Source: a virus
Taxonomy: Duplodnaviria > Caudoviricetes
Virus record (IMG/VR): IMGVR_UViG_3300007734_000748
Span: 769 to 64,768 of that record
Strand: one strand, 5' to 3'
DNA length: 64,000 nucleotides
In this document: piece by piece, positions 1 to 64,000 of the stretch
Numbering within the stretch: the stretch's first letter is position 1
How the letters are laid out: every line of letters begins with the position of its first letter
The notes under the pieces: model-generated
Told to the model about the DNA's origin: nothing
The model's input: the letters and a program-made list of their open reading frames with translations, nothing else
Database searches by the model: none
Translations under genes and position numbers: made by a program

Positions 1-1
1 G

Positions 2-145
2 TTGGCACAGCGCAAGCCGCTGACAAACGGCGAAATCTACACGGCATACATCACAGCAACAAACCAGACGCTACGGGCACAAGATGAACGACTTGCATTT
101 GCATTTGCCCGAGCCATTGAAGCCGCACACGACATAAAGGAGTAA
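2..145 (+). CDS. partial small accessory protein (C-terminus ...PLTNGEI...FARAIEAAHDIKE)
   Basis: Open frame from the window edge to TAA at 143-145; the C-terminus resembles the LTxxEI...AIEA module at 61.3-62.0 kb. Confidence 0.6.
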   Translation: MAQRKPLTNGEIYTAYITATNQTLRAQDERLAFAFARAIEAAHDIKE

Positions 146-149
146 CAAA

Positions 150-374
150 ATGAACAGTGATCAGAAATTTTGGATTTGTATTTGGAGCATGGTGCTGGCG
201 TTCCTAATAACCCTGGCGGTGTGCATCACCATCAACAGCCTTGACCGCCGCGACAAGTGGGAAAAGACCGTGAGCAACGGCGCAGACCCGATGGTTACCA
301 CCTGTGCTTTGTATCAAGCAGACACCACCGGAGAAAACGCAATCTGCACAATCTTGGCACAGGGGCGCAAATGA
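150..374 (+). CDS. hypothetical membrane protein
   Basis: AAGGAG RBS upstream; N-terminal hydrophobic helix; coupled to the next gene by ATGA. Confidence 0.75.
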   Translation: MNSDQKFWICIWSMVLAFLITLAVCITINSLDRRDKWEKTVSNGADPMVTTCALYQADTTGENAICTILAQGRK

Positions 375-520
375 AAGCACCACCACCAAGTAAAGAACTG
401 TGCCTGATGATGGCCAAGATTACTTACCCACACGATGAAAAGCTCAGTTGGACTTGGCTGTTCGCTTGGGGGTTCCATGAAGCGTATGTTGACGGTTGGT
501 ATGAAGGAGTGAAGTTATGA
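371..520 (+). CDS. hypothetical protein (paralog of 63481-63624)
   Basis: MKAPPPSKELCLMMAKITYP...; ATGA overlaps on both sides. Confidence 0.7.
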   Translation: MKAPPPSKELCLMMAKITYPHDEKLSWTWLFAWGFHEAYVDGWYEGVKL

Positions 521-663
521 CAAAAGAACAAGCCCTACAAATCATCAAATTGCTGTCAGCGGTTGAATCATGGTCATATGCAGACAAACACCGAATGCCT
601 GACTACCTATATGAACGAATTGATGAAGCTATAAAAGTGCTGGAACAAGAGGTGCTGAAATGA
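517..663 (+). CDS. hypothetical protein (paralog of 63857-64000)
   Basis: Hand-translated MTKEQALQIIKLLSAVESWSYADKHRMPDYLYERIDEAIKVLEQEVLK; GAAGGAG RBS. Confidence 0.7.
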   Translation: MTKEQALQIIKLLSAVESWSYADKHRMPDYLYERIDEAIKVLEQEVLK

Positions 664-812
664 CACCAGACAAAATGTTCCTGGCACTAATGAGGGCCAA
701 GGGCTACACCGATGAGGACATGAAGATGGTCAAAGGCAGGTATACCAACGCCAATATGCAAACCCGGTGGCTTTATTTTCGCCTGGGGTGGGAGATGAGG
801 GGCACGACATGA
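660..812 (+). CDS. hypothetical protein
   Basis: Hand-translated MTPDKMFLALMRAKGYTDEDMKMVKGRYTNANMQTRWLYFRLGWEMRGTT; GAGGT RBS, ATGA overlaps. Confidence 0.65.
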   Translation: MTPDKMFLALMRAKGYTDEDMKMVKGRYTNANMQTRWLYFRLGWEMRGTT

Positions 813-985
813 AAGGCGGCGCAAGACCGGGCAGTGGGCGCAAACCCACATTGATTGATGAGCGAAGGGCTTTAAGCCTATACAAGCAGGGCGTATCAAT
901 GCGGGAAATTGCTGAACGATTTGGTGTGGGTATCGAAGTGATTAGGTATTTTTTTAAGAAGCAAAGGAGGCTGGCAAATGGCTGA
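809..985 (+). CDS. HTH DNA-binding protein
   Basis: GGARPGSGRKP basic arm followed by HTH-like LYKQGVSMREIAERFGVG. Confidence 0.75.
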   Translation: MKGGARPGSGRKPTLIDERRALSLYKQGVSMREIAERFGVGIEVIRYFFKKQRRLANG

Positions 986-1250
986 CATAACTGATTACGC
1001 AATGCCCATGATGAGGATTGAAAATTTTTTACGGCAGATGCACAATCATCTGCTGGACCGCGAAATGCCTCAGGCCCAAGAACTGTCAATTCAGTTGGTG
1101 GCGGAGGCCAGAGTTCTGCAACACACCCTTAACCTTATGAAGGAACAAGAAGATGCCTTACGTCAACAAACCACGCCCGTACAAAAAAGAGTACCAACAG
1201 CAAGTGGAGCGGGGCGAGCTACCTACACGAATGGAGCGGCAGAAAGCTAG
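978..1250 (+). CDS. hypothetical protein
   Basis: AAGGAGG RBS; helical protein whose 3' end overlaps the HNH gene. Confidence 0.6.
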   Translation: MADITDYAMPMMRIENFLRQMHNHLLDREMPQAQELSIQLVAEARVLQHTLNLMKEQEDALRQQTTPVQKRVPTASGAGRATYTNGAAES

Positions 1251-1428
1251 GCGGGCAATGGATGCTAAGGGCGTTGACCGTACGGGCAAAGACATTGACC
1301 ACACCATCCCGCTGTCCAAGGGTGGCACAAACGCGCCGAGTAACCTGAAGCTGAAGAAGCCCAGTGCGAACCGGTCGTTCAGCCGCAACAGCGACCACAC
1401 AGTAAAAGTGAACAAACCGAAAAAATGA
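1153..1428 (+). CDS. HNH endonuclease
   Basis: DIDHTIPLSKGGTN...NL...ANRS HNH signature. Confidence 0.85.
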   Translation: MPYVNKPRPYKKEYQQQVERGELPTRMERQKARRAMDAKGVDRTGKDIDHTIPLSKGGTNAPSNLKLKKPSANRSFSRNSDHTVKVNKPKK

Positions 1429-2810
1429 TTTCACAACAATACAAGTGGCCGAGGCCCATGGGCTTCGAGCCATTCGATCACCAAAAGACAACTGCGAATT
1501 TCTTGGTCAACAACGGACGGGCGTTTTGTTTTAACGAACAGGGCACGGGTAAAACCGCTTCCGTCATTTGGGCCGCTGATTACTTGATGACCACAAAGCT
1601 CATAAAGCGCGTACTGGTTGTGTGCCCGCTGTCCATCATGCAGTCAGCATGGCAAAACGACTTGTTCAAGTTTGCCGTTCATCGTTCTGTCGATGTTGCC
1701 TATGGCTCTGCTGAGAAGCGCAACAAAATTGCCAACAGCACCGCTGAGTTTGTGATCATCAACTACGATGGCCTCCCCGCAATTGCACAGGCGGCTATCG
1801 ACGGGAAGATGTTTGATCTTGTCGTGATTGATGAAGCCAACGCCTACAAGAACGTGCAGACCAAACGCTGGAAACTTATGCGTAAGATCATCACCCAGAA
1901 CACTTGGTTGTGGATGCTGACTGGCACTCCCGCCGCGCAGTCCCCAGTGGATGCGTATGGGCTGGCCAAACTTTGTGTACCCAACCGCGCACCCTCATTT
2001 TTGGGTGACTATCGCGAATCAGTGATGCTCAAGATTGGCATGTATCGGTGGATGCCCCGGCCCAATGCGGAGCAGATTGTGTTTGACATGCTTCAGCCAG
2101 CCATTCGATTTGAGAAATCCCAATGCCTTGACTTGCCAGCAGTTACATACACAAGCAGACTTGCGCCTCTTACACCCCAACAGCGCAAGTACTATAAAGA
2201 GTTAAAAGACCAGATGCTCATGGAGGCGGCGGGCGAAGAAATCAGCACGGTCAATGCCGCGTCACGCATGAACAAGCTGCTCCAGATTTCCTGTGGCGCT
2301 GTGTACACAGATAGCGGGGCGGTCGTGGACTTTGATGTATCCAACCGATTACAAGCGGTGGAGGAGGTCATCGACGAGTCGAGCCACAAGGTCTTGATCT
2401 TTGTACCGTTCCGTCACACGATTGAGTTGCTCCAGCGTCATCTGGTGAAGGCCAACATAACCTGCGACGTGATTCATGGCGATGTAACCGTTCGTAATCG
2501 CACCGAAATTTTTAAACGTTTTCAAGAAACTCCGAACCCAAAAGTTCTCGTGATTCAACCTCAAGCGGCATCGCACGGGGTTACCCTAACTGCGGCGGAC
2601 ACCATAATTTGGTACGCTCCAGTCACCTCAACTGAGACATACCTTCAGGCCAATGCTCGCATTGATCGGCCCGGTCAGCGCAATGCAATGACAGTGGTGC
2701 ACATCGAAGGTAGCCCGATTGAGCGCAAGCTGTACACAATGTTGCAAAACAACATTACGAACCACGAAAAAATTGTGGACTTGTACAAAAAAGAGCTTGA
2801 AGAGACTTGA
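1425..2810 (+). CDS. SNF2-family (SF2) helicase
   Basis: Motifs QGTGKT, VIDEA, LTGTP, HGVTLT and QANARIDRPGQ. Confidence 0.92.
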   Translation: MISQQYKWPRPMGFEPFDHQKTTANFLVNNGRAFCFNEQGTGKTASVIWAADYLMTTKLIKRVLVVCPLSIMQSAWQNDLFKFAVHRSVDVAYGSAEKRNKIANSTAEFVIINYDGLPAIAQAAIDGKMFDLVVIDEANAYKNVQTKRWKLMRKIITQNTWLWMLTGTPAAQSPVDAYGLAKLCVPNRAPSFLGDYRESVMLKIGMYRWMPRPNAEQIVFDMLQPAIRFEKSQCLDLPAVTYTSRLAPLTPQQRKYYKELKDQMLMEAAGEEISTVNAASRMNKLLQISCGAVYTDSGAVVDFDVSNRLQAVEEVIDESSHKVLIFVPFRHTIELLQRHLVKANITCDVIHGDVTVRNRTEIFKRFQETPNPKVLVIQPQAASHGVTLTAADTIIWYAPVTSTETYLQANARIDRPGQRNAMTVVHIEGSPIERKLYTMLQNNITNHEKIVDLYKKELEET

Positions 2811-2834
2811 CAAAGTCTAAATAACCCATATACT
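2807..2834 (+). promoter_or_regulatory. sigma70-type promoter with conserved AAGTCTAA after the -35
   Basis: TTGACA-N16-TATACT upstream of the 2858 gene. Confidence 0.7.
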
Positions 2835-2857
2835 ACCCTTTCACTTCAGGAGAAAAA

Positions 2858-3259
2858 ATGGAAATAACTTCCGTAGATAAACTGTCGGAGCAGTACATCA
2901 AACTGCGTACCGAGCGAGAGATACTCAAGGAAAAATTTAACGCCGCTGATGGAGAACTCACGGCACAAATGGATGCCATTGAGTCCCAGCTTTTGGATGT
3001 GCTTAATGCAGCACAAACCAGCAGCATGTCAACCGACTCAGCCGTGGTAATGCGCCGCGTTACTAAGCGGTACAACCCAACCAACTGGGATGCCATCTAT
3101 CAGTTAGTTGACAAACACAAGGCTTATGGCCTTTTGTTCAAGCGTGTGCATGACCAAAACATGAGCACGTTTTTAGAGGAACATCCAGATGAGTACCCCG
3201 CTGGTCTGAATGTTGATAGTCGTTACACGGTGGTTGTTCGCCGTAAGTCATCTGTTTAA
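2858..3259 (+). CDS. hypothetical protein of the replication module
   Basis: AGGAG RBS; N-terminal coiled coil; lies between the helicase and SSB-like genes. Confidence 0.8.
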   Translation: MEITSVDKLSEQYIKLRTEREILKEKFNAADGELTAQMDAIESQLLDVLNAAQTSSMSTDSAVVMRRVTKRYNPTNWDAIYQLVDKHKAYGLLFKRVHDQNMSTFLEEHPDEYPAGLNVDSRYTVVVRRKSSV

Positions 3260-3274
3260 TCAAGGAGAAAAATC

Positions 3275-4141
3275 ATGTCCAATGTTTCCACTTTCAATGA
3301 GAACCTGCCCGCCCACTTGCAAAACGTCAAGCTGGACGATTTCACTAAAGCTTTTGCCAACTCTGGCGGCAGCGTAAAGCGCATTACCCTGCGCGGGCGT
3401 GTCTTCCGCCTCATCGACGGCGGCAAAGAAATCGCTAAAAACACTGACCCCTTTATGGACGTTGTGATTGTCAATGGCAGCCGCACGGTGCAGAAGTCTT
3501 ATTACGCCGCTGAGTACAACCCCGATGAGACCTCCGTGCCTGATTGCTGGTCCAGTGATGGTGAGCGTCCTGACGCGGATGCTACTGACCCTCAGCATTC
3601 ACACTGCAAAGAGTGCCCCCAATCTATTAAGGGTTCGGCTGGTGCTGGTCGTGCGGCGTGCCGTTACTCCATGCGTCTGGCTGTCGTGCTGAGCAACAAT
3701 ATTGGTGGCGACATTTATCAACTGATCCTGCCCCAAAAGTCATTGTTTGGTCAAGGCGATGTTGACCACATGCCGTTCCTGCAATACGCCAAATATGTGG
3801 CGCAGTCAGGCTACAACCTGAACATGCTGTCCACCCGGTTGACTTTTGACACTGACAGCGACTTCCCCAAGCTGGTGTTTAATCGGTCTGAGTTTCTTGA
3901 TAAAGACAACTACGACACCGCCGTAGCCCAAGGCGAAACGCAAATTGCCATCAATGCTGGCAAACTTAACTTTACCAAGAAGCCTGATACGCCCGCACTT
4001 CCAAAGTTGGTTGCACCTCCCGGCTCCGCCGCCGCTGAGATTGCACCGCCTACAAAGCGGGCAGAGAAGCCCAAGGAGGAAGCGCCCAAGCAAAAGTTGG
4101 GGTTGTCCGCGATGATGGACGACTGGGGAGACGATAAGTAA
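3275..4141 (+). CDS. putative ssDNA-binding/annealing protein
   Basis: Zn-binding CWS...CKECP...C motif, Pro/Lys linker and acidic aromatic tail (MMDDWGDDK). Confidence 0.65.
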   Translation: MSNVSTFNENLPAHLQNVKLDDFTKAFANSGGSVKRITLRGRVFRLIDGGKEIAKNTDPFMDVVIVNGSRTVQKSYYAAEYNPDETSVPDCWSSDGERPDADATDPQHSHCKECPQSIKGSAGAGRAACRYSMRLAVVLSNNIGGDIYQLILPQKSLFGQGDVDHMPFLQYAKYVAQSGYNLNMLSTRLTFDTDSDFPKLVFNRSEFLDKDNYDTAVAQGETQIAINAGKLNFTKKPDTPALPKLVAPPGSAAAEIAPPTKRAEKPKEEAPKQKLGLSAMMDDWGDDK

Positions 4142-4368
4142 TGAAGGGTTACACACTGCAAACTGTACGCCTTAACAGAGACGCGGATGGTAAGTGTGTC
4201 GGGGTGCGTCTTGGGCGGTACTGCATCGCCAAAAACATCCCGGTGACCGACGTGATGGCGTTCTTCGATGTGTCTAAACAGACCGTGTACAACTGGTTTG
4301 TTGGGATACATCCACCGAACAAAACACACGAAAAAACCATTCGCGACTTTTTAGATCGCGTTCTATAA
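4141..4368 (+). CDS. Cro/CI-like HTH regulator
   Basis: VTDVMAFFDVSKQTVYNWFVG HTH. Confidence 0.8.
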   Translation: MKGYTLQTVRLNRDADGKCVGVRLGRYCIAKNIPVTDVMAFFDVSKQTVYNWFVGIHPPNKTHEKTIRDFLDRVL

Positions 4369-4373
4369 GTTTC

Positions 4374-4428
4374 GGGGGCAACTAGCTCGACGGAGCGAAT
4401 AGGGTTCCCGTCGACCCCTGTTGCCCCC
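4374..4428 (+). ncRNA. candidate structured cis-regulatory RNA upstream of the primase
   Basis: Outer stem GGGGGCAAC/GTTGCCCCC encloses GCTC(GACG)GAGC and AGGG(...)CCCT hairpins whose loops are complementary. Confidence 0.5.
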
Positions 4429-4457
4429 TTTCTATTTTGACGGCGAATGGATTCACA

Positions 4458-7301
4458 ATGGCGGATACTGAATTACTACGGAGCGTAGTACCACAAGAAG
4501 ACGGGTGGTATTGCGTTGTAGGGTTGCTGGATGGGAAACCCCCGATCCAAACATTTCACAAGACTTTACAAGAAGTAGAGCAAGAGGCAGACAGACTTGT
4601 CGCCTACCAACGCAACGCATTCTTTGGTTGCGGTATGTTTAAGACAGAAGATTCTCGCGAAGCGGACAACTGCGGATGGATGAAGTCTTTCTTTCTTGAC
4701 ATTGACTGCGGACCCACCAAAGCTGTACCAGACAGATACGGGCGCATCAAAGGCTACATTGACCAAGCCACAGGTATGCAAGCCGTCAAAGATTTATGCA
4801 AGGGTCTTGGTTTGCCCAAACCTACCATTGTGGATTCTGGGCGTGGCTGGCATGTCTATTGGCCGCTGACTGAATCAGTGGAAGTGAGCAAGTGGCTGCC
4901 AGTCGCACACACGTTCAAAGCCCGATGCAAAGAGTTGAACATCATCATCGACCCAGATGTACCAGCAGATGCCGCACGGGTGCTGCGTATACCGGGCACA
5001 AAGAATTTCAAGGATGACCCGGCGCATGATGTCGTGCTGATGCACACCGCAGAGCCAATGACGTTTGAGGACTTTGTTTCCAAGATGGGCCCGATGGTTC
5101 AGCCCCGGCCAACGTACATGCCCAAGCAATTGGATGAATTCACCAAGGCAATGCTGGGCAACAGGCAGTCAAGGTTTCGCACGATCTTTGATAAGACCAT
5201 GGCGGGCACAGGGTGTGAGCAACTGCGCTACATCATGGAGAACCAAGCGGACATTGAGGAACCTTTATGGCGGGCGGGGCTGTCCATTGCCAAGCATTGT
5301 GTGGATGCCGAAAAGGCCATACACATTATCTCCAAACAGCACCCGCAGTACACGCCAGAAGCCACCGAGCGCAAGGCGCAAAGCATCAAGGGGCCCTACA
5401 CATGCGAAACAATCAATGACTCTCGCCCTGGGGTATGCGAAAAGTGCATACATTGGGGGAAGTTGAAATCTCCCGTCACGCTAGGGCATGAGATTGCCAA
5501 AGCCGAGGAGGGTGCAGTAGTCCCAAAAAAACCAACGAAGGCTGACCCGTCGACATCCTTCGTTGTGCCCAAACTCCCGTTTAGATATTTTCGGGGTAAA
5601 AACGGCGGCATATACATGCACGTCAAAGAAGGTGACGGCGACGATGATGGGGCTTCAACCGAGTGTGTGTATGAGTATGACCTGTTTGTGGTCAAACGCC
5701 TATATGACCCGACTCATGGCGAGACCATCCTGATCCGCCTCACACTGCCGCGTGACGGCACAAAAGAATTTCCGCTGACCACAGTGGACACATTAAGCAA
5801 AGAAGAATTTCGGAAGGTCATGTCCTTTCATGGTGTTTTGGCACACCAGACGCAGATGAACAGCATCTTGTCGTATGTTGTGTCCTGTGCAAAAGAACTA
5901 CAAGTAGCTCAAGAGGTAGAGATGATGCGACTGCAATTTGGTTGGACCGATGATGATCAAAAGTTTATTCTTGGCAACCGGGAGATCGGGGCCAATTACA
6001 GTAAGTACAGCCCCCCTTCCAAGGCCACGGCGCACATAGCCGCCGCGCTTCGGCCTGTGGGGTCGTTGGAGGAGTGGAAAAACATCTTCAACGTGTATGG
6101 GATGGAGGGGTTTGAGCCTCATGCGTTTGCTCTTTTCACTGCATTTGGCGCACCGCTGATCAAATTTCTTGGTGTCAAAGGCGGCATCATCAACCTCATA
6201 AACAACCGTTCTGGCACAGGCAAGTCAACCATCCTCCAGGTTATGAACAGCGTCTGGGGCCACCCCGATGAGTTGATGATCCAGTGGCGGGACACACTGA
6301 ACGTGAAGCTGCACCGTATGGCTGTGATGTGCAACCTCCCTTTAGGGGTTGACGAGATCACCAAGATGAGTGGGGACGACTTCTCAGATATGGCGTATAG
6401 CGTTACACAAGGAACACCGCGCCGCCGAATGAAGGCATCTGCGAATGAGGAGCGGGAAGCCCAAGGGTTTTGGGCAACTCTCATGGTGTGCACATCCAAC
6501 TCCAGCATGACCGATAAGTTGGAGTCCCTCAAGGCCACCTCAGAAGGCGAGTTGATGCGGCTGATGCAGTACCGAATTGACCCGACCAACAACCTTGACA
6601 AACAGGAAGCTAAGCGGATATTTGGCAGATTGCAGAGTAATTATGGCCACGCGGGCGAGATTTACGCCCAGCATCTGGTGCAGCACTTGGAGGAGATCAT
6701 CGACACCGCGCTGTACACACAAGCCCGGTTTGACAAGCGGGCCAACATTGACACCCGAGAGCGGTTTTGGTCAGCGATTGTGGCGGCAAACATTACTGGC
6801 GCAATGGTGGCGCAGAAGCTGGGCCTCCACGACATACCGATTAAACCCGTGTATGACTGGATAACCAAAGAAGTCAAGAACATGCAGGTTGCGTCCAAGC
6901 TCACCATGGACGACTACGCGGCTGTCATTGGCGAATTTTTACTTAAGCACAACCAGAACATCCTCATCGTCAACCGCAAAAGTACATCGAAAGCCAACAT
7001 TGCGGCGACGCCATTGTCTACGCCACGCGGCGCGATCATCGTGCGTTACGAACCAGACACCGAGCGTATCTTCATCCTGCGGACCGCACTGAAGGAGTTC
7101 TGTGTCAACAGGCAGATCACGTTCAATGACCTGCTGGCCGCGTTGAACAAAGACAAGTCGTTTATAAACAACGTCCGCACCCGTATCGACATTGGCACGG
7201 ATATGCACGCTCCCCCAGTTGAAGTGCTGGAGTTTGATGCACTCAAGCTAGGGGTTACCCCTACCGTCCCGACCACCGTACCTGACGACGATGCTGATTG
7301 A
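4458..7301 (+). CDS. primase-helicase (AEP/RepB-like primase + DUF927 P-loop helicase)
   Basis: FFLDIDCG, DSGRGWHVYW and RVLRIPGT primase motifs; Cys cluster; Walker A SGTGKST and Walker B VDE. Confidence 0.88.
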   Translation: MADTELLRSVVPQEDGWYCVVGLLDGKPPIQTFHKTLQEVEQEADRLVAYQRNAFFGCGMFKTEDSREADNCGWMKSFFLDIDCGPTKAVPDRYGRIKGYIDQATGMQAVKDLCKGLGLPKPTIVDSGRGWHVYWPLTESVEVSKWLPVAHTFKARCKELNIIIDPDVPADAARVLRIPGTKNFKDDPAHDVVLMHTAEPMTFEDFVSKMGPMVQPRPTYMPKQLDEFTKAMLGNRQSRFRTIFDKTMAGTGCEQLRYIMENQADIEEPLWRAGLSIAKHCVDAEKAIHIISKQHPQYTPEATERKAQSIKGPYTCETINDSRPGVCEKCIHWGKLKSPVTLGHEIAKAEEGAVVPKKPTKADPSTSFVVPKLPFRYFRGKNGGIYMHVKEGDGDDDGASTECVYEYDLFVVKRLYDPTHGETILIRLTLPRDGTKEFPLTTVDTLSKEEFRKVMSFHGVLAHQTQMNSILSYVVSCAKELQVAQEVEMMRLQFGWTDDDQKFILGNREIGANYSKYSPPSKATAHIAAALRPVGSLEEWKNIFNVYGMEGFEPHAFALFTAFGAPLIKFLGVKGGIINLINNRSGTGKSTILQVMNSVWGHPDELMIQWRDTLNVKLHRMAVMCNLPLGVDEITKMSGDDFSDMAYSVTQGTPRRRMKASANEEREAQGFWATLMVCTSNSSMTDKLESLKATSEGELMRLMQYRIDPTNNLDKQEAKRIFGRLQSNYGHAGEIYAQHLVQHLEEIIDTALYTQARFDKRANIDTRERFWSAIVAANITGAMVAQKLGLHDIPIKPVYDWITKEVKNMQVASKLTMDDYAAVIGEFLLKHNQNILIVNRKSTSKANIAATPLSTPRGAIIVRYEPDTERIFILRTALKEFCVNRQITFNDLLAALNKDKSFINNVRTRIDIGTDMHAPPVEVLEFDALKLGVTPTVPTTVPDDDAD

Positions 7302-7533
7302 TGGTGTCAGCTACCACCTCAATTGGAGAGGATTCACCGTAGGTAGCTCGTTCTTTGTCCCCTGTTTGGCGGTTGAGGAGGGCAAAGCGCGAATAGAACG
7401 CAAAATGAAACGCCTTGGGTTTGCTGTCATCGTAAAGGTGGTTATTGAAGACGGCGTAAGGGGATTGCGAGTTTGGCGCATAAAGCGTAAACTAGCGGAG
7501 CAACACGCAGTTGCTCGTTCTCCTTTGAAGTGA
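7291..7533 (+). CDS. hypothetical protein (putative small DNA-binding protein)
   Basis: Overlaps the primase stop; VGSSFFVP...GLRVWRI pattern. Confidence 0.7.
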   Translation: MLIDGVSYHLNWRGFTVGSSFFVPCLAVEEGKARIERKMKRLGFAVIVKVVIEDGVRGLRVWRIKRKLAEQHAVARSPLK

Positions 7534-7536
7534 TTT

Positions 7537-7570
7537 AACCCCCGCTAGGGCAACTTAGCGGGGTTTTTTT
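7537..7570. terminator. rho-independent terminator at the convergence of the two arms
   Basis: AACCCCCGCTAG-GGCAAC-TTAGCGGGGTTTTTTT between convergent genes. Confidence 0.8.
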
Positions 7571-10500
7571 AATCCAAGTACGTATGCCTACGCAGCACAC
7601 CTTCCAGTTTCGGGTCAATGTACAGCCCATGATCTGTTTGGCTGGACTTCTTGAGCCGCTCTGTGATTGACTTGGACATGGAGTCCGCAGGGATGAACAC
7701 AGTGGGGTTCTTGCTGTTGAACTTGTCAATCTTGTCGTAGGCTTTCTCTACGGTATCTGCGTCATTGGCCATAAAAGCCAGCGCATACAGGTTCAGCAGG
7801 TTCTGGCGCTCCTTGAGGATTGCCTGCTCTTGACCTTTGATCGTGATGTTGTAGAACTGAATCTCTGCCAACTCTGCGGACCGCAGCCCCAGGGATTGCA
7901 TGAACAAGTAAAACGGGCCAACCTCCTCCATCAGCGGGTCACCACGCAAAGTGTTTACGCCTTCGTTGGCATAACGAGCAGCGACGATTGGCTGCTTAAT
8001 GAACGCTGGCGCAATCGTTTCCAACGCCCGATCGGCGTGGCCTTCGTTGTACAGCTTCACGGCCTCTGCCGCATTGACCGCTAGTCCCACGGTAGGACCG
8101 AGCAAGTCAACAAGGAGGGATTGCAGTGACTCAACCTCATCTTGGTTCTTACGGGAATCGCGCAACCACATGTCATCCAGTTTCAAGCGGCTGGCCAAGT
8201 CTATGCCAGCGGCATTGCCAATACCACGAGTCAGCATCGTGCCCACGTTCTTGCCAAAGGTTTCCACAGCCCAGTTGGCAAACTCCAACTCAAACTCAAA
8301 GGGCGGCTCGTCATCATCGGCCAGTCCATTGACCACAGCGTTGACAATGGATGCCACTGTGGAGAACCCCCAGAGACCAGTTACCCCTGAGAAGATGCCC
8401 GCCATGCCCATGGTCCCCACGAACCGGGCACGAGCTTCACGCCGGTCAGCGGGCGTAGCGCCCTTGAGCATGTTGACCATGTTGTGGGCCAGGAAGAAAG
8501 TCATCTGCTGTGGGAACTGCTTGAACTGCAACACCACACGAGCAACCGGATGCTGGAAGTAGCGTGGTTTGTTTGGTGAAGAGTAATCAAACATCGAGCG
8601 GTTTGTCGTGTCCTTTGCTTCAGCAATAGACTCTGCAAACGCCAAATCCTTGTCCGCATAATCTTTGCGCTTTTCCATGGCCAAGCGGAACGCAGACATT
8701 GCCATCACCTCGCGGTTAAACCGCTCAGCGTTGTGGAACAGCGAGGTCAGCATCTCCATACCGCGATGGCGCAGCCCGGTGTAACTTTCCGTGGGGGACG
8801 CAGCCAATCCTGATTGGTCATACACCGCTGTGATGTCGATAAGCCCGTCAGCCACAAACCGGTCGTACGCAGCCCGCTCTGTCTTACTCATAGACTTGGT
8901 GCGGTCCAGGGTGGGGAACATCACGCGGTTATCCCGCAGGCGCTCACCGCGCTCAATGTTGAACCCCGTGGCAATGATCTGGCCAGCGGCCGTCTTCATC
9001 TGACCCAGCGCCGCCAGCGTTGCTTCCGTGTAGGACGCTTTGGGATTTGCTTTGACGTACTGCCCGACCAGAGTGGGCAGACCAATGGTCATGCCGCCCA
9101 ATATGTTGACAATCGCAGACGCAGGGGCGGTCAAGTACCAGATGAACCCTATGTTGGACAGCAACGAAGGGATGATGCCAATGTCTGTGGGGTTGAGCAT
9201 CAACTTCAAACGGCGATCCATCTCGGTAACATAGTCACTGAGTTCAGTGTTCTCGCGAGACAGTTTTACATCGTATCCTTTATTGACATCAATTCGGTCT
9301 TTAAGCTGAATGCGGGCCGCTTCAATCTGCGAGAACATGTTGGGTGAATGTTCAAAGCGGGCCATCTGATAGGCCATGTGAAAGGACGACGATGCAAAGT
9401 TACGCAGCGCATCTTCCGAATAGCCCGCCACATTGTTGCGGTGCATAAACTGATTGCGAAAGCTGCGCTCTGGTTGGTTGGCCAAGAACGTCTGATATAT
9501 GCTGTCTTTTAGGTTTTGCTTTTCTGCGGCAGAGTTAGCGCCTGTGATATTGGCGCTGTCAATCGCAGCAAAAGACTCTCGCAGGAAGTTGGACTCACGC
9601 GCATGCAAGTCCATCTGCTGGGCAAACTCAGAGCCTTCCTTGACGGTGCTTTCTAATTCTGGGTTCTGGGCAATACGCTGGGCCATATGGATTTCTTTTT
9701 GGCCCGCAGACTCAAACATGTAGTACTCACGCGTCTTGCCCTTACCGATCTGATACCAGAAGCGGCCATGGCGCATCAACGGGAAGTACGGACCCTTGCG
9801 TTTGTTCTTTTCAAACTCGTTGCGAATCTCAAGAATAGTTTGTTCCGACACACCTAGCTGACGCATCTGCGTGACACGCTGGTTCATCAACCCTTTGTAT
9901 TCTTCGTAACGGCGTTCGTAGAAGTCACGCACTTGCCGGTAGATTGCCTTGGCCACAGGGCTTAGTTGGTTCCAATCCTGCAACAGTTGTACGTTTCTGT
10001 TGCGCTGATCGGTCGTAGCTTTATCTGGGTCCACTTCAGAAATTGTGGCACCGTGCATGACCTTAGCTAACAAACGCGACATATTAGGGTCGGCAGATTG
10101 CATACGCTCCCACCGTTTAGATATGTCACCAGACTCGCGCAATATATTGTTCTTGCGGGCCAAGAAATCTTCGGCCACCTGAATAAAGTTGTTGACCTGC
10201 GGAATCCTGTTACGCACCAGATCAGCTATCTGACGCATGGTGAGCATGCCCAATGCAACAGGGCGGCTGCTTGCTTTTGCGCTGTTGTACAAAATGGGGA
10301 ACGAACCCTTAACTTCTGCCCAAGAGCGTGCACTCATAAGGTTGGACAACGAGGTTGGCGTATTTGGCAGGCTACGCGGTACAGGTTTGGCAGCGCCCTT
10401 TACAGTCAGACCTTTACGCTCCGTAGCTGGGGCCAGCCCTTCCAGAGCCATGGGGCCAGCCATCATTGCGTCGGTAGCCTTCATCACTTCAATCAGCACG

Positions 10501-13500
10501 TCGCTGTCGGTGGTGTTTGGCTTGATGTTGAAGATACGCCCAACGGCATTGGTAAAGGTGTTCCACAACGAGAACGGCGCTGCTTGGTAACGAATCTCCC
10601 GCAGCAATGCTTGGAACTCTGGGTTGGTCATAGCCTCGGACACAAATTCGTGCAGGTCTTGCAGCCCGTACAAATTGTCTTCGCTTAGCCCTTCCAACGA
10701 CAATATGCCCTTGGCGTGGTTGTACAGCTTGACCAGTTGGTCATAGCCTTGCCGCTGGATGTCGTTGACCTTATTTAGTTTACCTGTTGTGGGCGTAGCC
10801 GCCATCATGTCGATCAGGCGGGCAAGGGCAGCGTGGAGCGACTCGTGCAACAGGGTATGGTTGTTGAACTGAGAGGCTTTGTTGCCGCCTTCACGCAGAA
10901 TAACTTCATCAGTGGCCGGGTCGTACATGCCCGCCCAAGTGAATTGCTTGTCCAGCAGGGCCGTGGTTTCACCCAGAATTTCACGCTGAGCTTCGTTCTT
11001 AAACTCATCGTTCAGTCTATCTACGGCGGACAGGATACCGCCCAACTTCTTGGAGTTGAGGTCCGCAAGAATTGATTTCTTGGTTGCCGCATCCATAGAG
11101 GACACTTCAATCATGTCGGAGAGTGCCCGGACCTTGGCGTCCAATGCCTCTTTGTCGGCTTTTTTGCCAGACAGCGGTTCAAGGTGATCGCTGCCCACCA
11201 CCCTGGATTTGGCGGTAAGTCCAGAGTCCAGCAAGCGGTTTGCAAGCACAGCGTAGTACGGGTTGTTCTTGGCATCAGCCATTAGCTTCAGCGCACCCTT
11301 GAGGTCACCCGTCTTTAGCAAGCTTGCGATGGCTGGGTTGACCTGTGACAACATTTGCACCACAGGCAAGCCTTTGGCGATGGGCTTAAGTTTTGGTGCT
11401 CTTGGAACCTTGACCCCGGTGGTTGTTTCTGCTTTCTGGAGTTTGGCTTGAACCCGCTCCTTACGCAGCACCTCATACTTGGTGATGGCCTCGCTGAACT
11501 TCTTGGCTTCGTTGATGTCGCTTTGAAAATCAGCCACCATGCTCTTGAAAATGGCCTGCGTCTCGCTGTCAAGATTCTTGTTAACCCAATTACGGAAATC
11601 AACGGCGTACTTACCGCCTTCGCCCTCATACAGCGTGTTGGCAGCAACAGATGCTTTCACATCCTTGTCCACTACGGGCAGCTTGTTAAGCTGCTCTGGC
11701 GACAGATCAGGTGCAAGTGCTTCAATCTCGGCTATGGTTTTGCCGTAACGCTGTGATAGGTATGACTGCCACTGCGCCAAATCAGACGCCGCATCGGCCA
11801 GCACCTTACCAAAAGAATTCCTGCGTGGGTTGTCGATATAGTTTTTCGCCGCCAACAAACCCGCTGACAACTCGTCTTTGTAATTACGCAAGTTGTACAG
11901 CATCTTCAAAATTGCTGGCAAGCTGCGGTCGGTGATGAGGTACTCTTCCTCTACGCTGGCAGTGCTGGGTTTACGAGGCTTGCCTTCGCCAGTTTTACCG
12001 TGCACTTTGGTGACCATGCGGGCGATGGTCACTTTGGAAATATATATACCTTTTTGTATACGGTCTTTGACCTTGCCCGCCGCACCTTCTTTTGTGCCGG
12101 GCAGGATGTCAATGTACTTCTTAATCTGTTCGTTGAACTCCTCCATCCCACGGCGGGTCGTGAGGTCAGGGAGGTTATGGTTTGTGAAGAACCGTGACTG
12201 CGCCGCTGCGCTCATGTTAGGCAAATCATTCAGTGCTTGCTCAAAGTCAGGCATGCCACCCATACGGCTGGCAATGTACTTCAGCATAGCCCGGACACCC
12301 CGGCTATATTCCTGGCCTTTGGCAACAATGTCGTAACTCAGCATGCGCTTGAGCGCCACGCCTTTTAGAGATTCGTGTTTGCTTTGTTCGCTTTCTGTAC
12401 CAGACTGGGGCAGGATAGCGTCAAAGAAAGCCGTAAGAAGCTTGCCCTCTTTGGTCTTGGCCACGTTGGCAATACCCAGATCATTTTCAGCTTTGTCGGC
12501 CAGCGTTTGTTCAACATCTTCGGTTGTTTCGGCGCTTACCCTTTCTGCTTCTTTTTCGGGCTGAGCTTCTTTCTTTTCTGCAACCTGACGGCGTTTGTAT
12601 ACGTCTGCGCGTTCAAACTTTACGTCCTCGCCGTAGTCAGTGACGAGTTGATCTCGCATGCTCTTGGAGACCTCCGTGCCCGCCTCAACCGGACTCATGC
12701 CCGGCTCGGTGATCACGTACGAAATTGCTTTACCAACAGGTGCTTTTTCTTCACGCTCGGCTTTGGGCGCAGTTTCTTTGGGTTCCGGTTTTGCGGTAAA
12801 CACGTCTTCAAACGCTTCACCCGACGTAACTTCGGTGGGTTCTTTCTTTGGTTCTGCACCAAACAAACTCCTTTGCATACCCTTGCGTTCACCGGACAGC
12901 AATGCAATCGCTTGGTCGATCGTAGTGGTCTGGCGGTCAACGTGTTGCCGGGCTAATGTTTCAACATTGGCAACGGCTTCACCAGCAGGTAGTCCAGGGG
13001 CTTTTTGTGAAAGTGCCCAAGTCTTGTCGTATACACCAGCAGCCAAATCCTTCAGGAGTTTGGCCTTGCTTCTCTCAAGCACGCGAACAGCTTCTTCGCG
13101 GTCCTGGCCCGCCAACGCCAACGCAGACTCCACCCGACGCTCAACACTGGGCCCCTTGGTAAACATTTGCGTTTGCATTCCGCGACGCTGGCCAACTTGT
13201 TTGAGAGCGCCACGCCCGTCAAACTTGGGGTCTACCAAGTTATCTACCAACGTGGGGTCAAGGTTACCCAACAGTGGGCTGTTGATCTGCACAAGCGATT
13301 GAAGTATCTTTTCAGCGGCCTCGCGTTTTTCTTTGACGATAAAGTCAAATCTATTTTCAGGCTTGCTCAACGCGTCAATCCGCGCCCGCAGGTCGTCGTA
13401 CTGTTCTTTGAACTCACCAAACGATTCGGCAGGAGCCAACTCTGCGACTGGAGCAGCAGGAGGCGGGGTTGGCCTTGCTGGTTTTGCTGTTGGTTTATTT

Positions 13501-14957
13501 AACTCAACAATCCCAACTTGTTCTTGTGGCGCTTCATCTCGCTGGCCGGTAGTACCTTCTATATATGCCTTAGATTGCGTGAAGGGTTTTTGGCCTTGAA
13601 CATCAGCGCCTGTCTCCACATCCTCAAACAGGCCCGGAGGCTCCGCAGACGGGGGTGGAGTAAGGTCGGGTTCACCATATTTGGCAGACACAGTTTGGCC
13701 AGAAGCAGGCACACGGGTTGCATACTTCTCGACTTCGGTTGGGACTAATGCACTGGGTTGCTGTTCTTCTCTTGCAGCAGCGCCTGCAACATCCGCTCCA
13801 GCAGGAACCACTCCAGGGGGTCCAGCTTCTCCAGGTCCTGCGGAGGGTGGCACTGCACTGGTTGCGCCAGCCAGTGGAGCGCCTTCTCCACCTGTTGTAC
13901 TGATAGGTTGTCCAACATCGGTTGCTTCCTTCTCCAGTGTGTCTTTGACCCAAGCTGGGACTTCGGTACGCAATAACGCCTGACCCTCTGGCGTGCGCCT
14001 AGCTTGGAATGTTTGGGCCGCACCACTATATGCGCCCATTGGCCCACCAAGCAAGAGGGCTCCACCTGCGGCTTCCAGATATTCTTTGGCGGCTTCGGGG
14101 TCTTTAAATGGATCGAGCGCCAGACCCGCCTGCCACCGCTCCAACACTTGTTGGGTTACCTCTTGCGGCACTTCAAATGCGATACCTGATGCGGTGCCTT
14201 TGGCCACAGCTTTCTTGTATGCGTTGGGTTTGGTCGCGGCTTCAACAATTTCAAGCGCGGCTTTTTCAGCGGCAGCTTTGCCCTCTATACCAACCAACTG
14301 GCCCAGGGGTTTGAAGAACTTAAACCCAAAAATGTCCAACGCGGTTTGACCTGCTGCCGCAGTCGTTGCAGTCAGCCGGTTGATGTCTTCATAAACTTGG
14401 CCTTTTTTGGCCTGCTCTTCTTTTTGACGGGAGATGTTGTCTGCGATGTACGAGCCAAGTGCAGTCAACCCGTATGCCGCAGTGCCAATTGCTGCGGCGG
14501 GCAGAGCGGCAGGAGCCGCCAATGCTGCACCAGCACCAGCAACCATGGCAGGGGCCATTGACCCCAAGGACGACCCAGCAACTTCTTTAAATTTATCAAC
14601 CGTTTTACCCAGCGCAGTGCCATACGCACCTTGTTTGAACGCGTCGCCAATCTCGCTGAATTCGGTCTGTTTATAAACATCACCAGCTTCTTTTTTGGCC
14701 CGTGCCAGTTCATCGGTAGCAGCTTTTTGATCCCCCAGCCCGGTGAACAACTGCGCTGTTGGTAGGGCTGTGGTAACGCGTTCTTTTAGCGCAGAACCAA
14801 AAGACCCGAAGAACCCGCCTGACTCAGTGGGTTCGGGCTTCGCGGGTTCTCCAACTGGAGTACCACCAAACTGAGAAGCAAGCGCAGCGTAGTCTACGCC
14901 TTGCTTAGATGGAGCGGGGACACCCCCAAACTCGGCTGCAAGTTTGGCGTAGTCCAT
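7569..14957 (-). CDS. large polyvalent internal virion/ejection protein (MPTase-like zincin + PLxRFG-like domain)
   Basis: 2462 aa, last gene of the virion operon; LLHESLH...HEFVSEAMTNPEFQ metallopeptidase; GPYFPLMRHGRFW PLxRFG-like motif. Confidence 0.8.
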   Translation of the reverse strand: MDYAKLAAEFGGVPAPSKQGVDYAALASQFGGTPVGEPAKPEPTESGGFFGSFGSALKERVTTALPTAQLFTGLGDQKAATDELARAKKEAGDVYKQTEFSEIGDAFKQGAYGTALGKTVDKFKEVAGSSLGSMAPAMVAGAGAALAAPAALPAAAIGTAAYGLTALGSYIADNISRQKEEQAKKGQVYEDINRLTATTAAAGQTALDIFGFKFFKPLGQLVGIEGKAAAEKAALEIVEAATKPNAYKKAVAKGTASGIAFEVPQEVTQQVLERWQAGLALDPFKDPEAAKEYLEAAGGALLLGGPMGAYSGAAQTFQARRTPEGQALLRTEVPAWVKDTLEKEATDVGQPISTTGGEGAPLAGATSAVPPSAGPGEAGPPGVVPAGADVAGAAAREEQQPSALVPTEVEKYATRVPASGQTVSAKYGEPDLTPPPSAEPPGLFEDVETGADVQGQKPFTQSKAYIEGTTGQRDEAPQEQVGIVELNKPTAKPARPTPPPAAPVAELAPAESFGEFKEQYDDLRARIDALSKPENRFDFIVKEKREAAEKILQSLVQINSPLLGNLDPTLVDNLVDPKFDGRGALKQVGQRRGMQTQMFTKGPSVERRVESALALAGQDREEAVRVLERSKAKLLKDLAAGVYDKTWALSQKAPGLPAGEAVANVETLARQHVDRQTTTIDQAIALLSGERKGMQRSLFGAEPKKEPTEVTSGEAFEDVFTAKPEPKETAPKAEREEKAPVGKAISYVITEPGMSPVEAGTEVSKSMRDQLVTDYGEDVKFERADVYKRRQVAEKKEAQPEKEAERVSAETTEDVEQTLADKAENDLGIANVAKTKEGKLLTAFFDAILPQSGTESEQSKHESLKGVALKRMLSYDIVAKGQEYSRGVRAMLKYIASRMGGMPDFEQALNDLPNMSAAAQSRFFTNHNLPDLTTRRGMEEFNEQIKKYIDILPGTKEGAAGKVKDRIQKGIYISKVTIARMVTKVHGKTGEGKPRKPSTASVEEEYLITDRSLPAILKMLYNLRNYKDELSAGLLAAKNYIDNPRRNSFGKVLADAASDLAQWQSYLSQRYGKTIAEIEALAPDLSPEQLNKLPVVDKDVKASVAANTLYEGEGGKYAVDFRNWVNKNLDSETQAIFKSMVADFQSDINEAKKFSEAITKYEVLRKERVQAKLQKAETTTGVKVPRAPKLKPIAKGLPVVQMLSQVNPAIASLLKTGDLKGALKLMADAKNNPYYAVLANRLLDSGLTAKSRVVGSDHLEPLSGKKADKEALDAKVRALSDMIEVSSMDAATKKSILADLNSKKLGGILSAVDRLNDEFKNEAQREILGETTALLDKQFTWAGMYDPATDEVILREGGNKASQFNNHTLLHESLHAALARLIDMMAATPTTGKLNKVNDIQRQGYDQLVKLYNHAKGILSLEGLSEDNLYGLQDLHEFVSEAMTNPEFQALLREIRYQAAPFSLWNTFTNAVGRIFNIKPNTTDSDVLIEVMKATDAMMAGPMALEGLAPATERKGLTVKGAAKPVPRSLPNTPTSLSNLMSARSWAEVKGSFPILYNSAKASSRPVALGMLTMRQIADLVRNRIPQVNNFIQVAEDFLARKNNILRESGDISKRWERMQSADPNMSRLLAKVMHGATISEVDPDKATTDQRNRNVQLLQDWNQLSPVAKAIYRQVRDFYERRYEEYKGLMNQRVTQMRQLGVSEQTILEIRNEFEKNKRKGPYFPLMRHGRFWYQIGKGKTREYYMFESAGQKEIHMAQRIAQNPELESTVKEGSEFAQQMDLHARESNFLRESFAAIDSANITGANSAAEKQNLKDSIYQTFLANQPERSFRNQFMHRNNVAGYSEDALRNFASSSFHMAYQMARFEHSPNMFSQIEAARIQLKDRIDVNKGYDVKLSRENTELSDYVTEMDRRLKLMLNPTDIGIIPSLLSNIGFIWYLTAPASAIVNILGGMTIGLPTLVGQYVKANPKASYTEATLAALGQMKTAAGQIIATGFNIERGERLRDNRVMFPTLDRTKSMSKTERAAYDRFVADGLIDITAVYDQSGLAASPTESYTGLRHRGMEMLTSLFHNAERFNREVMAMSAFRLAMEKRKDYADKDLAFAESIAEAKDTTNRSMFDYSSPNKPRYFQHPVARVVLQFKQFPQQMTFFLAHNMVNMLKGATPADRREARARFVGTMGMAGIFSGVTGLWGFSTVASIVNAVVNGLADDDEPPFEFELEFANWAVETFGKNVGTMLTRGIGNAAGIDLASRLKLDDMWLRDSRKNQDEVESLQSLLVDLLGPTVGLAVNAAEAVKLYNEGHADRALETIAPAFIKQPIVAARYANEGVNTLRGDPLMEEVGPFYLFMQSLGLRSAELAEIQFYNITIKGQEQAILKERQNLLNLYALAFMANDADTVEKAYDKIDKFNSKNPTVFIPADSMSKSITERLKKSSQTDHGLYIDPKLEGVLRRHTYLD
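13745..13918 (-). CDS. putative nested out-of-frame gene (57 aa) inside the giant protein gene
   Basis: GGAGAAGGAAG RBS then ATG; product MLDNLSVQQVEKALHWL...LEWFLLERMLQALLQEK looks like an amphipathic helical protein while the host frame is a low-complexity linker. Confidence 0.55.
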   Translation of the reverse strand: MLDNLSVQQVEKALHWLAQPVQCHPPQDLEKLDPLEWFLLERMLQALLQEKNSNPVH

Positions 14958-16870
14958 TAGCCACCTATTTTTTGTTTGAAGGCATCAGCTTCGGCCTGAG
15001 AATTAAATTGGTATGTTTTTCCGTCCGGCGCAGAAACAGTAAACTGCCCACCGCCGCCTTCAGCTCCCATTTCTTTACGCACTTGGTCCGCAATCTTTTT
15101 ACGGCGTGCAACAAGCTCTGCTTCTTTGTCTGGTTTTAGGTTACCGCTTTGAAGTTGGGCGTCTATCATAGCGGTGCGTTTGCTAATCGCATCCTGTATT
15201 GCTTTGCTGTCTTTTGTTGACGTATCCTGTCCCTCATACTTGACCCCGCCAACGGCTGCACGCACTCTGGCTTCATCCGCCAAGAATGCGTCTGCTGCTT
15301 TCTGGCCGTTGGCCCCCAATATGCGGCGGTATTCAGCGCCAACGCGCTCTGATTCGCTGGGCTTGGTAAGGCCCGCTCTGGTAGCGGCAGCATGAATGTT
15401 GGCAACTTGCAAAGAAGTGAGGTTGCTCATGCCTGTTGTTGTCAACTGTGTAGCAGCTTGCAGCCCCTGCCCAGAAGCAGTGGCCTTAGTCGTCATGATT
15501 GACTTCTCAAGGTCAACTTCAGCCTTCTTGTAGTCAGCTTGAGCCTTACGTTCTTCCTCACGGGCCCGGATAATATCCGAAGCTCTTCCGCTACGAACTG
15601 CCTCATCAGCTTTCTCAACCGCATCTTTCAATGCATCTTCGGCTTTGGAGAACGCAAGTTTGGCTTCACGCTCACGTTTGAGTTGACTTGAGTACTCGCC
15701 AGCCGCGCCAGCAATAGCGCCGGGGCGTATGCCCGCACGAATCATGTCGATCACATCTTCAGAAGTGCTGGGGCGAGACTGTTCAAACTCTTGGCGCATG
15801 TTGGCGATCTGCTCACGGCGGTTTTTACCGTAAGTGCCAACACCAGTGAGGTCTTGTATTTTGGCTTGCTCCGCTGCAATCTCTTCAATAGAGCGCGTGG
15901 TCGGCGCAGCTTTTCCATACGCAGCCCTAATTCCTGCTTCATCAACTTGCGGCGTCAGTTTTTGGGCTAACGCGCCAACACCTTGGTCTAAACCAGGAGC
16001 GGCAGCGGCAGGACGTGGTGCAGCGGCAGCGGGACGTGGAGCGGCAGGGGCAGCGGCAGAAACAGGAGCAGCGGTGGGAGCAGCAGCAGGAGGTGACGGC
16101 GCAGCAACCGGCGCAGCAGGAGCAGCGGTTGGGCTGGGTGCGGTGGTATCTGGAGCCTCGTCAAAACGCATGGGTGTGGGTGTAGGACGGGACACCACAG
16201 AACTGAGCAGTCTTCCAATCCCCCCAACAATATCCGGACGTGCAGGTGGCTTGCCCATCCCAACAGTGGCTTCCGTATCTTCGCTGTCTTTAGCAGCGGC
16301 TCGTTCTGCGGCCAACGCTTTTGCGCGCGCTTCTGCGCCGAGCTTACGCATCTCTAATTCATTCTCAAGCTTTTCGCGTTCTTCTTTTGTCAAAGGTTTT
16401 TCTTTGCCCAACTCTACGCGGCTGCCTGTTTCACCTGAAAACGACACAATGCCACCGGGGGCAAAGTCAAACATGCGGGGGTCAACACGAGCGTGCATCA
16501 GCCCACCACCCGCTGCCATCTGCGTTTCTGCTTCAGGCTGCATCTGTGGCTGGGGTACATTCTCTGGGACAGGCATAGCTTGCGGAGCAGCTTGAGCCAT
16601 TTGTTGGGCGGCTTGTTGTTGCTGCCCGCCACGAAGCGCCATGATCCCGGCAGCTTGTTCAATCTTGTCTTTGACTGTGCCTTGGGGTGGTTGCGCGGGT
16701 TTATTGCTCGCCATCTCCTGCTTCATCTGCTCCAAACGACCCAACGCCATGTAGCGGGGGATTTGTGGGTTAGCCCCATTGGCCAGCGCCATCAAATATT
16801 TGATGGAATCAGGTGAAGGAGGCAAAGAAGCTAATTCAGCTTGTGCCTTAAAGGGACTGAGTGCATTCAT
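14957..16870 (-). CDS. internal virion/DNA ejection protein
   Basis: Ala/Gln-rich helical protein with a Pro/Ala linker; directly before the giant protein. Confidence 0.65.
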   Translation of the reverse strand: MNALSPFKAQAELASLPPSPDSIKYLMALANGANPQIPRYMALGRLEQMKQEMASNKPAQPPQGTVKDKIEQAAGIMALRGGQQQQAAQQMAQAAPQAMPVPENVPQPQMQPEAETQMAAGGGLMHARVDPRMFDFAPGGIVSFSGETGSRVELGKEKPLTKEEREKLENELEMRKLGAEARAKALAAERAAAKDSEDTEATVGMGKPPARPDIVGGIGRLLSSVVSRPTPTPMRFDEAPDTTAPSPTAAPAAPVAAPSPPAAAPTAAPVSAAAPAAPRPAAAAPRPAAAAPGLDQGVGALAQKLTPQVDEAGIRAAYGKAAPTTRSIEEIAAEQAKIQDLTGVGTYGKNRREQIANMRQEFEQSRPSTSEDVIDMIRAGIRPGAIAGAAGEYSSQLKREREAKLAFSKAEDALKDAVEKADEAVRSGRASDIIRAREEERKAQADYKKAEVDLEKSIMTTKATASGQGLQAATQLTTTGMSNLTSLQVANIHAAATRAGLTKPSESERVGAEYRRILGANGQKAADAFLADEARVRAAVGGVKYEGQDTSTKDSKAIQDAISKRTAMIDAQLQSGNLKPDKEAELVARRKKIADQVRKEMGAEGGGGQFTVSAPDGKTYQFNSQAEADAFKQKIGG

Positions 16871-17679
16871 TTTGGAATAACCCCTAATTTTTGCAGCAAC
16901 GCATAGGTATCAGCCCCTGCGGCAGAATACTGCTGACCAGAAGTCATTCCCTGCGGTACATTTGCAACAGTAGAAATTGGTAAACCCTGCAACATGGATT
17001 GTTGAAACTGCAACTGCTTCATTGGGAAATCACGTTGCTGTAAGAACTCGTTGTAGTCAGCGGTCACACCTTGCTGCTCAAGCCCTTGCTGTTGCTGGCC
17101 TATATTGCTCATCAATGACGCAACCCCTTGGGCCTGCCCTTGCTCAGTATTAAATTGCTGTCGACCTGTGTCAAACGCATTAGCGTACCCGGCTCCAATG
17201 GCTTTGTTTTGCTCCATCGCCATATTGCGTTGGGTTTCAGCATCCATGATAGCTTGCCGACCACCGCCAAACGCGCCCGCTTGAGTAAGTTTGCCAGCAT
17301 TTCCCAGTTGCGTAATTTGGGCTTGCCTACGCATTTCCTCCAACTGGGGGTTAAGCACGTTTTGCAAATACGGATTCATATACTGCGCGGCTATGCCCGT
17401 GCCGCCCGTAGGTTGGCCACCCGCACCTGCGGTGGGAGCGCCTGCGTTAGTAAAGCTTTGCCCTAAGGTAGAAGGCAGAGTTAGGCCACCAATACCGCTA
17501 AACAGATTTTGTTGGATCTGACCGGGGCCAGCAGTCAACGGGCCTTGGTACGTTTGGTACGGTGACTCCGCCAATGCTTGGGTTTTACCCAGCATCCCAG
17601 TTACATACGGGCCAGCCCACTCAGAAAGAGTGGATGTGTTTGCCGCGCCGCCCGTTGGAGATGTTGAAGTTCCTGCCAT
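16867..17679 (-). CDS. DNA transfer/ejection protein
   Basis: Gly/Gln-rich; YMNPY...AGAFGGGRQA motif typical of podoviral ejection proteins. Confidence 0.65.
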   Translation of the reverse strand: MAGTSTSPTGGAANTSTLSEWAGPYVTGMLGKTQALAESPYQTYQGPLTAGPGQIQQNLFSGIGGLTLPSTLGQSFTNAGAPTAGAGGQPTGGTGIAAQYMNPYLQNVLNPQLEEMRRQAQITQLGNAGKLTQAGAFGGGRQAIMDAETQRNMAMEQNKAIGAGYANAFDTGRQQFNTEQGQAQGVASLMSNIGQQQQGLEQQGVTADYNEFLQQRDFPMKQLQFQQSMLQGLPISTVANVPQGMTSGQQYSAAGADTYALLQKLGVIPK

Positions 17680-17688
17680 GATTGCCCC

Positions 17689-18579
17689 TTAACTTGGAAG
17701 ATACTTGTCTGCCTTGGTATTGGCAGCGACATTTTTAATACTCTTTTTACGAGCGTTCTGGATACGGTCCATCATCGCGTAAAGCTTACGCGCCCCTGCT
17801 TCAGAAGAGCCGTTACCAATCTCAGAAACAATTCGTGCAGGAATGACAAACTCCCCATCTGCAAGGCGTGCAGGTTGCTTCCCCCCAATAGTAGCAGGGA
17901 TCGAGTCAGATACACCATCTCCGGGACCTTTTAGCATACGCCCGCCGTCTGAGTAACCGCCCAGCGTAGAAATTCCCCCGCCCGCCGCTTTGGCCACAGG
18001 TACTTGTTGCGCCGCAATATTTTTGGCTTCTTGGCGCTGGCCCGTCAATGCCGCACCTGCCGCAGAAGGAGCCACGTATTGTGTTGGCGTGAAGTAAGTA
18101 CGCCCACCTTGGCCGGGGCGGTAATTTGTGGTGTCACCCAGTGGCACTTGTTGGCGAGTGGCAACTAGACTGGGTATACCGCCCTGGTATCCTTTATACA
18201 CACCCTGCTGTGTATCTTGGCCCGTTAACCCCAAACTTTTACCCGCCGCTGCTAAAGCAGCTACACCCAACATTTGCCCAGCAACTCCGTACTTGCTGTT
18301 GCCCGAAAGGACATCTTTGGCAAGCTGTCCACCCGCGTTAATGGCTTTGAGCCAGTCAGGTGGTTCGGCCCATTTACCAGTTGTTGGATCCAGCCCAGGA
18401 TTGATTAAGCCCGTTTTAGGGTCAAAGGAATAGTCTCCGGGGTCTACCCCGCCATAGTCATTGCCCGTATTACCCGTAGTGGGTGGCGTTGGTTCAACAG
18501 GAGAAGGATTGTCCACGGGATCGTCTTCCCAATAATAGGAAGGCGTGCCGTCGTCTTCGTATAAAACTTTATATCCCAT
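17689..18579 (-). CDS. putative internal virion protein
   Basis: C-terminal GPGDGVSDSIPA...LADGEFVIPA domain; start taken at ATG 18579 with GGAAAGG upstream. Confidence 0.65.
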   Translation of the reverse strand: MGYKVLYEDDGTPSYYWEDDPVDNPSPVEPTPPTTGNTGNDYGGVDPGDYSFDPKTGLINPGLDPTTGKWAEPPDWLKAINAGGQLAKDVLSGNSKYGVAGQMLGVAALAAAGKSLGLTGQDTQQGVYKGYQGGIPSLVATRQQVPLGDTTNYRPGQGGRTYFTPTQYVAPSAAGAALTGQRQEAKNIAAQQVPVAKAAGGGISTLGGYSDGGRMLKGPGDGVSDSIPATIGGKQPARLADGEFVIPARIVSEIGNGSSEAGARKLYAMMDRIQNARKKSIKNVAANTKADKYLPS

Positions 18580-18580
18580 A

Positions 18581-20941
18581 TCAAACCTTTCCAAGTATCT
18601 TTAACAGCTCTTCTCGTGAAGTGGGGTCACCCTCACCACCTAGAATCTTTGCCAACATTGACGCAACGTCATTTTCCTTCGGATTACCTTGCGGTGCAAG
18701 GGCTGAAGCTGGCTGGGGCTTGGTCAAGTCCAACAAATCTGGTCCGTGCAACAACGGATTACTCTGCACCAATTGCCCTTGCTCATCTGTCTTTTGGGGC
18801 GTGCTGTTAAAAACTTGATTTAGCGGTTTGGTTGGATCAACGTATTTAGGTTCTTCCAGCAGCGGATTACTCTGCACCAATTGCCCTTGCGCGTCCATTT
18901 TTTGAGGTGTGCTGGAGAAGTCTTTCCCGCCGTAGAACACTTTGGCCAACTCAGGCGTGACTGTCTGGTAAGTCACTGGAGCTTGCTGTTGCTGCCCAAA
19001 AAGTGCGCCAAGAATGTCGGGTTCTTTTGGTGTAGTCGGCGTAGTCGGCGTAGTCGGCGTAGCCGGTTTTTTGGATGGGTTAGTTGGTGCAACTGACGGT
19101 ATTTTGTTACGCCAAGGAAGTGTTGGGTTGTCAATTGGCTCGCAAGCCCCCGTGCCTACGTTAAAGAGATAACCCTCGGGGCACGGATCAATTGGTTCGC
19201 AGGTTTGCGTCTCTGTGTTGAACAGGTAACCTTCCGGGCAAACATCAAACTCCTCATCAAGCACGCACTTGCTGCCGTCCCAGTGCCAACCTTCGGCACA
19301 ATTCTCTGGGCCATCGTCATCCATTACGCACTTGCTACCGTCCCAGTGCCAACCTTCGGCGCAACCCTCTGGGCCGTCTATTGGCTCTTTATCATCTATT
19401 GGAACGCATGTTTTAGATGCAAAATCATATACATAGCCTTCTTGACAGTCTTCAGGCTTTTCAGGCGGCTCTTCGTCGTCGGGCACGCACATGCTGCCGT
19501 CCCAGTGCCAACCTTCGGCGCAGGGGTCAGGTGTTGGCTCAGGTGGCGGCTCAGGTGGCGGCTCAGGTGGCGGCTCAGGTGGCGGCTCAGGTGGCGGCTC
19601 AGGTGGCGGCTTAGGGGTTGGAGTGGGCTGCGTAGCCTTTGTGTCATTTACAAAAGTATCAAATTCTTTGTTGAAGGTGTTTCTATCCGTGTACCAAATA
19701 AATTTGTTGAGTTCGTCAGCCGTAGCTTCCCGGCCAAACTCTTTTTGGATTCTTGCATTTGCATCAATGCCGTTTGCAACAGCGCCAAGTCCGGCAGAAA
19801 TAGCTGCCTGTAGCGTGGCAGCGTCTATCTGTTTTCCGGATTTACCTTGCAGGTTTGTAACAACAGCGGCATTAAAAACTTTCTGTATGGGTTTTGGAAG
19901 ATCAGCAAAACCAGAAATTGCCCCAGCAGCGGCGTTCACGCCCGCTTGAATGCCGCCGTCAATAAAAGCTTTACCAACGTCTTTGCCGTACAGTCCTTGG
20001 ATAACTGAGTTGGTTCCTGCGCCGGTTAAAATAGTTTTTGCAACTGCGTTTGTGTCTACGGGAAGCGCCCAGTTTATCCCTTGAGTAACTAAATCTCCAA
20101 CTTTGCCCGCTGCATAAATTTTGGCTAAATCAACAACACCTTGTTCAAGATTACCTGTTGTCAGTGCGTTAATAGTTGCAGCTGTGGCGGCTGAAGACGT
20201 AGCATAAGTAGCCCCCAAACCGCTCCCTGGGGCTATAACTTCTAGCACGATCGGCATGAGCGCGTTAACTGTTGGGAGACCCGCCCTCAGTCTATCTGCC
20301 AACCACCCTTGCAGGTAATACTCGTACCCTCTTGTTCCTGCGTACCTTGAGTTGCCATCAATAAATTGTTGGCTAACCATTTGATCGCTAAGCTTAACTG
20401 GGTTTGATACATAAGCTATTGAGTTAAGCGCCCAATCAGGTGCAGCAGTAGGTTTACCAATTCCTACAATTGCGGGGTTGTCTCCATCTATGACGTAACT
20501 ACTTGCAAGGATTGACGGGTAATCCCCCGTACCAATAATTCCAGCGGCCTGTGCGTCAGATTTACTCCATACAAAGCCATCAGTCCCACCAATATTGGTT
20601 TGTGCGGCATTTTTAAATGTGTTAGGGCCGAGAAAAGCTTTGTTATACAGCTGCCTTCCATCACTAACCACACCCCTGTTGACAAAATCTCGCGGCACAA
20701 AATAGTAAGAGTTACCATCTACGCCAGTCAATGCTTGCCCACCGACAAAGTCCCCATAAAGAACTGAAGGGCTACCCCCCAGCGTAGTTGGGGTGACATC
20801 GGCGTTTAGATATTTGGCGCTTTCAGCAGTTTTTGTTTTTGCTATTTCTTTTTCTCTGGCTGCCGCTTCTTGGGCGGCTTTTTCCCGTTCAGCCCTTTGA
20901 GATGCCTCATATTCTTGAAAAAGTCTACTAAAATTTCCCAT
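18581..20941 (-). CDS. virion-cluster protein with PEPP linker and six Cys-rich repeats
   Basis: 786 aa; CxEG[WY]x[WYF][DN]...C repeats, (PEPP)n and (PTT)n tracts. Confidence 0.75.
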   Translation of the reverse strand: MGNFSRLFQEYEASQRAEREKAAQEAAAREKEIAKTKTAESAKYLNADVTPTTLGGSPSVLYGDFVGGQALTGVDGNSYYFVPRDFVNRGVVSDGRQLYNKAFLGPNTFKNAAQTNIGGTDGFVWSKSDAQAAGIIGTGDYPSILASSYVIDGDNPAIVGIGKPTAAPDWALNSIAYVSNPVKLSDQMVSQQFIDGNSRYAGTRGYEYYLQGWLADRLRAGLPTVNALMPIVLEVIAPGSGLGATYATSSAATAATINALTTGNLEQGVVDLAKIYAAGKVGDLVTQGINWALPVDTNAVAKTILTGAGTNSVIQGLYGKDVGKAFIDGGIQAGVNAAAGAISGFADLPKPIQKVFNAAVVTNLQGKSGKQIDAATLQAAISAGLGAVANGIDANARIQKEFGREATADELNKFIWYTDRNTFNKEFDTFVNDTKATQPTPTPKPPPEPPPEPPPEPPPEPPPEPPPEPTPDPCAEGWHWDGSMCVPDDEEPPEKPEDCQEGYVYDFASKTCVPIDDKEPIDGPEGCAEGWHWDGSKCVMDDDGPENCAEGWHWDGSKCVLDEEFDVCPEGYLFNTETQTCEPIDPCPEGYLFNVGTGACEPIDNPTLPWRNKIPSVAPTNPSKKPATPTTPTTPTTPKEPDILGALFGQQQQAPVTYQTVTPELAKVFYGGKDFSSTPQKMDAQGQLVQSNPLLEEPKYVDPTKPLNQVFNSTPQKTDEQGQLVQSNPLLHGPDLLDLTKPQPASALAPQGNPKENDVASMLAKILGGEGDPTSREELLKILGKV
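19032..19058 (-). repeat. 9-bp tandem repeat x3 (PTT)
   Basis: gtagtcggc x3. Confidence 0.8.
19536..19607 (-). repeat. 12-bp tandem repeat x6 (PEPP)
   Basis: ggctcaggtggc x6, perfect copies. Confidence 0.95.
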
Positions 20942-21324
20942 TACAGCACCACCTCTGCTCTGTATGTACGGTACTGTCCGCCGTCAATTCTTTCGACTAT
21001 ATATGGCACATTAATCCATTTGTAAATGTTCATGAGCTTGAGATTGTCAAAGTATGTCTCAGCCTTTTTGAAGCCTTCCTTGGACATGCAATCCAAGAAC
21101 TCACGCAGATTAGATGCAAACTTCGTCCAGTGCTCTGCATTTGCTGGATGCCACTCGACCACATCGTCCTTGGGTATTACGGTGAACAAGGTGTTGCCAA
21201 TCTTCTTGATCTGTCCCTTGGCGTCAAAAAGCATCGTGCCAACGTAGTAGCCATCCAACATGGACATGTTTTCGTCGTAGTTGTTTGCCAGATCAACGGC
21301 AAGGATCTCTTTAATTTCCATCAT
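20941..21324 (-). CDS. hypothetical protein, possibly GNAT-like virion assembly factor
   Basis: Size and position between tail stabilisation and ejection genes match the podoviral acetyltransferase-like slot; no decisive motif. Confidence 0.5.
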   Translation of the reverse strand: MMEIKEILAVDLANNYDENMSMLDGYYVGTMLFDAKGQIKKIGNTLFTVIPKDDVVEWHPANAEHWTKFASNLREFLDCMSKEGFKKAETYFDNLKLMNIYKWINVPYIVERIDGGQYRTYRAEVVL

Positions 21325-21989
21325 GCCACCGGTAAAGCTGAAACAAATGAAAGGGTAGCCACAACCGATTGAGTTGATGGCTTGGTGGGAGTGCCAGAGG
21401 CGGCGTAGTATTGAATGCTCACATTTGCGCTGGTGGTTGACCAGTAAATTTGAACATAGTCATTCTCTGCCATTTGCAGGTAATAGTTCCAGCCAATGAT
21501 GCTGTGAAATGGATCTGCGGGTGTTTTTCTTGCTGGCATGCCAACTTTGCCAGTTGACCCGGTTATGTCAGCGGAGGATCCCCCATCATTGCCTTGGCGT
21601 AGCCAGATAAAAATATCTTGCGGGGCAGTGTCTGTTGACTGCACCTGGGCACTAAACTGCAGGTTGTATATACCGGCGTTTTCAACCGTTATCTTAGATG
21701 AACTGATGCTGACCCCGTTGGTAAAATCCGTGGTATTGAGCGTCATCAGTGTGGCTGTATTGGCCGTGGTGGTTTGGCTTTGACCGCTGGAGAATGCCCC
21801 GTAGGGAAAGTTTATATATTTGCCCCCGGTCGTGTCCAACAGATTTCCAAATGCGCTATCTATCTGATTGAAATAGATGCGAAGCATGTTGCGGAACTGA
21901 TCCTCATCCAATTTGACGTAGTTAATAGGAGGAATGGACAGAGCAGGTGCTCTGAATTTTCGCAGAAATCGGGTAAAAACTGTTGCCAT
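21321..21989 (-). CDS. tail-associated structural protein
   Basis: N-terminal helix then a beta-rich domain (AGIYNLQFSAQ); follows the tail stabilisation gene. Confidence 0.6.
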   Translation of the reverse strand: MATVFTRFLRKFRAPALSIPPINYVKLDEDQFRNMLRIYFNQIDSAFGNLLDTTGGKYINFPYGAFSSGQSQTTTANTATLMTLNTTDFTNGVSISSSKITVENAGIYNLQFSAQVQSTDTAPQDIFIWLRQGNDGGSSADITGSTGKVGMPARKTPADPFHSIIGWNYYLQMAENDYVQIYWSTTSANVSIQYYAASGTPTKPSTQSVVATLSFVSALPVA

Positions 21990-24106
21990 CAGCGCCTGCC
22001 GTCCTGGCGAATGTCAATTCTGGGTGAACCAGCTTGCCACTGAACACCCAGCGCAGTCGAACGGTACTCCATTGCCATCTGACGGCCACGCACCCTGATG
22101 TAAACCTGCCCTGTAAACTCCTCAATGGGGACTGTGGCAGTGCGGGTAACGGAGGCGTCACTTGACCCGCCCAGCGACTGAGGCACGTTATACCCAGAAC
22201 CAGAGTTCTGCATGGGTTTGAGATACATTGTGATCTGTGGATTGGTGACGGTTGATCCGCTGAACTTAACATCAGGAAGAACCCGCCACACAAAGCCAAA
22301 CTTATCCCCATCGTCCACATCAAATTCTGCGGATGTGATGAAAGATTCGATTGCCACAGCCGTCCCAGTGGTGTTGTCATCTACGCCAACTTCATGGTTG
22401 ACCAGATTTTTGTCATAGGTGGCGGCAAGAGGGTAATCCCTTAAACCAGAATCCAGCCATGCGGTGCGGGCCAAAGATCCGTAATACCAGCAGCCTTGCC
22501 CCTGATTTTCAGCATAGTTGTAAATGACATAACTATCCACAGTGGTGCTTGTGCCAGAGCAATAGAACCACCAGATCTCATTAAATCCTTCGTTTGTTCC
22601 CGAAAATACCTGATCAAACTGTTGCTTGTTGATGTTCTCAAAAACATATTGGCGCAGATCACAGTTCAGGGTTTGGGTTGTTCCCTGGTATTTGTAGAAC
22701 TTATCCACACCCATCCAATAAGCCACGCCATTGGCGTAGGCAACTGCATTTTCTGATGCAATTGATAAATTATCCCCTACAAGTTGTGAACTCCAAACAA
22801 TAGGAGCACCCACATATTGGAGTGAATAAAGAGATGAGTCTGTCCAGGTCAAGATCTCTTGGCGGGCCTGCATGGCTGTGATGATTTGTGAGCCATGAGA
22901 GAGCAGCAAGCTACCGGCTTGATTTGTCGCGGCTGGAGACCAATTCACAACAGATTCCTGATCAGACCAGCGAATCAACATGGGGTTTTGGGTGGTTGAG
23001 CCGTAATCATTTGCGCCAAAGGCAAAAACAAATCTGCTTACATCAGATACCAAAATATAGTTTTGGATGATTGGCGCGGCAGAGGCATTTGCCAAGCTGG
23101 TTATATTTATACCCCTTGATGATACGGATTGAGTCCCAGATTGTGTTCCGCTGGTATTGATATTTGCCCCGCCATAGGTGGCGGTGAGATTACAGGTTGC
23201 TCCAGACGAGTTGGAAACATAGTAGACAGTGCCCACAGAAAGGCCCGTGGGTAATGCTCCGGTGCTGTTTAGCTGGATTGCTGTTCCATTTGGAACATTA
23301 CTCAAAGAGGAAAATGTGACCACAGCAGGGCTTGCAATGGTAATCGTGACCTCAGACGATGCAACACCAATGTTTGCATTCCAGTAATAAATTGGCCCCG
23401 CTCTTGGGCCAAATATCAAATCCTGCCCAAAGTTGTTTTGGCTCCATAACCTTAAGGCATCTGTTTGTGTTTGACCGTTGCCCCATGTTCCATAGCCCCA
23501 CGGGCCAGTGCCCCACCCCGTCAGGGGAACCGTGTATGAAGGCCCAGTGTTGATCTGGTACTGGGTAATGACTGTCCCGCCGTGCCCCGTGTCTGAAGCG
23601 TTGGCAGTAGCGGACACCGTGATGGTGTAGTTGTTTATGTCAATGACTGTGACTTGAAACTGGCCGGTCAAAACTGCCGCCGTGATGTTTCCACCAAGGC
23701 TGGTTATACCTGCGCCACTATAAGAGACATAGTCCCCGGTAATGCAGCCGTGGGCTGTATCAGCCACTGCAATAACAGCAGAACTTGTCGTTGCGGTAAA
23801 TGGGTTGGTAAGAGTTACCGTCTCTCGAATCGGGGTGATGTCGTTGTAAACACCGCCACGCTCAATGTAAAACTTTAAGTTTGTGCCAACACCCAGCAAG
23901 TTTAAACTGCTAAGAGTTACCCAGTTCCACAGGGATCGGCAAAAGCCGAGAAATGTAGTCGCAGAGATTTGTTGCCAGCCGCCAATCTTCTCAGGAGTGC
24001 CTTGGCGAAAACGAATCTTGTCGCAGTCATACCAACCATTCTCATTGGTGTAGCGGGTGTTCTCCTTGTTTACACCGGGTCTGAGAGTCAGTTTTTTGAG
24101 TGGCAT
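21989..24106 (-). CDS. tail tube/DNA stabilisation (nozzle, P22 gp10-like) protein
   Basis: 705 aa, beta-propeller-like; IRWSDQES, EIWWFY and RVRGRQ patterns, with inserted beta domains. Confidence 0.7.
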   Translation of the reverse strand: MPLKKLTLRPGVNKENTRYTNENGWYDCDKIRFRQGTPEKIGGWQQISATTFLGFCRSLWNWVTLSSLNLLGVGTNLKFYIERGGVYNDITPIRETVTLTNPFTATTSSAVIAVADTAHGCITGDYVSYSGAGITSLGGNITAAVLTGQFQVTVIDINNYTITVSATANASDTGHGGTVITQYQINTGPSYTVPLTGWGTGPWGYGTWGNGQTQTDALRLWSQNNFGQDLIFGPRAGPIYYWNANIGVASSEVTITIASPAVVTFSSLSNVPNGTAIQLNSTGALPTGLSVGTVYYVSNSSGATCNLTATYGGANINTSGTQSGTQSVSSRGINITSLANASAAPIIQNYILVSDVSRFVFAFGANDYGSTTQNPMLIRWSDQESVVNWSPAATNQAGSLLLSHGSQIITAMQARQEILTWTDSSLYSLQYVGAPIVWSSQLVGDNLSIASENAVAYANGVAYWMGVDKFYKYQGTTQTLNCDLRQYVFENINKQQFDQVFSGTNEGFNEIWWFYCSGTSTTVDSYVIYNYAENQGQGCWYYGSLARTAWLDSGLRDYPLAATYDKNLVNHEVGVDDNTTGTAVAIESFITSAEFDVDDGDKFGFVWRVLPDVKFSGSTVTNPQITMYLKPMQNSGSGYNVPQSLGGSSDASVTRTATVPIEEFTGQVYIRVRGRQMAMEYRSTALGVQWQAGSPRIDIRQDGRR

Positions 24107-24114
24107 GATCTACC

Positions 24115-24591
24115 TTATGACAAGAACATGGCTCGTTCATCGATACGCCGATTTTGCAGCCCTTTGAGTATTTTCCCACCAGCCATGCAATACTTCAAGA
24201 GTTCTTCCGCAGCACCCGCTTTATCGCCCCGAAGCAGCTTTTGACGAAGCGTTGAACGCTGGAGTGTCCCAAGACCGACATTGAAACTAAAGCTAACAAG
24301 GCTATCAAACATGCCTTGTGTAAGGGGAACTGGGCAAAACTGAGCAACTCCACGCTCGAACCTTGCAAGATCAGACCTGAGAATCCCATCGACTTCTTCC
24401 TTGGTAAATTGCCTGTTGTCTTCCGGGCGCAGGGGGACATTCATGCGCTCGGCCATTGGTAGCTTGGCCTGCTCGGGGTACATTACATGGCCCACGCCGA
24501 TCGTCCAGAGGTTTGCCGGGCAACGATATGGCTTGTACCGCACCCCTTCATGGTGGCGGATGACCTCGCAAGCCTGGGGGCTGATGTTCAT
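24115..24591 (-). CDS. endolysin (GH24 lysozyme)
   Basis: HEG...YRCPANLWTIGVGH, FDSLVSFSFNVG and GLQNRRIDE. Confidence 0.92.
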   Translation of the reverse strand: MNISPQACEVIRHHEGVRYKPYRCPANLWTIGVGHVMYPEQAKLPMAERMNVPLRPEDNRQFTKEEVDGILRSDLARFERGVAQFCPVPLTQGMFDSLVSFSFNVGLGTLQRSTLRQKLLRGDKAGAAEELLKYCMAGGKILKGLQNRRIDERAMFLS

Positions 24592-25091
24592 TTTTTGAAC
24601 GCTTGACCGCCAAACCAGAACGACACAATACAAGCCCAGATGATCTGGGTTTCGTCATCCCACAGATTGTCCAGGGCCACAACAAAATCCACGCCCGTGT
24701 GCCAAGCGTAGTAAAAACCAAAGACCTCCACGAACATGAACATCAGGAACATGCCGTAGGTAATCACAGAGCGGGTTGCGGCCCTCATGTTGATCACCCA
24801 GGTACTTGCCCCTTGGCCCAAGGCTATATCGTGGGCGTAGAGGGCTTGGCGCTCTTGCATGGCGGTCTGGGCATTGGTCACATCTGCGTTGATCTGAATC
24901 TGCTCGGTTTGGATGTGCTCAATGCGCTCCTGGGCCTCCAAGCCAGCCTTTTTGAGGGCCAGTTCACGCTCGGTCTGCATGGCGGCAAGGGCAAGCTCAT
25001 GTTTCTTGTCTGCCCGGTCTTGGAAAAATTCAAGGATTTTGGGCAGGCCGCCCATTAGGAAGCTGATTAGGCTGGAGAACAGGGTTAACAT
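24588..25091 (-). CDS. putative holin (3TM-holin-like)
   Basis: Several hydrophobic segments and terminal SFWFG; directly upstream of the lysozyme. Confidence 0.65.
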   Translation of the reverse strand: MLTLFSSLISFLMGGLPKILEFFQDRADKKHELALAAMQTERELALKKAGLEAQERIEHIQTEQIQINADVTNAQTAMQERQALYAHDIALGQGASTWVINMRAATRSVITYGMFLMFMFVEVFGFYYAWHTGVDFVVALDNLWDDETQIIWACIVSFWFGGQAFKK

Positions 25092-25377
25092 TTTTTCTTT
25101 CCTCTTCAATTTGCTTTCGCAGTTTCTCGGTCTTTTCCATCTGGGCCTTGGCCTCTCGCTTCACCACCATTGTGTCTACATATAGCATCCCAACCAGCGG
25201 GATTACCAACACAAAAACCAGCGCAAACAGAATCAAGACAAGTAGGTATCCAATCGACCCCGATGATGAAGATTGATTATCCACATTAGGCATATCAGGT
25301 AGGCGACTACGAAAACCACCACCACTGTTTCCAACACCCTGTCCAGTATCTGATTTTTTAACCTTTGTCGCCGCCAT
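25030..25377 (-). CDS. membrane protein of the lysis cassette (single TM + coiled coil)
   Basis: TM segment IGYLLVLILFALVFVLVIPLVGML followed by a coiled coil; overlaps both neighbours. Confidence 0.55.
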   Translation of the reverse strand: MAATKVKKSDTGQGVGNSGGGFRSRLPDMPNVDNQSSSSGSIGYLLVLILFALVFVLVIPLVGMLYVDTMVVKREAKAQMEKTEKLRKQIEEERKNVNPVLQPNQLPNGRPAQNP

Positions 25378-25802
25378 GCTTTCATCCGTTTTTCATGCAA
25401 CTCCCGTGCCGCTTGTTCCGATTTCTGATCCAACAGCCGTTGATACTCCTCAACGATTTCCCGCCAGAGATCAGGCATCCCCATCTCCCAGCGCACCATT
25501 CTCTCCAAATCGGCATAAAACTGCTTGGTCTGCCGCAGATACATCACGTTGTCTATGGCTTGTGTGGCTAGATCGTCTTTGATCCCCTTTTTCCTGTTGT
25601 CTTCACGCTGAACCTCTGCTTTTTCATGGCTGGCCTCTAACTCTGCGTGGCCCTTGAAAAAGCTTGAAAGGGCTGTACCAACCTCACCTGTGATCTTTGA
25701 CAGATCAGACCCGGTTTTCTTCAGGTCTTGGTAAACGCTGATGCAGCCCTTGATGCCTTCATATGCCCCTTTGCACAGGGTAAACGCTGTTACTGGGTCA
25801 AT
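25233..25802 (-). CDS. lysis-region membrane protein, apparently initiating at ATT
   Basis: Frame open from ATT GAC CCA (IDPVTAFTL...) at 25802, GGAG 5 nt upstream; in-frame TGA further upstream with no ATG/GTG/TTG between; C-terminal TM. Confidence 0.6.
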   Translation of the reverse strand: MDPVTAFTLCKGAYEGIKGCISVYQDLKKTGSDLSKITGEVGTALSSFFKGHAELEASHEKAEVQREDNRKKGIKDDLATQAIDNVMYLRQTKQFYADLERMVRWEMGMPDLWREIVEEYQRLLDQKSEQAARELHEKRMKAWRRQRLKNQILDRVLETVVVVFVVAYLICLMWIINLHHRGRLDTYLS

Positions 25803-25954
25803 GGCTGCTCCGCTACGGTCTCTGGTGGCACTTGAGGGTCAGCCTGTTCCTTGATGTGCAACATCAAAGCCATTGCATTGGTCTTGGCTGGGAGTTCCCC
25901 CAAAGCCCCAAGGATCATGTTTACAGCGTCAATTGGCAGTTCCAGTTTTATCAT
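25790..25954 (-). CDS. small hypothetical protein after the tail fibres
   Basis: Hand-translated MIKLELPIDAVNMILGALGELPAKTNAMALMLHIKEQADPQV...; GGAG RBS, ATGA overlap. Confidence 0.7.
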   Translation of the reverse strand: MIKLELPIDAVNMILGALGELPAKTNAMALMLHIKEQADPQVPPETVAEQPLTQ

Positions 25955-27225
25955 TTGTTCTCCAAAGCAGTGATACGGTCGGTGAGTGATTGAATGATGA
26001 CTTGTTGTTCTTGAATTGCCGCTGTTAACAGCGGAATAAGCTCCGTGTATCTAATAGTTAAATAGGCAGTAGCGTCCTCAGTATCAGGCATTACAAACTC
26101 GTCAACAGCCTCAGGTAATACGGATTGAACGCTTTGTGCAGATATGCCAACGCAAGGCTTTTTGTTTTCGTCAGATTTCCATGTGAACTTGATTGGCTCA
26201 AGTTGTGCTATCGAAGACAAAGCATCAACAAAACCGCCTGTTACATCTTTAAGTCGAATATCAGAATACGACGACCAAGAAGTTGCTCCAGAAGTTACTT
26301 GTACTCCGCCACTACCTGCCTGTGCAACAATATTTGCCGACCCTAATCCAGATGGGGTAAATTTAATCCATGCCTGCCCACCACCGCTAGCATAATTGCC
26401 TTCAGTTCCAGCGCACATCCCAACGGACTTGCTTCCGCTAAATGTAGCCAAAACACCCCCATCGGTGTTATCAAATACACCCAAACGAATAGTCCCCTTA
26501 ACCACTTGGAAACCAGACGAACTTCCAGCTCCACCAGATATTACTGACGTGCTTCCCACCAGCAAGTTACCGCTGGAGTCGAATGTCATTCCAGCTGTTG
26601 ATTCAGTTCCTTTGAAAAACGCATGACCGCCAGTTGCTTCTGTGCGGTATTTGTTCATGCCCGTGCCAGCGTTGTGGGCAACAGAGCCGTAATATGTTTC
26701 GTTGTTTGAAAAAACAATCTGCTTGTTTACATCAGAACTAAATACATTCAAGCGTGCAGCAGAAACAGTTGTAGTGCCAAGCTGCAAGTTGCTACTTGCA
26801 TTCAAAGTCATCGCCTGATTCCAAGTAATGTTACTTCCTGCTGTGCCTGAAGTTATATTGAACCAACGATGCGCCCCACTTGATTGGTCGTATTGAGAAG
26901 CAACTCCAGTTGCTGCATACTTCCATCCAGAGTTGTAATAACAATTGGCGAAAAAAACAGGTTGTCCAGCAGCTCCAGCAAGCCCCGTTCCAGCAGCGCC
27001 AAGCTCAAACGCTTTGAAAATAGTCCAAGTGCTAGGCGTAACACCCACACCCACATTACCGCTAGCATCCTTTATCAAGCCGCCGTTGCCCACATTGAGC
27101 GTGTCTGTGCTGGCATCCCCCAATATGGTGTTGCCTGTGGTGGTCAGGTTAACAAGCGTTTCTGTGCCTGTGTTTGTCAGGCCCGGGGTGGTTATGCCCG
27201 TTGTGCCGTCTAGTACGATGCTCAT
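25951..27225 (-). CDS. tail fibre protein with peptidase S74 intramolecular chaperone
   Basis: SSYSDIRLK autocleavage motif, GISAQSV...Y.ELIPLL and a terminal coiled coil. Confidence 0.85.
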   Translation of the reverse strand: MSIVLDGTTGITTPGLTNTGTETLVNLTTTGNTILGDASTDTLNVGNGGLIKDASGNVGVGVTPSTWTIFKAFELGAAGTGLAGAAGQPVFFANCYYNSGWKYAATGVASQYDQSSGAHRWFNITSGTAGSNITWNQAMTLNASSNLQLGTTTVSAARLNVFSSDVNKQIVFSNNETYYGSVAHNAGTGMNKYRTEATGGHAFFKGTESTAGMTFDSSGNLLVGSTSVISGGAGSSSGFQVVKGTIRLGVFDNTDGGVLATFSGSKSVGMCAGTEGNYASGGGQAWIKFTPSGLGSANIVAQAGSGGVQVTSGATSWSSYSDIRLKDVTGGFVDALSSIAQLEPIKFTWKSDENKKPCVGISAQSVQSVLPEAVDEFVMPDTEDATAYLTIRYTELIPLLTAAIQEQQVIIQSLTDRITALENK

Positions 27226-28415
27226 GCTGATGCTCCTTTAAGCGCCGCTACATCGGCTTGCAGTTGGGTGATGAGGGCTTGTTGTTCTTGGACATATTTG
27301 ATAAGCGATGGAACAAGTTTTGAATAATCAACGCCCCAATAATCATTTTCTGTTTTTGCTGCACAAACAGCTTCTGGTGCAACTTCAATTAATTCTTGAG
27401 CAATAACACCAAATTTTTGATGCTCCCCAGTTACCCAATCAAACTCACGAATTTTAATGGCTTCAATTTTTTCTTTTGCAGAACCAGCATCAACAATGTT
27501 TGTTTTTAGACGCACATCAGAGCCTGATGTGTAGCTAACAGTAGTTGCCCCTGTGTGCTCAATTCTTCCAGCAGTAGCGCCAGTTGAGTTTGTAAAGAGT
27601 ATGTAATATAAGTCGTTTGTTGCGCTTGTTTCTTTGATGGTCATGCCTTGATTTGAAGCTGAACTTGCAGAAATTGATATTTTTCCATCGTTATTTTTAG
27701 TCGTAGTCCCCACCAGCAAGTTACCGCTGGAGTCGATACGGGCACGTTCGTTGCTATTGGTAATAAAAGCCAAATAGTCAGCACTAGTCGTTCCAAGCTG
27801 CAAAAAACCAGAACCGTTCTTAATAGTTTTTGCGCCACCAGTAACTTCAATGTCTCCGCTAACGACAAGACGGCTTGAACCGCTTGTAGTTCCAACCAAT
27901 AAATTCCCACTAGCATCAAGCGTCATTGCTTGGGTGAAGGTGATTGCGTTACCTGCTGTGCCGGATGGGGCGTTGTACCAATTATGAACTCCAGATGTAA
28001 TGTCATATCTTGCAGCGGAACTGGTAGTTAAATATGTCCAACCACCGCCTGAATTTCTGTACGAATTTGAAGAGAGTTCAAGTAAATTTGATTCTGTTCT
28101 TCCAGAAATACCCGCTGTACTTCCAAGTTGTATAGACCGATAAACGCTATTCCAAGCACTAGGCGTAACACCCAATCCCAAGTTACTACCATCAAACACC
28201 AACGCACTACCCGTAGTCAGCACTTTGGAGCCATCAAGATAGGCCACACCATTGGCTGTGCCACCTGAGTATGTAGGCTGGTTGGTGAACGATACCGCTT
28301 GGCTTGCGTCAATGGAGATTGCTGTGGTTCCGTCAGTTTGGATGTTTAAAACGCCCGAAGTGTCAGCGGTCGTGACTACCCCGGCAGATGTGGATGCGTT
28401 GATTGTTGATGGCAT
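27222..28415 (-). CDS. tail fibre protein with peptidase S74 chaperone
   Basis: TSGSDVRLK, GVIAQEL, VDYSKLVP. Confidence 0.85.
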   Translation of the reverse strand: MPSTINASTSAGVVTTADTSGVLNIQTDGTTAISIDASQAVSFTNQPTYSGGTANGVAYLDGSKVLTTGSALVFDGSNLGLGVTPSAWNSVYRSIQLGSTAGISGRTESNLLELSSNSYRNSGGGWTYLTTSSAARYDITSGVHNWYNAPSGTAGNAITFTQAMTLDASGNLLVGTTSGSSRLVVSGDIEVTGGAKTIKNGSGFLQLGTTSADYLAFITNSNERARIDSSGNLLVGTTTKNNDGKISISASSASNQGMTIKETSATNDLYYILFTNSTGATAGRIEHTGATTVSYTSGSDVRLKTNIVDAGSAKEKIEAIKIREFDWVTGEHQKFGVIAQELIEVAPEAVCAAKTENDYWGVDYSKLVPSLIKYVQEQQALITQLQADVAALKGASA

Positions 28416-28730
28416 TTATGCGCTCCAAGGAAGAGGGGTGTTCTGTGGGCTGACAGGCGGGGTGATCATGCTGTTCAACTGACCTTGTACACATGCCTGT
28501 GCGCTTGCAATCTGTTCAGCGGGAATCCAACCAATGACCGTGGCTTCAGTGAGTTGGTCGTAGGGGATGAATTCCGGGCCTTGCTGGCTGGTGAATTGGG
28601 TGTTGCCGCCGATGAATGCGGTGTATTCCCCGTCCACGCCCGTGACTTGCCACAAAGCATTGACCACATAGTTTGGATCGGGCTGTTGCAAGGTATACAT
28701 GGCCGTGATGGCCGTGGTGAAGGTGGTCAT
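28416..28730 (-). CDS. tail fibre-associated protein
   Basis: FIPYDQLTEATVIGW...PLPW pattern; lies between fibre genes. Confidence 0.65.
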   Translation of the reverse strand: MTTFTTAITAMYTLQQPDPNYVVNALWQVTGVDGEYTAFIGGNTQFTSQQGPEFIPYDQLTEATVIGWIPAEQIASAQACVQGQLNSMITPPVSPQNTPLPWSA

Positions 28731-30004
28731 GCTGATGCTCCGTTGATTTGGGCTTTGAGGCTGTCAACCTCTGCTTTGAGTTCTTGGATGGATTTGACAA
28801 GAACAGGAATCAAAGTGTCTTTGGAAACTCCCAATGATTTTTTTGCTCTTTCCAGTTGAGTGTCATTGTCATTAAATTCAATTTCTTCACCAGTTACAGC
28901 TTCAGGAATGACCTCACGCAACTCTTGAGCAACAAAACCAATTTCATTTTTTTCGTTTGTTGTGTTGTCATATCTTCGTGGTTTTAGTTGCATTACTGCA
29001 TCAAGGCCGTAATTAATATCAACAATGTTTTCTTTTATACGCCTATCCGACACAAAAACCCAAGACGTACCGCCTTGAGCCATGTAAACATAAGTTGTGT
29101 TACTAAATAAATACCAATTTGTATTGGATGCCTCCATATTCCAATACTGAGTTTGCGAACTATTTCTCCAAAGGAATGCGCCACAGGTTGTAGAACTTGT
29201 GCCAACCAAAGACCAATAATATGAACCAGCGTTATACAAACGCGGATTCCCATCTCCATCAGACAGCACGATGTAGTTGTTTGCTGTGCGAATGTCTAAG
29301 CCGCCATAGTTGCCATCGTAACGGCCAAGAATAGTGTTTTTAGTGCCGCTTGTAATTACGTTGCCTGCGCCGTAGCCAATAAAACAGTTGTAGCCACCAG
29401 TAGTGCTATACCCAGCATAACGACCCACAAAAGTATTTTGCCCGTTTGTTGTTGCGCTGTAACCAGCGTTTTGACCAATGTAGACGCTCTCAGCCCCAGT
29501 AGTATTGCTATACCCAGCCTGATAACCTACAGCAGTGTTGTTTGAGGCGGTGGTGTTGGAGAGAAGTGCGGAACGACCAATTGCGGTATTGAAGTTTCCG
29601 GTTGTGTTTAAAGCCAAAGCGGATACGCCAAGAGCTGTGTTTTCAGAGCCGCCATTGTTGGCGTTCATGGCGTTATAGCCAACAGCCGTATTTAGGCTTG
29701 ATGATGTATTTGAGGCAAGCGTCAAAGCGCCAATAGCAGTATTGGTAGAGCCACTCGTATTAGCCGCCAAAGCACTAGCACCCACCGCAGTGTTGGTGGA
29801 CACAGCACCTGCGCCTTTGCCAACTGTCAGGCCGCTGATGGTTGCGTCACTGGTTGTGGTGACCGTAGTAAACGATGGCGAACCACCCGTCACAGCCATC
29901 GTTCCCGATGCTGAAGGTAGCGTCACAGTCACAGAACCTGCGGCTGAAGGGGCTTGCAGGGTAACACTCCCTGACACATCGCCTGAAATTACAACACTTG
30001 ACAT
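28727..30004 (-). CDS. tail fibre with NTAxG beta-helical repeats and S74 chaperone
   Basis: Repeated NTA[VIL]G 17-aa units; VSDRRIKEN and GFVAQEL. Confidence 0.85.
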   Translation of the reverse strand: MSSVVISGDVSGSVTLQAPSAAGSVTVTLPSASGTMAVTGGSPSFTTVTTTSDATISGLTVGKGAGAVSTNTAVGASALAANTSGSTNTAIGALTLASNTSSSLNTAVGYNAMNANNGGSENTALGVSALALNTTGNFNTAIGRSALLSNTTASNNTAVGYQAGYSNTTGAESVYIGQNAGYSATTNGQNTFVGRYAGYSTTGGYNCFIGYGAGNVITSGTKNTILGRYDGNYGGLDIRTANNYIVLSDGDGNPRLYNAGSYYWSLVGTSSTTCGAFLWRNSSQTQYWNMEASNTNWYLFSNTTYVYMAQGGTSWVFVSDRRIKENIVDINYGLDAVMQLKPRRYDNTTNEKNEIGFVAQELREVIPEAVTGEEIEFNDNDTQLERAKKSLGVSKDTLIPVLVKSIQELKAEVDSLKAQINGASA

Positions 30005-30019
30005 ATTAAATCCTTTGTA

Positions 30020-30922
30020 TCACAAAACGACCCAGCGTGAGCCACTGGAAACCGTAACGGCTGCACCACTCGCCACCGTGATTGGCCCTGCTGATGAACC
30101 AGAATACCCCGCCGCAATGGTGTAGCTGGTCGATACCGTCAGGCTGTTCACCACAATCCCGTTGCTTGCCACTGGCACTCTGGCTTGAAGCTCACCAGTG
30201 GATGGTTTGTACAGCAAATAAGCGTTGCCTGTGTACAGGTTCTCTGCCGTGCCTGTTGTTGCCCCAGCAAATACTGGGTACAGATTGCTTGCGGTGCTGG
30301 TGTCATTACTGAGAGCCGATCCACCAATTGATTTCCAAGCTGGAGATGCCCCGCTGTAGCCTTCAAACTGGTTGGTGGTACTGTTGTACCGCATCATGCC
30401 CGTTGCGGGGCTTCCAGGTTGTTGAGCCGTGGTTCCTTTGCTGATTAGCAATGCACCCGTGGAGGTGAAGCTGGAATCAGCCGTTGCGGTCAGGGTGGTA
30501 AATGTTGCCGCCCCGTTGGTGTTGCTCACCTTAACAAAGTCACTGCCGTTCCACGCACAAACTGCATATTCATTGGCAACGATGGTGACCCCGGTGGTTG
30601 GGCCTACCCCTACCAGCTTTATGCTCTGAGTGCTGCCGGTCTTGTTGATGACAATGTATATCTTGGACTGAGCCGGGGCCGTGATGGTGCGGGTAACCGT
30701 GCCACTGGCCGTCCATAGGATGATTGCTTGTCGCGCCTGATTGGATGCAAGGGTGGTGGTGCTGAGTGTTACATCTGCATCAGTTGTCAGCGTGGTCGTG
30801 CCTGCAACAGCAGTGTCCAGCAGCGAGGTGATGCTGTTGTTGACCGTATCGCCCCATGTGCCACTCAACTCTCCCGTGACCGGAAGAGCCAAACCCAATA
30901 GTGATGTTGCTGCTGTCGTCAT
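30020..30922 (-). CDS. proximal tail fibre/structural protein
   Basis: GELSGTWGDTVN N-terminus, GMMRYN...FEGY and terminal VTVSSGSRWVVL. Confidence 0.65.
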   Translation of the reverse strand: MTTAATSLLGLALPVTGELSGTWGDTVNNSITSLLDTAVAGTTTLTTDADVTLSTTTLASNQARQAIILWTASGTVTRTITAPAQSKIYIVINKTGSTQSIKLVGVGPTTGVTIVANEYAVCAWNGSDFVKVSNTNGAATFTTLTATADSSFTSTGALLISKGTTAQQPGSPATGMMRYNSTTNQFEGYSGASPAWKSIGGSALSNDTSTASNLYPVFAGATTGTAENLYTGNAYLLYKPSTGELQARVPVASNGIVVNSLTVSTSYTIAAGYSGSSAGPITVASGAAVTVSSGSRWVVL

Positions 30923-30931
30923 GTTTAAACC

Positions 30932-31873
30932 TCAAGTTACGACTTCTTCCCAAGCTGGACTCTGCTCATCTTGAACATTTCCCCAGCCGGGTGTCTGCGG
31001 GTTGTTGATATTTTGCCACGATGCGGTCTGTGTGTCATCTATGATCTTCCAGTAGACGGCAATCACATCGCCAACTGATCCTGTTGCGTTTACACCGGTT
31101 AAGGCCAGCGTTCTTGCAGCAATTGATACAGACCCAACTGCCGCATCTGCCGACACCCCGGACAAGGCAATCGACACCTCTTTGATAACTGTGCCAACTT
31201 CTCCTGCGGCTGTGTTTGGCAAGAGAGGAACAATGACACCGCCCGGGTAACCAAAACCCAAAACGCCAGGGAGTTCAATATCTGCGCTCTGAACAACTGT
31301 GCCAACATCTCCTGCTGCTGAAACACCTGTTAAAGCTTTGTTCTTGTCTGCCGCAACAGTTCCAACTTCACCAGAAGCCAAAACGCCCGTTAGAGCTACC
31401 GACATGGCCGGAACAACTGACCCAGCAGCACCTGAGGCTAAATTGCCCGCCAGTTCAATATCTTTGCCAGGAGCAAGCGATCCAACCGATCCAGACGCTA
31501 AAACACCTGTCAACGCCTTGGTAAGGGTAACCCCTACATCGCCAACATAGCCATATGCAACATCGCCGTCTTCGCCTTCGGATGTGCTGGGAGCCATTGT
31601 CCCAACCGCACCAGAGGCCAAAACCCCCGATATGGCTATTTCTCTGTCTGCCGATACCGTTCCAACAGCGCCTGAGGCGGTGGCTCCTGTCAGGGCCACG
31701 GCCATGGTTGGCACAACAGTGCCAACTTCCCCAGCCGCCGTTACACCAGCAAGCTGAAACGCTTTTTCAAACGCAACTGTGCCAACGGCCCCGGTTGCAT
31801 CATCCCCGGTGAGGATGGTTTCGCCGTTGCCCCAAGTGCCGTAGCCCCAAGCGCCAACGCCCCACCCGGCCAT
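30932..31873 (-). CDS. structural protein with ~21-aa ALxGVxAxGxVG repeats
   Basis: About a dozen imperfect repeats; N-terminal WGxGxWG motif. Confidence 0.7.
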   Translation of the reverse strand: MAGWGVGAWGYGTWGNGETILTGDDATGAVGTVAFEKAFQLAGVTAAGEVGTVVPTMAVALTGATASGAVGTVSADREIAISGVLASGAVGTMAPSTSEGEDGDVAYGYVGDVGVTLTKALTGVLASGSVGSLAPGKDIELAGNLASGAAGSVVPAMSVALTGVLASGEVGTVAADKNKALTGVSAAGDVGTVVQSADIELPGVLGFGYPGGVIVPLLPNTAAGEVGTVIKEVSIALSGVSADAAVGSVSIAARTLALTGVNATGSVGDVIAVYWKIIDDTQTASWQNINNPQTPGWGNVQDEQSPAWEEVVT

Positions 31874-31884
31874 GATCTACCCCT

Positions 31885-32361
31885 TTAGGTGGTAGCCAAG
31901 CGCAACAGAGCAGTCGAAGTCGTGTTGGAAGGCATCGTCAAGGTGAAGGTTCCAGCAGTGATTGTCTGGGAGCCAAAGGTGTGGACACTGACCGCCTTGT
32001 TGCTTTGTGTTGAGTTATAGATTAACACCGCATCAAACGCCGTGGACAAAGTCACCGTGGTGTAAGTGATTGATGCCGAAGGAGTCCAATACGCCACGCC
32101 AGCAGTAGCCGAAGAGTTCGTGGAGGCTGGAACAGTGGCATTGGTTACCGTTACGCCGCCAGCAGAGTAGTTTGTGCCAGTTACTTCGCCAGTGGCCGTA
32201 TAGGCCGTAGTGGAGGCATTGATCGTGGCTGAAGTTAGATACAAAGCCGCTTTAAACGTGTCAGCCGTGGTAGCTGCACGAACTGGAGCAACGCCAAAGT
32301 TGTGGGTTGCGGTCAGCACTTCGCCTAAAAACGAAGTGGTCATTGCTTGTGTGTTTGCCAT
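31885..32361 (-). CDS. structural protein (paralog of 32563-32979)
   Basis: FKAALY...LIYNS...F.G..T...FT.TMP. Confidence 0.7.
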   Translation of the reverse strand: MANTQAMTTSFLGEVLTATHNFGVAPVRAATTADTFKAALYLTSATINASTTAYTATGEVTGTNYSAGGVTVTNATVPASTNSSATAGVAYWTPSASITYTTVTLSTAFDAVLIYNSTQSNKAVSVHTFGSQTITAGTFTLTMPSNTTSTALLRLATT

Positions 32362-32371
32362 GATGTTTCCT

Positions 32372-32566
32372 TTAGCCTATAGATGCGGCTTCAGCGCCAG
32401 CAAAAACTGGCATTTTCTTTAACTGAACATGAACGGAACGGTGAACCAATTCACCCTCCAGCCAATACTCAACCCAGGTGGTCAATTCATTGTCATTGTC
32501 CACGGTTCCCTCTCGCTTTTCAAGCAGGGAATCGTCCATTTCGCCTTTGGTGGTCGTGACTATCAA
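32372..32566 (-). CDS. hypothetical protein
   Basis: MIVTTTKGEMDDSLL...WVEYWLEGELVHRS; AGGAG RBS, TTG start. Confidence 0.7.
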   Translation of the reverse strand: MIVTTTKGEMDDSLLEKREGTVDNDNELTTWVEYWLEGELVHRSVHVQLKKMPVFAGAEAASIG

Positions 32567-32979
32567 TTTGAACTCCTGATCAGTGCTGTGGTTGATGTGT
32601 TGGCTGGCATTGTGATTAAGAAGGTGGTGACTGATGTCTTGTCTGACCCAAAGTCCAGCACTGCCACCGATTTGTCACCCTTGCTTGAGTTGTAGATCAA
32701 AGCACACCGGGCCGTCAGGGCCGCTGTCCAAGATACATTGTCAAACCCCACATATGCCGTAGACCCAGATGTGCTGACCGTGATCCCGGTCATTGTCGCC
32801 CCGCCAGCGGTGTATCCCGTGGCAGACACCTCATTGGTGCTGCTGTAAACGGTGGTATCAGCGTTTAAATTAGCATTGGCCGTGTACAGGGCAATCTTGA
32901 TCACATCCGTGGTCAAGTCATGGATGCCTTGATAAAGCTGCGCTTTAAAGCTGGTGGTCTGGGTTTGGACAATACTCAC
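32563..32979 (-). CDS. structural protein
   Basis: IKIALYT...LIYNSS...VLDFG; paralog of 31885-32361. Confidence 0.7.
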   Translation of the reverse strand: MSIVQTQTTSFKAQLYQGIHDLTTDVIKIALYTANANLNADTTVYSSTNEVSATGYTAGGATMTGITVSTSGSTAYVGFDNVSWTAALTARCALIYNSSKGDKSVAVLDFGSDKTSVTTFLITMPANTSTTALIRSSN

Positions 32980-33635
32980 GATACAGAGACCCTCACCTGA
33001 CCATCACGGTAAGCATCCATACGCTGTTTGCCGTCACCCAAGTTCTTGAGCAGAGCAATTGATTGGACATACCGATCATTGACCAGCTTGACCATATCAG
33101 GCTCACCCTTCATGTAGGTGTAAGCCTCGCACAGAGTCCCATACAACAGCGCAGAATCAAAGTTGTCGCCCAACCAAGTGGTTGAAGCAGTCACAATGGA
33201 TTCCGGGTAGTAGTAATAATGAAGCTCAGTGGAATACTGAACATCTGGAGTTGGACCAAGAATAAACGACAGTTCATTGACATTGGTGGATTGGGGGCCA
33301 AAGATGGCGTAATGCTTGGGCGTACCCGTTGTGGCCGGGTTGGGGTATGCATCCCGCATGAAGTTCACATCCTTGTTGAGCAAGTAGATGTAGCTTCCAC
33401 CACCATTTGGGTAAACGGCAATCGAATACACAGACAGAAAATCATCCGGGCATGACAAGTACTTATTGCCAGACGTGATTGTCCCCGTCACGTTCTTACG
33501 CAAGTTTGCAATCTGAACCGTGTTGTATATACGCTGTTCAGCCTGCTTGATCATTGTGTTCATGTCCGTTGTATTGAACGTGTTTTCACAATAATCGCTG
33601 ACCGCGACTACAAGCTGGGCGTAAGTCATTGCCAT
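32976..33635 (-). CDS. head-tail adaptor/tail tubular A-like protein
   Basis: QAEQRI, GTPKHYA, GPTPD and LLYGTL.EAY motifs. Confidence 0.7.
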   Translation of the reverse strand: MAMTYAQLVVAVSDYCENTFNTTDMNTMIKQAEQRIYNTVQIANLRKNVTGTITSGNKYLSCPDDFLSVYSIAVYPNGGGSYIYLLNKDVNFMRDAYPNPATTGTPKHYAIFGPQSTNVNELSFILGPTPDVQYSTELHYYYYPESIVTASTTWLGDNFDSALLYGTLCEAYTYMKGEPDMVKLVNDRYVQSIALLKNLGDGKQRMDAYRDGQVRVSVS

Positions 33636-33642
33636 AGAAACC

Positions 33643-33894
33643 TCAACCCATTGGGCCTCTGGACATCACACCTTTGGTGGCCGCGCCAGCACCACGCATT
33701 TTGATGCCGCTGGTCTTGACTTCGTCATTGATGCCAATGCTTACGCCATCCATAGGGGTCCAATCCGCTTTACGGCTAATTGGGTCTTTGGGGCGCATGG
33801 CAACACCGGGCTTGCCGTCCATGGTGTGGGGTTGAGCGTAGACGCTGGCAGAACCAACTTCTTTACCCATCATCTTTTTGCTGAATGTAGCCAT
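33643..33894 (-). CDS. small basic protein
   Basis: Ends in GIKMRGAGAATKGVMSRGPMG. Confidence 0.7.
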   Translation of the reverse strand: MATFSKKMMGKEVGSASVYAQPHTMDGKPGVAMRPKDPISRKADWTPMDGVSIGINDEVKTSGIKMRGAGAATKGVMSRGPMG

Positions 33895-34070
33895 TATTTG
33901 CTCCCAGATTTCTGGTTCATCGCACGAGAAAGATTTTTCCCGTATTTTTTACGATCCATGCTGGTGGGGCCACCCTTTTTCATGCCTTTGGCATGCATGC
34001 GGGATTCGTGGCCTTTGACAGCCTTGTTGGCTTCGGTGTCGGCAATTGCCTTGACTTGCTTCTTGTCCAT
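33894..34070 (-). CDS. small basic protein
   Basis: Hand-translated MDKKQVKAIADTEANKAVKGHESRMHAKGMKKGGPTSMDRKKYGKNLSRAMNQKSGSK; AGGAG RBS. Confidence 0.7.
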   Translation of the reverse strand: MDKKQVKAIADTEANKAVKGHESRMHAKGMKKGGPTSMDRKKYGKNLSRAMNQKSGSK

Positions 34071-34078
34071 GTTTGCTC

Positions 34079-34468
34079 CTAAGTTACGCTTACCGTTACT
34101 GTACCAACACTTGTCGTTGCCACCAAGTAGTTTGGCGTTAAATCCACATCAAAGAAGCTAGACCCGCCCACCGGTCTCCAGCCCCATTGAATATCTCTTG
34201 ACCCGCCAGACGGGTATCCATCCACGTTAATACCCGAAGTCACATAGGTCGTATCTGGACGCGGTTGACGAACTGCTTGAGGATCATCCACCGGATACAT
34301 GCCCAACTGTAACTGCGGTTGGTCTGGGTCCCAGCATTCTGGGCACACCTTGATCTGGAACAGCTTGGTCTTAATGACCTCGTTCTTAAGCTGTTTGAGT
34401 TTAAAACGCTGCCCGCACCGATCGCACTCGGCAATTGAAAACTTGCCAGAGGAAAACCGATTACCCAT
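34079..34468 (-). CDS. zinc-ribbon protein
   Basis: CDRCG...CPECWD...PRPD. Confidence 0.75.
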   Translation of the reverse strand: MGNRFSSGKFSIAECDRCGQRFKLKQLKNEVIKTKLFQIKVCPECWDPDQPQLQLGMYPVDDPQAVRQPRPDTTYVTSGINVDGYPSGGSRDIQWGWRPVGGSSFFDVDLTPNYLVATTSVGTVTVSVT

Positions 34469-35400
34469 TACGGAGTGCTCCCCCCAATAAAGGCTTGTCT
34501 GGGCACTAAGCGGATTGCCGCTTTCTCATGATCTTCACCTGCGGCAAGGTTGAATTGCTCGTCATAGACCGCTTTTAGCATGTCCATGCGTCCTTGCAGT
34601 TCAGGAACTTTCATCGCAATGTAGTACGCCAAGCCCGCCACAACACAAGGCAGGAAACGGAAATTCATGTCAGCAGTCTCTACGCCAGCACCAGCGTCTT
34701 GAACGCGACGCATTCGGTAGTAGACAAATTCGTACGAGGTAGACCCATCAGGGGTTGGCCACACAGTCACAGCGGGTAGCTGGGGCACATAGACGGCTGT
34801 TGAGGCGGTGTGAGCCGCTGCCGTGGTGTTGTTTTGCCCGCGAAACACGCTGTTCAGAGTATTCCCGGAAATATAGCCGTAGTACATGGTCTCGTTGTTC
34901 AGCTTGATGTAGCCAGATGATGCGAGTCCTACAACAGAACTTAGGGTAACAGTAGTATCTGTACTAGAAATTGAGGTTGCCAATGTCAATGTGGTTGAAC
35001 CGGTCTCACCAGATAGACGCTGAATCCAGACCTGAATAGGCCGGGCTTGGGTTAATTTGTTGGGAATCGTGGCATAAGTAGAAACACTAATACGCGTGAT
35101 GGACAGGTCAGCTTGGGTAGTGGCGCTGTTACCGCCCGTGCGAATCACATGATCCAACAAGTCAATAGTATCCAATGGCAGCGGATAAGTATTCAATCCC
35201 TGCACCAGCGGGAAAGACCCAGCCTCAATCGTCCACATGTTTAGGCCACGATTGGCCCACTCAATGGTCATCAGGTTCATGGATCTGCGTGCGGTACGCA
35301 AATCGTAACCAGAACGCATTTCACGGCCAGCCCTCTCCCACGCTTCCTCAGCAATCTCCGTGAAGTCAGGGTTGAACAATGTAGCGCCGGTTGTGGTCAT
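34468..35400 (-). CDS. head-tail connector/adaptor-like protein
   Basis: ARRSMNL...EWANRGLN, VWPTPD and GLAYYIA. Confidence 0.65.
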   Translation of the reverse strand: MTTTGATLFNPDFTEIAEEAWERAGREMRSGYDLRTARRSMNLMTIEWANRGLNMWTIEAGSFPLVQGLNTYPLPLDTIDLLDHVIRTGGNSATTQADLSITRISVSTYATIPNKLTQARPIQVWIQRLSGETGSTTLTLATSISSTDTTVTLSSVVGLASSGYIKLNNETMYYGYISGNTLNSVFRGQNNTTAAAHTASTAVYVPQLPAVTVWPTPDGSTSYEFVYYRMRRVQDAGAGVETADMNFRFLPCVVAGLAYYIAMKVPELQGRMDMLKAVYDEQFNLAAGEDHEKAAIRLVPRQAFIGGSTP

Positions 35401-35630
35401 CTAAATCCTGCCGTTTTCTTTGCTATTGCTTTGGGTTGAGCCACAAACTGTTTACCCGCCGCCTTACCTTTTCGTTTGGCCTTGGTGGTTGCTGCGTACT
35501 CGGCAGGAGACAAAGACTTGATTGCCGCTTCAGGTAAGTATCGCTCACCTGTTTTTGACGAAGGCTTTCCCGACTTGGTACGCCATTTCTGGTCGCCCCA
35601 GTTTTTCAGGGAAGTCTGCGGTGCTTTCAA
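35397..35630 (-). CDS. basic protein resembling the C-half of DUF5872
   Basis: QTSLKNWGDQKWRTKSG...ERYLPEAA. Confidence 0.65.
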   Translation of the reverse strand: MKAPQTSLKNWGDQKWRTKSGKPSSKTGERYLPEAAIKSLSPAEYAATTKAKRKGKAAGKQFVAQPKAIAKKTAGFR

Positions 35631-35902
35631 TCTTTGTATCCCCCACCTGCGGCCTTGTACTTCTTGGCTACCAACTGTGCTTTACGGGCGGACCATTTTC
35701 CAGCGCCTGTCCCTTGTGTAGCTGCGGCCTTTACTTGAGACACAATCTTCTTGCGAAGACCGGGTTTGGTGTAGTTTCCAGCCGCATTTACCGTTCCACC
35801 TTCTTTGTACTCGGTAAAATCGGTGTCATCTCGTCGTGCTTTTCGCACGCCTTTAGGCATCTTGGACGGGTTAATATCACCCATGCCACGGCTGGACATC
35901 AT
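35627..35902 (-). CDS. basic protein resembling the N-half of DUF5872
   Basis: NYTKPGLR...GKWSARKAQL...YKAAGGGY. Confidence 0.7.
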   Translation of the reverse strand: MMSSRGMGDINPSKMPKGVRKARRDDTDFTEYKEGGTVNAAGNYTKPGLRKKIVSQVKAAATQGTGAGKWSARKAQLVAKKYKAAGGGYKD

Positions 35903-36210
35903 ACAAACTTACCCCGAGTTTTACCGCGCTCAGCACAGCCATCAGCACGGCTGGAAGCGGTCATACCACCCTTTTTATAGGTGTCGCCCATCGCGTTTGT
36001 ACGTGAAGCTTGGTCAACACGAGCAGCGGATTCAGCAGCGTCAGACTTAATTTTGTCTACCTCCGCACGCGTGAACCCCATACGCCCAGACTCTTTTTTT
36101 AGCTTACCAAACGTTGTGTCAGCTTCGGGCATGGCTTTGTTATAAGCCTTCTCAGCCTTCTTTGACGCTTTATCTTCCGCTACATCTTCCGGGGTCATGT
36201 ATTTAGGCAT
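35899..36210 (-). CDS. small basic protein
   Basis: Ends in YKKGG...SRADGCAERGKTRG. Confidence 0.7.
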   Translation of the reverse strand: MPKYMTPEDVAEDKASKKAEKAYNKAMPEADTTFGKLKKESGRMGFTRAEVDKIKSDAAESAARVDQASRTNAMGDTYKKGGMTASSRADGCAERGKTRGKFV

Positions 36211-36220
36211 AATTTACCTT

Positions 36221-36598
36221 TCAGCAGGCCATGCCGCCCTTGTTCATTTTGATTTGTTTGGCTTTGGTTTTGCCCTTTTGGGCAATGCCGTCAGCCGAAC
36301 GAGTAAAGCCGCCAGCAGCCATTTTCTTGGCTGCGCCGCCGCGTTTCATGCCCATCATCTCGGCTTTTTCATGCTTGACCATAGAAGCAGGAGCGCCTTT
36401 TTTCTTCATAAAGGCCACTTCTTTACCAACCATCGCTTTAGATTCTTTCATGTCACCACCTCGTGAGAATGTTTTGCCTTTATCGGCGTTGCTGAACTCT
36501 TTTCCCACGGACTGTGGGACTCCTGCCTTCTTGGCGAACGATGGATTGTGAGCCACCGCCTCCATGAATCTGTGTTGCTTTGCGCTATGAGAGGGCAC
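36221..36598 (-). CDS. small basic protein
   Basis: MPSHSAKQHRFM...; three xxxGG motifs; RSADGIAQKGKT. Confidence 0.7.
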   Translation of the reverse strand: MPSHSAKQHRFMEAVAHNPSFAKKAGVPQSVGKEFSNADKGKTFSRGGDMKESKAMVGKEVAFMKKKGAPASMVKHEKAEMMGMKRGGAAKKMAAGGFTRSADGIAQKGKTKAKQIKMNKGGMAC

Positions 36599-36833
36599 TT
36601 CGCTGCTCCTTCATAAACATGTCGATCTTGGTTTCCAACCGGTCCAACCGGTCTATGATTCGATTGATGTCTGTGTGCAAATCTACTTTGGTTACGTATT
36701 CTCTGGCAATTTCTTCGCGGGTGCGATTGAGCAAAATTTGAAGGCGATTGATCTCCTCAGACTTCTCCCGCAAAGACCAGCCTAACACCCCCAAAAAGGC
36801 TGTCAGAACCATGTTCCAGAGAGTTATCTCCAT
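36585..36833 (-). CDS. membrane-anchored coiled-coil protein
   Basis: N-terminal TM, YVTK.D and RLDRLETKID. Confidence 0.7.
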   Translation of the reverse strand: MEITLWNMVLTAFLGVLGWSLREKSEEINRLQILLNRTREEIAREYVTKVDLHTDINRIIDRLDRLETKIDMFMKEQRSALS

Positions 36834-36834
36834 G

Positions 36835-37080
36835 TCAGCACTTCCAAGCCCGCAGGCTTTTGTTAATACGTGAATCCGGGTCTTTGGCCGTCTTGGCGCT
36901 GGTCAGCTTCTTCTTCATGCCTTCCATCCTGGCGCAAAAAGAGTCGCGCCTGCTGCCGCCCTCTGGCTGTGGAGGCTTCAGATTCATCCCTTGCTTTTTT
37001 GCAGAGGCTCGGCCTTTGGCGTTCAAGCCACCACTGGGATTCTTGCCTTCTTTGCGTTGCCATGCTGGTGACTTAGCCAT
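36835..37080 (-). CDS. DUF6321-like basic protein
   Basis: GGLNAKGRAS...RRDSFCARM...SLRAWKC. Confidence 0.7.
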   Translation of the reverse strand: MAKSPAWQRKEGKNPSGGLNAKGRASAKKQGMNLKPPQPEGGSRRDSFCARMEGMKKKLTSAKTAKDPDSRINKSLRAWKC

Positions 37081-37816
37081 TTGCCACTTTCAAGTGCAGT
37101 TTTGCATGCTCCTTGAGGAGCGGCTGCAAAGCGTCTTGCTCAAAGTTACGGGTGAACTCTTGTGTGCCGATGTGCGGCAGGCTGATCATTGGGTCGAGGT
37201 AAATCTTGTACCCGTGCTCTCTGGCCCTGCGGCAGAACAAGTAGTCTTCCCCGATATAGTTGCCATCCACAATTGCAAAATCAAAGACAGCATATTCGTC
37301 TTCGCCTTCACCATCACCCTTGTACTTCCACTCAGGATGAGCCGCAATCATGGATTCAATGACATGGCGGCGAATGAGCATAAAGCCCGTTGCCACGCTT
37401 TCAACCCGCATCAAACCGTTTTCATCAAACTCCAACTGGTTGTTTTCATCCAGGTAAAAGTCTAGAAAAAACTTGGCATCTGTTGCCCTGCGGGGGTATG
37501 TTCCAGCCACAACATCCCGGTCGGTGGACAAGGCCAAAAGGCGGGTTACCGCCTCAACATTGATGACCACATCAGCATCCACAAACAGCAGATCAGTGCA
37601 ATCTGACTCCATAAAGTTGGCAACCAGCTTGTTCCGGGCTTTTGTGATGATTGAGCATCCAGACAGGTGTACCAAATGAATCTGGACGCCCATTCTGTCC
37701 AACTTGGGGACGAGTTGCGCTATGGCAAAACAGGTCTTGATGTTGACCTTGCCATCGTAACAAGGGATTGCAAGCATAAGCTTGCGACCCACCAAGTTGA
37801 AACTCTTATCAGCCAT
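37073..37816 (-). CDS. GT-A fold glycosyltransferase-like protein
   Basis: AIPCY, ARNKL, FVDADV (DxD), ATGFMLIRR, GEDYLFC and PHIG. Confidence 0.75.
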   Translation of the reverse strand: MADKSFNLVGRKLMLAIPCYDGKVNIKTCFAIAQLVPKLDRMGVQIHLVHLSGCSIITKARNKLVANFMESDCTDLLFVDADVVINVEAVTRLLALSTDRDVVAGTYPRRATDAKFFLDFYLDENNQLEFDENGLMRVESVATGFMLIRRHVIESMIAAHPEWKYKGDGEGEDEYAVFDFAIVDGNYIGEDYLFCRRAREHGYKIYLDPMISLPHIGTQEFTRNFEQDALQPLLKEHAKLHLKVANG

Positions 37817-38090
37817 AAAACACCACGGCGGTCGTTGATGCACCAACTACTGCGGAAATATTTGTTGCACATTTAATCCCTTCGCCAGGGAAAAGAATGT
37901 AAATAGATCCCGCCGCCGCTGGTGCGGTGAATGAGAACATAGCAGTTCCACCTGTTCCATCATTTAATACAACCGTTGCACCAGAGGCATAGCTAATTGA
38001 TATGCCTTTAATGCGTGCTGGGCCATTAAAAATGGTGGTCGTTGCCCCGGCTGCGGCTGCGCCTGATTTAACGTCAGTTTGCATTCCCAT
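37809..38090 (-). CDS. small beta-rich structural protein
   Basis: AGGAG RBS; PGEGI...VFYG pattern. Confidence 0.65.
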   Translation of the reverse strand: MGMQTDVKSGAAAAGATTTIFNGPARIKGISISYASGATVVLNDGTGGTAMFSFTAPAAAGSIYILFPGEGIKCATNISAVVGASTTAVVFYG

Positions 38091-38102
38091 AATCAATCTC
38101 CT

Positions 38103-38126
38103 AAAAATCGGGGGCCGAAGCCCCCT
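38103..38126 (-). terminator. putative weak terminator
   Basis: GGGGG CTTCGG CCCCC GATTTTT on the - strand. Confidence 0.5.
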
Positions 38127-38133
38127 GGATCAA

Positions 38134-38652
38134 TTAAGCGGATGCTGGGAACTGCGAACCGTTAGAGTCAGCAACAACATACACCACAGTGTATTGAACC
38201 GTACCAGCGGTGACTGCGGCAACCGTGGGGGTCATGGTAGCAACCACCTTCACATCGGTTGGGCCAACACCAATTCCGTTGGGGGAGGCAGTTGATGTAG
38301 CGCCACACCAAGCGGCCAATGCAGCATTGGTTGTAGCCAAACGACCTGCGGAGGTCACATCAGTAGATGTCCAATATTTATTGGCGGTCGTGCCATCGCC
38401 CAATTGCATATTGGCGGCAGTAGAGCCGGTAAAGGCCACCAACGTATCAACAAAGATGCTTAGGATTTGTGCGCCAGCAGGCAACACAGCAATCGTGTCA
38501 GTGGTAGCTGAAGCAGCTTGACCAGCATAATTCTTTTTGAAGGTTTGAGAAACAACGGTTGCGCCGCAGTTTTCAATCGTGCCGACAGTGGTGCCGGTGG
38601 TGTTACGGATAGTGCCAAGCAGCCAGGGGCCAAGATGAGTTGCGAATCCCAT
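38134..38652 (-). CDS. capsid decoration/minor structural protein
   Basis: Beta-rich; LPAGAQI motif; immediately downstream of the capsid gene. Confidence 0.6.
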   Translation of the reverse strand: MGFATHLGPWLLGTIRNTTGTTVGTIENCGATVVSQTFKKNYAGQAASATTDTIAVLPAGAQILSIFVDTLVAFTGSTAANMQLGDGTTANKYWTSTDVTSAGRLATTNAALAAWCGATSTASPNGIGVGPTDVKVVATMTPTVAAVTAGTVQYTVVYVVADSNGSQFPASA

Positions 38653-38660
38653 GTTTAAAT

Positions 38661-38733
38661 CTCCATGCGTTAAAGTGTATCAATCTTGCATGACAGTCAG
38701 CCGGGACTGTTTGATACACCGGTTCTCCCGGAT
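38661..38733 (-). ncRNA. structured RNA leader, probably the Mu-gpT-DE motif
   Basis: Interlocked pairings CCGGGA/TCCCGG, GTGTATCAA/TTGATACAC and CATGC/GCATG; located downstream of a Mu-gpT-like capsid gene. Confidence 0.6.
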
Positions 38734-38740
38734 TGCAGCC

Positions 38741-38769
38741 AATATATCATGCTTTTTAAGGGCGTGCAA
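38741..38769 (-). promoter_or_regulatory. sigma70-type promoter
   Basis: TTGCAC-N17-TATATT with extended TG. Confidence 0.6.
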
Positions 38770-38770
38770 C

Positions 38771-38798
38771 AAATAAAAAGGGCCCCCGAAGGGGCCCT
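38771..38798 (-). terminator. rho-independent terminator after the capsid gene
   Basis: AGGGCCCC TTCG GGGGCCCT TTTTATTT. Confidence 0.85.
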
Positions 38799-38835
38799 AG
38801 TGGTAGGCCAGTCACCTCTACCGTTCTGGGATTTA

Positions 38836-39747
38836 TCAAGACGAACCGGGTGATCCGAAGATGCCCAGAGGGTCTGACACGCCGAAGCTATAACGCTCAC
38901 GAGCTTTATAGCGGACGTTTCCGGTGTCGAAGTCTCCATCCATTTTTGTGTCCAGAGGCATACGCACAAAGTGCTTCAGCCCGTTAGGCACATCAGTAGA
39001 CAGGAACCAAGCATTGGTGTCGGTCAAGTAGTGGTTGACAGTGTAGCCCTGGGGGATAGAGCCGTTGTTCTTCAACGCGTTGACGTCGTTGTCGGTCGTG
39101 CCAACACGCAATTCGGTCTCCAGGAGACGAGTTGCGACGAACATCAGAGCAGGAGGAACAATCAACTTCTTGGGCTTGGCTGCGATCAACAAGCCACGCT
39201 CGTCCGTCCACGCAGCGATCTGAATGACTGCGTTTTCCAACGAAGTCTCATTCAAGTCAGCGGCGGTAGCCGGGCGATTGCTGTTGGTGCCACCAGAGAT
39301 CAACGGGTGGGCAGTAGAGCACAAGCTCACACCGTCACCGTAAGTCACCGTGGTATTGAACGCTTGGTTCAACACATAGGCGGCTTTGACCTGCTTGGTA
39401 TACGCCATACCACGGGCCAACGACTTGGTGTATCGGCTGGACAACGAGTCATACAAGTTGTCTTCGATTGCTTCTTCCGTGATGGAGAAGCCCATGGCGA
39501 TGGTTTCGTGGTTGTAGCGAGCAGTCCATGCTTCCTGGGCATTGTCGTACTGGATCGCAGAACCTTCGTTCTTGACCGGTGCGGCAGAGAAGCCAGAAAG
39601 TTTGGTCTCTTCCTCGAAGGAACGCTCAGAAGTCTCGGTTTCGTAGATTTCTTTGTGCTCTTCAGGGTAGGTCGCATACTGCAAGCCGAACAAAGCGTTC
39701 AGGCCGGGAAGCAGTTCTTTAAGTAGTTGTGCGCGTGAAATTGCCAT
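38836..39747 (-). CDS. major capsid protein (Mu gpT-like, HK97 fold)
   Basis: FSITEEAIEDNLY, KKLIVPPAL, DTNAWF and RERYSFG; follows scaffold genes and precedes a terminator. Confidence 0.9.
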   Translation of the reverse strand: MAISRAQLLKELLPGLNALFGLQYATYPEEHKEIYETETSERSFEEETKLSGFSAAPVKNEGSAIQYDNAQEAWTARYNHETIAMGFSITEEAIEDNLYDSLSSRYTKSLARGMAYTKQVKAAYVLNQAFNTTVTYGDGVSLCSTAHPLISGGTNSNRPATAADLNETSLENAVIQIAAWTDERGLLIAAKPKKLIVPPALMFVATRLLETELRVGTTDNDVNALKNNGSIPQGYTVNHYLTDTNAWFLSTDVPNGLKHFVRMPLDTKMDGDFDTGNVRYKARERYSFGVSDPLGIFGSPGSS

Positions 39748-39757
39748 TTCTTACTCC

Positions 39758-40354
39758 TTAAACACCAGTGGTGTTGTTGTATTGGTGAGTGTTGATTTTC
39801 ACCAACAGTTCGGTGTAAGTGTCGGCTGCGGTAGCAGTCTCGGGCACAACATCGATCACACGGATTGGAATGGTGGAGGTAGTGCCAGCACCGGTCAGGG
39901 TCACAGCAAAAGCAGAGTCACCAGTGGTGGTGCTGCCAGCGTTGAGAACCAGAGCCAAGTTGGAGCCAACTACGGTACGACCTGCGGAACTCATGGTAGT
40001 GCCAGAAGACACAACGGCAACCTTGAACAGGGCCATGGGGTCATCCACAACATACGCATAAGCGAGGTTGGTCGAAGTGCTTGCCAAAGCGGGGATATAT
40101 TGGCCCTGAACGGTTTGACCGCTAGAGTTCACATATTGACCGCCGACACACACGCCGACAATTGCACCAGAGTTGGTGGTGGAGGAAACGACCAGATACC
40201 CGGTGCTATCAATTGCCACGGTGTCGCCAAAGAAAACGGCGGTGGCAAAGGCGGCAGCAACAGGGATCTGTCGGAAAGCACCAGCGTACGGCTTACCATC
40301 AATTGAATTGATGGGCTTTAGGCCGTAGGGTGCGGAGACAGTGGGGTAAGCCAT
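39758..40354 (-). CDS. capsid cement/decoration protein
   Basis: PYGLKP...GD.V...VVDDP; directly upstream of the major capsid gene. Confidence 0.65.
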   Translation of the reverse strand: MAYPTVSAPYGLKPINSIDGKPYAGAFRQIPVAAAFATAVFFGDTVAIDSTGYLVVSSTTNSGAIVGVCVGGQYVNSSGQTVQGQYIPALASTSTNLAYAYVVDDPMALFKVAVVSSGTTMSSAGRTVVGSNLALVLNAGSTTTGDSAFAVTLTGAGTTSTIPIRVIDVVPETATAADTYTELLVKINTHQYNNTTGV

Positions 40355-40371
40355 TGAAAGACTCCTAAAAT

Positions 40372-40839
40372 TTAAGAACCAGAACCGAAAGCTCGTCCCT
40401 TAGTCACTGTTGAGCGGCGCTCATTAAACAGCGGCATGCGGGCATCGCTCTCGCGCATGTAGGTGTTGTCTACCGAATCAATCTGCGAATCAGTAATTTT
40501 TTGGAAATACTCATTGCGTTGACCGACAAACTCCACCGGGGTTTTACAGAGGATGAGTCCACCTACTTCGATCGCATCTTTGTACCGGCTATTGGGTTCG
40601 GCAAAAAGCTGCGCCTCGGGGTGATCCGAAGCCTTTACAGGCTCCCAGCCCTCGCGGAATTTTGAAGACACATTCTTGGCATCAGCTTGGCCCATCATGC
40701 TGGTACGAATCCAGCGAAACGCGTAGCCCGGCTCTTCGTCAACTTCGGGTAGAAGTTCAGCGGGTGCCCATTTGGTCACTGGGCGCACTTCGCGAGCACG
40801 AGATTCGAGTTCACGACTAAGTTTGTTCTGTTCTGCCAT
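40372..40839 (-). CDS. head module protein
   Basis: FRWIR...EGWEPV...GGLILC pattern. Confidence 0.7.
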   Translation of the reverse strand: MAEQNKLSRELESRAREVRPVTKWAPAELLPEVDEEPGYAFRWIRTSMMGQADAKNVSSKFREGWEPVKASDHPEAQLFAEPNSRYKDAIEVGGLILCKTPVEFVGQRNEYFQKITDSQIDSVDNTYMRESDARMPLFNERRSTVTKGRAFGSGS

Positions 40840-40841
40840 GT

Positions 40842-41810
40842 TTATTTCCTCATTTCTTCCGCAACCTTACGAGCATAGAGTTCCAAAGGAATTCCAAGCC
40901 GCTTGGCGATATTCACCTGCGACGGGCTAAGCACGATTTTTTTAGATGCAGTGCTGCGCGTTGCGGGTGCAACAACATTTGCTTTCGGGCGCTGAGAAGA
41001 GTTAGCTTCAGCGGGCTCGTCAGACGCAAATTTATCCGAGAACCTTTGGCGAATCTCTCCGTTGAGTTTTTTGTAATACTCATCCGAAGTAGGGTCAACA
41101 CCATCTTCCAAAACCAGCTTTTCATGCAACGCGAGAGCATAGCTGGTCATTAGCCGGTCTTTTCCAAACCATGGATTCCTGGCTTGCCAAGCGTCCACTT
41201 TAGGATCAGACGGTGCTTCCCGCGTGAGTTGTTTGGTTTGTACATCAACCTCGCTCGTTTGTAAAGGGGTAGGCTTAAAATTACTTACCCGGTCCGCACG
41301 AATCTTGGCAGTAGTCAGATTCTCCTGGGCTTCCACAAGCCGGTCGGAGTCTCCTGACTCATATGCTTCCTTGTAGGCACGCTTGGCTGCTTCAACTTCG
41401 CTGGCAACCACTCGTTTTGCCTGCTCAAGTAGTGCTTCCTGGTTAGTATTTAGCGATCCTTTGAGTTTTTTATTCTCATCTACGACCGCTTGCGCCAACC
41501 GCAAAGCCTCTTCTTTCTCACGAAAAGCCGCTTCTTTTGCCCGGCGTTCGTCGTGATAGCCACGCCCCAAATGAGCCAAACGCTCTTTAAGTCGTTTGTC
41601 GGTGTATTTAGACAGTTCTTCTTCCGTTACTGCCTCGGGGGGAACATCTAGCGGCTTGCGGCCTCTGTCCCCCTCTGGCGTATCGTCAACAATCTCTATC
41701 TCAGGCTCAGCTACAACAACCCCAGACTCTTCCAAGTCTTTTGTTGCCTTTGTTTCGGCCTCTTCTTTTTCGTCCGGAAACTCGAACGTAGTTTTTTCAA
41801 ATTCAGGCAT
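40842..41810 (-). CDS. scaffolding protein
   Basis: Acidic coiled coil, W..RNPWF, C-terminal IAKRLGIPLELYA; lies between portal and capsid. Confidence 0.75.
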   Translation of the reverse strand: MPEFEKTTFEFPDEKEEAETKATKDLEESGVVVAEPEIEIVDDTPEGDRGRKPLDVPPEAVTEEELSKYTDKRLKERLAHLGRGYHDERRAKEAAFREKEEALRLAQAVVDENKKLKGSLNTNQEALLEQAKRVVASEVEAAKRAYKEAYESGDSDRLVEAQENLTTAKIRADRVSNFKPTPLQTSEVDVQTKQLTREAPSDPKVDAWQARNPWFGKDRLMTSYALALHEKLVLEDGVDPTSDEYYKKLNGEIRQRFSDKFASDEPAEANSSQRPKANVVAPATRSTASKKIVLSPSQVNIAKRLGIPLELYARKVAEEMRK

Positions 41811-41820
41811 GAGTTACTCC

Positions 41821-42222
41821 TTATGCACGGGAAATACCACGCGGGTCTTGAACCACAGCTTCGACCGAGTCATCGTTGATGATGCGGAACTCTTTACCGT
41901 GAATCTTGATCCGTGTACCAGTGTTGGGTCTAACCAACACAAAGTCCCCTGTCTTGCAGGACGCGCCACTGGGGAACCGCTTTTCATCTTTGTACGCATC
42001 AGGCCCCATCTTGACGACATACAGCACAGGAGAGAGGACCTCCTCGTAGTGCAGCGTCTGACTGGCTTTCACTATGCCGCTGTCGTAAGACTCGTCAATT
42101 TCAGGTAAAACACACAGAAGATGGAAGGTGGCGGGGTCAGGTACCTGCCGTGCTTTCTCTTCAGCCGTTTCGGGAAGGACAGTTGATGTTGCACCGTCTT
42201 GGCTTACGAGGATTTCACTCAT
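41821..42222 (-). CDS. GroES-like co-chaperonin
   Basis: SGIV, MGPDAY, CKTGDFV and FRIINDDSVEAVV. Confidence 0.75.
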   Translation of the reverse strand: MSEILVSQDGATSTVLPETAEEKARQVPDPATFHLLCVLPEIDESYDSGIVKASQTLHYEEVLSPVLYVVKMGPDAYKDEKRFPSGASCKTGDFVLVRPNTGTRIKIHGKEFRIINDDSVEAVVQDPRGISRA

Positions 42223-42406
42223 TGTCTAATTGCTCCATTCGTTTAGCGAAGTCTTGAAGTGTCAAGTTGGCGTGGTCAAGACCTCGAATCACCCCCACCA
42301 ACTCTCGGTACTCAGCGTAGTCTTTAGCCGCGCCCGTACAAAGCCTGTCTACCGCCTGCTGGCGGTATTCGTCGTTTTGCTTTTTAAGAAACTCTATTTC
42401 TGTCAT
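42215..42406 (-). CDS. hypothetical head module protein
   Basis: AKDYAEYRELVGVIRGL; follows the portal. Confidence 0.7.
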   Translation of the reverse strand: MTEIEFLKKQNDEYRQQAVDRLCTGAAKDYAEYRELVGVIRGLDHANLTLQDFAKRMEQLDNE

Positions 42407-44916
42407 TCAGTAGCCCTCGGTTGTGGAGTCTGCGCTTGTTGTGCTGCAAGAGCCGCTTGTTGCCGTGCCACCTGCTCGGCGTGAGTTAACTTCTGGCGGT
42501 GGACCATGTCTTTGTGACGCAAGTCCTGCTGTTTTTGTGCAGCCATCAGCCCCATGTTCATGCGCTTGGCCTCCATCTCCTGCTGCGCCCGCGCCGCTGC
42601 AATAGCCGGGTTCTCACCCTGCTTGCTGGCCATCTCCTGCTGCTTGATCTGCAACTCTTGTGCTTTAAGCTGCAACTCACCTTGCACCTTGGCGGCACGC
42701 GTTTGAGCTTCTTGCTGCTTGATCTGCAACTCAGCTTGCTGCATCTGGATGATCGGGTCCTGCGCCATCTGCTGGTTCTTCTGCTGCTGCGCCATGGCCA
42801 TGTTCTGCTGGAGCAACTGAGTGGACGCCTGCGCCACAAGCTGTGACAACTGAACCTCTACTTCCTCAGGCAACTGTTCGTTGGGTTTGGGCAACGGAAC
42901 ACCCAACTGCTCTTCAATCTTCTTACGGTACGCATACGCCAAGTGCTCAGCAATGTGCGCCTGAATGGCACCCATCATCTGCTGCGCCATCGGGTTCTGC
43001 CCCATCTGTTGAGCAATCATCGGGTCCTGCATAAACGTCGAGTGCGCCGCAATGTGCGCATCGTGATCCTGGTATATAAACGCCTTGGTTGGCTCGCCAT
43101 TCAGGAACGCCATGTTCTCGCTGATCGGGTCACGCGGTGTCTGGTCGTCCTCAATCGGAACCAACTTCTCCGCGTTCTTAACCCCCAGCACCTCAATCAT
43201 TTGTCTGTGCAGGTTAGGCAGGTTGTATATCTGCGGAGCTTGCTGCGCCAACTGGATCACAGCCTGATACTGCATGATCCGCTGAGCCATCGTGCTGCTG
43301 TTGGGGTCACTGACTGGAATGACCTCCACCATGTCATAGTCTTCTTGCTTGGCGGACGCGTCCCCCGTCTCAGGCTCATAGTCATACTGACTCGGAGTGT
43401 TGTCCCTGATGATGGCCTTGAGTATCTTGAACTCTTGCTTCATCGAGTTATGCACGCGGGCTTGGACAGCACCCATGATCTTTAACTGCCGCTCAAGCAA
43501 CGCCAGCGTTGTGCCAACAGGTGCTTGGGCACTCATATCACTGACCTTCATGTCGGCAATAGAACCCAGACGACGACCCTCATCAGTGATCTGATTGAGC
43601 AGTGCCATCAATACTTGGCTCGGCTCCTTATAGGGCAGAGTCATGATGTTGTCTTTGATGCTCCCAGAGGGGACATCCACATCTCTGAACTCTCCTGGGG
43701 CGATCGGAGTGTCATCTCCCTTAACCCTTAAACCCCTAGATTTAAGACCCCCCGGCAAATTGCTTAAAGTGCCAGCATCCACCAACTGCCGGATAAGACT
43801 TGTGCCAGCGCGGGCGTAACCCCCAATAATGTGAATGAGCCCCATGCCATACGCCCCGAATCCGGGGATATAGTCATACTGCACCAGATGCTGACGCTTT
43901 TGGTAATTCTCATCACTCTCTTCCCAGTTACGATAGATCGCCAATACCTCTTGCGTACCCTTGTCAATCGTCACAATGTAGGGAACAGCTACTTCATCCT
44001 CATCCTCATACCCTTTGAGGTTCCAATCCACCTGAATCTCATACACCTGATACCGGTCGTCATCGGTGACTGAGTAGCCCTGCTCTTCGGCTTTCTTCTT
44101 CTCCACATCTGTGTGGTTCATCACCGGCTCACCCAGATCAATATCTCGGTAGAACCCAGCTACTTGCAGCTTCTTGATGTCATTTTTGGTTTTACGCATG
44201 ACGTGAGTCACACGCTCAGCCATCCGCGCACCACTCGACCCGTAAGGAATAATCACATCCTCTGCGGGCACAAAGATCGAAGTCTGCCGCCCCAAGCCCG
44301 GATCAAAATACACTTTTTTGAACGCCGAGCCCGCAAGTCCCAAGTTAAACAACATGCGTTCGTGCTCTGGCCGGTACTCGGGCATCTCCTCGGTCAGCTT
44401 GAAGTTCATGTCATCCTGAACCCGCTGCGCCGCTTGCTCTTTCAGTTTATCTATAGCACCGATGATTTCTGTTTTGACAGGACCCTGTGCCGGAAACGTC
44501 TCAGTGATAGTCTCACTCTGAAACCTAATCGCAGCTTCCGTAAGAACCGTTGAATATACTCCGCAAGCCCCGTTCCAAGGTTCTGTTCTTTCTTCATACT
44601 TAGTCCCTAGTACTTCAAGACCTTTTACATACGTCTCAGTCCAATCCTTGCGACTAGCAATATCTGCATCTACCAACTCAAGCAAATCACTGGCCAAATT
44701 CGCCAGTTCACTAGCATCCATTTCTTCCGCAAGATTCGCACCAAACTCGCCTTTTTCCCTCTCATCTTCCGGCTCAATAACTATCTCCATACTGCCATCA
44801 CTTAACGTGACTGAGTCAGGATTTTCAATCTCAATCTCCAGATCGGGCTCCATGCTCTCCACCCCTAAACCTATAGGGGCTGCATATATACCCTTGTCCA
44901 TCATGTTCGTTGCCAT
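42403..44916 (-). CDS. portal protein (P22-like)
   Basis: 837 aa after terL; GSAFKKVYFD, LVDAGTLSNLPGG and a Gln-rich C-terminal barrel. Confidence 0.88.
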   Translation of the reverse strand: MATNMMDKGIYAAPIGLGVESMEPDLEIEIENPDSVTLSDGSMEIVIEPEDEREKGEFGANLAEEMDASELANLASDLLELVDADIASRKDWTETYVKGLEVLGTKYEERTEPWNGACGVYSTVLTEAAIRFQSETITETFPAQGPVKTEIIGAIDKLKEQAAQRVQDDMNFKLTEEMPEYRPEHERMLFNLGLAGSAFKKVYFDPGLGRQTSIFVPAEDVIIPYGSSGARMAERVTHVMRKTKNDIKKLQVAGFYRDIDLGEPVMNHTDVEKKKAEEQGYSVTDDDRYQVYEIQVDWNLKGYEDEDEVAVPYIVTIDKGTQEVLAIYRNWEESDENYQKRQHLVQYDYIPGFGAYGMGLIHIIGGYARAGTSLIRQLVDAGTLSNLPGGLKSRGLRVKGDDTPIAPGEFRDVDVPSGSIKDNIMTLPYKEPSQVLMALLNQITDEGRRLGSIADMKVSDMSAQAPVGTTLALLERQLKIMGAVQARVHNSMKQEFKILKAIIRDNTPSQYDYEPETGDASAKQEDYDMVEVIPVSDPNSSTMAQRIMQYQAVIQLAQQAPQIYNLPNLHRQMIEVLGVKNAEKLVPIEDDQTPRDPISENMAFLNGEPTKAFIYQDHDAHIAAHSTFMQDPMIAQQMGQNPMAQQMMGAIQAHIAEHLAYAYRKKIEEQLGVPLPKPNEQLPEEVEVQLSQLVAQASTQLLQQNMAMAQQQKNQQMAQDPIIQMQQAELQIKQQEAQTRAAKVQGELQLKAQELQIKQQEMASKQGENPAIAAARAQQEMEAKRMNMGLMAAQKQQDLRHKDMVHRQKLTHAEQVARQQAALAAQQAQTPQPRATE

Positions 44917-44925
44917 TTTGTACCC

Positions 44926-46479
44926 TTAGTAAAACACCGCGTTACGGCGGCGGAAGTATTTCTGTTCTTCCGGTTCATCAGTAGGCAATCTTAGGAATCC
45001 CCCCTGGCGGAAGCGCATCAGCGCAAGAGTGGTAGCATCAACTAAGTCGTCATGCTCGCCCGACGGAAACGCTGCTATTTCATCGACCAATTCCTCAGCC
45101 CAAGCAGTCCGTGGCACCCACACCTTACCTGACGCAATTATGTCCGAGACAGAGTTCAAACGAGCAATTTTGTCCTGGCCCCTACTAGGCGTGTACTCCT
45201 GCACCGGAATCCCCATCGCCCGTAGTTCATAAATCAGCGGTGCCCCTGTCGCCTTCTTCTCGACAATCACACTATCAGGCTCCCACTCTTCGTACTCGTT
45301 GAACACATCCTTTTTAAGCTGCACCCACTCAACCCGTTTCTTGTACGTATTGAGCAATATGATGTTAGGCAGACTGTGGTCCTCGTCGTTATAGAAAACC
45401 CCCCACGTCGTGCCCGCTGAATAGTCGGCACGTTGGGTCTTTTCAAACGCAGTATCCCACGACTGGAGTATGTACTCACATTGTGGCGGACGCTCTTGAT
45501 CCCACCATTTCCACCAGTCTCGTTTCACAATCGCAGACTCGTTACCAATCGGGTTCTGCTGATACTGCGCCTGCCACTTACTATTGGGCAGTTCCGTTCT
45601 AAGAGCTTCAAGTTCCCCCAGCGACCAGAACTCTGGCCATAGTGGGTTGCCCGAGGGCATGATGGCAGGAAACTCAATCACTTCCCACTGCTCACCACCC
45701 CTGTTATGGGCCGCTTTCAGCACCTGACCGGTCAAATCCCGCTGCGCCCACCGCGTCATAACGATCACAATTGCCCCGCCCGGCTGCAAACGCTGCCTTG
45801 GGCCGGAGGTATACCACTCGTACACCTTATCGAACACTTCTGGGTTACTTGCGGCCAGTGCAGCTTCCTGTTCTGAGTGCGGATCATCAATAATCAGCAC
45901 ATTTGCACCCTTTCCGGTTACAGTTCCGCCGACTCCAATGGCAAAATAATCGCCCCCTTTGCTGGTATTCCACCGTCCAGCGGCTTTGGAGTCTTGTTGA
46001 AGCGTCAATTCCGGAAAAATCTCGCGGTAGACCTCCGTATCGACCAAATTTCGCACTTTTCGGCCAAAACCAACGGCCAATTCGCCCGTATTTGAGCTTT
46101 GTATAATCTTTTTGTTAGGGTATTTACCTAGAAACCATGCTGGCAAGAGGTAACTTGCGAACTCTGACTTGGTATGGCGAGGCGGCATGTTGATGATGAG
46201 CCGCTTGCACTCGCCCCGCGCGACCCGCTCGAACGCTTGGGCCATAATCTTGTGGTGACGCCCGCTGATGAACTCTGGCCACACTCTCTCGACAAACCCC
46301 ATGAACGTATTTCGGGCACGTTCCTTCTCCAGCATCTTCTCGCGGCGCTCCAAGTCTTGGAGAATCACCATCTTTTTAGAGTCGGGCAGTTTATCTAGCT
46401 GCGCCAGCAGCATTTTGAACTCGGGGTCAAGAATGTCGGATTGTTGTTCACGCACCGGCACTCTCCTGAGGTGGTTCAT
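44926..46479 (-). CDS. terL: terminase large subunit
   Basis: PPRHTKS Walker A, LIIDDP Walker B, MTRW, SWDTA and HDDLVDA nuclease motifs; exact start uncertain. Confidence 0.95.
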   Translation of the reverse strand: MNHLRRVPVREQQSDILDPEFKMLLAQLDKLPDSKKMVILQDLERREKMLEKERARNTFMGFVERVWPEFISGRHHKIMAQAFERVARGECKRLIINMPPRHTKSEFASYLLPAWFLGKYPNKKIIQSSNTGELAVGFGRKVRNLVDTEVYREIFPELTLQQDSKAAGRWNTSKGGDYFAIGVGGTVTGKGANVLIIDDPHSEQEAALAASNPEVFDKVYEWYTSGPRQRLQPGGAIVIVMTRWAQRDLTGQVLKAAHNRGGEQWEVIEFPAIMPSGNPLWPEFWSLGELEALRTELPNSKWQAQYQQNPIGNESAIVKRDWWKWWDQERPPQCEYILQSWDTAFEKTQRADYSAGTTWGVFYNDEDHSLPNIILLNTYKKRVEWVQLKKDVFNEYEEWEPDSVIVEKKATGAPLIYELRAMGIPVQEYTPSRGQDKIARLNSVSDIIASGKVWVPRTAWAEELVDEIAAFPSGEHDDLVDATTLALMRFRQGGFLRLPTDEPEEQKYFRRRNAVFY

Positions 46480-47203
46480 CGGGCGGGGTGATTCCCCTGG
46501 CCACCTCTATATCTTCAATCAGAGTCGTCTCGCGCTCAAGCCCCAGCACTTTGTCGACGTCGATCTCAAGAGTGGGCACATCCACGGCATGCAGCCGCAT
46601 CATTTTCCTAATCTTGTCTTTGATCGCTTCGTCCAGATCAGACACGTTGTTGTACGTGACTGTGATCTCAGTCTTTTCGGAGAACAGCCCAACGTCTGAA
46701 ATCTTACCCAACATCTCAGCGGCTTTGATCTCAATACGCGGGTCTCCGCAACCGGCCAAATCTAGCAGCTTGTTAGTCACTACTAATCTAAGCTCCGCTG
46801 CGTCTGCAACGAACTGACTGTTGTATTCTTGCAGCATCGTGCCGATTCGCTCGGCGACGGACACTCGCTCAAGAAGAGAGGAATTCTTAGGAGGCTTAGC
46901 TTCTTTGAGGGGTCTGGTTCTTGGACGACCGACGCCTCTTTTGGGCACAGCCTCTACGCCCGTTGATCCCTCTACTTCCATCGCGTCTCTATATTCCCGC
47001 TCTGCCCGCTTTGCAAAGTCTTGAAATACAGCATCCGCGTCCGCTTGGTCCGTGGGGGATTCTTCGTATTGGGCACCAAGCCCTTTCAACACAGCGGCGG
47101 TGTTGGCAGCGATCTGCATGTTTTCGCGCAGAGTCGGAGCTTCCTCGGGTTCAGTACTCTCAGGGTACGGAACCGTCTTGTCGGGATCGATGTAAAGAGT
47201 CAT
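46448..47203 (-). CDS. putative terminase small subunit
   Basis: Directly upstream of terL; IKAAEMLGK...GLF oligomerisation motif; GRPR arm. Confidence 0.7.
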   Translation of the reverse strand: MTLYIDPDKTVPYPESTEPEEAPTLRENMQIAANTAAVLKGLGAQYEESPTDQADADAVFQDFAKRAEREYRDAMEVEGSTGVEAVPKRGVGRPRTRPLKEAKPPKNSSLLERVSVAERIGTMLQEYNSQFVADAAELRLVVTNKLLDLAGCGDPRIEIKAAEMLGKISDVGLFSEKTEITVTYNNVSDLDEAIKDKIRKMMRLHAVDVPTLEIDVDKVLGLERETTLIEDIEVARGITPPDEPPQESAGA

Positions 47204-47235
47204 GGAGGAAAAAGGCACTCCAAAAAGATGGGCGG

Positions 47236-47264
47236 AGTGTAGCAGCATGGAACCAGAAAAACAA
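47236..47264 (-). promoter_or_regulatory. putative late operon promoter
   Basis: TTGTTT-N17-TACACT with TG extension, upstream of the terS candidate. Confidence 0.5.
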
Positions 47265-47612
47265 GGGGGGGGTCTTCTGCAAAAAATATATGGGGGTGGG
47301 GGGTCGGAAAAATAAAAAGTGACGGGGGGTGTTTTTAATTTTTAAACACCCACTGAGCAAAACACTGTGTACGTTCGCGTGACGCACCGTGTTCTCCAAT
47401 TTGGGGGGTGCCACCACGGTGGGTCCGGCGCGGGCGTCGTTTTTTGGAGTAGCGTATCCGGAGCGCGGTCGTTTTGTTTTGAAGTAGCGTAGTCGGAGAA
47501 GATCGCGCCAGATTTTTCCATCCTGTGCTTTGGAATACGCTGTGGAGATTCAACCCTTTTCTGGTGGTTCCTTTATAGTTTAACCATGGACAGCGAGATT
47601 GGCTGGACATCG

Positions 47613-47641
47613 GGAATTGTCGACAGCGTGTCGATTATTCC
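47613..47641. repeat. 29-bp palindrome copy 1
   Basis: GGA ATTG TCGACA GCG TGTCGA TTAT TCC. Confidence 0.9.
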
Positions 47642-47682
47642 TGTGCCGATATTGGCAAGCCTCTTAACTTGGAGATTAAATC

Positions 47683-48330
47683 ATGGCTCAGCAAAACTCT
47701 GTTGCGATCGCATCGGCCATCGCAGTGCAAACCATTGGCGGCGTCCCTGCTGTCGAATTGCAACAAACCATCTTCGCCATTGGTGAAGAAACCTTGGCGG
47801 CTGAAACCGCGATGGCTCGCGGCAAAGAAGCGCTCGATGTGCTCGATTCCAATTTGCATGACATTGTGAAGGGTTTGCCCTACACTGAATTTATGCTGGT
47901 GCGCGACTTCCACAAAGCGGGCGCGATTGACAAGGGCAAATCGGATGACGCGGCGCAGAAAATCTGGGAGCGTCAAATCAATCGGATCGGCTCGACATTT
48001 GACTTCGTCAAGCCCAAGTCAGAGTCGAAAGACGCTGAGCGCAAAGCGGCGGCAAAGGCGGCTGAGATCGCCAAGCTGGCTGAGTTCGGCGATGGCGAGT
48101 TGGATGACCTCAAAGCTGGCTTACTGGCAAAGGGTGACGCCAAGTCGTTGCGCGAAGCGTTGAAACTCAACAAAGAAATCGAGCGGCGCAATGCTACGGA
48201 ATTGGAAGCGGCGAAAGCTCAGCGCAAAGCGATCAGCGACAAACTGATTGCCCGCGTCAAAGAGTTGACCAAAGCGGGCACGGAAGATGCTGATGCGCTG
48301 TTGATCTCGGCTCTGCAAATGCTGAGCTAA
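47683..48330 (+). CDS. hypothetical early protein
   Basis: GGAG RBS, 215 aa Ala/Lys-rich helical protein with its own terminator. Confidence 0.8.
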   Translation: MAQQNSVAIASAIAVQTIGGVPAVELQQTIFAIGEETLAAETAMARGKEALDVLDSNLHDIVKGLPYTEFMLVRDFHKAGAIDKGKSDDAAQKIWERQINRIGSTFDFVKPKSESKDAERKAAAKAAEIAKLAEFGDGELDDLKAGLLAKGDAKSLREALKLNKEIERRNATELEAAKAQRKAISDKLIARVKELTKAGTEDADALLISALQMLS

Positions 48331-48334
48331 ATCT

Positions 48335-48358
48335 TGGGGGGCTTCGGCCCCCTTTTTT
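48335..48358 (+). terminator. rho-independent terminator
   Basis: GGGGGG CTTCGG CCCCC TTTTTT. Confidence 0.85.
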
Positions 48359-48429
48359 CTTCGCCCGCGTTGCCCGCTGATCTTCGATCGGCTGGCGGCG
48401 CGGGCTTTGAAGCCAGTTCCTGTCCGAGC

Positions 48430-48559
48430 AACGGGGTAGCCTATGCTTGCTTATAGGTATCTATCAACTTTGCTGCCCAAAGAACAAGCTGGGCGGGCGG
48501 TGTGAACGGGGTAGCCACGCTCTTCTTTGTATACCAGTTCTCTTGGAAACGGGGTAGCC
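48430..48559 (+). repeat. three direct repeats AACGGGGTAGCC
   Basis: Copies at 48430, 48505 and 48548. Confidence 0.8.
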
Positions 48560-48560
48560 T

Positions 48561-48589
48561 GGAATAGTCGACAAAGTGTCGGTTTCTCC
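48561..48589. repeat. 29-bp palindrome copy 2
   Basis: GGA ATAG TCGACA AAG TGTCGG TTTC TCC. Confidence 0.9.
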
Positions 48590-48925
48590 GGGGCGTCAAG
48601 ACCGCCTCGACCGCTCGGCAAGTGCCCGGCGGGTCTAGTTTTCAAAACGGGCGATGCTAACCTGACACAAAAGCCAGAAACGGGCGACGCTTTCCCACGC
48701 AAATCCCGCATAGTTTGTTGCCATAAAACCACGGCGATACTCTATAAAACCACGGGCGATGCACCCGCCATTTCCCCCACTCCACCTCGCAACGCCTTCA
48801 ATAAGCCTGCAGGAAGCCTCTTCTGGAGGGACACATATTGCACAGGTCTCTTACATTAAAAATCCAGCCCGATTTTCGCAAGTCCTTGTTTTTGTTCTCT
48901 TTATTTATTTATAATAATAATATAA

Positions 48926-49072
48926 TAATAGATGTTATGTGTTGTCGCTATTTTCTGTACCAGTGAGAGGTTCCGTGATTTCCCCCCCGCCAAGCCCGAC
49001 CACCTCGCCACCCCAACTTTTGACCCCCCTCCTCTAGGTACAAAAAAGAGCGACAACACATAACATCTATTA
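48926..49072. repeat. long inverted repeat next to an AT-rich tract (candidate origin)
   Basis: TAATAGATGTTATGTGTTGTCGCT (48926-48949) is the exact reverse complement of 49049-49072; imperfect pairing extends inward. Confidence 0.85.
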
Positions 49073-49113
49073 CATTATCCTCAAAAACGGGGTAAACACT
49101 AGGGTTTTGGGGC

Positions 49114-49143
49114 TTGATTAAATAAGAGATGTGTGCATATAAT
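49114..49143 (+). promoter_or_regulatory. sigma70-type promoter
   Basis: TTGATT-N18-TATAAT. Confidence 0.55.
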
Positions 49144-49174
49144 GTCCCTCCACAGCACTTTTTAAAGGACCCCT

Positions 49175-49885
49175 ATGTCACGCACGCCCAAGTACAAGAA
49201 CGCAGACGACCTCTTCGCCAACTGCAGGCAGGTCAACGACTGCCTCATCTGGCCCCAAACCTCCAGCACCCTCTCCACCCCGACCTTCTCACCCATGTCC
49301 ACGCTGGCGATGAAGTTCAACACCACCAGCATCGTCAGGGTCACCTTCACCCTATGTCGACACATCCCGTCTCGCGGTCGCTTGGTCCGGTGTTGCGATC
49401 AACCCTACTGCATCAACCCTTACCACTATGTTGAAGCCACGGCGATTCGCAAGAAGCGCCTCAAGAACGGACAGCCCAATGCTTTGCTTCCTGATCAGGA
49501 AGGTGTCCGCGATCTGATCGCACCATCGGAAGAGGAACTGCGGGCGATGCGGCCAAAGGACCCCGACTTACTTATCATGCTTGCGAACTCTGCCCTCACA
49601 GCGGGCTACGATGGCCGGGGCATCCTCAACGGGCGCGGCGTGTTCACCGCCCTCAAAGCACCCAAGTACGCCGACCCCAACAAACCGTTGCTTGTCATAC
49701 GCCGCCGCGAAGAGCCGCCAAAGAAAGCCTCGACATTCGTTGACCCAATCACGCCCGAGATGGAGACAGAAAAAGAAGGCTTCCTTGGCCCGTACTTCGA
49801 CATGCTCATGGCCAAGAAGAAAGAAAAGGAGCGAATTGCGGCCCAGGGTTATCCCGACCCCATAGATGGCCGAAATGACCGTTGA
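49175..49885 (+). CDS. protein with degenerate HNH (His-Cys box-like) domain
   Basis: DCLIW...CCDQPYCINPYHY. Confidence 0.7.
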   Translation: MSRTPKYKNADDLFANCRQVNDCLIWPQTSSTLSTPTFSPMSTLAMKFNTTSIVRVTFTLCRHIPSRGRLVRCCDQPYCINPYHYVEATAIRKKRLKNGQPNALLPDQEGVRDLIAPSEEELRAMRPKDPDLLIMLANSALTAGYDGRGILNGRGVFTALKAPKYADPNKPLLVIRRREEPPKKASTFVDPITPEMETEKEGFLGPYFDMLMAKKKEKERIAAQGYPDPIDGRNDR

Positions 49886-49917
49886 GCGGAATCAGGTGCC
49901 AAAACGCGGAGAGGGAC

Positions 49918-49946
49918 TTGACAAAGTCTAATTAGTGTGTTAGAAT
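49918..49946 (+). promoter_or_regulatory. sigma70-type promoter with AAGTCTAA element
   Basis: TTGACA-N17-TAGAAT. Confidence 0.8.
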
Positions 49947-49999
49947 GTACTTTGTACATTTGGGATAGCGCACGGATGTACAGGGGTTTTTCTGCCCTC

Positions 50000-50028
50000 G
50001 GAGTTTTCGACATGGTGTCGATTTCTCC
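50000..50028. repeat. 29-bp palindrome copy 3
   Basis: GGA GTTT TCGACA TGG TGTCGA TTTC TCC. Confidence 0.9.
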
Positions 50029-50055
50029 AGTCCCTCAACCTTTATTGGAGTTTGT

Positions 50056-50142
50056 ATGAATCTCTCAGACCGCGTAACACGCGTTGTGTTTCTGCTGGCA
50101 CTTGTGGTGCTGGCCCTTGATCTCATGGTGTGGCGGGCATGA
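50056..50142 (+). CDS. 28-aa single-TM peptide
   Basis: GGAG RBS; MNLSDRVTRVVFLLALVVLALDLMVWRA; ATGA overlap with the next gene. Confidence 0.55.
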   Translation: MNLSDRVTRVVFLLALVVLALDLMVWRA

Positions 50143-50414
50143 CTCCCCATACTAGAGAATCAGTTGACGCTGTGGCAGCACGCGTCGACTACGACTGGCG
50201 CATGTGTCCCCGTTGCGGGGACGATGTGCATGTAGAGCGTTGGAACCTCGGTTTCAAACTCTGCTTATTCTGTGGCCAAGAGGCCGCAGAGGCTGATCGC
50301 GCATCCTGGTGCGTAGTGCAAACATACGGCAAGGGGCCGTATATGCTGGTGACCCAAGCGTCTGCACCCCAGACGCTGAAAGACACCAATCAGAAAAACA
50401 CCCGTTCGGAGTAA
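50139..50414 (+). CDS. C4 zinc-finger protein (DksA/TraR finger-like)
   Basis: CPRCGDDV..ER......CLFC. Confidence 0.7.
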   Translation: MTPHTRESVDAVAARVDYDWRMCPRCGDDVHVERWNLGFKLCLFCGQEAAEADRASWCVVQTYGKGPYMLVTQASAPQTLKDTNQKNTRSE

Positions 50415-50436
50415 TCGACACGGTGTCGATTTCTCC
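50408..50436. repeat. 29-bp palindrome copy 4
   Basis: GGA GTAA TCGACA CGG TGTCGA TTTC TCC. Confidence 0.9.
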
Positions 50437-50477
50437 TGTATCTCACTATATAAACCTTCACTTTCAAGGAAACGAAA

Positions 50478-51554
50478 ATGTCAGACATTAACTTCAACCG
50501 CCGCGTGGACCATGACGAGGCCGTGGCCATTCTCCTCAATTCGGGTGGCAACTCCGTGCACCTGCGGGGCGAGCCGGGCGTGGGCAAGACGGCCATTCAG
50601 GATGTGCTGGTCGCCAAGACCGGATACCACAAGGTCTACATTGACGGGCCTAACACCGATGTGGGTCAAGCGGGCATGCCCATCCCCAACCACGACAAGC
50701 GCATCTTGGACTTCTACCCAGCGGGCAGTTTCAAACTGCACCTGAACGAGCCGTGCGTGATCATGATTGACGAGTGGACCAAGACCGACGACTATGTCCG
50801 CAATACCCTGCACCCGTTGTTGCACGAGCGTCGCCTTGGCGACTACAACCTGCACCCCGACACCATCGTGTTCACCACGGGCAACATGGACGGCGATGGC
50901 GTGGGTGACTCGGTCAAGAAGCACACCGTCAACCGCCAGACATGGCTCACATACATGAAACCGACTGCGGCCAAGTGGTTGGTGTGGGCGGGCAACGCGG
51001 ACATTGCGCCAGAGGTTATGGCCTGGGTCAAGGAGTACGAGCACTGCATGCACAGCTACATGGACGGCGGGCAGAAAGACAACCCGTATATCTTCAACCC
51101 AACCAATGCGGCGCAGACCAGCTTCGTGTCGCCGCGCTCGCTGGAGAAGGCGTCACGCTGGGTGAAGGTGCGCAATCAGTTGACAGAGAACAGCTTGATT
51201 GCCTGTCTTGACGGCACACTGGGTATCGCAGGCAGTCGTGACTTGCAGGCGTACATCAGCTTGTCCGATCAACTCCCGACCCGTGAGGCGATTGAGAACT
51301 CGCCCGAATCGGTGGTCATGCCCACCAGCCCCGCCGCCTTGTGCATCTTGGCGTTCAAGGGCGTGGCCGTTGTGACCCGTGACACCTACGCGGCGTGGAT
51401 GAGGTTCGTTCGGCGCATGCCCAAAGAGACCCAAGCTGTATTCATTAACAGCTTACTGGAGGTGCGTGAGAAGAAGCAGTGGGCCATGTCTCACCCCTCG
51501 TTCGTCACCTGGGCCCGCGAGAACCAGTACATGTTTGCTGGCCTCAAGGGATAA
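50478..51554 (+). CDS. MoxR-like AAA+ ATPase
   Basis: GEPGVGKT Walker A, IMIDE Walker B, TTGN sensor, NR arginine finger and SPRS. Confidence 0.88.
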   Translation: MSDINFNRRVDHDEAVAILLNSGGNSVHLRGEPGVGKTAIQDVLVAKTGYHKVYIDGPNTDVGQAGMPIPNHDKRILDFYPAGSFKLHLNEPCVIMIDEWTKTDDYVRNTLHPLLHERRLGDYNLHPDTIVFTTGNMDGDGVGDSVKKHTVNRQTWLTYMKPTAAKWLVWAGNADIAPEVMAWVKEYEHCMHSYMDGGQKDNPYIFNPTNAAQTSFVSPRSLEKASRWVKVRNQLTENSLIACLDGTLGIAGSRDLQAYISLSDQLPTREAIENSPESVVMPTSPAALCILAFKGVAVVTRDTYAAWMRFVRRMPKETQAVFINSLLEVREKKQWAMSHPSFVTWARENQYMFAGLKG

Positions 51555-51577
51555 ATCGACAACTTGTCTAAAACTCC
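51549..51577. repeat. 29-bp palindrome copy 5
   Basis: GGA TAAA TCGACA ACT TGTCTA AAAC TCC. Confidence 0.8.
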
Positions 51578-51587
51578 GGAGAAACAA

Positions 51588-51866
51588 ATGACTAAAGTAA
51601 AGAAAGCATCCTTCAACGAAGTGTATGCAAGCTGGAAGATTCTGCGTAGCGGGTTTGACCGCATGGAGAAGGATATTCTCATCCTCATGCGTCACGCCGA
51701 TGCGACACCCGAGCAACTGATGGAGGCTCATGCTCTGTATCAGGATTCGTACAAACGCATATGCGCCATGCAGGACAAGCTGATTGAGAGATCAGCGGGC
51801 TCGTTCATGCTGGACAGGTACTTCAACACGCCTGTGTCACTGGCTGAACCGAGGGAGACTGTATGA
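51588..51866 (+). CDS. hypothetical protein
   Basis: GGAG RBS; helical. Confidence 0.7.
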   Translation: MTKVKKASFNEVYASWKILRSGFDRMEKDILILMRHADATPEQLMEAHALYQDSYKRICAMQDKLIERSAGSFMLDRYFNTPVSLAEPRETV

Positions 51867-52072
51867 CTGACACCGAAACACTACTGGTGCTGGGGAACTG
51901 CGTGATGGTGGGGCTCTATGCCTACGAGCGGGCGAGGCTGTCCTTCTTCAAGCGAGCCCTTATCGCGTTAATGGAAGCGGTTCAAGAAGCTGCCGACAAA
52001 AAAGGTTCGTTCACCCGAACGACCGATGGAAGTATTCAATTCAAGGAGATCAAAAATGCTGGTAATAAGTAA
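51863..52072 (+). CDS. hypothetical membrane protein
   Basis: GAGGGAG RBS; N-terminal hydrophobic stretch. Confidence 0.65.
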   Translation: MTDTETLLVLGNCVMVGLYAYERARLSFFKRALIALMEAVQEAADKKGSFTRTTDGSIQFKEIKNAGNK

Positions 52073-53345
52073 GCCGACGGCCAAGCCCAAGCTGGCCGCA
52101 GAGAAGCGCATTGAGGTGGTGCATGTGTCCCTCATGCAGGACAAGCGGTTCGCCCTGTTCGCTGGCCTGTTCATGGTGGGCAAGACGAGCGTGGATGACA
52201 CGACCCCCACTGCCAGGACCAACGGGCGTGACGCTACCTACGGGCGGGCGTTCGTGGACTCGCTGACTGACAAGGAGTTAGCCTTTCTTGTCATGCACGA
52301 GAACATGCACAAGTGTTACCGCCATCTCACTACATGGCGTAACCTGTACGACGACAACCATTCGTTGGCCAACGTCGCATGTGATCATGTCATCAACCTC
52401 CAGCTTGAGGCGATGGACCCCAACGAGACAATGCTCGTGCATCCCCGTGACAAGGTGACGGGCAAGCGGATGGGTGCGCACGACCCACGCTTCACGGACA
52501 TGGATGCGCGGCAGGTCTACGACATTCTCAAGGAAGAGTGCAAGGGCGGGCGTAAAGGGCGCGGCGGTGGCGGCGAGCCTTCCGATGGGCAGGGCGAGCC
52601 AGGGGATGGGAATGATCGACAAGGTGTCGATGGTTCCGGGCTTGACGAGCACGATTGGGAAGGTGCACAGGACGGGCTTAGCGAGGGCGAGAAGAAACAG
52701 CTTGAGCGTGACATCGACCAAGCCCTGCGCCAAGGCGGCATCTACGCGGGCAAGATGGGTGGACAAATGTCCCGTGAGATCGGTGAGTTGCTCACACCCA
52801 GGGTTGACTGGCGTGAGGTGGTGCGGGTGTTTGTCAAGACACACTTGCGCGATCGTCAGGCTCCGTCATGGCGCAAGGCGCACCGCAACTATCTGTGGCA
52901 GGACATCATCCTACCCAGCGTGATAGGTAAGCGGGTCAAGCATCTTGTGCTGGCGATGGATACTTCTGGCTCTGTGGTAGGCGATCTGCTCACCATGTTC
53001 CTGAGCGAGTTCAATAAGGTCGTAACGGATACGAATCCCGAGCGGGTTGATGTACTGTACTGGGACACCGATGTCGCAGGGCATGAGACCTACAAGGGTG
53101 CAGACAAGAAGTCCATCGTGCATCAGACCAACCCCAAGGGTGGGGGTGGCACGGACCCTGACTGCGTACCTGTGTTCATGCAAGAGCATGAGCTAACGCC
53201 TGATGTGCTTGTGATTCTCTCTGATGGGTACATGAGCAGTAATCCGGCGAAGTGGGCGGGCGTGACATGCCCTGTCCTGTGGTGCATTATTGGTAGCAAA
53301 AGCTTTACCCCTCCAGTGGGTCAGCTTGTCAACATTAAGGATTGA
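52056..53345 (+). CDS. DUF2201-family metallopeptidase + vWA protein
   Basis: TARTNG, HENMH (HExxH), NVACD.VIN, DTSGS (MIDAS), GGGGTD and LSDG. Confidence 0.88.
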   Translation: MLVISKPTAKPKLAAEKRIEVVHVSLMQDKRFALFAGLFMVGKTSVDDTTPTARTNGRDATYGRAFVDSLTDKELAFLVMHENMHKCYRHLTTWRNLYDDNHSLANVACDHVINLQLEAMDPNETMLVHPRDKVTGKRMGAHDPRFTDMDARQVYDILKEECKGGRKGRGGGGEPSDGQGEPGDGNDRQGVDGSGLDEHDWEGAQDGLSEGEKKQLERDIDQALRQGGIYAGKMGGQMSREIGELLTPRVDWREVVRVFVKTHLRDRQAPSWRKAHRNYLWQDIILPSVIGKRVKHLVLAMDTSGSVVGDLLTMFLSEFNKVVTDTNPERVDVLYWDTDVAGHETYKGADKKSIVHQTNPKGGGGTDPDCVPVFMQEHELTPDVLVILSDGYMSSNPAKWAGVTCPVLWCIIGSKSFTPPVGQLVNIKD

Positions 53346-53347
53346 TC

Positions 53348-53599
53348 ATGGACGATGACAAAGTAATACTGAAGATCAGTGGCAACTTGTTTTATCTGGA
53401 CATGACCGAGGCTCTCGCGGTTGCGAAGGTCTTGTGTAGCGTGTCGCGCATCAAGGAGATGCGGATAGCCGAGGATTGGGGGAGTGTGATGAGCGGCCCT
53501 GAACTTGATTCGGTGAGTATCCAGCCCATGACCGCGCACTATTGGTTGCAGTTGGAGACCAACCGCAAGATCAAGGAAGAAAGAGAGGCGAAAAAATGA
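53348..53599 (+). CDS. hypothetical protein
   Basis: AAGGA RBS; follows the vWA gene. Confidence 0.65.
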   Translation: MDDDKVILKISGNLFYLDMTEALAVAKVLCSVSRIKEMRIAEDWGSVMSGPELDSVSIQPMTAHYWLQLETNRKIKEEREAKK

Positions 53600-53751
53600 C
53601 ACCGGGTAACTACAACATCAACCTCAACAGGGAGACCTTTGAGTTGTTGCAGAAGGTGCGCGATGACCTTGGCGTGAAGCTGGGGTTTGAGCCTACCTAC
53701 GGGCAGGTGGTACGCCATCTGATTAGTATGTACAACACAGCAGTGGGGTAA
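53596..53751 (+). CDS. small putative ribbon-helix-helix protein
   Basis: YNINLNRETFELL...TYGQVVRHLI; GAGG RBS. Confidence 0.6.
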   Translation: MTPGNYNINLNRETFELLQKVRDDLGVKLGFEPTYGQVVRHLISMYNTAVG

Positions 53752-53947
53752 ATCGTCATGCCTTTAGTTGTTTTAGGTAAAGGGATAGTTGACTATCAAC
53801 GACCCAACGAACAGGAACTTCCCAAGATTGGGAGTCTTGTCTGCATGAATGAAATCGTGCAGTCTCAGCATCGGCGTGCGCAGATAGCTCAGCTATCTAT
53901 CAGCATGTCTCTTATTCAAGAAGTGTATCTTCACAAGGAGAATCAAA

Positions 53948-55021
53948 ATGGCTTACGGGTATAGCAGTTACAACACAGCGGGCGTGCCGCACCTCAAGAG
54001 TTTCTCGCAAGCGAAGCACAGGTACGAGCAGACCAAGCCCATCAAAGGGCATCCACAAAGCGTTAGGCCATTCGGGGTACGCCGTTACCACAAGATGGCG
54101 AGCATCTCGATGCCCGACGCAGACACGGTCAACCTGGAGTACTACGGGAAAACTCTCGTGCAGTGGCGGTCGGACAACACCTACACGGTCTATCGTCCGG
54201 TGCATGCCAGCGCGTATGTACCAGACAACACCAGCCAGTATGTGCCCGAGGGGGCATTCGGTTGGAAGCATGGCGAAATATATGTGACGCTGAAGGGTGG
54301 CAAAGAGTACTTCTTCCCAGATGGAGGCAAGCTGGAGTTTCAAGTGACGGGCAACCACCACCTGTTGCTCAACAAGCCTGTGGCCTACGCTACCCGCACG
54401 AACAGGAATGTGGCGATGAAGATCATGGCTAAGTACCAGCCCTTCATGGATTGGTTGCAGGTCGTGGCGGGCGTGAAGCGTCATGTCGACATGGATGAAG
54501 CGCAGGAAGCGTGCGATCGACTTCGGCGGCTTGCCGATGTTCCCTCTGAGGAATCCTTTGACAAAGCAATACGAAACACTGAACCACGCTCTACCTCTGA
54601 AGCATGGACGCTGTATGGCGAGCGGCGTAACGCTTGCTACCTCCCGTTCCGGGGGGCCAATTCGCGCTATTCCTACACCCACTTCCACCGCCCAAGCTGT
54701 GAGTTGATTGACTCGTGGCTTACGGACGAGAACGCGGAGAATTGGGTGCAAGCTATGTATGTCATCGCACGGCATCAGGGTCAGCACTTGCACTTTAGGG
54801 ATGTAGGTGGCGCGTACAGGCACACGAAAACTATTCTGCCCGTTAACAAGGCAGTGGAGTTTCTCAGGGCGTTGACTTCATTCCTGCACAGGGACGAGGT
54901 GTTCACCCGTGAGCGTCTACCTGACGGGCAGTTACCCACCAGGACCAACCTCAACTTCTTTCACGAGATTCACATTCGCAACCTCGGAACAATCGACAAA
55001 GTGTCGAAGATTCCTAACTAA
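53948..55021 (+). CDS. hypothetical protein (357 aa)
   Basis: AAGGAG RBS; long ORF with phage-like codon usage. Confidence 0.8.
   Translation: MAYGYSSYNTAGVPHLKSFSQAKHRYEQTKPIKGHPQSVRPFGVRRYHKMASISMPDADTVNLEYYGKTLVQWRSDNTYTVYRPVHASAYVPDNTSQYVPEGAFGWKHGEIYVTLKGGKEYFFPDGGKLEFQVTGNHHLLLNKPVAYATRTNRNVAMKIMAKYQPFMDWLQVVAGVKRHVDMDEAQEACDRLRRLADVPSEESFDKAIRNTEPRSTSEAWTLYGERRNACYLPFRGANSRYSYTHFHRPSCELIDSWLTDENAENWVQAMYVIARHQGQHLHFRDVGGAYRHTKTILPVNKAVEFLRALTSFLHRDEVFTRERLPDGQLPTRTNLNFFHEIHIRNLGTIDKVSKIPN
54986..55014. repeat. 29-bp palindrome copy 6
   Basis: GGA ACAA TCGACA AAG TGTCGA AGAT TCC. Confidence 0.9.
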
Positions 55022-55033
55022 CTGGAGAACACC

Positions 55034-55918
55034 ATGACACAGAATACGATCATTCACACCGCCCCGGCGGTATCCCTTGCATCCATGGCCATGCTGGTCG
55101 AACTGCGTATCAGCACATGGACAGCGCGTAAGCGTGACAACGAGACCACGATGGAGGTCAACACTTCCAAGGAAGCTGACCAAGACTCTGGCTCTGTCTA
55201 CAAGTATCTGATGGCGGGCAGTGACCACCTCAAGAAGATTGAGAAGTACGCGGCCAAGTGCCGTGCGTGGAACGGGACGCAGACCCTGCCTTGGATGAAG
55301 GGTATCGGGCTGTTACCGATGGAGAATTTCTTTCACTATCGGGGTCAGCTCGGTACGATGGAATCCAATTTCTACGCATTGGTTGACGCTTTTATCGCGG
55401 AGTACCCCAAACTCAAGAACGATCAGGCGTTCAGGCTGGGCAAGTACTACCGCGCTGAAGAGTTTCCCGATGTGGAGACCTTGCCGCGCAGGTTCAAGTT
55501 TGAGTACAACTTTCTCCCTGTTCCAGAGAAGGGGGATTTCCGCATCCGCTGCGAAGAAAAAGTCCGCGCTGATCTGGCTGAGCAGTACGAGAAGATGTAC
55601 AACGCCAAGCTGGCTGACGCTATGCGTGACCCATGGGAGAGACTGCATGCACTGTTGACCAAGATGAGCACCACTCTGACCGACAGGGATGATGGCGAGC
55701 GGAAGATATTCCGCGACTCAATCGTGACCAATGCGGCAGGTATGTGTGACCTGCTGACGCGGCTCAATGTGACGAAGGACCCAGAGCTTGAGAAGGCTCG
55801 CCGTATGCTGGAGCAAGCGATAGCGGGCTTTGACCCGAAGGACCTGCGTGGCAGTGACGGCGCTCGTGTCGAGTTGAAGTCCAGCGTTGATGACATCCTC
55901 AGCAAATTTAACTGGTAA
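55034..55918 (+). CDS. DUF3150-like protein
   Basis: LVEL.IS.WTARK.D, TLPW, F...YP and EFPD....RF pattern. Confidence 0.65.
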   Translation: MTQNTIIHTAPAVSLASMAMLVELRISTWTARKRDNETTMEVNTSKEADQDSGSVYKYLMAGSDHLKKIEKYAAKCRAWNGTQTLPWMKGIGLLPMENFFHYRGQLGTMESNFYALVDAFIAEYPKLKNDQAFRLGKYYRAEEFPDVETLPRRFKFEYNFLPVPEKGDFRIRCEEKVRADLAEQYEKMYNAKLADAMRDPWERLHALLTKMSTTLTDRDDGERKIFRDSIVTNAAGMCDLLTRLNVTKDPELEKARRMLEQAIAGFDPKDLRGSDGARVELKSSVDDILSKFNW

Positions 55919-55925
55919 GGAAAAA

Positions 55926-56819
55926 ATGATGCAACTAGCAAACGTAATTATCAAAGACGGGTATGTCATGGACCCCATGCTGGCAGAGTTGGTAACTCCG
56001 CTGGCCTTGGCCATGCCATCCTATACATTCACCACGCGGACCATGGACGACACACAGTTTGTGCACTACTCGTACGCCGTCACCTTAAAGGCTCGTTCGG
56101 TGCAAGCACCAGAGGGCAAGAGGTTTATGCGTAAACTGTTTGTGTTCTGTGAAGACGAGAACATGGGGGAGTTGTTGGTGGACTCTAGGTACAGCCGTAG
56201 TAGATCGGGCTCTGATTGGGTGTGGGAGATCAGGTGCTGGCGCATAGAAAACGAGCGAGGCTCGCGTAACACCACCAAGACTACCAAACTTGATGTAGCC
56301 AAGCGTGTGGTCAAGAAATACTTCTTGCCCAAAGGTTTGGACGAGGTGCTGGCAAATTCTGAAACTGTCCTGTACGACTTCGATCGGGCTTTAGGTCGTC
56401 TGGCGCATGACATATCACGCAGTAATCTGCTTAAGAATCTTTCGGACTTGCAGGAGTATGTCTATCATCAGTTGATGGGGCAGGAGATACCTATCCAGCT
56501 TAAACAGCGGGTGGAAACTAAGATGACTTCGGACAAGTACCATAAGGCAATGGGTGAATTTAATCTGGCCGCGTCTATGGATGTCAGGAAAGACAGGCTA
56601 CTTGTCATACGGCACAAGGGCGGGTACTTGTACAAGGAACCTGTGGTTCGGGGGTCGGCCCTGACCGAAATGGTTACTATGTTCCAGTCGTTTGAAGAAC
56701 TACCTAGTCTGTGGCAAGACAGGCTGGCGGTGCTACAACTGATGGAAGATGAAGAGGTCGTGCGTGATGTAGGCTACAGGCACAACGACACGCACTTCGT
56801 GATACTAACTAACCCATAA
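55926..56819 (+). CDS. hypothetical protein
   Basis: AAGGA RBS; C-terminal LP...RLAVL...DVGYR. Confidence 0.75.
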   Translation: MMQLANVIIKDGYVMDPMLAELVTPLALAMPSYTFTTRTMDDTQFVHYSYAVTLKARSVQAPEGKRFMRKLFVFCEDENMGELLVDSRYSRSRSGSDWVWEIRCWRIENERGSRNTTKTTKLDVAKRVVKKYFLPKGLDEVLANSETVLYDFDRALGRLAHDISRSNLLKNLSDLQEYVYHQLMGQEIPIQLKQRVETKMTSDKYHKAMGEFNLAASMDVRKDRLLVIRHKGGYLYKEPVVRGSALTEMVTMFQSFEELPSLWQDRLAVLQLMEDEEVVRDVGYRHNDTHFVILTNP

Positions 56820-56832
56820 CCTGCTACTCTTT

Positions 56833-56857
56833 GACCCGCTTCGGCGGGTCTTTTTTT
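56833..56857 (+). terminator. rho-independent terminator
   Basis: GACCCGC TTCG GCGGGTC TTTTTTT. Confidence 0.9.
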
Positions 56858-56861
56858 GCCC

Positions 56862-56890
56862 GGAATTATCGACAACGTGTCGAAGATTCC
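56862..56890. repeat. 29-bp palindrome copy 7
   Basis: GGA ATTA TCGACA ACG TGTCGA AGAT TCC. Confidence 0.9.
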
Positions 56891-56936
56891 CAAACCCTAT
56901 TAGTGTTTCTCCCTATAAAATATTTCTGTTGGGCAC

Positions 56937-56965
56937 TTGACATAGTCCAACAAGCCCCGTATATT
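56937..56965 (+). promoter_or_regulatory. sigma70-type promoter, likely giving a leaderless transcript
   Basis: TTGACA TAGTCCAA...-N17-TATATT; ATG follows 6 nt after the -10. Confidence 0.7.
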
Positions 56966-56971
56966 CTGGGC

Positions 56972-57304
56972 ATGGCATTAACTCCAGAACGAAAAGTAAA
57001 AGACCTAGTGGTGGCCCAGCTTAAAGCTCGTGGCGCGTACTACTTCTTCCCCGCAAGCAACGGCTTCGGGCGCATGGGCATACCCGACATCATCGTGTGT
57101 CACCATGGTAGCTTCATCGCCATAGAATGTAAAGCGGGTAAGGGAAAAACCACACGGCTCCAAGACCGTGAATTGGATAACATAAATAAAGCGGGCGGGG
57201 TGGCCATAGTCATCAACGAGACCAACATCGCATTGGTCACCCGTATTCTCACTTCAAAGGAAACAAACCATGCTGGAAAAGCTACTGCGCCTCCCACTCC
57301 CTGA
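56972..57304 (+). CDS. VRR-NUC nuclease (Holliday junction resolvase-like)
   Basis: TPE..VK, GIPDI, IECKAG and Q..E...I...GG. Confidence 0.88.
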   Translation: MALTPERKVKDLVVAQLKARGAYYFFPASNGFGRMGIPDIIVCHHGSFIAIECKAGKGKTTRLQDRELDNINKAGGVAIVINETNIALVTRILTSKETNHAGKATAPPTP

Positions 57305-57686
57305 CCAAATCAAGGCCGTCATTGAGAAGATTGAGTCTCTTGATGAGACCAGTTCCCCTAACAGAATCTCCAACTGGGCTCTTAATTCGGAATCTACGCT
57401 GACCAGATACGAACGCTGGGCGATCAAACGCGCTCTGCGTAAACGGGCGAGGGTTGCGACTCTGTGTGAGGCCATGACGCTCGTGATAACTCCTGAGCCT
57501 ACCGTTGGTGAATACCTCACGGGCGTTGTGGAGGGAGAATACAGAGTACAACCGCGATCTAGATTTGACACCACCAAAAGCACAATAGTTAGCGCCCCCG
57601 GTGAAAATTACGATACTCTCTCACGCAAGTTTATTTCGGTTTTCCCCAAATGTTTGGGACGCGCAAGTGATCACACTGGACTTTGA
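57270..57686 (+). CDS. hypothetical protein
   Basis: AAGGA RBS; lies between VRR-NUC and the polymerase. Confidence 0.65.
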   Translation: MLEKLLRLPLPDQIKAVIEKIESLDETSSPNRISNWALNSESTLTRYERWAIKRALRKRARVATLCEAMTLVITPEPTVGEYLTGVVEGEYRVQPRSRFDTTKSTIVSAPGENYDTLSRKFISVFPKCLGRASDHTGL

Positions 57687-59496
57687 AACCTTTTACAGCC
57701 GTGAGTTTTCCCTGACGAAACTCACGGTCGAGGAGTATGTGCGTGACCCGCAGTTCCAGGTGATTGGCGTGGCGGTCAAGGTGAATGACGAACCTACGCA
57801 GTGGTTTTCCGGGGACCTGGGGGAAACGGCTGAGTGGTTGGCGCAGTTTGAATGGCGCAACCACTTCGTGTTAGCCCATAACGCAATGTTTGATGCGGCC
57901 ATCCTGACCTGGGTCTTTGGCCAAAAACCCAAGGCGTGGCTGGATACGTTGTCTATGGCTCGTGCCATGTTTGGCACACAGGTGGGTGGTAGCTTGCGGG
58001 CGTTGGCTGAGCACTTCGGGTTGGGTGCCAAGGGCACTGAGGTGGAAGATGCTAAAGGGTTTCGACGCGAGGACTTTACCCCCGAACACTTGGCGTCCTA
58101 TGGTGAGTACTGCAAAAACGACGTCGAGTTGACCTACAAGCTTTTTAAGGAAATGGACTACAGCTTCCCGGTCGTTGAGAAGCGCCTGATCGACATAACC
58201 ATCCGCATGTTCAGCGACCCCTTGCTGGAGGTCAACACCGAGAAGTTGGAGGCGCACCTAACAGGCGTGCGTGAGCGAAAGGCCAAACTGTTTGAAGAAG
58301 CCAACATTACCAAAGAAATCCTCAACAGCAGTGCAAAATTTGCAGAGTTATTGGGTAAGTATGTCCCACCCCCGGTAAAAGTCAGCCCCTCCAACCCAGA
58401 AAAAGTGGTTTTTGCGTTCGCCAAAAGCGACCCAGAGTTTGTGGCGATGCTGGACCACCCCAATGAGATCGTGCAAGCCCTTGTTGCGGCACGGCTGGGG
58501 GCCAAGTCTACGCTGGAGGAGACCCGGACCGAGCGGTTTATCGCCATTTCCCGCAGGGGGCACATCGGTGGGGCATTACGGCGTTTGCCTATTCCGTTGA
58601 AATACTACGCCGCGCACACTGGGCGGTGGGGCGGGTCTGACAAGGTCAACCTCCAGAATTTACCTAGCCGTGGGTCTGAGGGTGGCAAGTTGAAGCGGTG
58701 CATTGAAGCCCCTCGCGGGCATGTCATCGTCGACTGCGACTCGTCTCAGATTGAGGCCCGTGTCTTGGCGTGGCTGGCCGGGGAACGTCAGGTTCTTGAG
58801 TTGTTTGCCCGCAAAGAGGATGTGTACTCGTACATGGCCAGGGCCATCTACGGAATTCTTGACGAAGACCCAGTAACTCCCGATCAGCGATTTATAGGTA
58901 AAACCACGGTTCTTGGCGCAGGGTACGGGATGGGAGCGGTCAAGTTCCAGATGCAGTTGAAGAACATGGGCAAAGACCTGGACTTGGACACCTGCAAATA
59001 CATCATCCGCAGATACCGCGCATCCAATGTCCGTATCTCTACGTGGTGGAACCACTTGAACGTGGTGCTGGAAAAAATGATTCACAACAAGGTTGCGGAA
59101 GTTGATAAACCCGGATTGATGGAGTTGACCCCGTTCACGGGCATCGCCCTACCCAATGGCCTACACCTCAACTACCCAGAGTTGCGCCGCACTACGAATG
59201 GCGAGTTCACTTACATGACCCGGCAGGGTGTCAACAGGATATACGGCGGCAAGGTGGCTGAAAACCTGTGTCAAGCCATTGCCCGTTGCATCATCGGTGA
59301 GCAGATGATTCAGATTGAGAAGAAATACCGCGTAGTTCTGACCGTCCACGACGCCATAGCCTGTGTTGTACCGGAGGACGAAGCGCAAGAGGCGAGAGCC
59401 CACATAGAGCAGTGCATGCGGACACCCCCGGCCTGGGCCGTGGGGTTGCCCCTAAATTGTGAGTCAGGCATGGCTCGTAACTACGGAGATTGTTAA
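57667..59496 (+). CDS. family A DNA polymerase with 3'-5' exonuclease
   Basis: DFET (ExoI), HNAMFD (ExoII), YC.ND (ExoIII), HTGRW, NLQNLP, DSSQIEAR (A), KTTVLGAGYG (B) and TVHD (C); start uncertain (57601 or 57667). Confidence 0.93.
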   Translation: MITLDFETFYSREFSLTKLTVEEYVRDPQFQVIGVAVKVNDEPTQWFSGDLGETAEWLAQFEWRNHFVLAHNAMFDAAILTWVFGQKPKAWLDTLSMARAMFGTQVGGSLRALAEHFGLGAKGTEVEDAKGFRREDFTPEHLASYGEYCKNDVELTYKLFKEMDYSFPVVEKRLIDITIRMFSDPLLEVNTEKLEAHLTGVRERKAKLFEEANITKEILNSSAKFAELLGKYVPPPVKVSPSNPEKVVFAFAKSDPEFVAMLDHPNEIVQALVAARLGAKSTLEETRTERFIAISRRGHIGGALRRLPIPLKYYAAHTGRWGGSDKVNLQNLPSRGSEGGKLKRCIEAPRGHVIVDCDSSQIEARVLAWLAGERQVLELFARKEDVYSYMARAIYGILDEDPVTPDQRFIGKTTVLGAGYGMGAVKFQMQLKNMGKDLDLDTCKYIIRRYRASNVRISTWWNHLNVVLEKMIHNKVAEVDKPGLMELTPFTGIALPNGLHLNYPELRRTTNGEFTYMTRQGVNRIYGGKVAENLCQAIARCIIGEQMIQIEKKYRVVLTVHDAIACVVPEDEAQEARAHIEQCMRTPPAWAVGLPLNCESGMARNYGDC

Positions 59497-60176
59497 TGGC
59501 GAATATCACATGGTCTTACAGCAGTTTGTCGCTGTATCAACAGTGCCCTAAGAAGTACTACCACCTCAGAGTGGCAAAGGACATCAAAGAGCCGCTCAGC
59601 GAGGCGATCACTTTTGGGAACACGATTCACAAGGTGGCTGAAGAATACGTGAGTAAAGGGATTCCTGTTCCAGAGAAATATAAAGAAATTGAACCAGCCT
59701 TAGAGAGTATCCGCAACATGCAGGGTGAGAAGCTGTGCGAGAACAAGCTGGGCTTGACCGCAGACCTCAAGCCGTGCGGGTTCTTCGACAAGGGCGTGTG
59801 GTGGCGCGGCATAGCCGACATCATCATCTTGCAGGGCGACAAGGCGCTGACCATCGACTACAAGACGGGCAAGTCGAGCAAGTACGCCGATCTCAAACAG
59901 TTGGAGGTGCTGTCACTGGCTATCTTTAAGCATTTTCCACAGGTTAAAAAAGTCAAAGCGGGCTTGATGTTCCTGTTCGCTGATGACTTTGTAAAGGCTG
60001 ATTACCACTCGGACGCACAAGATGAGTTGTGGGGTCCGTGGGTTTCAGATGTTGGGCAGTTGCAGTCGTCCGTCGAAAACAAAGTATGGAACGCAAAGCC
60101 CAATTTCACCTGCCGGGGGTGGTGCCCGGTTGTTTCATGTGTTCACAACGAAGGAGTTAAAAATGGCAACAGCTAA
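59496..60176 (+). CDS. PD-(D/E)xK exonuclease (Cas4/RecB-like)
   Basis: SYSSL...CP, GIAD, IDYKTG and C-terminal CRGWCP...C. Confidence 0.88.
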   Translation: MANITWSYSSLSLYQQCPKKYYHLRVAKDIKEPLSEAITFGNTIHKVAEEYVSKGIPVPEKYKEIEPALESIRNMQGEKLCENKLGLTADLKPCGFFDKGVWWRGIADIIILQGDKALTIDYKTGKSSKYADLKQLEVLSLAIFKHFPQVKKVKAGLMFLFADDFVKADYHSDAQDELWGPWVSDVGQLQSSVENKVWNAKPNFTCRGWCPVVSCVHNEGVKNGNS

Positions 60177-60729
60177 AAAAGCAAAGAAGGTATCTCGTGC
60201 ATCCCTGATGCGTCAATATTACAACGGCAACCCAAATGCCACACCTGTGGAGGTAGCGAAGAAATTCAAAACTTCGTATCAGGTTGCGTATATGGTTAAG
60301 CGGTCGATGCAACCGAAGAAACTTGTGCTGACCGCAACAGAAGCGGCTGTCGCAAACAAACTGGGTATAACCAGCAAGGTCTACGCTGAGCATAAAGCAC
60401 GCGCAGGGAAATTTAAACCGGTAGCAGTGTTATCAAGCAATAAGTCCATCACGGACACGATTCGGTCGTTGGGTGGCCCAACAGACGAGGAGATGATGAA
60501 TGCACCGCCAAAGGCTGACCCGGTAAATCATCCCACCCATTACAAGATAGGTGGTATTGAGACCATCGACTTTATTGAGGCAAAAGGTTTGGGCTATCAC
60601 CTCGGTAACGTAGTGAAGTACATAACCAGAGCGGGGCACAAAGGCACGACCAATGGTCTTGAAGACTTAAAGAAGGCGCAGTGGTATCTCAACCGGGCCA
60701 TTGAAAAGAACGAAAACTCAACAAAGTAA
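60163..60729 (+). CDS. DUF3310 protein with N-terminal HTH
   Basis: DPVNHPTHY...IETID...GNVVKY...EDLKKAQWYL. Confidence 0.85.
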   Translation: MATAKKAKKVSRASLMRQYYNGNPNATPVEVAKKFKTSYQVAYMVKRSMQPKKLVLTATEAAVANKLGITSKVYAEHKARAGKFKPVAVLSSNKSITDTIRSLGGPTDEEMMNAPPKADPVNHPTHYKIGGIETIDFIEAKGLGYHLGNVVKYITRAGHKGTTNGLEDLKKAQWYLNRAIEKNENSTK

Positions 60730-60731
60730 TC

Positions 60732-60989
60732 ATGAAAAAACTTAACCACCCATATCACACCCTTTTGACCAGGGCACAGCAAGACATCTTAAGAGAGGCG
60801 GCGTCATCTGAACGATTGGATTTTATTGAACGTGCGATAGAAACCGTAAGAGGTTTAACGCCCGATAAATTCTTTATGGATGATGACGTAGAGGCGTTGC
60901 GCAACAGAGTGTTCTACGATGAACCAACCCCTGGCGGCAAGCCCTTGCAAATAGCGGGGTTCCTTCGCCCTGCACCCAAGCGTTTGTAA
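60732..60989 (+). CDS. hypothetical protein
   Basis: ORF in tight operon spacing. Confidence 0.65.
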   Translation: MKKLNHPYHTLLTRAQQDILREAASSERLDFIERAIETVRGLTPDKFFMDDDVEALRNRVFYDEPTPGGKPLQIAGFLRPAPKRL

Positions 60990-60991
60990 CT

Positions 60992-61195
60992 ATGAAAGCA
61001 ATCCTTGAATTCACGTACCCCGAAGATCAGGACAGACTGCGGCACGCGCTCAATGGGGGTAAAGCTATCGGTGCATTGATAGACATTCAGATGGCGGTGC
61101 GCAGTCACTTCAAGCATGACGCTAACCCGGCGGATGTTTTGGAGATGGTCAAAGAACTCACTAACACAGCACTCGCAGAGTGCGGGGAGGAGTGA
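60992..61195 (+). CDS. hypothetical protein
   Basis: MKAILEFTYPED pattern; tight spacing. Confidence 0.7.
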   Translation: MKAILEFTYPEDQDRLRHALNGGKAIGALIDIQMAVRSHFKHDANPADVLEMVKELTNTALAECGEE

Positions 61196-61317
61196 TGGAA
61201 ACAGTTGTGACTGTTTTTCTGCTGGGTGCGCTGTGTGTGGCAGTCGCAGGGCTGGTGCTGTACGCGCTCTCAGAGATTTGGTTCTGGATGGATGAGAACG
61301 ACCGGAGGAATAGATGA
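61195..61317 (+). CDS. small membrane protein
   Basis: GGAGGAG RBS; METVVTVFLLGALCVAVAGLVLYALSEIWFW. Confidence 0.6.
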   Translation: METVVTVFLLGALCVAVAGLVLYALSEIWFWMDENDRRNR

Positions 61318-61550
61318 AACCATACGGATATGCCCGCAAGGATGGTGAGGGGTTGTTCATCTATGGTGAGCACCAATTTCAAAACGCAATGGGCGCTGAA
61401 CTTGTACCTGTGTACTTGCACCCAAAGGAATGGGTTGGGCTGACGGATGAGGAAATTTGGACTGTTTTGCAATTCAGGGGATACAGCACGGACACAATTG
61501 AAATTGCTAAAGCAATTGAAGCCAAACTCAAGGAGAAGAACCATGGCTGA
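61314..61550 (+). CDS. modular small protein (WVGLT...AKLKEKN family)
   Basis: Shared C-terminal module. Confidence 0.7.
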   Translation: MKPYGYARKDGEGLFIYGEHQFQNAMGAELVPVYLHPKEWVGLTDEEIWTVLQFRGYSTDTIEIAKAIEAKLKEKNHG

Positions 61551-61773
61551 CTGCCCAACCTGTGAATACCACAAGAACCGCGCCGCCAGATGGCGGGCCG
61601 AAGCCTACAAGCAAGCCGGGCACGATGTGATTGAACTGCCTTGGGTTGGGCTGACGAATGAGGAGATTATTGATGTGCTTCACCCGTTGGTCATGGCCGA
61701 CATGTCAGATGAGGCGACTGACTACGAGATTGCCAGAGCCATCGAAGCCAAACTCAAGGAGAAGAACACATGA
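61543..61773 (+). CDS. modular small protein (WVGLT...AKLKEKN family)
   Basis: AAGGAG RBS; CPTC N-terminus plus the shared module. Confidence 0.7.
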   Translation: MADCPTCEYHKNRAARWRAEAYKQAGHDVIELPWVGLTNEEIIDVLHPLVMADMSDEATDYEIARAIEAKLKEKNT

Positions 61774-62030
61774 CAGAGCGATTGATTGCAAAGCTGGACA
61801 GGCTTGGCGCTGAAGCTGGCATAAAAGAAATGACCCCTGAGATATACCGATTTGCACAGCTATTGAACGATGACAAGCTGAAGCAGTGGGATGAGTGGAG
61901 GGCCAATCGGGAATGGGTTGGGCTGACAAACGATGAGGTCAACAACTTTGCTGCGGGATGCCATTTGGGTAAGTCTGTACAAGGTGCTATCTACGAAGCC
62001 GAAGCCAAACTCAAGGAGAAGAATACATGA
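61770..62030 (+). CDS. modular small protein (WVGLT...AKLKEKN family)
   Basis: AAGGAG RBS; shared module. Confidence 0.7.
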   Translation: MTERLIAKLDRLGAEAGIKEMTPEIYRFAQLLNDDKLKQWDEWRANREWVGLTNDEVNNFAAGCHLGKSVQGAIYEAEAKLKEKNT

Positions 62031-62359
62031 GTGATCTTGATCGCAAAGTGGCACAAGCGATGGGACTCAAAAGCGTAAACAACTGTGAGGAATGGAGCAA
62101 TTCAAATATGAAAGACCCAGAAGACGAAGCGTTCGAGGAGTTGGCCCTAAAGCAAGGCCAATGGCATCACGAATCAGGCTGGCGCAAGAAACAGATTGCC
62201 CACATGGATGTGCATAGCCACCCCGCAGAGTTTGTACACCTGCACCGCAACGACACCATTGAAGAGGTAGCGAAGGAGTTGGAAACAAAATTCACAGGGC
62301 CGTTCGGTCGTGACACTGTGCAGAGTTTTGCAACATTTGTTAGGAGCATGAAGAAATGA
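62027..62359 (+). CDS. hypothetical protein
   Basis: RNDTIEEVA...DTVQSFATFVRSMK; ATGA coupling. Confidence 0.7.
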   Translation: MSDLDRKVAQAMGLKSVNNCEEWSNSNMKDPEDEAFEELALKQGQWHHESGWRKKQIAHMDVHSHPAEFVHLHRNDTIEEVAKELETKFTGPFGRDTVQSFATFVRSMKK

Positions 62360-62520
62360 CATACATATTGATGCTATGGACAACGGTGGCTTGCGGTCAG
62401 TTGTTTTGTAAAGATGACTGGAGGCAGTTGGGTGTGTTTGGTAGTGAAGCACTTTGCGTAAGTGCGGCACAGCAACTAAACCTCAAAGAACGCTACCGCT
62501 GTGTAAGCGTGGGGAGATGA
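62356..62520 (+). CDS. small exported Cys protein
   Basis: Hand-translated MTYILMLW...FGSEALCVSAA...YRCVS. Confidence 0.6.
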   Translation: MTYILMLWTTVACGQLFCKDDWRQLGVFGSEALCVSAAQQLNLKERYRCVSVGR

Positions 62521-62524
62521 AGCG

Positions 62525-62683
62525 ATGAATAAAAAGGAAAGAGCGTATCTGTACATACTCATTACGCCGTTTGTCGTTGGAGCGGCGTTTGAATTCTTGC
62601 CGCTTTGGGTGGCATGGCCTATCGCACTTCTGGGGGCAATGACTTGGTTTGGTTCTTGCGCCCTATTAGCACAGGAGAAGTGA
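62525..62683 (+). CDS. small two-TM membrane protein
   Basis: Hand-translated MNKKERAYLYILITPFVVGAAFEFLPLWVAWPIALLGAMTWFG. Confidence 0.6.
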   Translation: MNKKERAYLYILITPFVVGAAFEFLPLWVAWPIALLGAMTWFGSCALLAQEK

Positions 62684-62686
62684 AGC

Positions 62687-62938
62687 ATGACACGAGATGA
62701 AATTATTTTGATGGCAGACGCATCTGGCATATCGCTATACGGCATGGGCAAAGACAGGGCCAAGTTTATCCACTACCTTGAAGCCTTTGCCAAGTTGGTG
62801 GCAGAGGCAGAGCGTGAGGCGTGTGCAAAGTTGTGTGATTCAACCATCCACGATTCATACATTGAGGGCTACACGGGGCATAGACATAGCGCTAGACGAG
62901 AATGCGCCGCCGCCATCCGAGCAAAGGGACAAGCATGA
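62687..62938 (+). CDS. small protein (EREACAK family)
   Basis: MTRDEI...AEREACAKLCD...CAAAIRA. Confidence 0.7.
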   Translation: MTRDEIILMADASGISLYGMGKDRAKFIHYLEAFAKLVAEAEREACAKLCDSTIHDSYIEGYTGHRHSARRECAAAIRAKGQA

Positions 62939-63105
62939 GCGACTTTCCATCCGGCTTTGGCTTAGCGCCAATCAAAAGAGAGGGCAGTGTTGCTGACCCT
63001 GATGAATTCACTTGGGAGTGTCAGTGCGAAGCCTGTGCGCTCAAGTACCAAAAATGGAAAGAACGGTTTGACCTTCAACAAAAAGAACTGAGAGGCGAGA
63101 AATGA
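62935..63105 (+). CDS. small Cys-rich protein
   Basis: ECQCEAC; ATGA coupling. Confidence 0.6.
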   Translation: MSDFPSGFGLAPIKREGSVADPDEFTWECQCEACALKYQKWKERFDLQQKELRGEK

Positions 63106-63284
63106 GTTGGACACTTGTACTTTATATTTTTGCTGGGGTGTTTGCCAAGGGCGACAGCGTGTCGGTAACGCACATCCCCAACTTCAGGAGCGAGGCCCAC
63201 TGTGCCGCCGCTGGCAACGCCACCAAGCCGTTGGTCAAAGACAGCGCAAAAGAACTGCGCTTTGTGTGCATCAGACAGGAGTGA
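63102..63284 (+). CDS. small exported Cys protein
   Basis: MSWTLVLYIF...FRSEAHCAAAG...FVCI. Confidence 0.65.
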   Translation: MSWTLVLYIFAGVFAKGDSVSVTHIPNFRSEAHCAAAGNATKPLVKDSAKELRFVCIRQE

Positions 63285-63286
63285 AT

Positions 63287-63484
63287 ATGAGCATCCCACA
63301 TAAAGATGACACAAGGGAATCCTATGTTGAACGCATGAAAGCAAACTACTTGGATATAGCAGAAAGGCAATATGCCGCTGTTGGCGACACGCTAACCATG
63401 TGGCAACACCTGTTCACTTGGGTTCAGTGCGAAGAAATCTATGGTGGGCACTGGGATGATTTAAACGCAAAAGGAAAAATATGA
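63287..63484 (+). CDS. hypothetical protein
   Basis: AGGAG RBS. Confidence 0.6.
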   Translation: MSIPHKDDTRESYVERMKANYLDIAERQYAAVGDTLTMWQHLFTWVQCEEIYGGHWDDLNAKGKI

Positions 63485-63624
63485 AAGCACCACCAGGGAA
63501 AGGCGCTTGCCTGATGATGGCAAAGATAACCTATCCCCGCAATGAGGAACTCAGTTGGAAATGGTTGCTGGCATGGGGGTTTTATGAAATGTATGTTGAT
63601 GCATGGTATGGAGGTAAAGCATGA
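63481..63624 (+). CDS. hypothetical protein (paralog of 371-520)
   Basis: MKAPPGKGACLMMAKITYPRNEELSWKWLLAWGFYEMYVDAWYGGKA. Confidence 0.7.
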   Translation: MKAPPGKGACLMMAKITYPRNEELSWKWLLAWGFYEMYVDAWYGGKA

Positions 63625-63860
63625 AACAAGATGAAGTAATTTTTAGATTGAAATCCATTGTTCACAGTAACCAGCACTACACCACCTGGACGGTGTCCAC
63701 CCCGCATCTGGTGCAGTTGGTCAACAGTGCAATTGAGATGGAGCGTGAGGAGTGCGCCAAGATATTGGATGCCAACGCCATGGCTTGCCACACACCAATC
63801 ATGCGAAGCCTATTGCAATCAAACGCCACCGCCATTCGATCAAGAGGAGAACAAGCATGA
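63621..63860 (+). CDS. small protein (EREACAK family)
   Basis: EREECAKILD...NATAIRSRG. Confidence 0.7.
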   Translation: MKQDEVIFRLKSIVHSNQHYTTWTVSTPHLVQLVNSAIEMEREECAKILDANAMACHTPIMRSLLQSNATAIRSRGEQA

Positions 63861-64000
63861 CTAAAGAACAAGTCCTACAAATCATCAAACTGTTGTCGGC
63901 GGTTGAATCATGGTCATATGCAGACAAGCACCGAATGCCCGACTACCTGTATGAGCGGATTGATGAAGCTATGACACTGTTGGAACAAGAGGTGCTGAAA
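63857..64000 (+). CDS. hypothetical protein (paralog of 517-663), cut by the window end
   Basis: MTKEQVLQIIKLLSAVESWSYADKHRMPDYLYERIDEAMTLLEQEVLK. Confidence 0.7.
   Translation, partial: MTKEQVLQIIKLLSAVESWSYADKHRMPDYLYERIDEAMTLLEQEVLK

Follow-up and report, generated by a model that had tools for sequence, protein, structure and literature searches.

Within the gene for a giant virion-type protein of a tailed phage, a second reading frame of 57 codons is conserved among relatives together with its start and stop, substitutions in it follow its own codon phase, both overlapping frames are kept, and a stand-alone copy of it exists. The best explanation is a genuine small gene that is overprinted on the giant gene and translated separately from it; taken as a whole, with a product that works together with the giant protein, I assign it a rough probability of 0.55. 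I infer that it is translated and that initiation takes place on the giant-gene mRNA. The window analysed is a stretch of 64,000 nucleotides from a virus of the Caudoviricetes (IMG/VR record IMGVR_UViG_3300007734_000748, positions 769 to 64,768), in which the small gene occupies positions 13745 to 13918 of the minus strand.

The nested reading frame, its host gene and its relatives

The nested ORF starts with the ATG at 13918-13916 and, after 57 codons, ends with the TAG at 13747-13745, giving the translation MLDNLSVQQVEKALHWLAQPVQCHPPQDLEKLDPLEWFLLERMLQALLQEKNSNPVH. Its ATG lies at offset 1039 of the giant gene, and thus in the +1 frame on the same strand, just as the sequence-only reading, which had noticed an ATG-opened ORF of 57 aa in another frame, described it. 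That reading also took the main frame at this place for a G/A/P linker, and the residues of the giant protein across the nested ORF, DVGQPISTTGGEGAPLAGATSAVPPSAGPGEAGPPGVVPAGADVAGAAAREEQQPSAL, are indeed rich in these three. From stop to stop, the +1 frame is open over 136 codons (13745-14155, minus strand), of which only the last 57 are conserved as an ORF; the 79 codons upstream, although open in the window, are not part of the gene, as most relatives carry an in-frame stop 4-8 codons before the ATG. A scan of 13500-15300 for promoters and terminators returned 0 sites.

The host gene (7569-14957, minus strand) closes the structural module, where tail-fibre and structural genes precede it. 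It encodes a cysteine-free protein of 2462 aa with 687 homologs, in which an N-terminal domain is followed by the linker overlapped by the nested gene (residues about 347-404), a zincin-type HESLH motif recognised in the sequence (H1371 E1372 H1375; 10833-10847, minus strand), an LPD39 domain (residues 1562-1707; 9837-10274, minus strand; E 6.3e-21) and a conserved C-terminal module. H1371, E1372, H1375 and E1437 are invariant in all 29 aligned giants, four distant clades among them, and 28 of the 29 lack cysteine; Pfam peptidase models gave no match on the giant at E<=0.01. Its LPD39 is a domain of the polyvalent set (Iyer et al. 2017, PMC5512222). The PHROG families 30335 and 10089, 'DarB-like antirestriction', match residues 1568-2450, that is, the C-terminal module only. 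A giant likewise labelled DarB-like has been found in the virions of phage JC1 (PMC9144972).

A profile of the aligned peptides (alignment A2) matches 65 of 67 sources, yielding 43 distinct peptides; the two misses are L023, of 1092 nt, and L034, a locus that ends before the site. Of the 43, one is stand-alone, and the other 42 all lie at +1 within a longer ORF of the same strand that has 300 codons or more. Since the 43 peptides share descent, the nested state was probably gained once or a few times, and these counts are not independent events. The nested ORF is intact in the relatives with the exception of L063, where its last two thirds were lost by deletion or recombination while the giant frame is still open, so that either the gene is dispensable or this contig is defective. 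The alignment is without any conserved stretch of 7-10 columns.

A search of metagenomes with the profile recovers 170 cluster representatives with E<=1e-3, of which 50 reach E<=1e-10; among the 150 listed, H or Q is the last residue in 141. Neither the region nor the peptide has a BLAST match in GenBank phages, no cultured-phage member of the nested family was found, the exact window peptide is absent from a collection of 15 billion proteins, and none of the cluster members read in the protein collection is named by any source. Because gene callers omit same-strand genes nested in longer ORFs, this family of small proteins, of which aquatic viral metagenomes yield at least 170 sequence clusters, is unnamed. 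Three database proteins that join the module to other sequence, P0094 (HTH plus module), P0118 and P0107, were rejected as architectures and treated as errors or rare variants, since all three are singletons, on contigs of 526, 28983 and 1238 nt, respectively; P0094 has a viral relative without the HTH. Searches of P0107 against viral contigs and of P0140 against genome contigs gave no match.

The stand-alone homologue that the sequence-only reading had proposed to look for is present in record G001, as a gene of 62 aa that begins 17 nt past the stop of a 2021-aa giant gene. It has its own AGGAGG (dG -10.2) and its own ATG, and is the last gene in the operon shared with the giant gene. The G001 giant is homologous to residues 1367-2439 of the window giant. 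The N-terminal domain of the latter was not found in G001, and the stand-alone case can thus not be tied to that domain.

Chance, selection in two frames and start signals

The length of the ORF is no evidence for a gene. Within the giant gene, GC content peaks in the region of the nested ORF (0.59-0.60 vs 0.517 for the window), and when codons are shuffled synonymously the local +1 open stretch averages 105 codons, with 28.1% of 2000 shuffles reaching the observed 136. An ATG ORF of at least 57 aa occurs somewhere in the +1 frame in 93.9% of 2000 shuffles, and the real giant gene has 4 of them. I discarded length as an argument, as synonymous shuffles account for it; it is its conservation in relatives that lifts the nested feature above chance, not anything visible in the window alone.

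In order to compare selection in the two frames, as had been proposed from the window alone, substitutions were counted in six independent close pairs, inside the ORF and in the rest of the first ~1150-1250 codons. Inside the ORF, 66 changes are silent in the +1 frame and alter the giant protein, against 14 of the reverse class, while outside it the numbers are 620 and 1769 (Fisher p = 4.6e-25); the possible sites for the two classes are about 135 and 100, given in the same order as the counts 14 and 66. The +1 frame is thus under purifying selection. In a sliding scan the flagged windows, found in five of the six pairs, all overlap the nested ORF; the +2 frame yields just two marginal windows, both located there. 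At the protein level, mean pairwise identity reaches 55% in the +1 frame versus 37% in the main frame, with +1 the higher in 66 of 66 pairs, and nucleotide entropy by +1 codon position (0.82/0.54/1.02) has its maximum at position 3. A natural variant contig (run X8) shows the same on a small scale, with 8 nt differences within 13787-13925, six of them at +1 third positions, that make 2 changes in the nested protein vs 7 in the main frame. In this stretch of 171 nt, selection constrains the small protein more strongly than the giant.

However, the host frame is also maintained against expectation. If the peptide is encoded with random synonymous codons, the main frame stays open in 3-24% of draws per lineage, a product of 1.3e-10 over 10 lineages, whereas it is open in all 15 lineages tested. 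The stretch is dual coding.

A Shine-Dalgarno-like purine run, GGAGAAGGAAG, lies 6 nt upstream of the nested ATG in the window (13925-13935, minus strand). The strong purine-rich ribosome binding site claimed earlier is there as a purine run, but its strength is only moderate, with an anti-SD duplex energy of -6.4 kcal/mol, among the strongest 9.5% of the 18-nt windows in the giant gene. Among relatives, at the level of sequence, the gene has start signals of its own: an SD-like run is found 5-10 nt before the start in all 26 lineages examined (dG -5.3 to -13.6, the median within the top 4% of host-gene windows), the main-frame residues encoded at this run vary between lineages, and most lineages have ATG as the homologous codon. 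At the ATG, the main frame uses GAT or AAT, and never the synonymous GAC or AAC (18 loci). Exceptions are L064 and L065, without ATG at the homologous codon, L066 with GTG, and L013, which has CTG there and ATGs 11-13 codons upstream. With nested conservation, selection in the +1 phase, both frames kept and these start signals, the overprinted coding gene first suspected from a single sequence is strongly supported by comparison.

The small protein, its possible role and other readings

The predicted product is acidic (pI 5.0) and of 6.7 kDa. AlphaFold2, given an alignment of 16 sequences, places helices at residues 7-18, 27-31 and 34-53 with a mean pLDDT of 82.2; the helix-loop-helix periodicity seen in the window sequence was roughly right. 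Searches for named relatives gave no significant match, with best values of E 0.1 in Pfam (in 1 of 16 members), 0.089 in PHROGs, 0.019 in PADLOC (in 1 of 16 members), 0.2 in a PDB profile search, and with Foldseek E 2.6 against PDB and 1.8 against BFVD, while the ESM Atlas had no usable match. A complex prediction of the peptide with giant residues 1345-2285 and Zn scored 0.00 in both runs, which weighs neither for nor against an interaction.

Under the reading as a separate gene, ribosomes would begin at its own Shine-Dalgarno run and ATG within the late giant-gene mRNA and translate the 57 codons at +1, yielding an acidic three-helix protein whose C-terminus would be the conserved His or Gln. 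The G/A/P linker of the giant would then largely be what the codons of the small gene spell one base earlier, kept only stop-free.

Such a protein may work with the giant, probably ejected, protein, as a helper in assembly or packaging or as a regulator of processing, a tentative proposal to which I would give slightly less than an even chance. The only pointer to such a partnership is that the stand-alone copy, too, lies beside a homologous giant gene; once a gene is nested its linkage is inherited automatically, and linkage is thus weak evidence of shared function. Alternatively, the small protein could have a job unrelated to the giant, for instance as a factor in host takeover or anti-defence, its site in the linker being a frozen accident, and the tolerance of a disordered linker for overprinting being the sole reason for its location there. 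I regard this as a serious contender, though one that falls clearly short of even odds. All the coding evidence fits it equally, and small acidic proteins are typical of many phage inhibitors of host proteins: the median pI in A2 is 4.8, and among the 62 representatives no longer than 62 aa, 92% have a pI below 6. Moreover, five cultured phages whose giant protein has a homologous C-terminal module lack the small gene (5 examined of 68 matching records), so that this module does not generally need it, and, depending on the clade, the small gene lies anywhere between about codon 280 and about codon 820 of the giant ORF, so that it is not tied to one neighbouring domain. However, the sole stand-alone copy found is still directly 3' of a homologous giant gene in the same operon, and there is no PADLOC or named-family match that would point to a host target.

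Far less probable is that the 57 codons form an alternative C-terminus, reached from the giant frame by programmed +1 (or -2) frameshifting, which would give an N-terminal-domain protein with a helical tail. An internal SD-like run near the shift point, such as is present here, is a known stimulator of frameshifting (prfB, dnaX), but most lineages have an in-frame stop so shortly before the ATG that a shift would hardly find room, and no slippery motif is common to the 24 nt upstream. P0118 and P0107 do run from the main frame into the nested frame; however, these are the singletons mentioned above, and P0118 is a one-base indel away from L025. Furthermore, the ATG is kept despite synonymous main-frame alternatives, and the copy in G001 initiates with signals of its own. 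Least credible is that the ORF is untranslated, as a by-product of a GC-rich, stop-poor linker or through an RNA- or DNA-level element or a main-frame constraint, since, even though its length is within chance for the window and the third frame is open there as well (108 codons), substitutions in phase with the +1 codons, opposite to the rest of the gene, already contradict this, stops close the third frame in 14 of the 15 lineages tested, the main frame is the less conserved of the two, start, stop and C-terminal residue are conserved, and a homologue exists outside any overlap.

The separate small gene might also be the older of the two, although I consider the following, taken as a whole, unlikely. 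Two neighbouring genes would have been fused by read-through in another frame, the giant polyvalent gene growing around the small one, which would have stayed because it controls the giant, for example by checking the invariant zincin or by escorting the cysteine-free giant into the prohead; the linker would be the shadow of the small gene. If so, polyvalent proteins can gain domains while the sequence in between is retained, and more genes may be hidden in their linkers.

The case is unusually clean, as the nested frame and not the annotated one is the more constrained, and as a stand-alone homologue can serve as outgroup. The 'featureless linkers' of giant polyvalent phage proteins can code in another frame, which bears on the annotation of such proteins, on dN/dS along them and on any engineering in which linkers count as free sequence. 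Should the small protein prove to be a helper or regulator of the giant, it would offer a handle on the loading and processing of ejected proteins of 2000 to 4000 residues.

Comparison with known systems

In literature searches and in passages of PMC5512222, where the word 'overlapping' occurs 0 times, I found no report of a gene nested in the gene of a polyvalent or DarB-like protein. The proposed role as helper of the giant is modelled on the accessory proteins of phage P1 that load the giant DarB into heads; anti-restriction in P1 needs further proteins besides DarA and DarB (PMC9144972, citing Piya 2017). The likeness is that incorporation of a giant DarB-like virion protein into the head may require small helpers. 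However, the P1 helpers are neither homologous nor nested, and the window giant is 'DarB-like' by PHROG in its C-terminal module only. A similar analogy can be drawn with type III secretion systems, where small acidic chaperones serve secreted or translocated proteins. Here too, a small acidic and probably helical protein is encoded beside a large one, which lacks cysteine, has hydrophobic segments and is probably unfolded on export, but searches gave no fold or sequence match, and the comparison is one of analogy only.

As for gene arrangement, the overprinted genes of phiX174 (E in D, K, B in A) are classical examples. As in these, both frames of one DNA stretch are under selection, and one product is disordered or of odd composition. 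In contrast to them, the structured and better conserved product in the window is the short nested one, and the disordered one is the linker of a 2462-aa protein (for overprinted genes in general, see the review PMC8227390). Besides, in a tailed-phage genome of 65 kb, genome compression is a weaker argument.

Closest in architecture is Rz1 in Rz, the spanin genes of lambdoid phages, annotated for example in Erwinia phage PEp14, where a larger gene wholly contains, on the same strand and at +1, a small gene with its own start, and both products are made. Rz1 is a lipoprotein of the lysis cassette, with a signal peptide and a lipobox Cys, whereas the A2 alignment shows a polar N-terminus, MLxNLS, with neither a hydrophobic N-terminus nor a conserved Cys; the two have no sequence similarity, and the host gene in the window encodes a virion-type LPD39 protein rather than an i-spanin in a lysis cassette. 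Nevertheless, the gene in the window is likewise wholly inside a larger same-strand gene, at +1 and with its own start signals, and it is a further case of the known embedded, overprinted phage genes.

The nested reading frame and its relatives

The window takes in 64,000 bases of a virus record that is complete at 64,768 bases and has direct terminal repeats. Its giant gene, a 2462-aa ORF at 7569-14957 on the minus strand, closes a structural-gene block that includes a virion structural protein (21989-24106) and tail-fibre-like proteins (25951-30004, minus strand), and is convergent with a primase/helicase-like gene (4437-7301). The fibre region holds three successive genes, of 424, 397 and 425 aa, the last two being separated by a 104-aa ORF; all three match tail-fibre PHROGs via similar C-terminal parts and look like a paralogous set. 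The nested ORF lies on the same minus strand as the giant gene, from an ATG at 13918 to a TAG at 13747-13745, a single base ahead of the giant frame and with GGAGAAGGAAG 6 nt upstream of its ATG on that strand, so that the ORF, ribosome binding site, strand and different frame described by the sequence-only reading are found as written.

On window evidence alone, the nested ORF would have to be called unremarkable with respect to chance. The GC content around it is 0.59-0.60 vs. 0.517 overall, and all three frames are open at this site, the +1 frame for 136 codons and the +2 frame for 108. In 2000 synonymous-codon shuffles, which preserved the giant protein and its codon usage, the +1 open stretch at the nested site measured 105 +/- 52 codons and reached at least 136 in 28.1% (n = 2000), and 93.9% of the shuffles contained an ATG-initiated ORF of at least 57 aa somewhere in +1; the real giant gene has four.

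Relatives were gathered from viral and metagenome contigs, with the giant protein's N-terminal part as query. In each of the 22 loci that cover the nested region, several of which duplicate one contig, a +1 ORF of 57-58 codons with an identical stop position is found at the homologous place, and it starts with ATG at the matching codon, except that L013 reads CTG at this codon and has its ATGs 11-13 codons further upstream. As most of these loci have an in-frame stop just 4-8 codons upstream of the ATG, the conserved unit is exactly ATG to stop, and not the longer open stretch of the window. More clades were added through proteins from a profile search, and a profile of 16 nested peptides, run against every stop-to-stop frame of all fetched sequences, matches 65 of 67 sources and 43 distinct peptides; it misses L023 (1092 nt) and L034, a locus ending before the nested site. 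For all but one of these peptides (42 of 43), the reading frame lies within a same-strand ORF of 300 codons or more, always with offset +1; the remaining one is stand-alone. The counts show persistence rather than repeated invention, as the peptides are relatives by descent. Where the nested gene sits in the giant ORF differs by clade, from about codon 280 to about codon 820. The sole loss seen is at L063:5998-6138, where the nested ORF is reduced to its first ~21 residues and the giant frame is joined to the next domain by deletion or recombination.

Several sequencing runs contain contigs, including one of 20 kb, whose match to the window is limited to 13766-13817 (~50 nt), with divergence on both sides. 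The EW..LL..ML helix of the nested protein is encoded there, and among distant relatives no other DNA of the region is as well conserved.

Selection in the two frames

Substitutions were counted in six close pairs from separate lineages (the window sequence with L016, L008-L011, L017-L021, L007-L012, L002-L009 and L004-L006); L010, L013, L014 and L018 were left out for want of a close partner, and L001 as a near-duplicate of the window lineage. Among single-base differences inside the nested ORF, 14 are silent in the main frame and alter the nested protein, vs. 66 of the reverse class, while over the remainder of the first ~1150-1250 codons the same classes number 1769 vs. 620 (inside vs. outside, Fisher p = 4.6e-25, with a mutational opportunity of about 135 to 100). 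Selection is in phase with the nested frame. In a sliding scan of the first ~1200 codons, all flagged windows overlap the nested ORF, in five of six pairs, the sixth having too few differences; for the +2 frame there are two marginal windows at the nested place and none elsewhere. The giant gene has further long +1 open stretches at 14465-14785 (106 codons) and 11315-11656 (113 codons), both on the minus strand; the former, which lies in the part covered by relatives, lacks the reversed substitution pattern in the scan, and the latter falls outside the ~1250 codons covered by the relatives' loci.

Across 12 indel-free lineages, the nested frame averages 55% pairwise identity vs. 37% for the main frame and is ahead in 66 of 66 pairs, and nucleotide entropy peaks at the third position of the nested frame. 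A natural variant contig from one sequencing run (X8) shows the same pattern: six of its eight differences are at nested third positions, giving two changes in the nested protein vs. seven in the main frame. The earlier suggestion of an overprinted gene is thus upheld by its homologs, by the +1 ORF kept in each of the 22 covering loci and by the proposed comparison of both frames, which finds the nested frame under constraint.

A dual-coding test fixed the peptide of each lineage and drew synonymous codons at random. The main frame was stop-free in only 3-24% of the draws (product over 10 lineages, 1.3e-10), but is actually open in 15 of 15 lineages tested. Both frames are kept, and, the main frame being open against expectation, the giant protein is read through the nested stretch. 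The Leu/Glu/Gln-rich small gene for the most part determines its A/G/P/T/S/V-rich residues there. Of the 15 lineages, 14 have the third frame closed, so that the +2 stretch of 108 codons at 13672-13998 (minus strand), the longest of the giant gene, is a chance product of composition.

The small protein and its giant host

The nested product has 57 aa, 6.7 kDa and a pI of 5.0 (family median 4.8). Invariant in the 16-peptide alignment are L2, L5, S6, E11, A13, W16, P20, P26, L29, E36, W37, L40, L47 and E50, and AF2 with this alignment gives three helices (pLDDT 82.2, pTM 0.61). Of the 43 distinct peptides, 42 end in H or Q, the truncated L063 being the exception, as do 141 of 150 listed representatives. 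Pfam, PHROGs, PADLOC, PDB sequences, Foldseek (PDB and BFVD) and the ESM Atlas yielded no known relatives. When 1.84 billion representatives were searched with the profile, the matches numbered 170 for a threshold of E <= 1e-3 and 50 for E <= 1e-10, most being 56-110 aa long and terminating exactly where the profile ends; no member looked up carries a name.

The giant protein has a Pfam LPD39 domain (residues 1562-1707), and over residues 1568-2450 it matches PHROGs for C-terminal portions of huge phage proteins, 'DarB-like antirestriction' among them. The giants aligned here, 29 in all and from five clades, share HESLH (1371-1375) and E1437 without exception. Cysteine is wholly absent from the 2462 residues and from 28 of these 29 giants (2000-2700 residues), one having a single Cys, which fits a protein having to pass unfolded through tail and periplasm. 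The C-terminal module is present in cultured podophages of 57-63 kb (68 records), annotated as DarB-like, PLxRFG protein or DNA methylase. Five cultured phages, Skulduggery, Mwe-JY07, Atu_ph08, PEp14 and douglas 12A4 (L067-L071), carry it at 27-31% identity in giant genes of 3000-4900 aa, variously annotated as DNA methylase, Snf2 helicase, PLxRFG protein or DarB-like. The peptide profile did not find the nested gene in these five of the 68 records (best E 0.69), so that it marks a subset of uncultured aquatic lineages.

Translation, role and comparison with known genes

All 26 lineages examined have a Shine-Dalgarno-like run (GGAG, AGGAGG, AAGGAG or GGGAG) 5-10 nt upstream of the start, with duplex energies of -5.3 to -13.6 kcal/mol and a median among the top 4% of host-gene windows, even as the main-frame residues at this site vary by lineage (e.g. 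TLEKEATDV vs. DI--GGEPDV). The main-frame codon spanning the ATG is GAT or AAT, never GAC or AAC, in 18 loci; besides L013, the start exceptions are L066, with GTG, and L064 and L065, without ATG at the site. As a scan found no sigma-70-like promoter upstream of the nested ORF, translation from the giant-gene mRNA is the simplest reading.

The stand-alone homolog that had been proposed as a check was found in record G001. It has 62 aa, its own AGGAGG and the C-terminus ...STIH, the final H standing where no overlapping frame could impose it, and shows the predicted product to be an independent polypeptide; no nested copy was found in G001. Its start is 17 nt past the stop of a 2021-aa giant that aligns to residues 1367-2439 of the window giant, from the zincin motif to the C-terminus (23% identity, E = 1e-52).

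That the small protein acts together with the giant is a guess, made because the stand-alone copy retains the giant neighbourhood, because a nested gene is bound to be co-expressed with the late giant mRNA, and because giant DarB-type proteins of P1 need helpers for incorporation into heads, according to PMC9144972. The G001 neighbourhood is the only one of the giant-linkage observations that is not automatic from nesting, and an unrelated, host-directed role for a protein merely locked in place in the giant gene is nearly as likely. With partnership and host-directed role added together, I put the probability that the small protein is an independently translated real gene at about 93%. Extension of the giant by frameshifting is disfavoured by the stops just upstream of the conserved ATG and by the stand-alone copy, and no shared slippery motif was found upstream of the ATG. 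Three database proteins, P0094, P0118 and P0107, show a giant-into-nested reading or an HTH ahead of the module; P0107 and P0118 run from the main into the nested frame, and one of these two departs from its relatives by a one-base indel. As singletons, on one contig each, none of the three is taken for a real fusion; they probably stem from indels or misassembly.

The literature searched, including the accessible text of the polyvalent-protein paper, holds no earlier report of this nested gene. Genes embedded out of frame in others are already known from phages. The nested peptides described here form a large family that is new and unnamed, in a setting that is also new, the linker of a polyvalent/DarB-like giant protein, and the comparative support for this nested gene is unusually clear.

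Follow-up and report, generated by a model that had tools for sequence, protein, structure and literature searches.

The window analysed here, a stretch of 64,000 nucleotides from a complete 64.8-kb viral genome, contains eight copies of a 29-nt palindrome, all confined to 47.6-56.9 kb of that genome. The palindromes in this phage and in dozens of its relatives are most likely a shared control signal. Our preferred reading, to which we give a probability of about 40%, is that the element works as a sense-strand RNA hairpin, a cis signal of the early operon.

Palindrome copies in the early region

The exact pattern GGA-N4-TCGACA-N3-TGTCGA-N4-TCC has six matches in the window, at 47613, 50000, 50408, 52609, 54986 and 56862; in the shuffled window 0.00 matches were expected, and none of 100 shuffles reached six. 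The copies at 48561 (TGTCGG) and 51549 (TGTCTA) are each one base off this pattern and bring the total to eight, a number that did not rise when the tolerance was raised to three mismatches (0.01 expected). A search of the whole 64,768-bp record with up to two mismatches found no further copies, and the virion operon is free of them, as the initial annotation had noticed. The observation made there is genuine and stronger than first described: the seven dispersed copies are real and beyond chance, but the count is eight, the copy at 52609 having been overlooked, and the two at 48561 and 51549 do not fit the motif as it was written. The copy at 52609 lies wholly within an ORF, the DUF2201 gene. 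Other details of placement were borne out: copies end 41, 27, 41 (slot E, AAA ATPase gene), 10 and 19 nt (slot I, DUF3150-like gene) before the downstream ATGs, three copies cover ORF 3' ends, and one stands between an intrinsic terminator and a sigma70-like promoter (Table 1). The N4 segments, described as variable, are AT-rich but have biased positions; among 142 unique family copies, position 4 is mostly A, 5 is T, 7 is A or G, and 23 and 26 are T.

Table 1. Motif copies (by slot) and neighbouring signals of the early operon; MFE is the minimum free energy of the RNA fold.
Feature	Positions	Strand	MFE (kcal/mol)	Context
Leader of gene 47683	47586-47674	+		Four successive predicted hairpins
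HP1	47586-47610	+		Predicted fold
Slot A (HP2)	47613-47641	+	-16.3	Exact match; 5'UTR of first early gene (47683-48330)
HP3	47644-47657	+		Predicted fold
HP4	47661-47674	+		Predicted fold; pairs Shine-Dalgarno sequence
Terminator at slot B site	48336-48360	+		Canonical, intrinsic; in many relatives a motif copy with T-rich tail stands here
Slot C	48561-48589	+		One mismatch, T.G wobble; within 845-bp noncoding origin-like region
Promoter	49918-49946	+		Sigma70-like, TTGACA-17-TAGAAT, extended -10; drives transcript with copies D to I
Slot D	50000-50028	+	-13.4	Exact match; about 50 nt past 49918 promoter
Slot E	50408-50436	+		Exact match; covers TAA stop of zinc-ribbon ORF 50130-50414
Slot F	51549-51577	+	-4.7	One mismatch, weak hairpin; GGA-TAA-A contains stop codon of AAA ATPase gene
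Slot G	52609-52637	+		Exact match; inside DUF2201 gene 52026-53345
Slot I	54986-55014	+		Exact match; 3' end of ORF 53948-55021
Slot J module	56833-56965	+		Terminator, motif, promoter
Slot J terminator	56833-56850	+		Followed by T run
Slot J motif	56862-56890	+		Exact match
Slot J promoter	56937-56965	+		Sigma70-like; polA operon

Among related loci, 21 distinct ones have slot A, at 38-122 nt before the homologous gene. A likely promoter, TTCAAC...TATAGT, recognised by its sequence and conservation, lies ahead of slot A at about 47550-47580, where the promoter scan made no call. The arrangement of four hairpins recurs in 21 of 22 related leaders (folds read by eye), with HP1 and HP3 varying in sequence among relatives while their folding is kept, and hairpins likewise flank the slot A motif in the other motif types examined. 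In relatives, slot C lies 535-690 nt upstream of the 49175 homologue with conserved flanks, and the promoter at 49918 is kept and followed by a 5' hairpin of differing stem (GTAC/GTAC or CTAC/GTAG). The zinc-ribbon ORF overlapped by slot E is conserved, and half of 16 distinct family copies of this slot have a T-rich tract downstream. Slot G encodes part of a Gly/Asp/Glu-rich linker of the DUF2201 protein; across 14 lineage representatives the copy here matches the motif type of its lineage, is read in codon phase 0 or 1, and gives differing peptides. The window, 14 type I loci and six loci of other motif types share the order of terminator, motif and promoter in slot J, and the motif lies 3-8 nt past the T run of a strong terminator in every lineage examined.

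Conservation among related phages

More than 40 related IMG/VR contigs contain the motif, and its positions fall into about ten syntenic slots; among these are the first early gene's 5'UTR, two overlaps with stop codons, the intragenic DUF2201 site and the site between a terminator and the polA-operon promoter. Synteny holds across proteins 30-98% identical, while gene content varies between slots D and E and between F and G. Three other complete genomes carry 8-9 copies each within about 10 kb, and reversed control patterns gave 0 matches. In a cultured relative a similar palindrome occurs about every 1 kb, with about half of the copies intragenic. Selection appears to act on the slot nucleotides themselves, given the synteny across divergence and the maintenance of slot G in two codon phases.

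Sister lineages retain the 29-nt layout, namely an outer stem of 4 bp and an inner stem of 5-6 bp, with 3x3 unpaired A/T-rich positions between them, and a loop of 3 nt, but the sequence is replaced in all copies simultaneously. Because all copies of a genome switch together between lineages while the N positions are free, recognition by a trans factor is indicated rather than gene conversion, and a factor that co-evolves with the motif is implied.

In 596 Gb of prokaryote genomes the motif scan returned eight single hits, against about nine expected by chance by our estimate, and no multi-copy element. A host operator, REP or CRISPR repeat was rejected on these chance-level single hits. The results support the earlier proposal that the copies are a dedicated, previously undescribed site set of the early AAA/DUF2201/DUF3150 block, conserved in relatives; its suggestion of loading or protection sites on "first-injected DNA" found no support.

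A proposed polar hairpin and the alternatives to it

From the conserved blocks and their unpaired variable spacers, the initial annotation had argued for a dimeric double-stranded DNA site rather than an RNA stem. That argument does not hold up well, because only the loop changes in length, the arms are unequally conserved, U-tracts follow two slots, and covarying hairpins stand beside the slot A copy, all of which speak for a polar hairpin. Of 127 unique copies, 11, including copies in slots A, B, E and G, have a central spacer of 2 or 4 nt, whereas the spacing between outer and inner blocks is shifted in 0 of 131 (Fisher p = 0.0003). Deviations in type I copies number 40 in the right arm and 15 in the left (raw p = 0.001), and one type II lineage has a left arm of nGAC with the right arm remaining GTTC. 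The best 8-nt window after the copy holds on average 5.1 T in slot B and 4.8 in slot E, against 0.8-3.9 in the other main slots. For seven of the eight copies in the window the folding energy is -10 to -17 kcal/mol (z -2.9 to -5.6). Raw type I counts at three internal pairs are 83 G.T versus 32 A.C, and a hand tally of stem mismatches gave T8.G22 in nine cases versus C8.A22 in one, and G1.T29 in six versus A1.C29 in two; the G.T excess drops to 38 versus 24 (p = 0.10) when each slot, position and type is counted once, and synonymous sites likewise have more T than A. Covariation between lineages cannot discriminate a hairpin from a symmetric double-stranded site.

Under the RNA-hairpin reading, the 29-nt element would be a cis-acting signal in an early operon transcribed by host RNA polymerase in an uncultured freshwater phage family. 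It would act after transcription, as a hairpin whose 4-bp lower stem is separated by a 3x3 A/U-rich internal loop from a 5-6-bp upper stem capped by a triloop, placed in the leader of the first early gene, at nearly every gene junction, within the long DUF2201 gene and just beyond the operon terminator. Each hairpin would be bound by a sequence-specific factor co-evolving with the motif, probably phage-encoded, and the bound factor would set the behaviour of RNA polymerase or RNase at each site: copies with a U-tract may direct stop or read-through, and those at gene borders may have the transcript cut or protected. The copies, their slots, the common layout, the lineage-specific changes of sequence and the absence from host genomes are direct observations; we infer RNA rather than DNA as the active form, the existence of a trans factor, and an output in the control of elongation, termination or transcript processing. 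A search for an RNA-binding domain or candidate binder found none.

Several observations go against an RNA hairpin. The stems are invariant in sequence while the loop and internal loop vary, which is the usual mark of base read-out on double-stranded DNA and is unusual for recognition of RNA hairpins by proteins. Slot J, behind a strong terminator, would be in RNA only through read-through, and translated sequence extends into slots E, F, G and I. In types II and III the 3-nt spacers consist of A and T alone and show no selection towards or away from pairing, and type I stems show few compensated and many uncompensated single changes.

Less likely, but a serious rival and the best placed of the alternatives, is a double-stranded DNA operator, in which a phage protein dimer (or pair of dimers) would read four blocks on one helix face, the outer GGA or GAAC and the inner CGACA of each half, and would block or modulate host RNA polymerase across the early operon, for example in early-gene shut-off. 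Comparable arrangements would be mycobacteriophage stoperators and the KorB operators of plasmid RK2. The four blocks have invariant base pairs, a variable centre, A/T-rich spacers and symmetric half-site preferences; slot J lies between terminator and promoter and slot C in untranslated origin-like DNA, and copies are tolerated within ORFs and over stop codons, as described for stoperators. The palindrome of the cultured relative agrees with this, as does the C4-G26 variant, which is a lineage-wide half-site preference and not strict pairing (in L065, position 26 is G in 7/8 copies and position 4 is C in only 4/8). Against an operator stand a central spacing off by 1 bp in some copies at conserved slots with constant spacing within the halves, T-tracts on one side only, and arms unequally conserved relative to the direction of transcription, the last not being predicted by a homodimer. 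Nor is there an obvious binder: phages of motif types I, II, III and V share an identical recognition helix in the one conserved small HTH protein (4141-4368), relatives lack the other HTH protein (767-985), and no repressor or integrase was found.

We regard as improbable a hairpin or cruciform formed by supercoiled or single-stranded DNA in replication or recombination and read by a structure-and-sequence-specific protein, as with N4 virion-RNA-polymerase promoters, HUH-nuclease origins and integron attC sites. B-form DNA stems permit hairpin geometry together with sequence-invariant stems, and N4 early promoters likewise have a stem of 6 bp and a loop of 3 nt; the AAA ATPase bears a distant resemblance to N4 gp24, the origin-like region contains one copy, and a Hjc/VRR-NUC resolvase gene follows slot J. 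However, the analysis detected no virion RNA polymerase, HUH nuclease or tyrosine recombinase (matches of the 2462-aa virion protein are limited to LPD39 and DarB-like ones), slots A and D are preceded by conserved sigma70 promoters, the loop bases are unconserved, and the copies occupy only 10 kb of the genome.

Still more doubtful is the view that the copies, mainly as linkers for recombination or as a self-spreading repeat (PeSL-, REP- or MITE-like), persist through mediating the exchange of small gene cassettes, with no regulatory role. Cassette exchange, raised in the initial annotation, does have one clear case: the near-identical phages L021 and L022 diverge directly past the slot B motif with its ribosome-binding site; the ORFs that follow, about 200 nt long, are unrelated, and identity returns at the next terminator. 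A gene start like that of L022 follows slot B in L013, of a lineage with the C4-G26 variant, and the gene content between slots D-E and F-G is consistent with such exchange. Against it, about ten slots are syntenic over deep divergence, one within an essential-looking gene. Copying of whole units also fits poorly with blocks that are conserved while the N positions are free, neither a transposase nor a RAYT was identified, and the motif is not in host genomes.

As little weight falls on host RNase sites cutting the early polycistronic RNA into stable units with no phage binder: the copies do stand at gene borders of one early transcript, right behind stop codons, with a conserved stem and variable apical loop as in RNase III substrates, but that enzyme usually requires about 20 bp and the stem has only about 13 pairs, broken by a 3x3 loop and not extended (position 0/30 is paired in 36/98 copies), a host enzyme does not need lineage-specific swaps of the whole stem, and a cut in slot G would sever an ORF.

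Comparison with known systems

The closest known analogues appear to be the ESAS repeats and stoperators of mycobacteriophages. According to PMC3203893 and PMC12699233, the extended start-associated sequences (ESAS) of Cluster K phages are likewise imperfect inverted repeats with a variable centre, occurring in several to many copies, all of them in the non-structural half of the genome, linked in different relatives to the same gene families, and with a sub-lineage-specific consensus and one arm better conserved; in these texts their function was still untested in 2025. ESAS arms are described there as 17 bp long with a spacer of 4-13 bp, beside a 13-bp start-associated motif, whereas here the arms are 13 nt and bipartite around a centre of 3 (2-4) nt. 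We found no enrichment of a start-associated motif in the window. The present family also differs in having one intragenic and one post-terminator slot, and the hosts and phages are unrelated.

The stoperator concept of Cluster A mycobacteriophages is outlined in PMC9283540. In those phages, too, many identical sites are distributed along operons, with frequent positions at gene boundaries and across start or stop codons. Stoperators influence RNA polymerase during elongation and not at a promoter; they are asymmetric 13-14-bp double-stranded DNA sites bound by a monomeric immunity repressor, in temperate phages and genome-wide. Here, in contrast, a 29-nt palindrome is found within 10 kb of an apparently lytic phage, with length variation of the hairpin type.

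The lambda nut sites (boxA/boxB) of N antitermination, as covered in PMC2724277 and PMC3526286, offer a further parallel. In both cases a hairpin stands in the leader of the first early gene, a terminator lies behind that gene, and the hairpin sequence is lineage-specific; a possible partner of the hairpin here is the first gene product, which evolves fast (34-76% identity within the 47683 family). Lambda has two nut sites, and boxB is recognised through its loop, whereas here there are 8-10 sites with variable loops and invariant stems, some in translated RNA, and no arginine-rich N-like protein has been shown.

The PeSL (promoter-early stem-loop) elements of T4-type phages are, according to PMC2839356, promoter and terminator units in hyperplastic regions, likewise repeated early-region stem-loops flanking small variable ORFs. 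The present elements share with them the clear cassette swap at a motif copy and some copies near a promoter or U-tract, but most copies have neither promoter nor terminator and the slots are syntenic over deep divergence. The early RNase III sites of T7 are likewise sequence-related hairpins with an internal loop between genes of one early transcript. In T7 the host enzyme cuts sites of roughly 20 or more pairs, whereas the elements described here have 13 pairs, a lineage-swapped stem and one intragenic site.

Distribution and conservation of the palindrome

The exact pattern of the 29-nt palindrome matches six times in the window and another two copies are one base off, where shuffled sequences are expected to give none, and a tolerance of three mismatches yields no extra copy (0.01 expected). 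The seven copies listed in the initial annotation are all confirmed, but the count is eight, the copy at 52609 having been overlooked. It noticed no copy in the virion operon, and this was borne out: the window spans bases 769-64768 of a 64,768-bp record classed as complete, and just these eight are present in that record at two mismatches or fewer. Its placement of the copies relative to genes, terminator and promoter held on re-checking. The rightward non-structural block holds all copies, in its first ~9 kb.

Gene products of the phage include a family A DNA polymerase, a PD-(D/E)XK exonuclease, a terminase and a portal, as well as a helicase, a DUF927 primase-helicase, an AAA_5 ATPase and a DUF2201 metallopeptidase/VWA protein, together with a weak match to DUF3150. 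RNA polymerase, integrase and tRNA genes were looked for without success, and the Rfam scan was likewise empty. The closest cultured phages are the Rhizobium RHph_TM phages and Pseudomonas KPP25, with a polymerase identity of only ~33%, and a megablast search of the region against cultured phages gave no match. The virion module contains a 2462-aa 'polyvalent protein', which carries an LPD39 domain and is DarB-like in its C-terminal part; proteins of this type are thought to enter along with the phage DNA.

Conservation in related phages, on which the initial annotation had staked its proposal, was found by an exact-pattern scan of IMG/VR, which turned up 50 loci, among them many that carry 2-6 copies; tblastn with the early proteins of the window as queries showed these loci to be syntenic relatives at 30-98% amino-acid identity. 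Orienting the loci by homology gave 162 motif instances at two mismatches or fewer (142 unique), and these sort into about ten slots. The motif is no host element: the exact pattern occurs only as eight single matches in 596 Gb of prokaryote genomes from 185,579 species, for a chance expectation that we estimate at ~9. A search built on the ATPase alignment returned 36 loci; in 18 of these the motif is missing and its slots are taken by different 29-nt palindromes. The slots, the sequence types and the other features discussed are collected in the table.

Motif types and syntenic slots of the phage family, and other features of the window
Feature	Window position	Description
Type I copies	47613, 48561, 50000, 50408, 51549, 52609, 54986, 56862	GGA-N4-TCGACA-N3-TGTCGA-N4-TCC
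Type II		GAAC-W3-NCGACA-N3-TGTCGN-W3-GTTC
Type III		GAAC-W3-TCGAAN-N3-NTTCGA-W3-GTTC
Type V		GGA-N4-CCCTKN-N3-NMAGGG-N4-TCC
Slot A		upstream of 47683 gene
Slot B		directly 3' of 47683 gene; absent from window
Slot C		noncoding region upstream of 49175
Slot D		3' of 49175
Slot E		upstream of ATPase gene
Slot F		across ATPase stop codon
Slot G		within DUF2201 gene
Slot H		5' of 53758 gene; absent from window
Slot I		5' of DUF3150-like gene
Slot J		3' of 55887 gene
First HTH protein	767-985
Second HTH protein	4141-4368	small
Polyvalent protein	7569-14957 (minus strand)	2462 aa
Origin-like region	48330-49175	845 bp, noncoding
AT-rich run	48900-48935	in origin-like region
20-bp inverted repeat	48932-48951 with 49051-49070	in origin-like region
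Zinc-ribbon ORF	50130-50414	94 aa, CxxC...CxxC
-35 palindrome	2806-2819, 49917-49930, 56936-56949	CTTGACAWAGTCYA, rightward promoters
Resolvase gene	56960-57304	first gene past slot J

Complete genomes with type V, type II and type I motifs hold 9, 8 and 9 copies, respectively, inside ~10 kb and zero elsewhere, and reversed control patterns gave 0 matches in them. Pair counting took in 98 copies from 13 sources: the outer and inner stems both pair and between lineages both of their sides change, the three positions separating the stems are unpaired in 41-61 of the 98 copies, and paired cells amount to 78.6% overall vs 68.5% in shuffles. Because the conserved blocks switch together while the N positions stay free, we infer a co-evolving, sequence-specific trans factor and not gene conversion. 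The slot G motif sits in a Gly/Asp/Glu-rich linker directly 5' of a conserved LDEHDW motif, in codon phase 0 or 1 and with peptides that differ with the motif type of the lineage; selection at this slot acts on nucleotides. Inverted repeats that are scattered over the non-structural half of a phage genome and differ between lineages (e.g. ESAS) have already been noted and are still unexplained. This phage family offers an unusually clean data set: a single architecture occurs as at least four sequence 'alleles', its syntenic slots number about ten, and an intragenic copy is kept in two reading frames, which together show strong selection on a 29-nt signal. The motif is a real, strongly selected and family-wide signal, with a putative trans factor as its reader.

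Two records, G000 and G001, are classed as having direct terminal repeats, but the motif block is on different sides of the gene map in them: it lies 7-16 kb from one end in the former and 8-18 kb from the opposite end in the latter. To judge from these coordinates, the record ends are probably not physical genome ends.

RNA hairpin or DNA duplex

Our preferred reading, held tentatively at a probability of about 0.4, is that the motif acts as an RNA hairpin. Stable RNA folds are obtained for seven of the eight window copies. We count in favor of a hairpin that 11 of the 127 unique copies of type I have a loop of 2 or 4 nt; three more loop-length variants fall under the type II pattern (one of these is also in the type I count), and the variants include slot A, B, E and G copies, some of them common to diverged phages. 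The spacing between outer and inner blocks, by comparison, is shifted in 0 of 131 (Fisher p = 0.0003 vs the loop variation). The unequal conservation of the two arms and the T-rich tracts that follow copies in slots B and E, exclusively on the sense strand, are counted the same way; the slot B position in the window is occupied by an ordinary terminator. The slot A copy is directly flanked by two hairpins that are sequence-divergent among relatives, followed by a Shine-Dalgarno-pairing hairpin. RNAalifold recovered the motif hairpin alone in these leaders, the variable flanking hairpins being misaligned by MAFFT, and single-sequence folds were used for them.

A double-stranded DNA operator is the somewhat less probable account and a serious rival. 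It draws on several features: the stems are invariant and the loop and internal loop variable, the spacers of types II and III are A/T only without selection for pairing, slot J is invariably between a terminator and a promoter, and several slots overlap translated sequence. The covariation of positions 4/26 (95 of 132 Watson-Crick pairs vs 67.5 expected) is partly a lineage-wide half-site preference, and the raw excess of G.T over A.C drops to 38 vs 24 (p = 0.10) under conservative counting, so that this wobble test is not significant. A hairpin formed by the DNA itself we regard as very improbable.

Early-operon layout and candidate readers

The first early unit consists of a promoter, a leader hairpin, the first gene and then a terminator or U-tract hairpin; the second consists of a second promoter, a hairpin and gene junctions, and the region ends with a terminator, a hairpin and the promoter of the next operon. 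This layout is in keeping with a presumed role in controlling elongation, termination or the processing of transcripts along the early operon.

The cultured distant relative Rhizobium phage RHph_TM3_14A (MN988472.1, bases 10900-60889) has the same gene layout and a dispersed hairpin of its own, (G)TTACC(T)-N4-6-(A)GGTAA(C). The 28 exact TTACC-N5/6-GGTAA copies in 50 kb are ~1 kb apart and for the most part in the non-structural block; roughly one in two is at a gene border and the others are intragenic (metallopeptidase, polA, helicase, primase). The family of the window's phage has no cultured member, and this analogous repeat opens the question to bench tests. Nothing comparable was seen in KPP25, which is likewise cultured and distantly related.

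A more novel proposal, which we consider quite unlikely, is a phage protein that would recognise a short nucleic-acid hairpin by the bases of its stem rather than by its loop. It would be re-loaded at 8-10 'punctuation' hairpins ~1 kb apart and would steer host RNA polymerase or RNases from one early gene to the next. The specificities of protein and hairpin would change jointly from lineage to lineage, with at least four of them in all, and RHph_TM3_14A, with at least 28 copies, would carry an expanded form of this scheme. The identity of the reader would explain early-gene timing via host RNA polymerase in these abundant freshwater phages and could yield orthogonal hairpin-protein pairs, which, if the stem is what is read, would be modular and of a new kind.

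No binder was found among the phage proteins examined. The 47683 product has a confident, all-helical AF2 model (pLDDT 82), belongs to no Pfam or PHROG family and had no match in a PDB fold search (best E 3.7). The 49175 product (likewise a confident model, pLDDT 75), which may be a degenerate HNH-like zinc domain, had no fold match, no PDB sequence match, Pfam hits in 0 of 13 members and only a weak PHROG 'endonuclease' match (E 1e-4). Both HTH proteins were rejected: the first is missing from five of five related genomes, and the second is conserved, yet its recognition helix is constant across motif types. The zinc-ribbon ORF is present in 36 of 36 ATPase loci at 38-93% identity (at least 53% in 35 of them), and its TAA stop falls within motif copy E; its finger spacing recalls TraR/DksA-type RNA-polymerase binders, a resemblance without Pfam support.

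Several neighboring elements were also recorded. The origin-like region contains AACGGGGTAGCC and AAACGGGCGATGC repeats, and the flanks of slot C are conserved in relatives (CCAGTTCC...AACGG 5' of the motif and GCCAAGTG 3'), which suggests a structured element. The extended -35 palindrome has an additional one-mismatch match at 20914 (4 in total vs 0.23 expected), and the second HTH protein could be its reader. The gene past slot J encodes an Hjc/VRR-NUC-type resolvase, and its ATG lies 6 nt past the -10 hexamer. The mRNA therefore appears to be leaderless, and relatives keep this arrangement. In one near-identical phage pair (L021:4368-4968 and L022:4156-4756), ~99% identity extends as far as the slot B motif and ribosome-binding site, is followed by unrelated small ORFs and returns at the next terminator. 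This difference is a motif-bounded cassette replacement, and the exchange exactly at the motif indicates that the repeats also act as recombination joints, as PeSLs do (PMC2839356).

Comparison with known systems

With lambda nut (boxB) the motif shares an early-transcript hairpin downstream of an early promoter and upstream of terminators: slot A is in the first-gene leader, with a terminator or U-tract copy past that gene, and slot D is ~50 nt past a sigma70 promoter. Recognised loop nucleotides and a freely covarying stem are, however, features of boxB and not of the motif, in which loop columns carry 0.10-0.22 bits and fixed stem columns are mostly near 2 bits (range 1.45-2.0). Nut systems also encode an N-like arginine-rich antiterminator beside the site; the protein compared with it here is the all-helical 47683 product. 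N4-type hairpin promoters have a 5-7-bp stem with a 3-nt loop and are found only in the early region, much like the 6-bp upper stem, 3-nt loop and early-only distribution of the motif; a giant virion RNA polymerase and an early region without host-type promoters also belong to N4, whereas here the 2462-aa protein gave LPD39 and DarB-like family matches only, and conserved sigma70-like promoters lie upstream of slots A and D. T7-type RNase III sites comprise ~two helical turns of dsRNA, whereas the motif has 13 positions, 3 of them mostly unpaired, and no consistent pairing outside it. Integron attC sites are longer when folded (57-141 nt vs 29 nt) and lie next to a tyrosine recombinase gene (IntI), and the proteins scanned yielded no integrase domain. 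REP/RAYT repeats or a host operator would have many host-chromosome copies, unlike the motif, which gave only single matches in the prokaryote genomes scanned. CsrA sites, CRISPR-repeat mimics (Racr), parS centromeres, primase recognition sites and restriction sites were set aside, as they seem neither to match how the copies are distributed nor to have a partner gene here.

Stoperators are alike in phenomenology (PMC9283540). They too are many identical sites within operons, frequently at gene borders; but they are asymmetric 13-14-bp sites in one orientation, read by the monomeric immunity repressor of a temperate phage, in contrast to a 29-nt palindrome, and the proteins scanned included neither a repressor nor an integrase. 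The motif lacks traits by which nut sites, stoperators, RNase III sites, N4 promoters, attC and REP elements are defined.

The closest phenomenology is that of the ESAS repeats of Cluster K mycobacteriophages (PMC3203893). Like the motif, these are inverted repeats of imperfect symmetry around a variable spacer, found in the non-structural region alone, with gene-family synteny and a lineage-specific consensus. ESAS come with a 13-bp start-associated sequence at the start codon that follows them, a coupling that the motif lacks: CCTTTATTGGAG is found 3' of several motif copies in relatives and has one exact match in the window, with six at two mismatches or fewer vs 4.4 expected. The function of ESAS is still without a test, according to a later source (PMC12699233). 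We found no account of the motif in the literature searched, and we place it with this known yet unexplained class of phage repeat.
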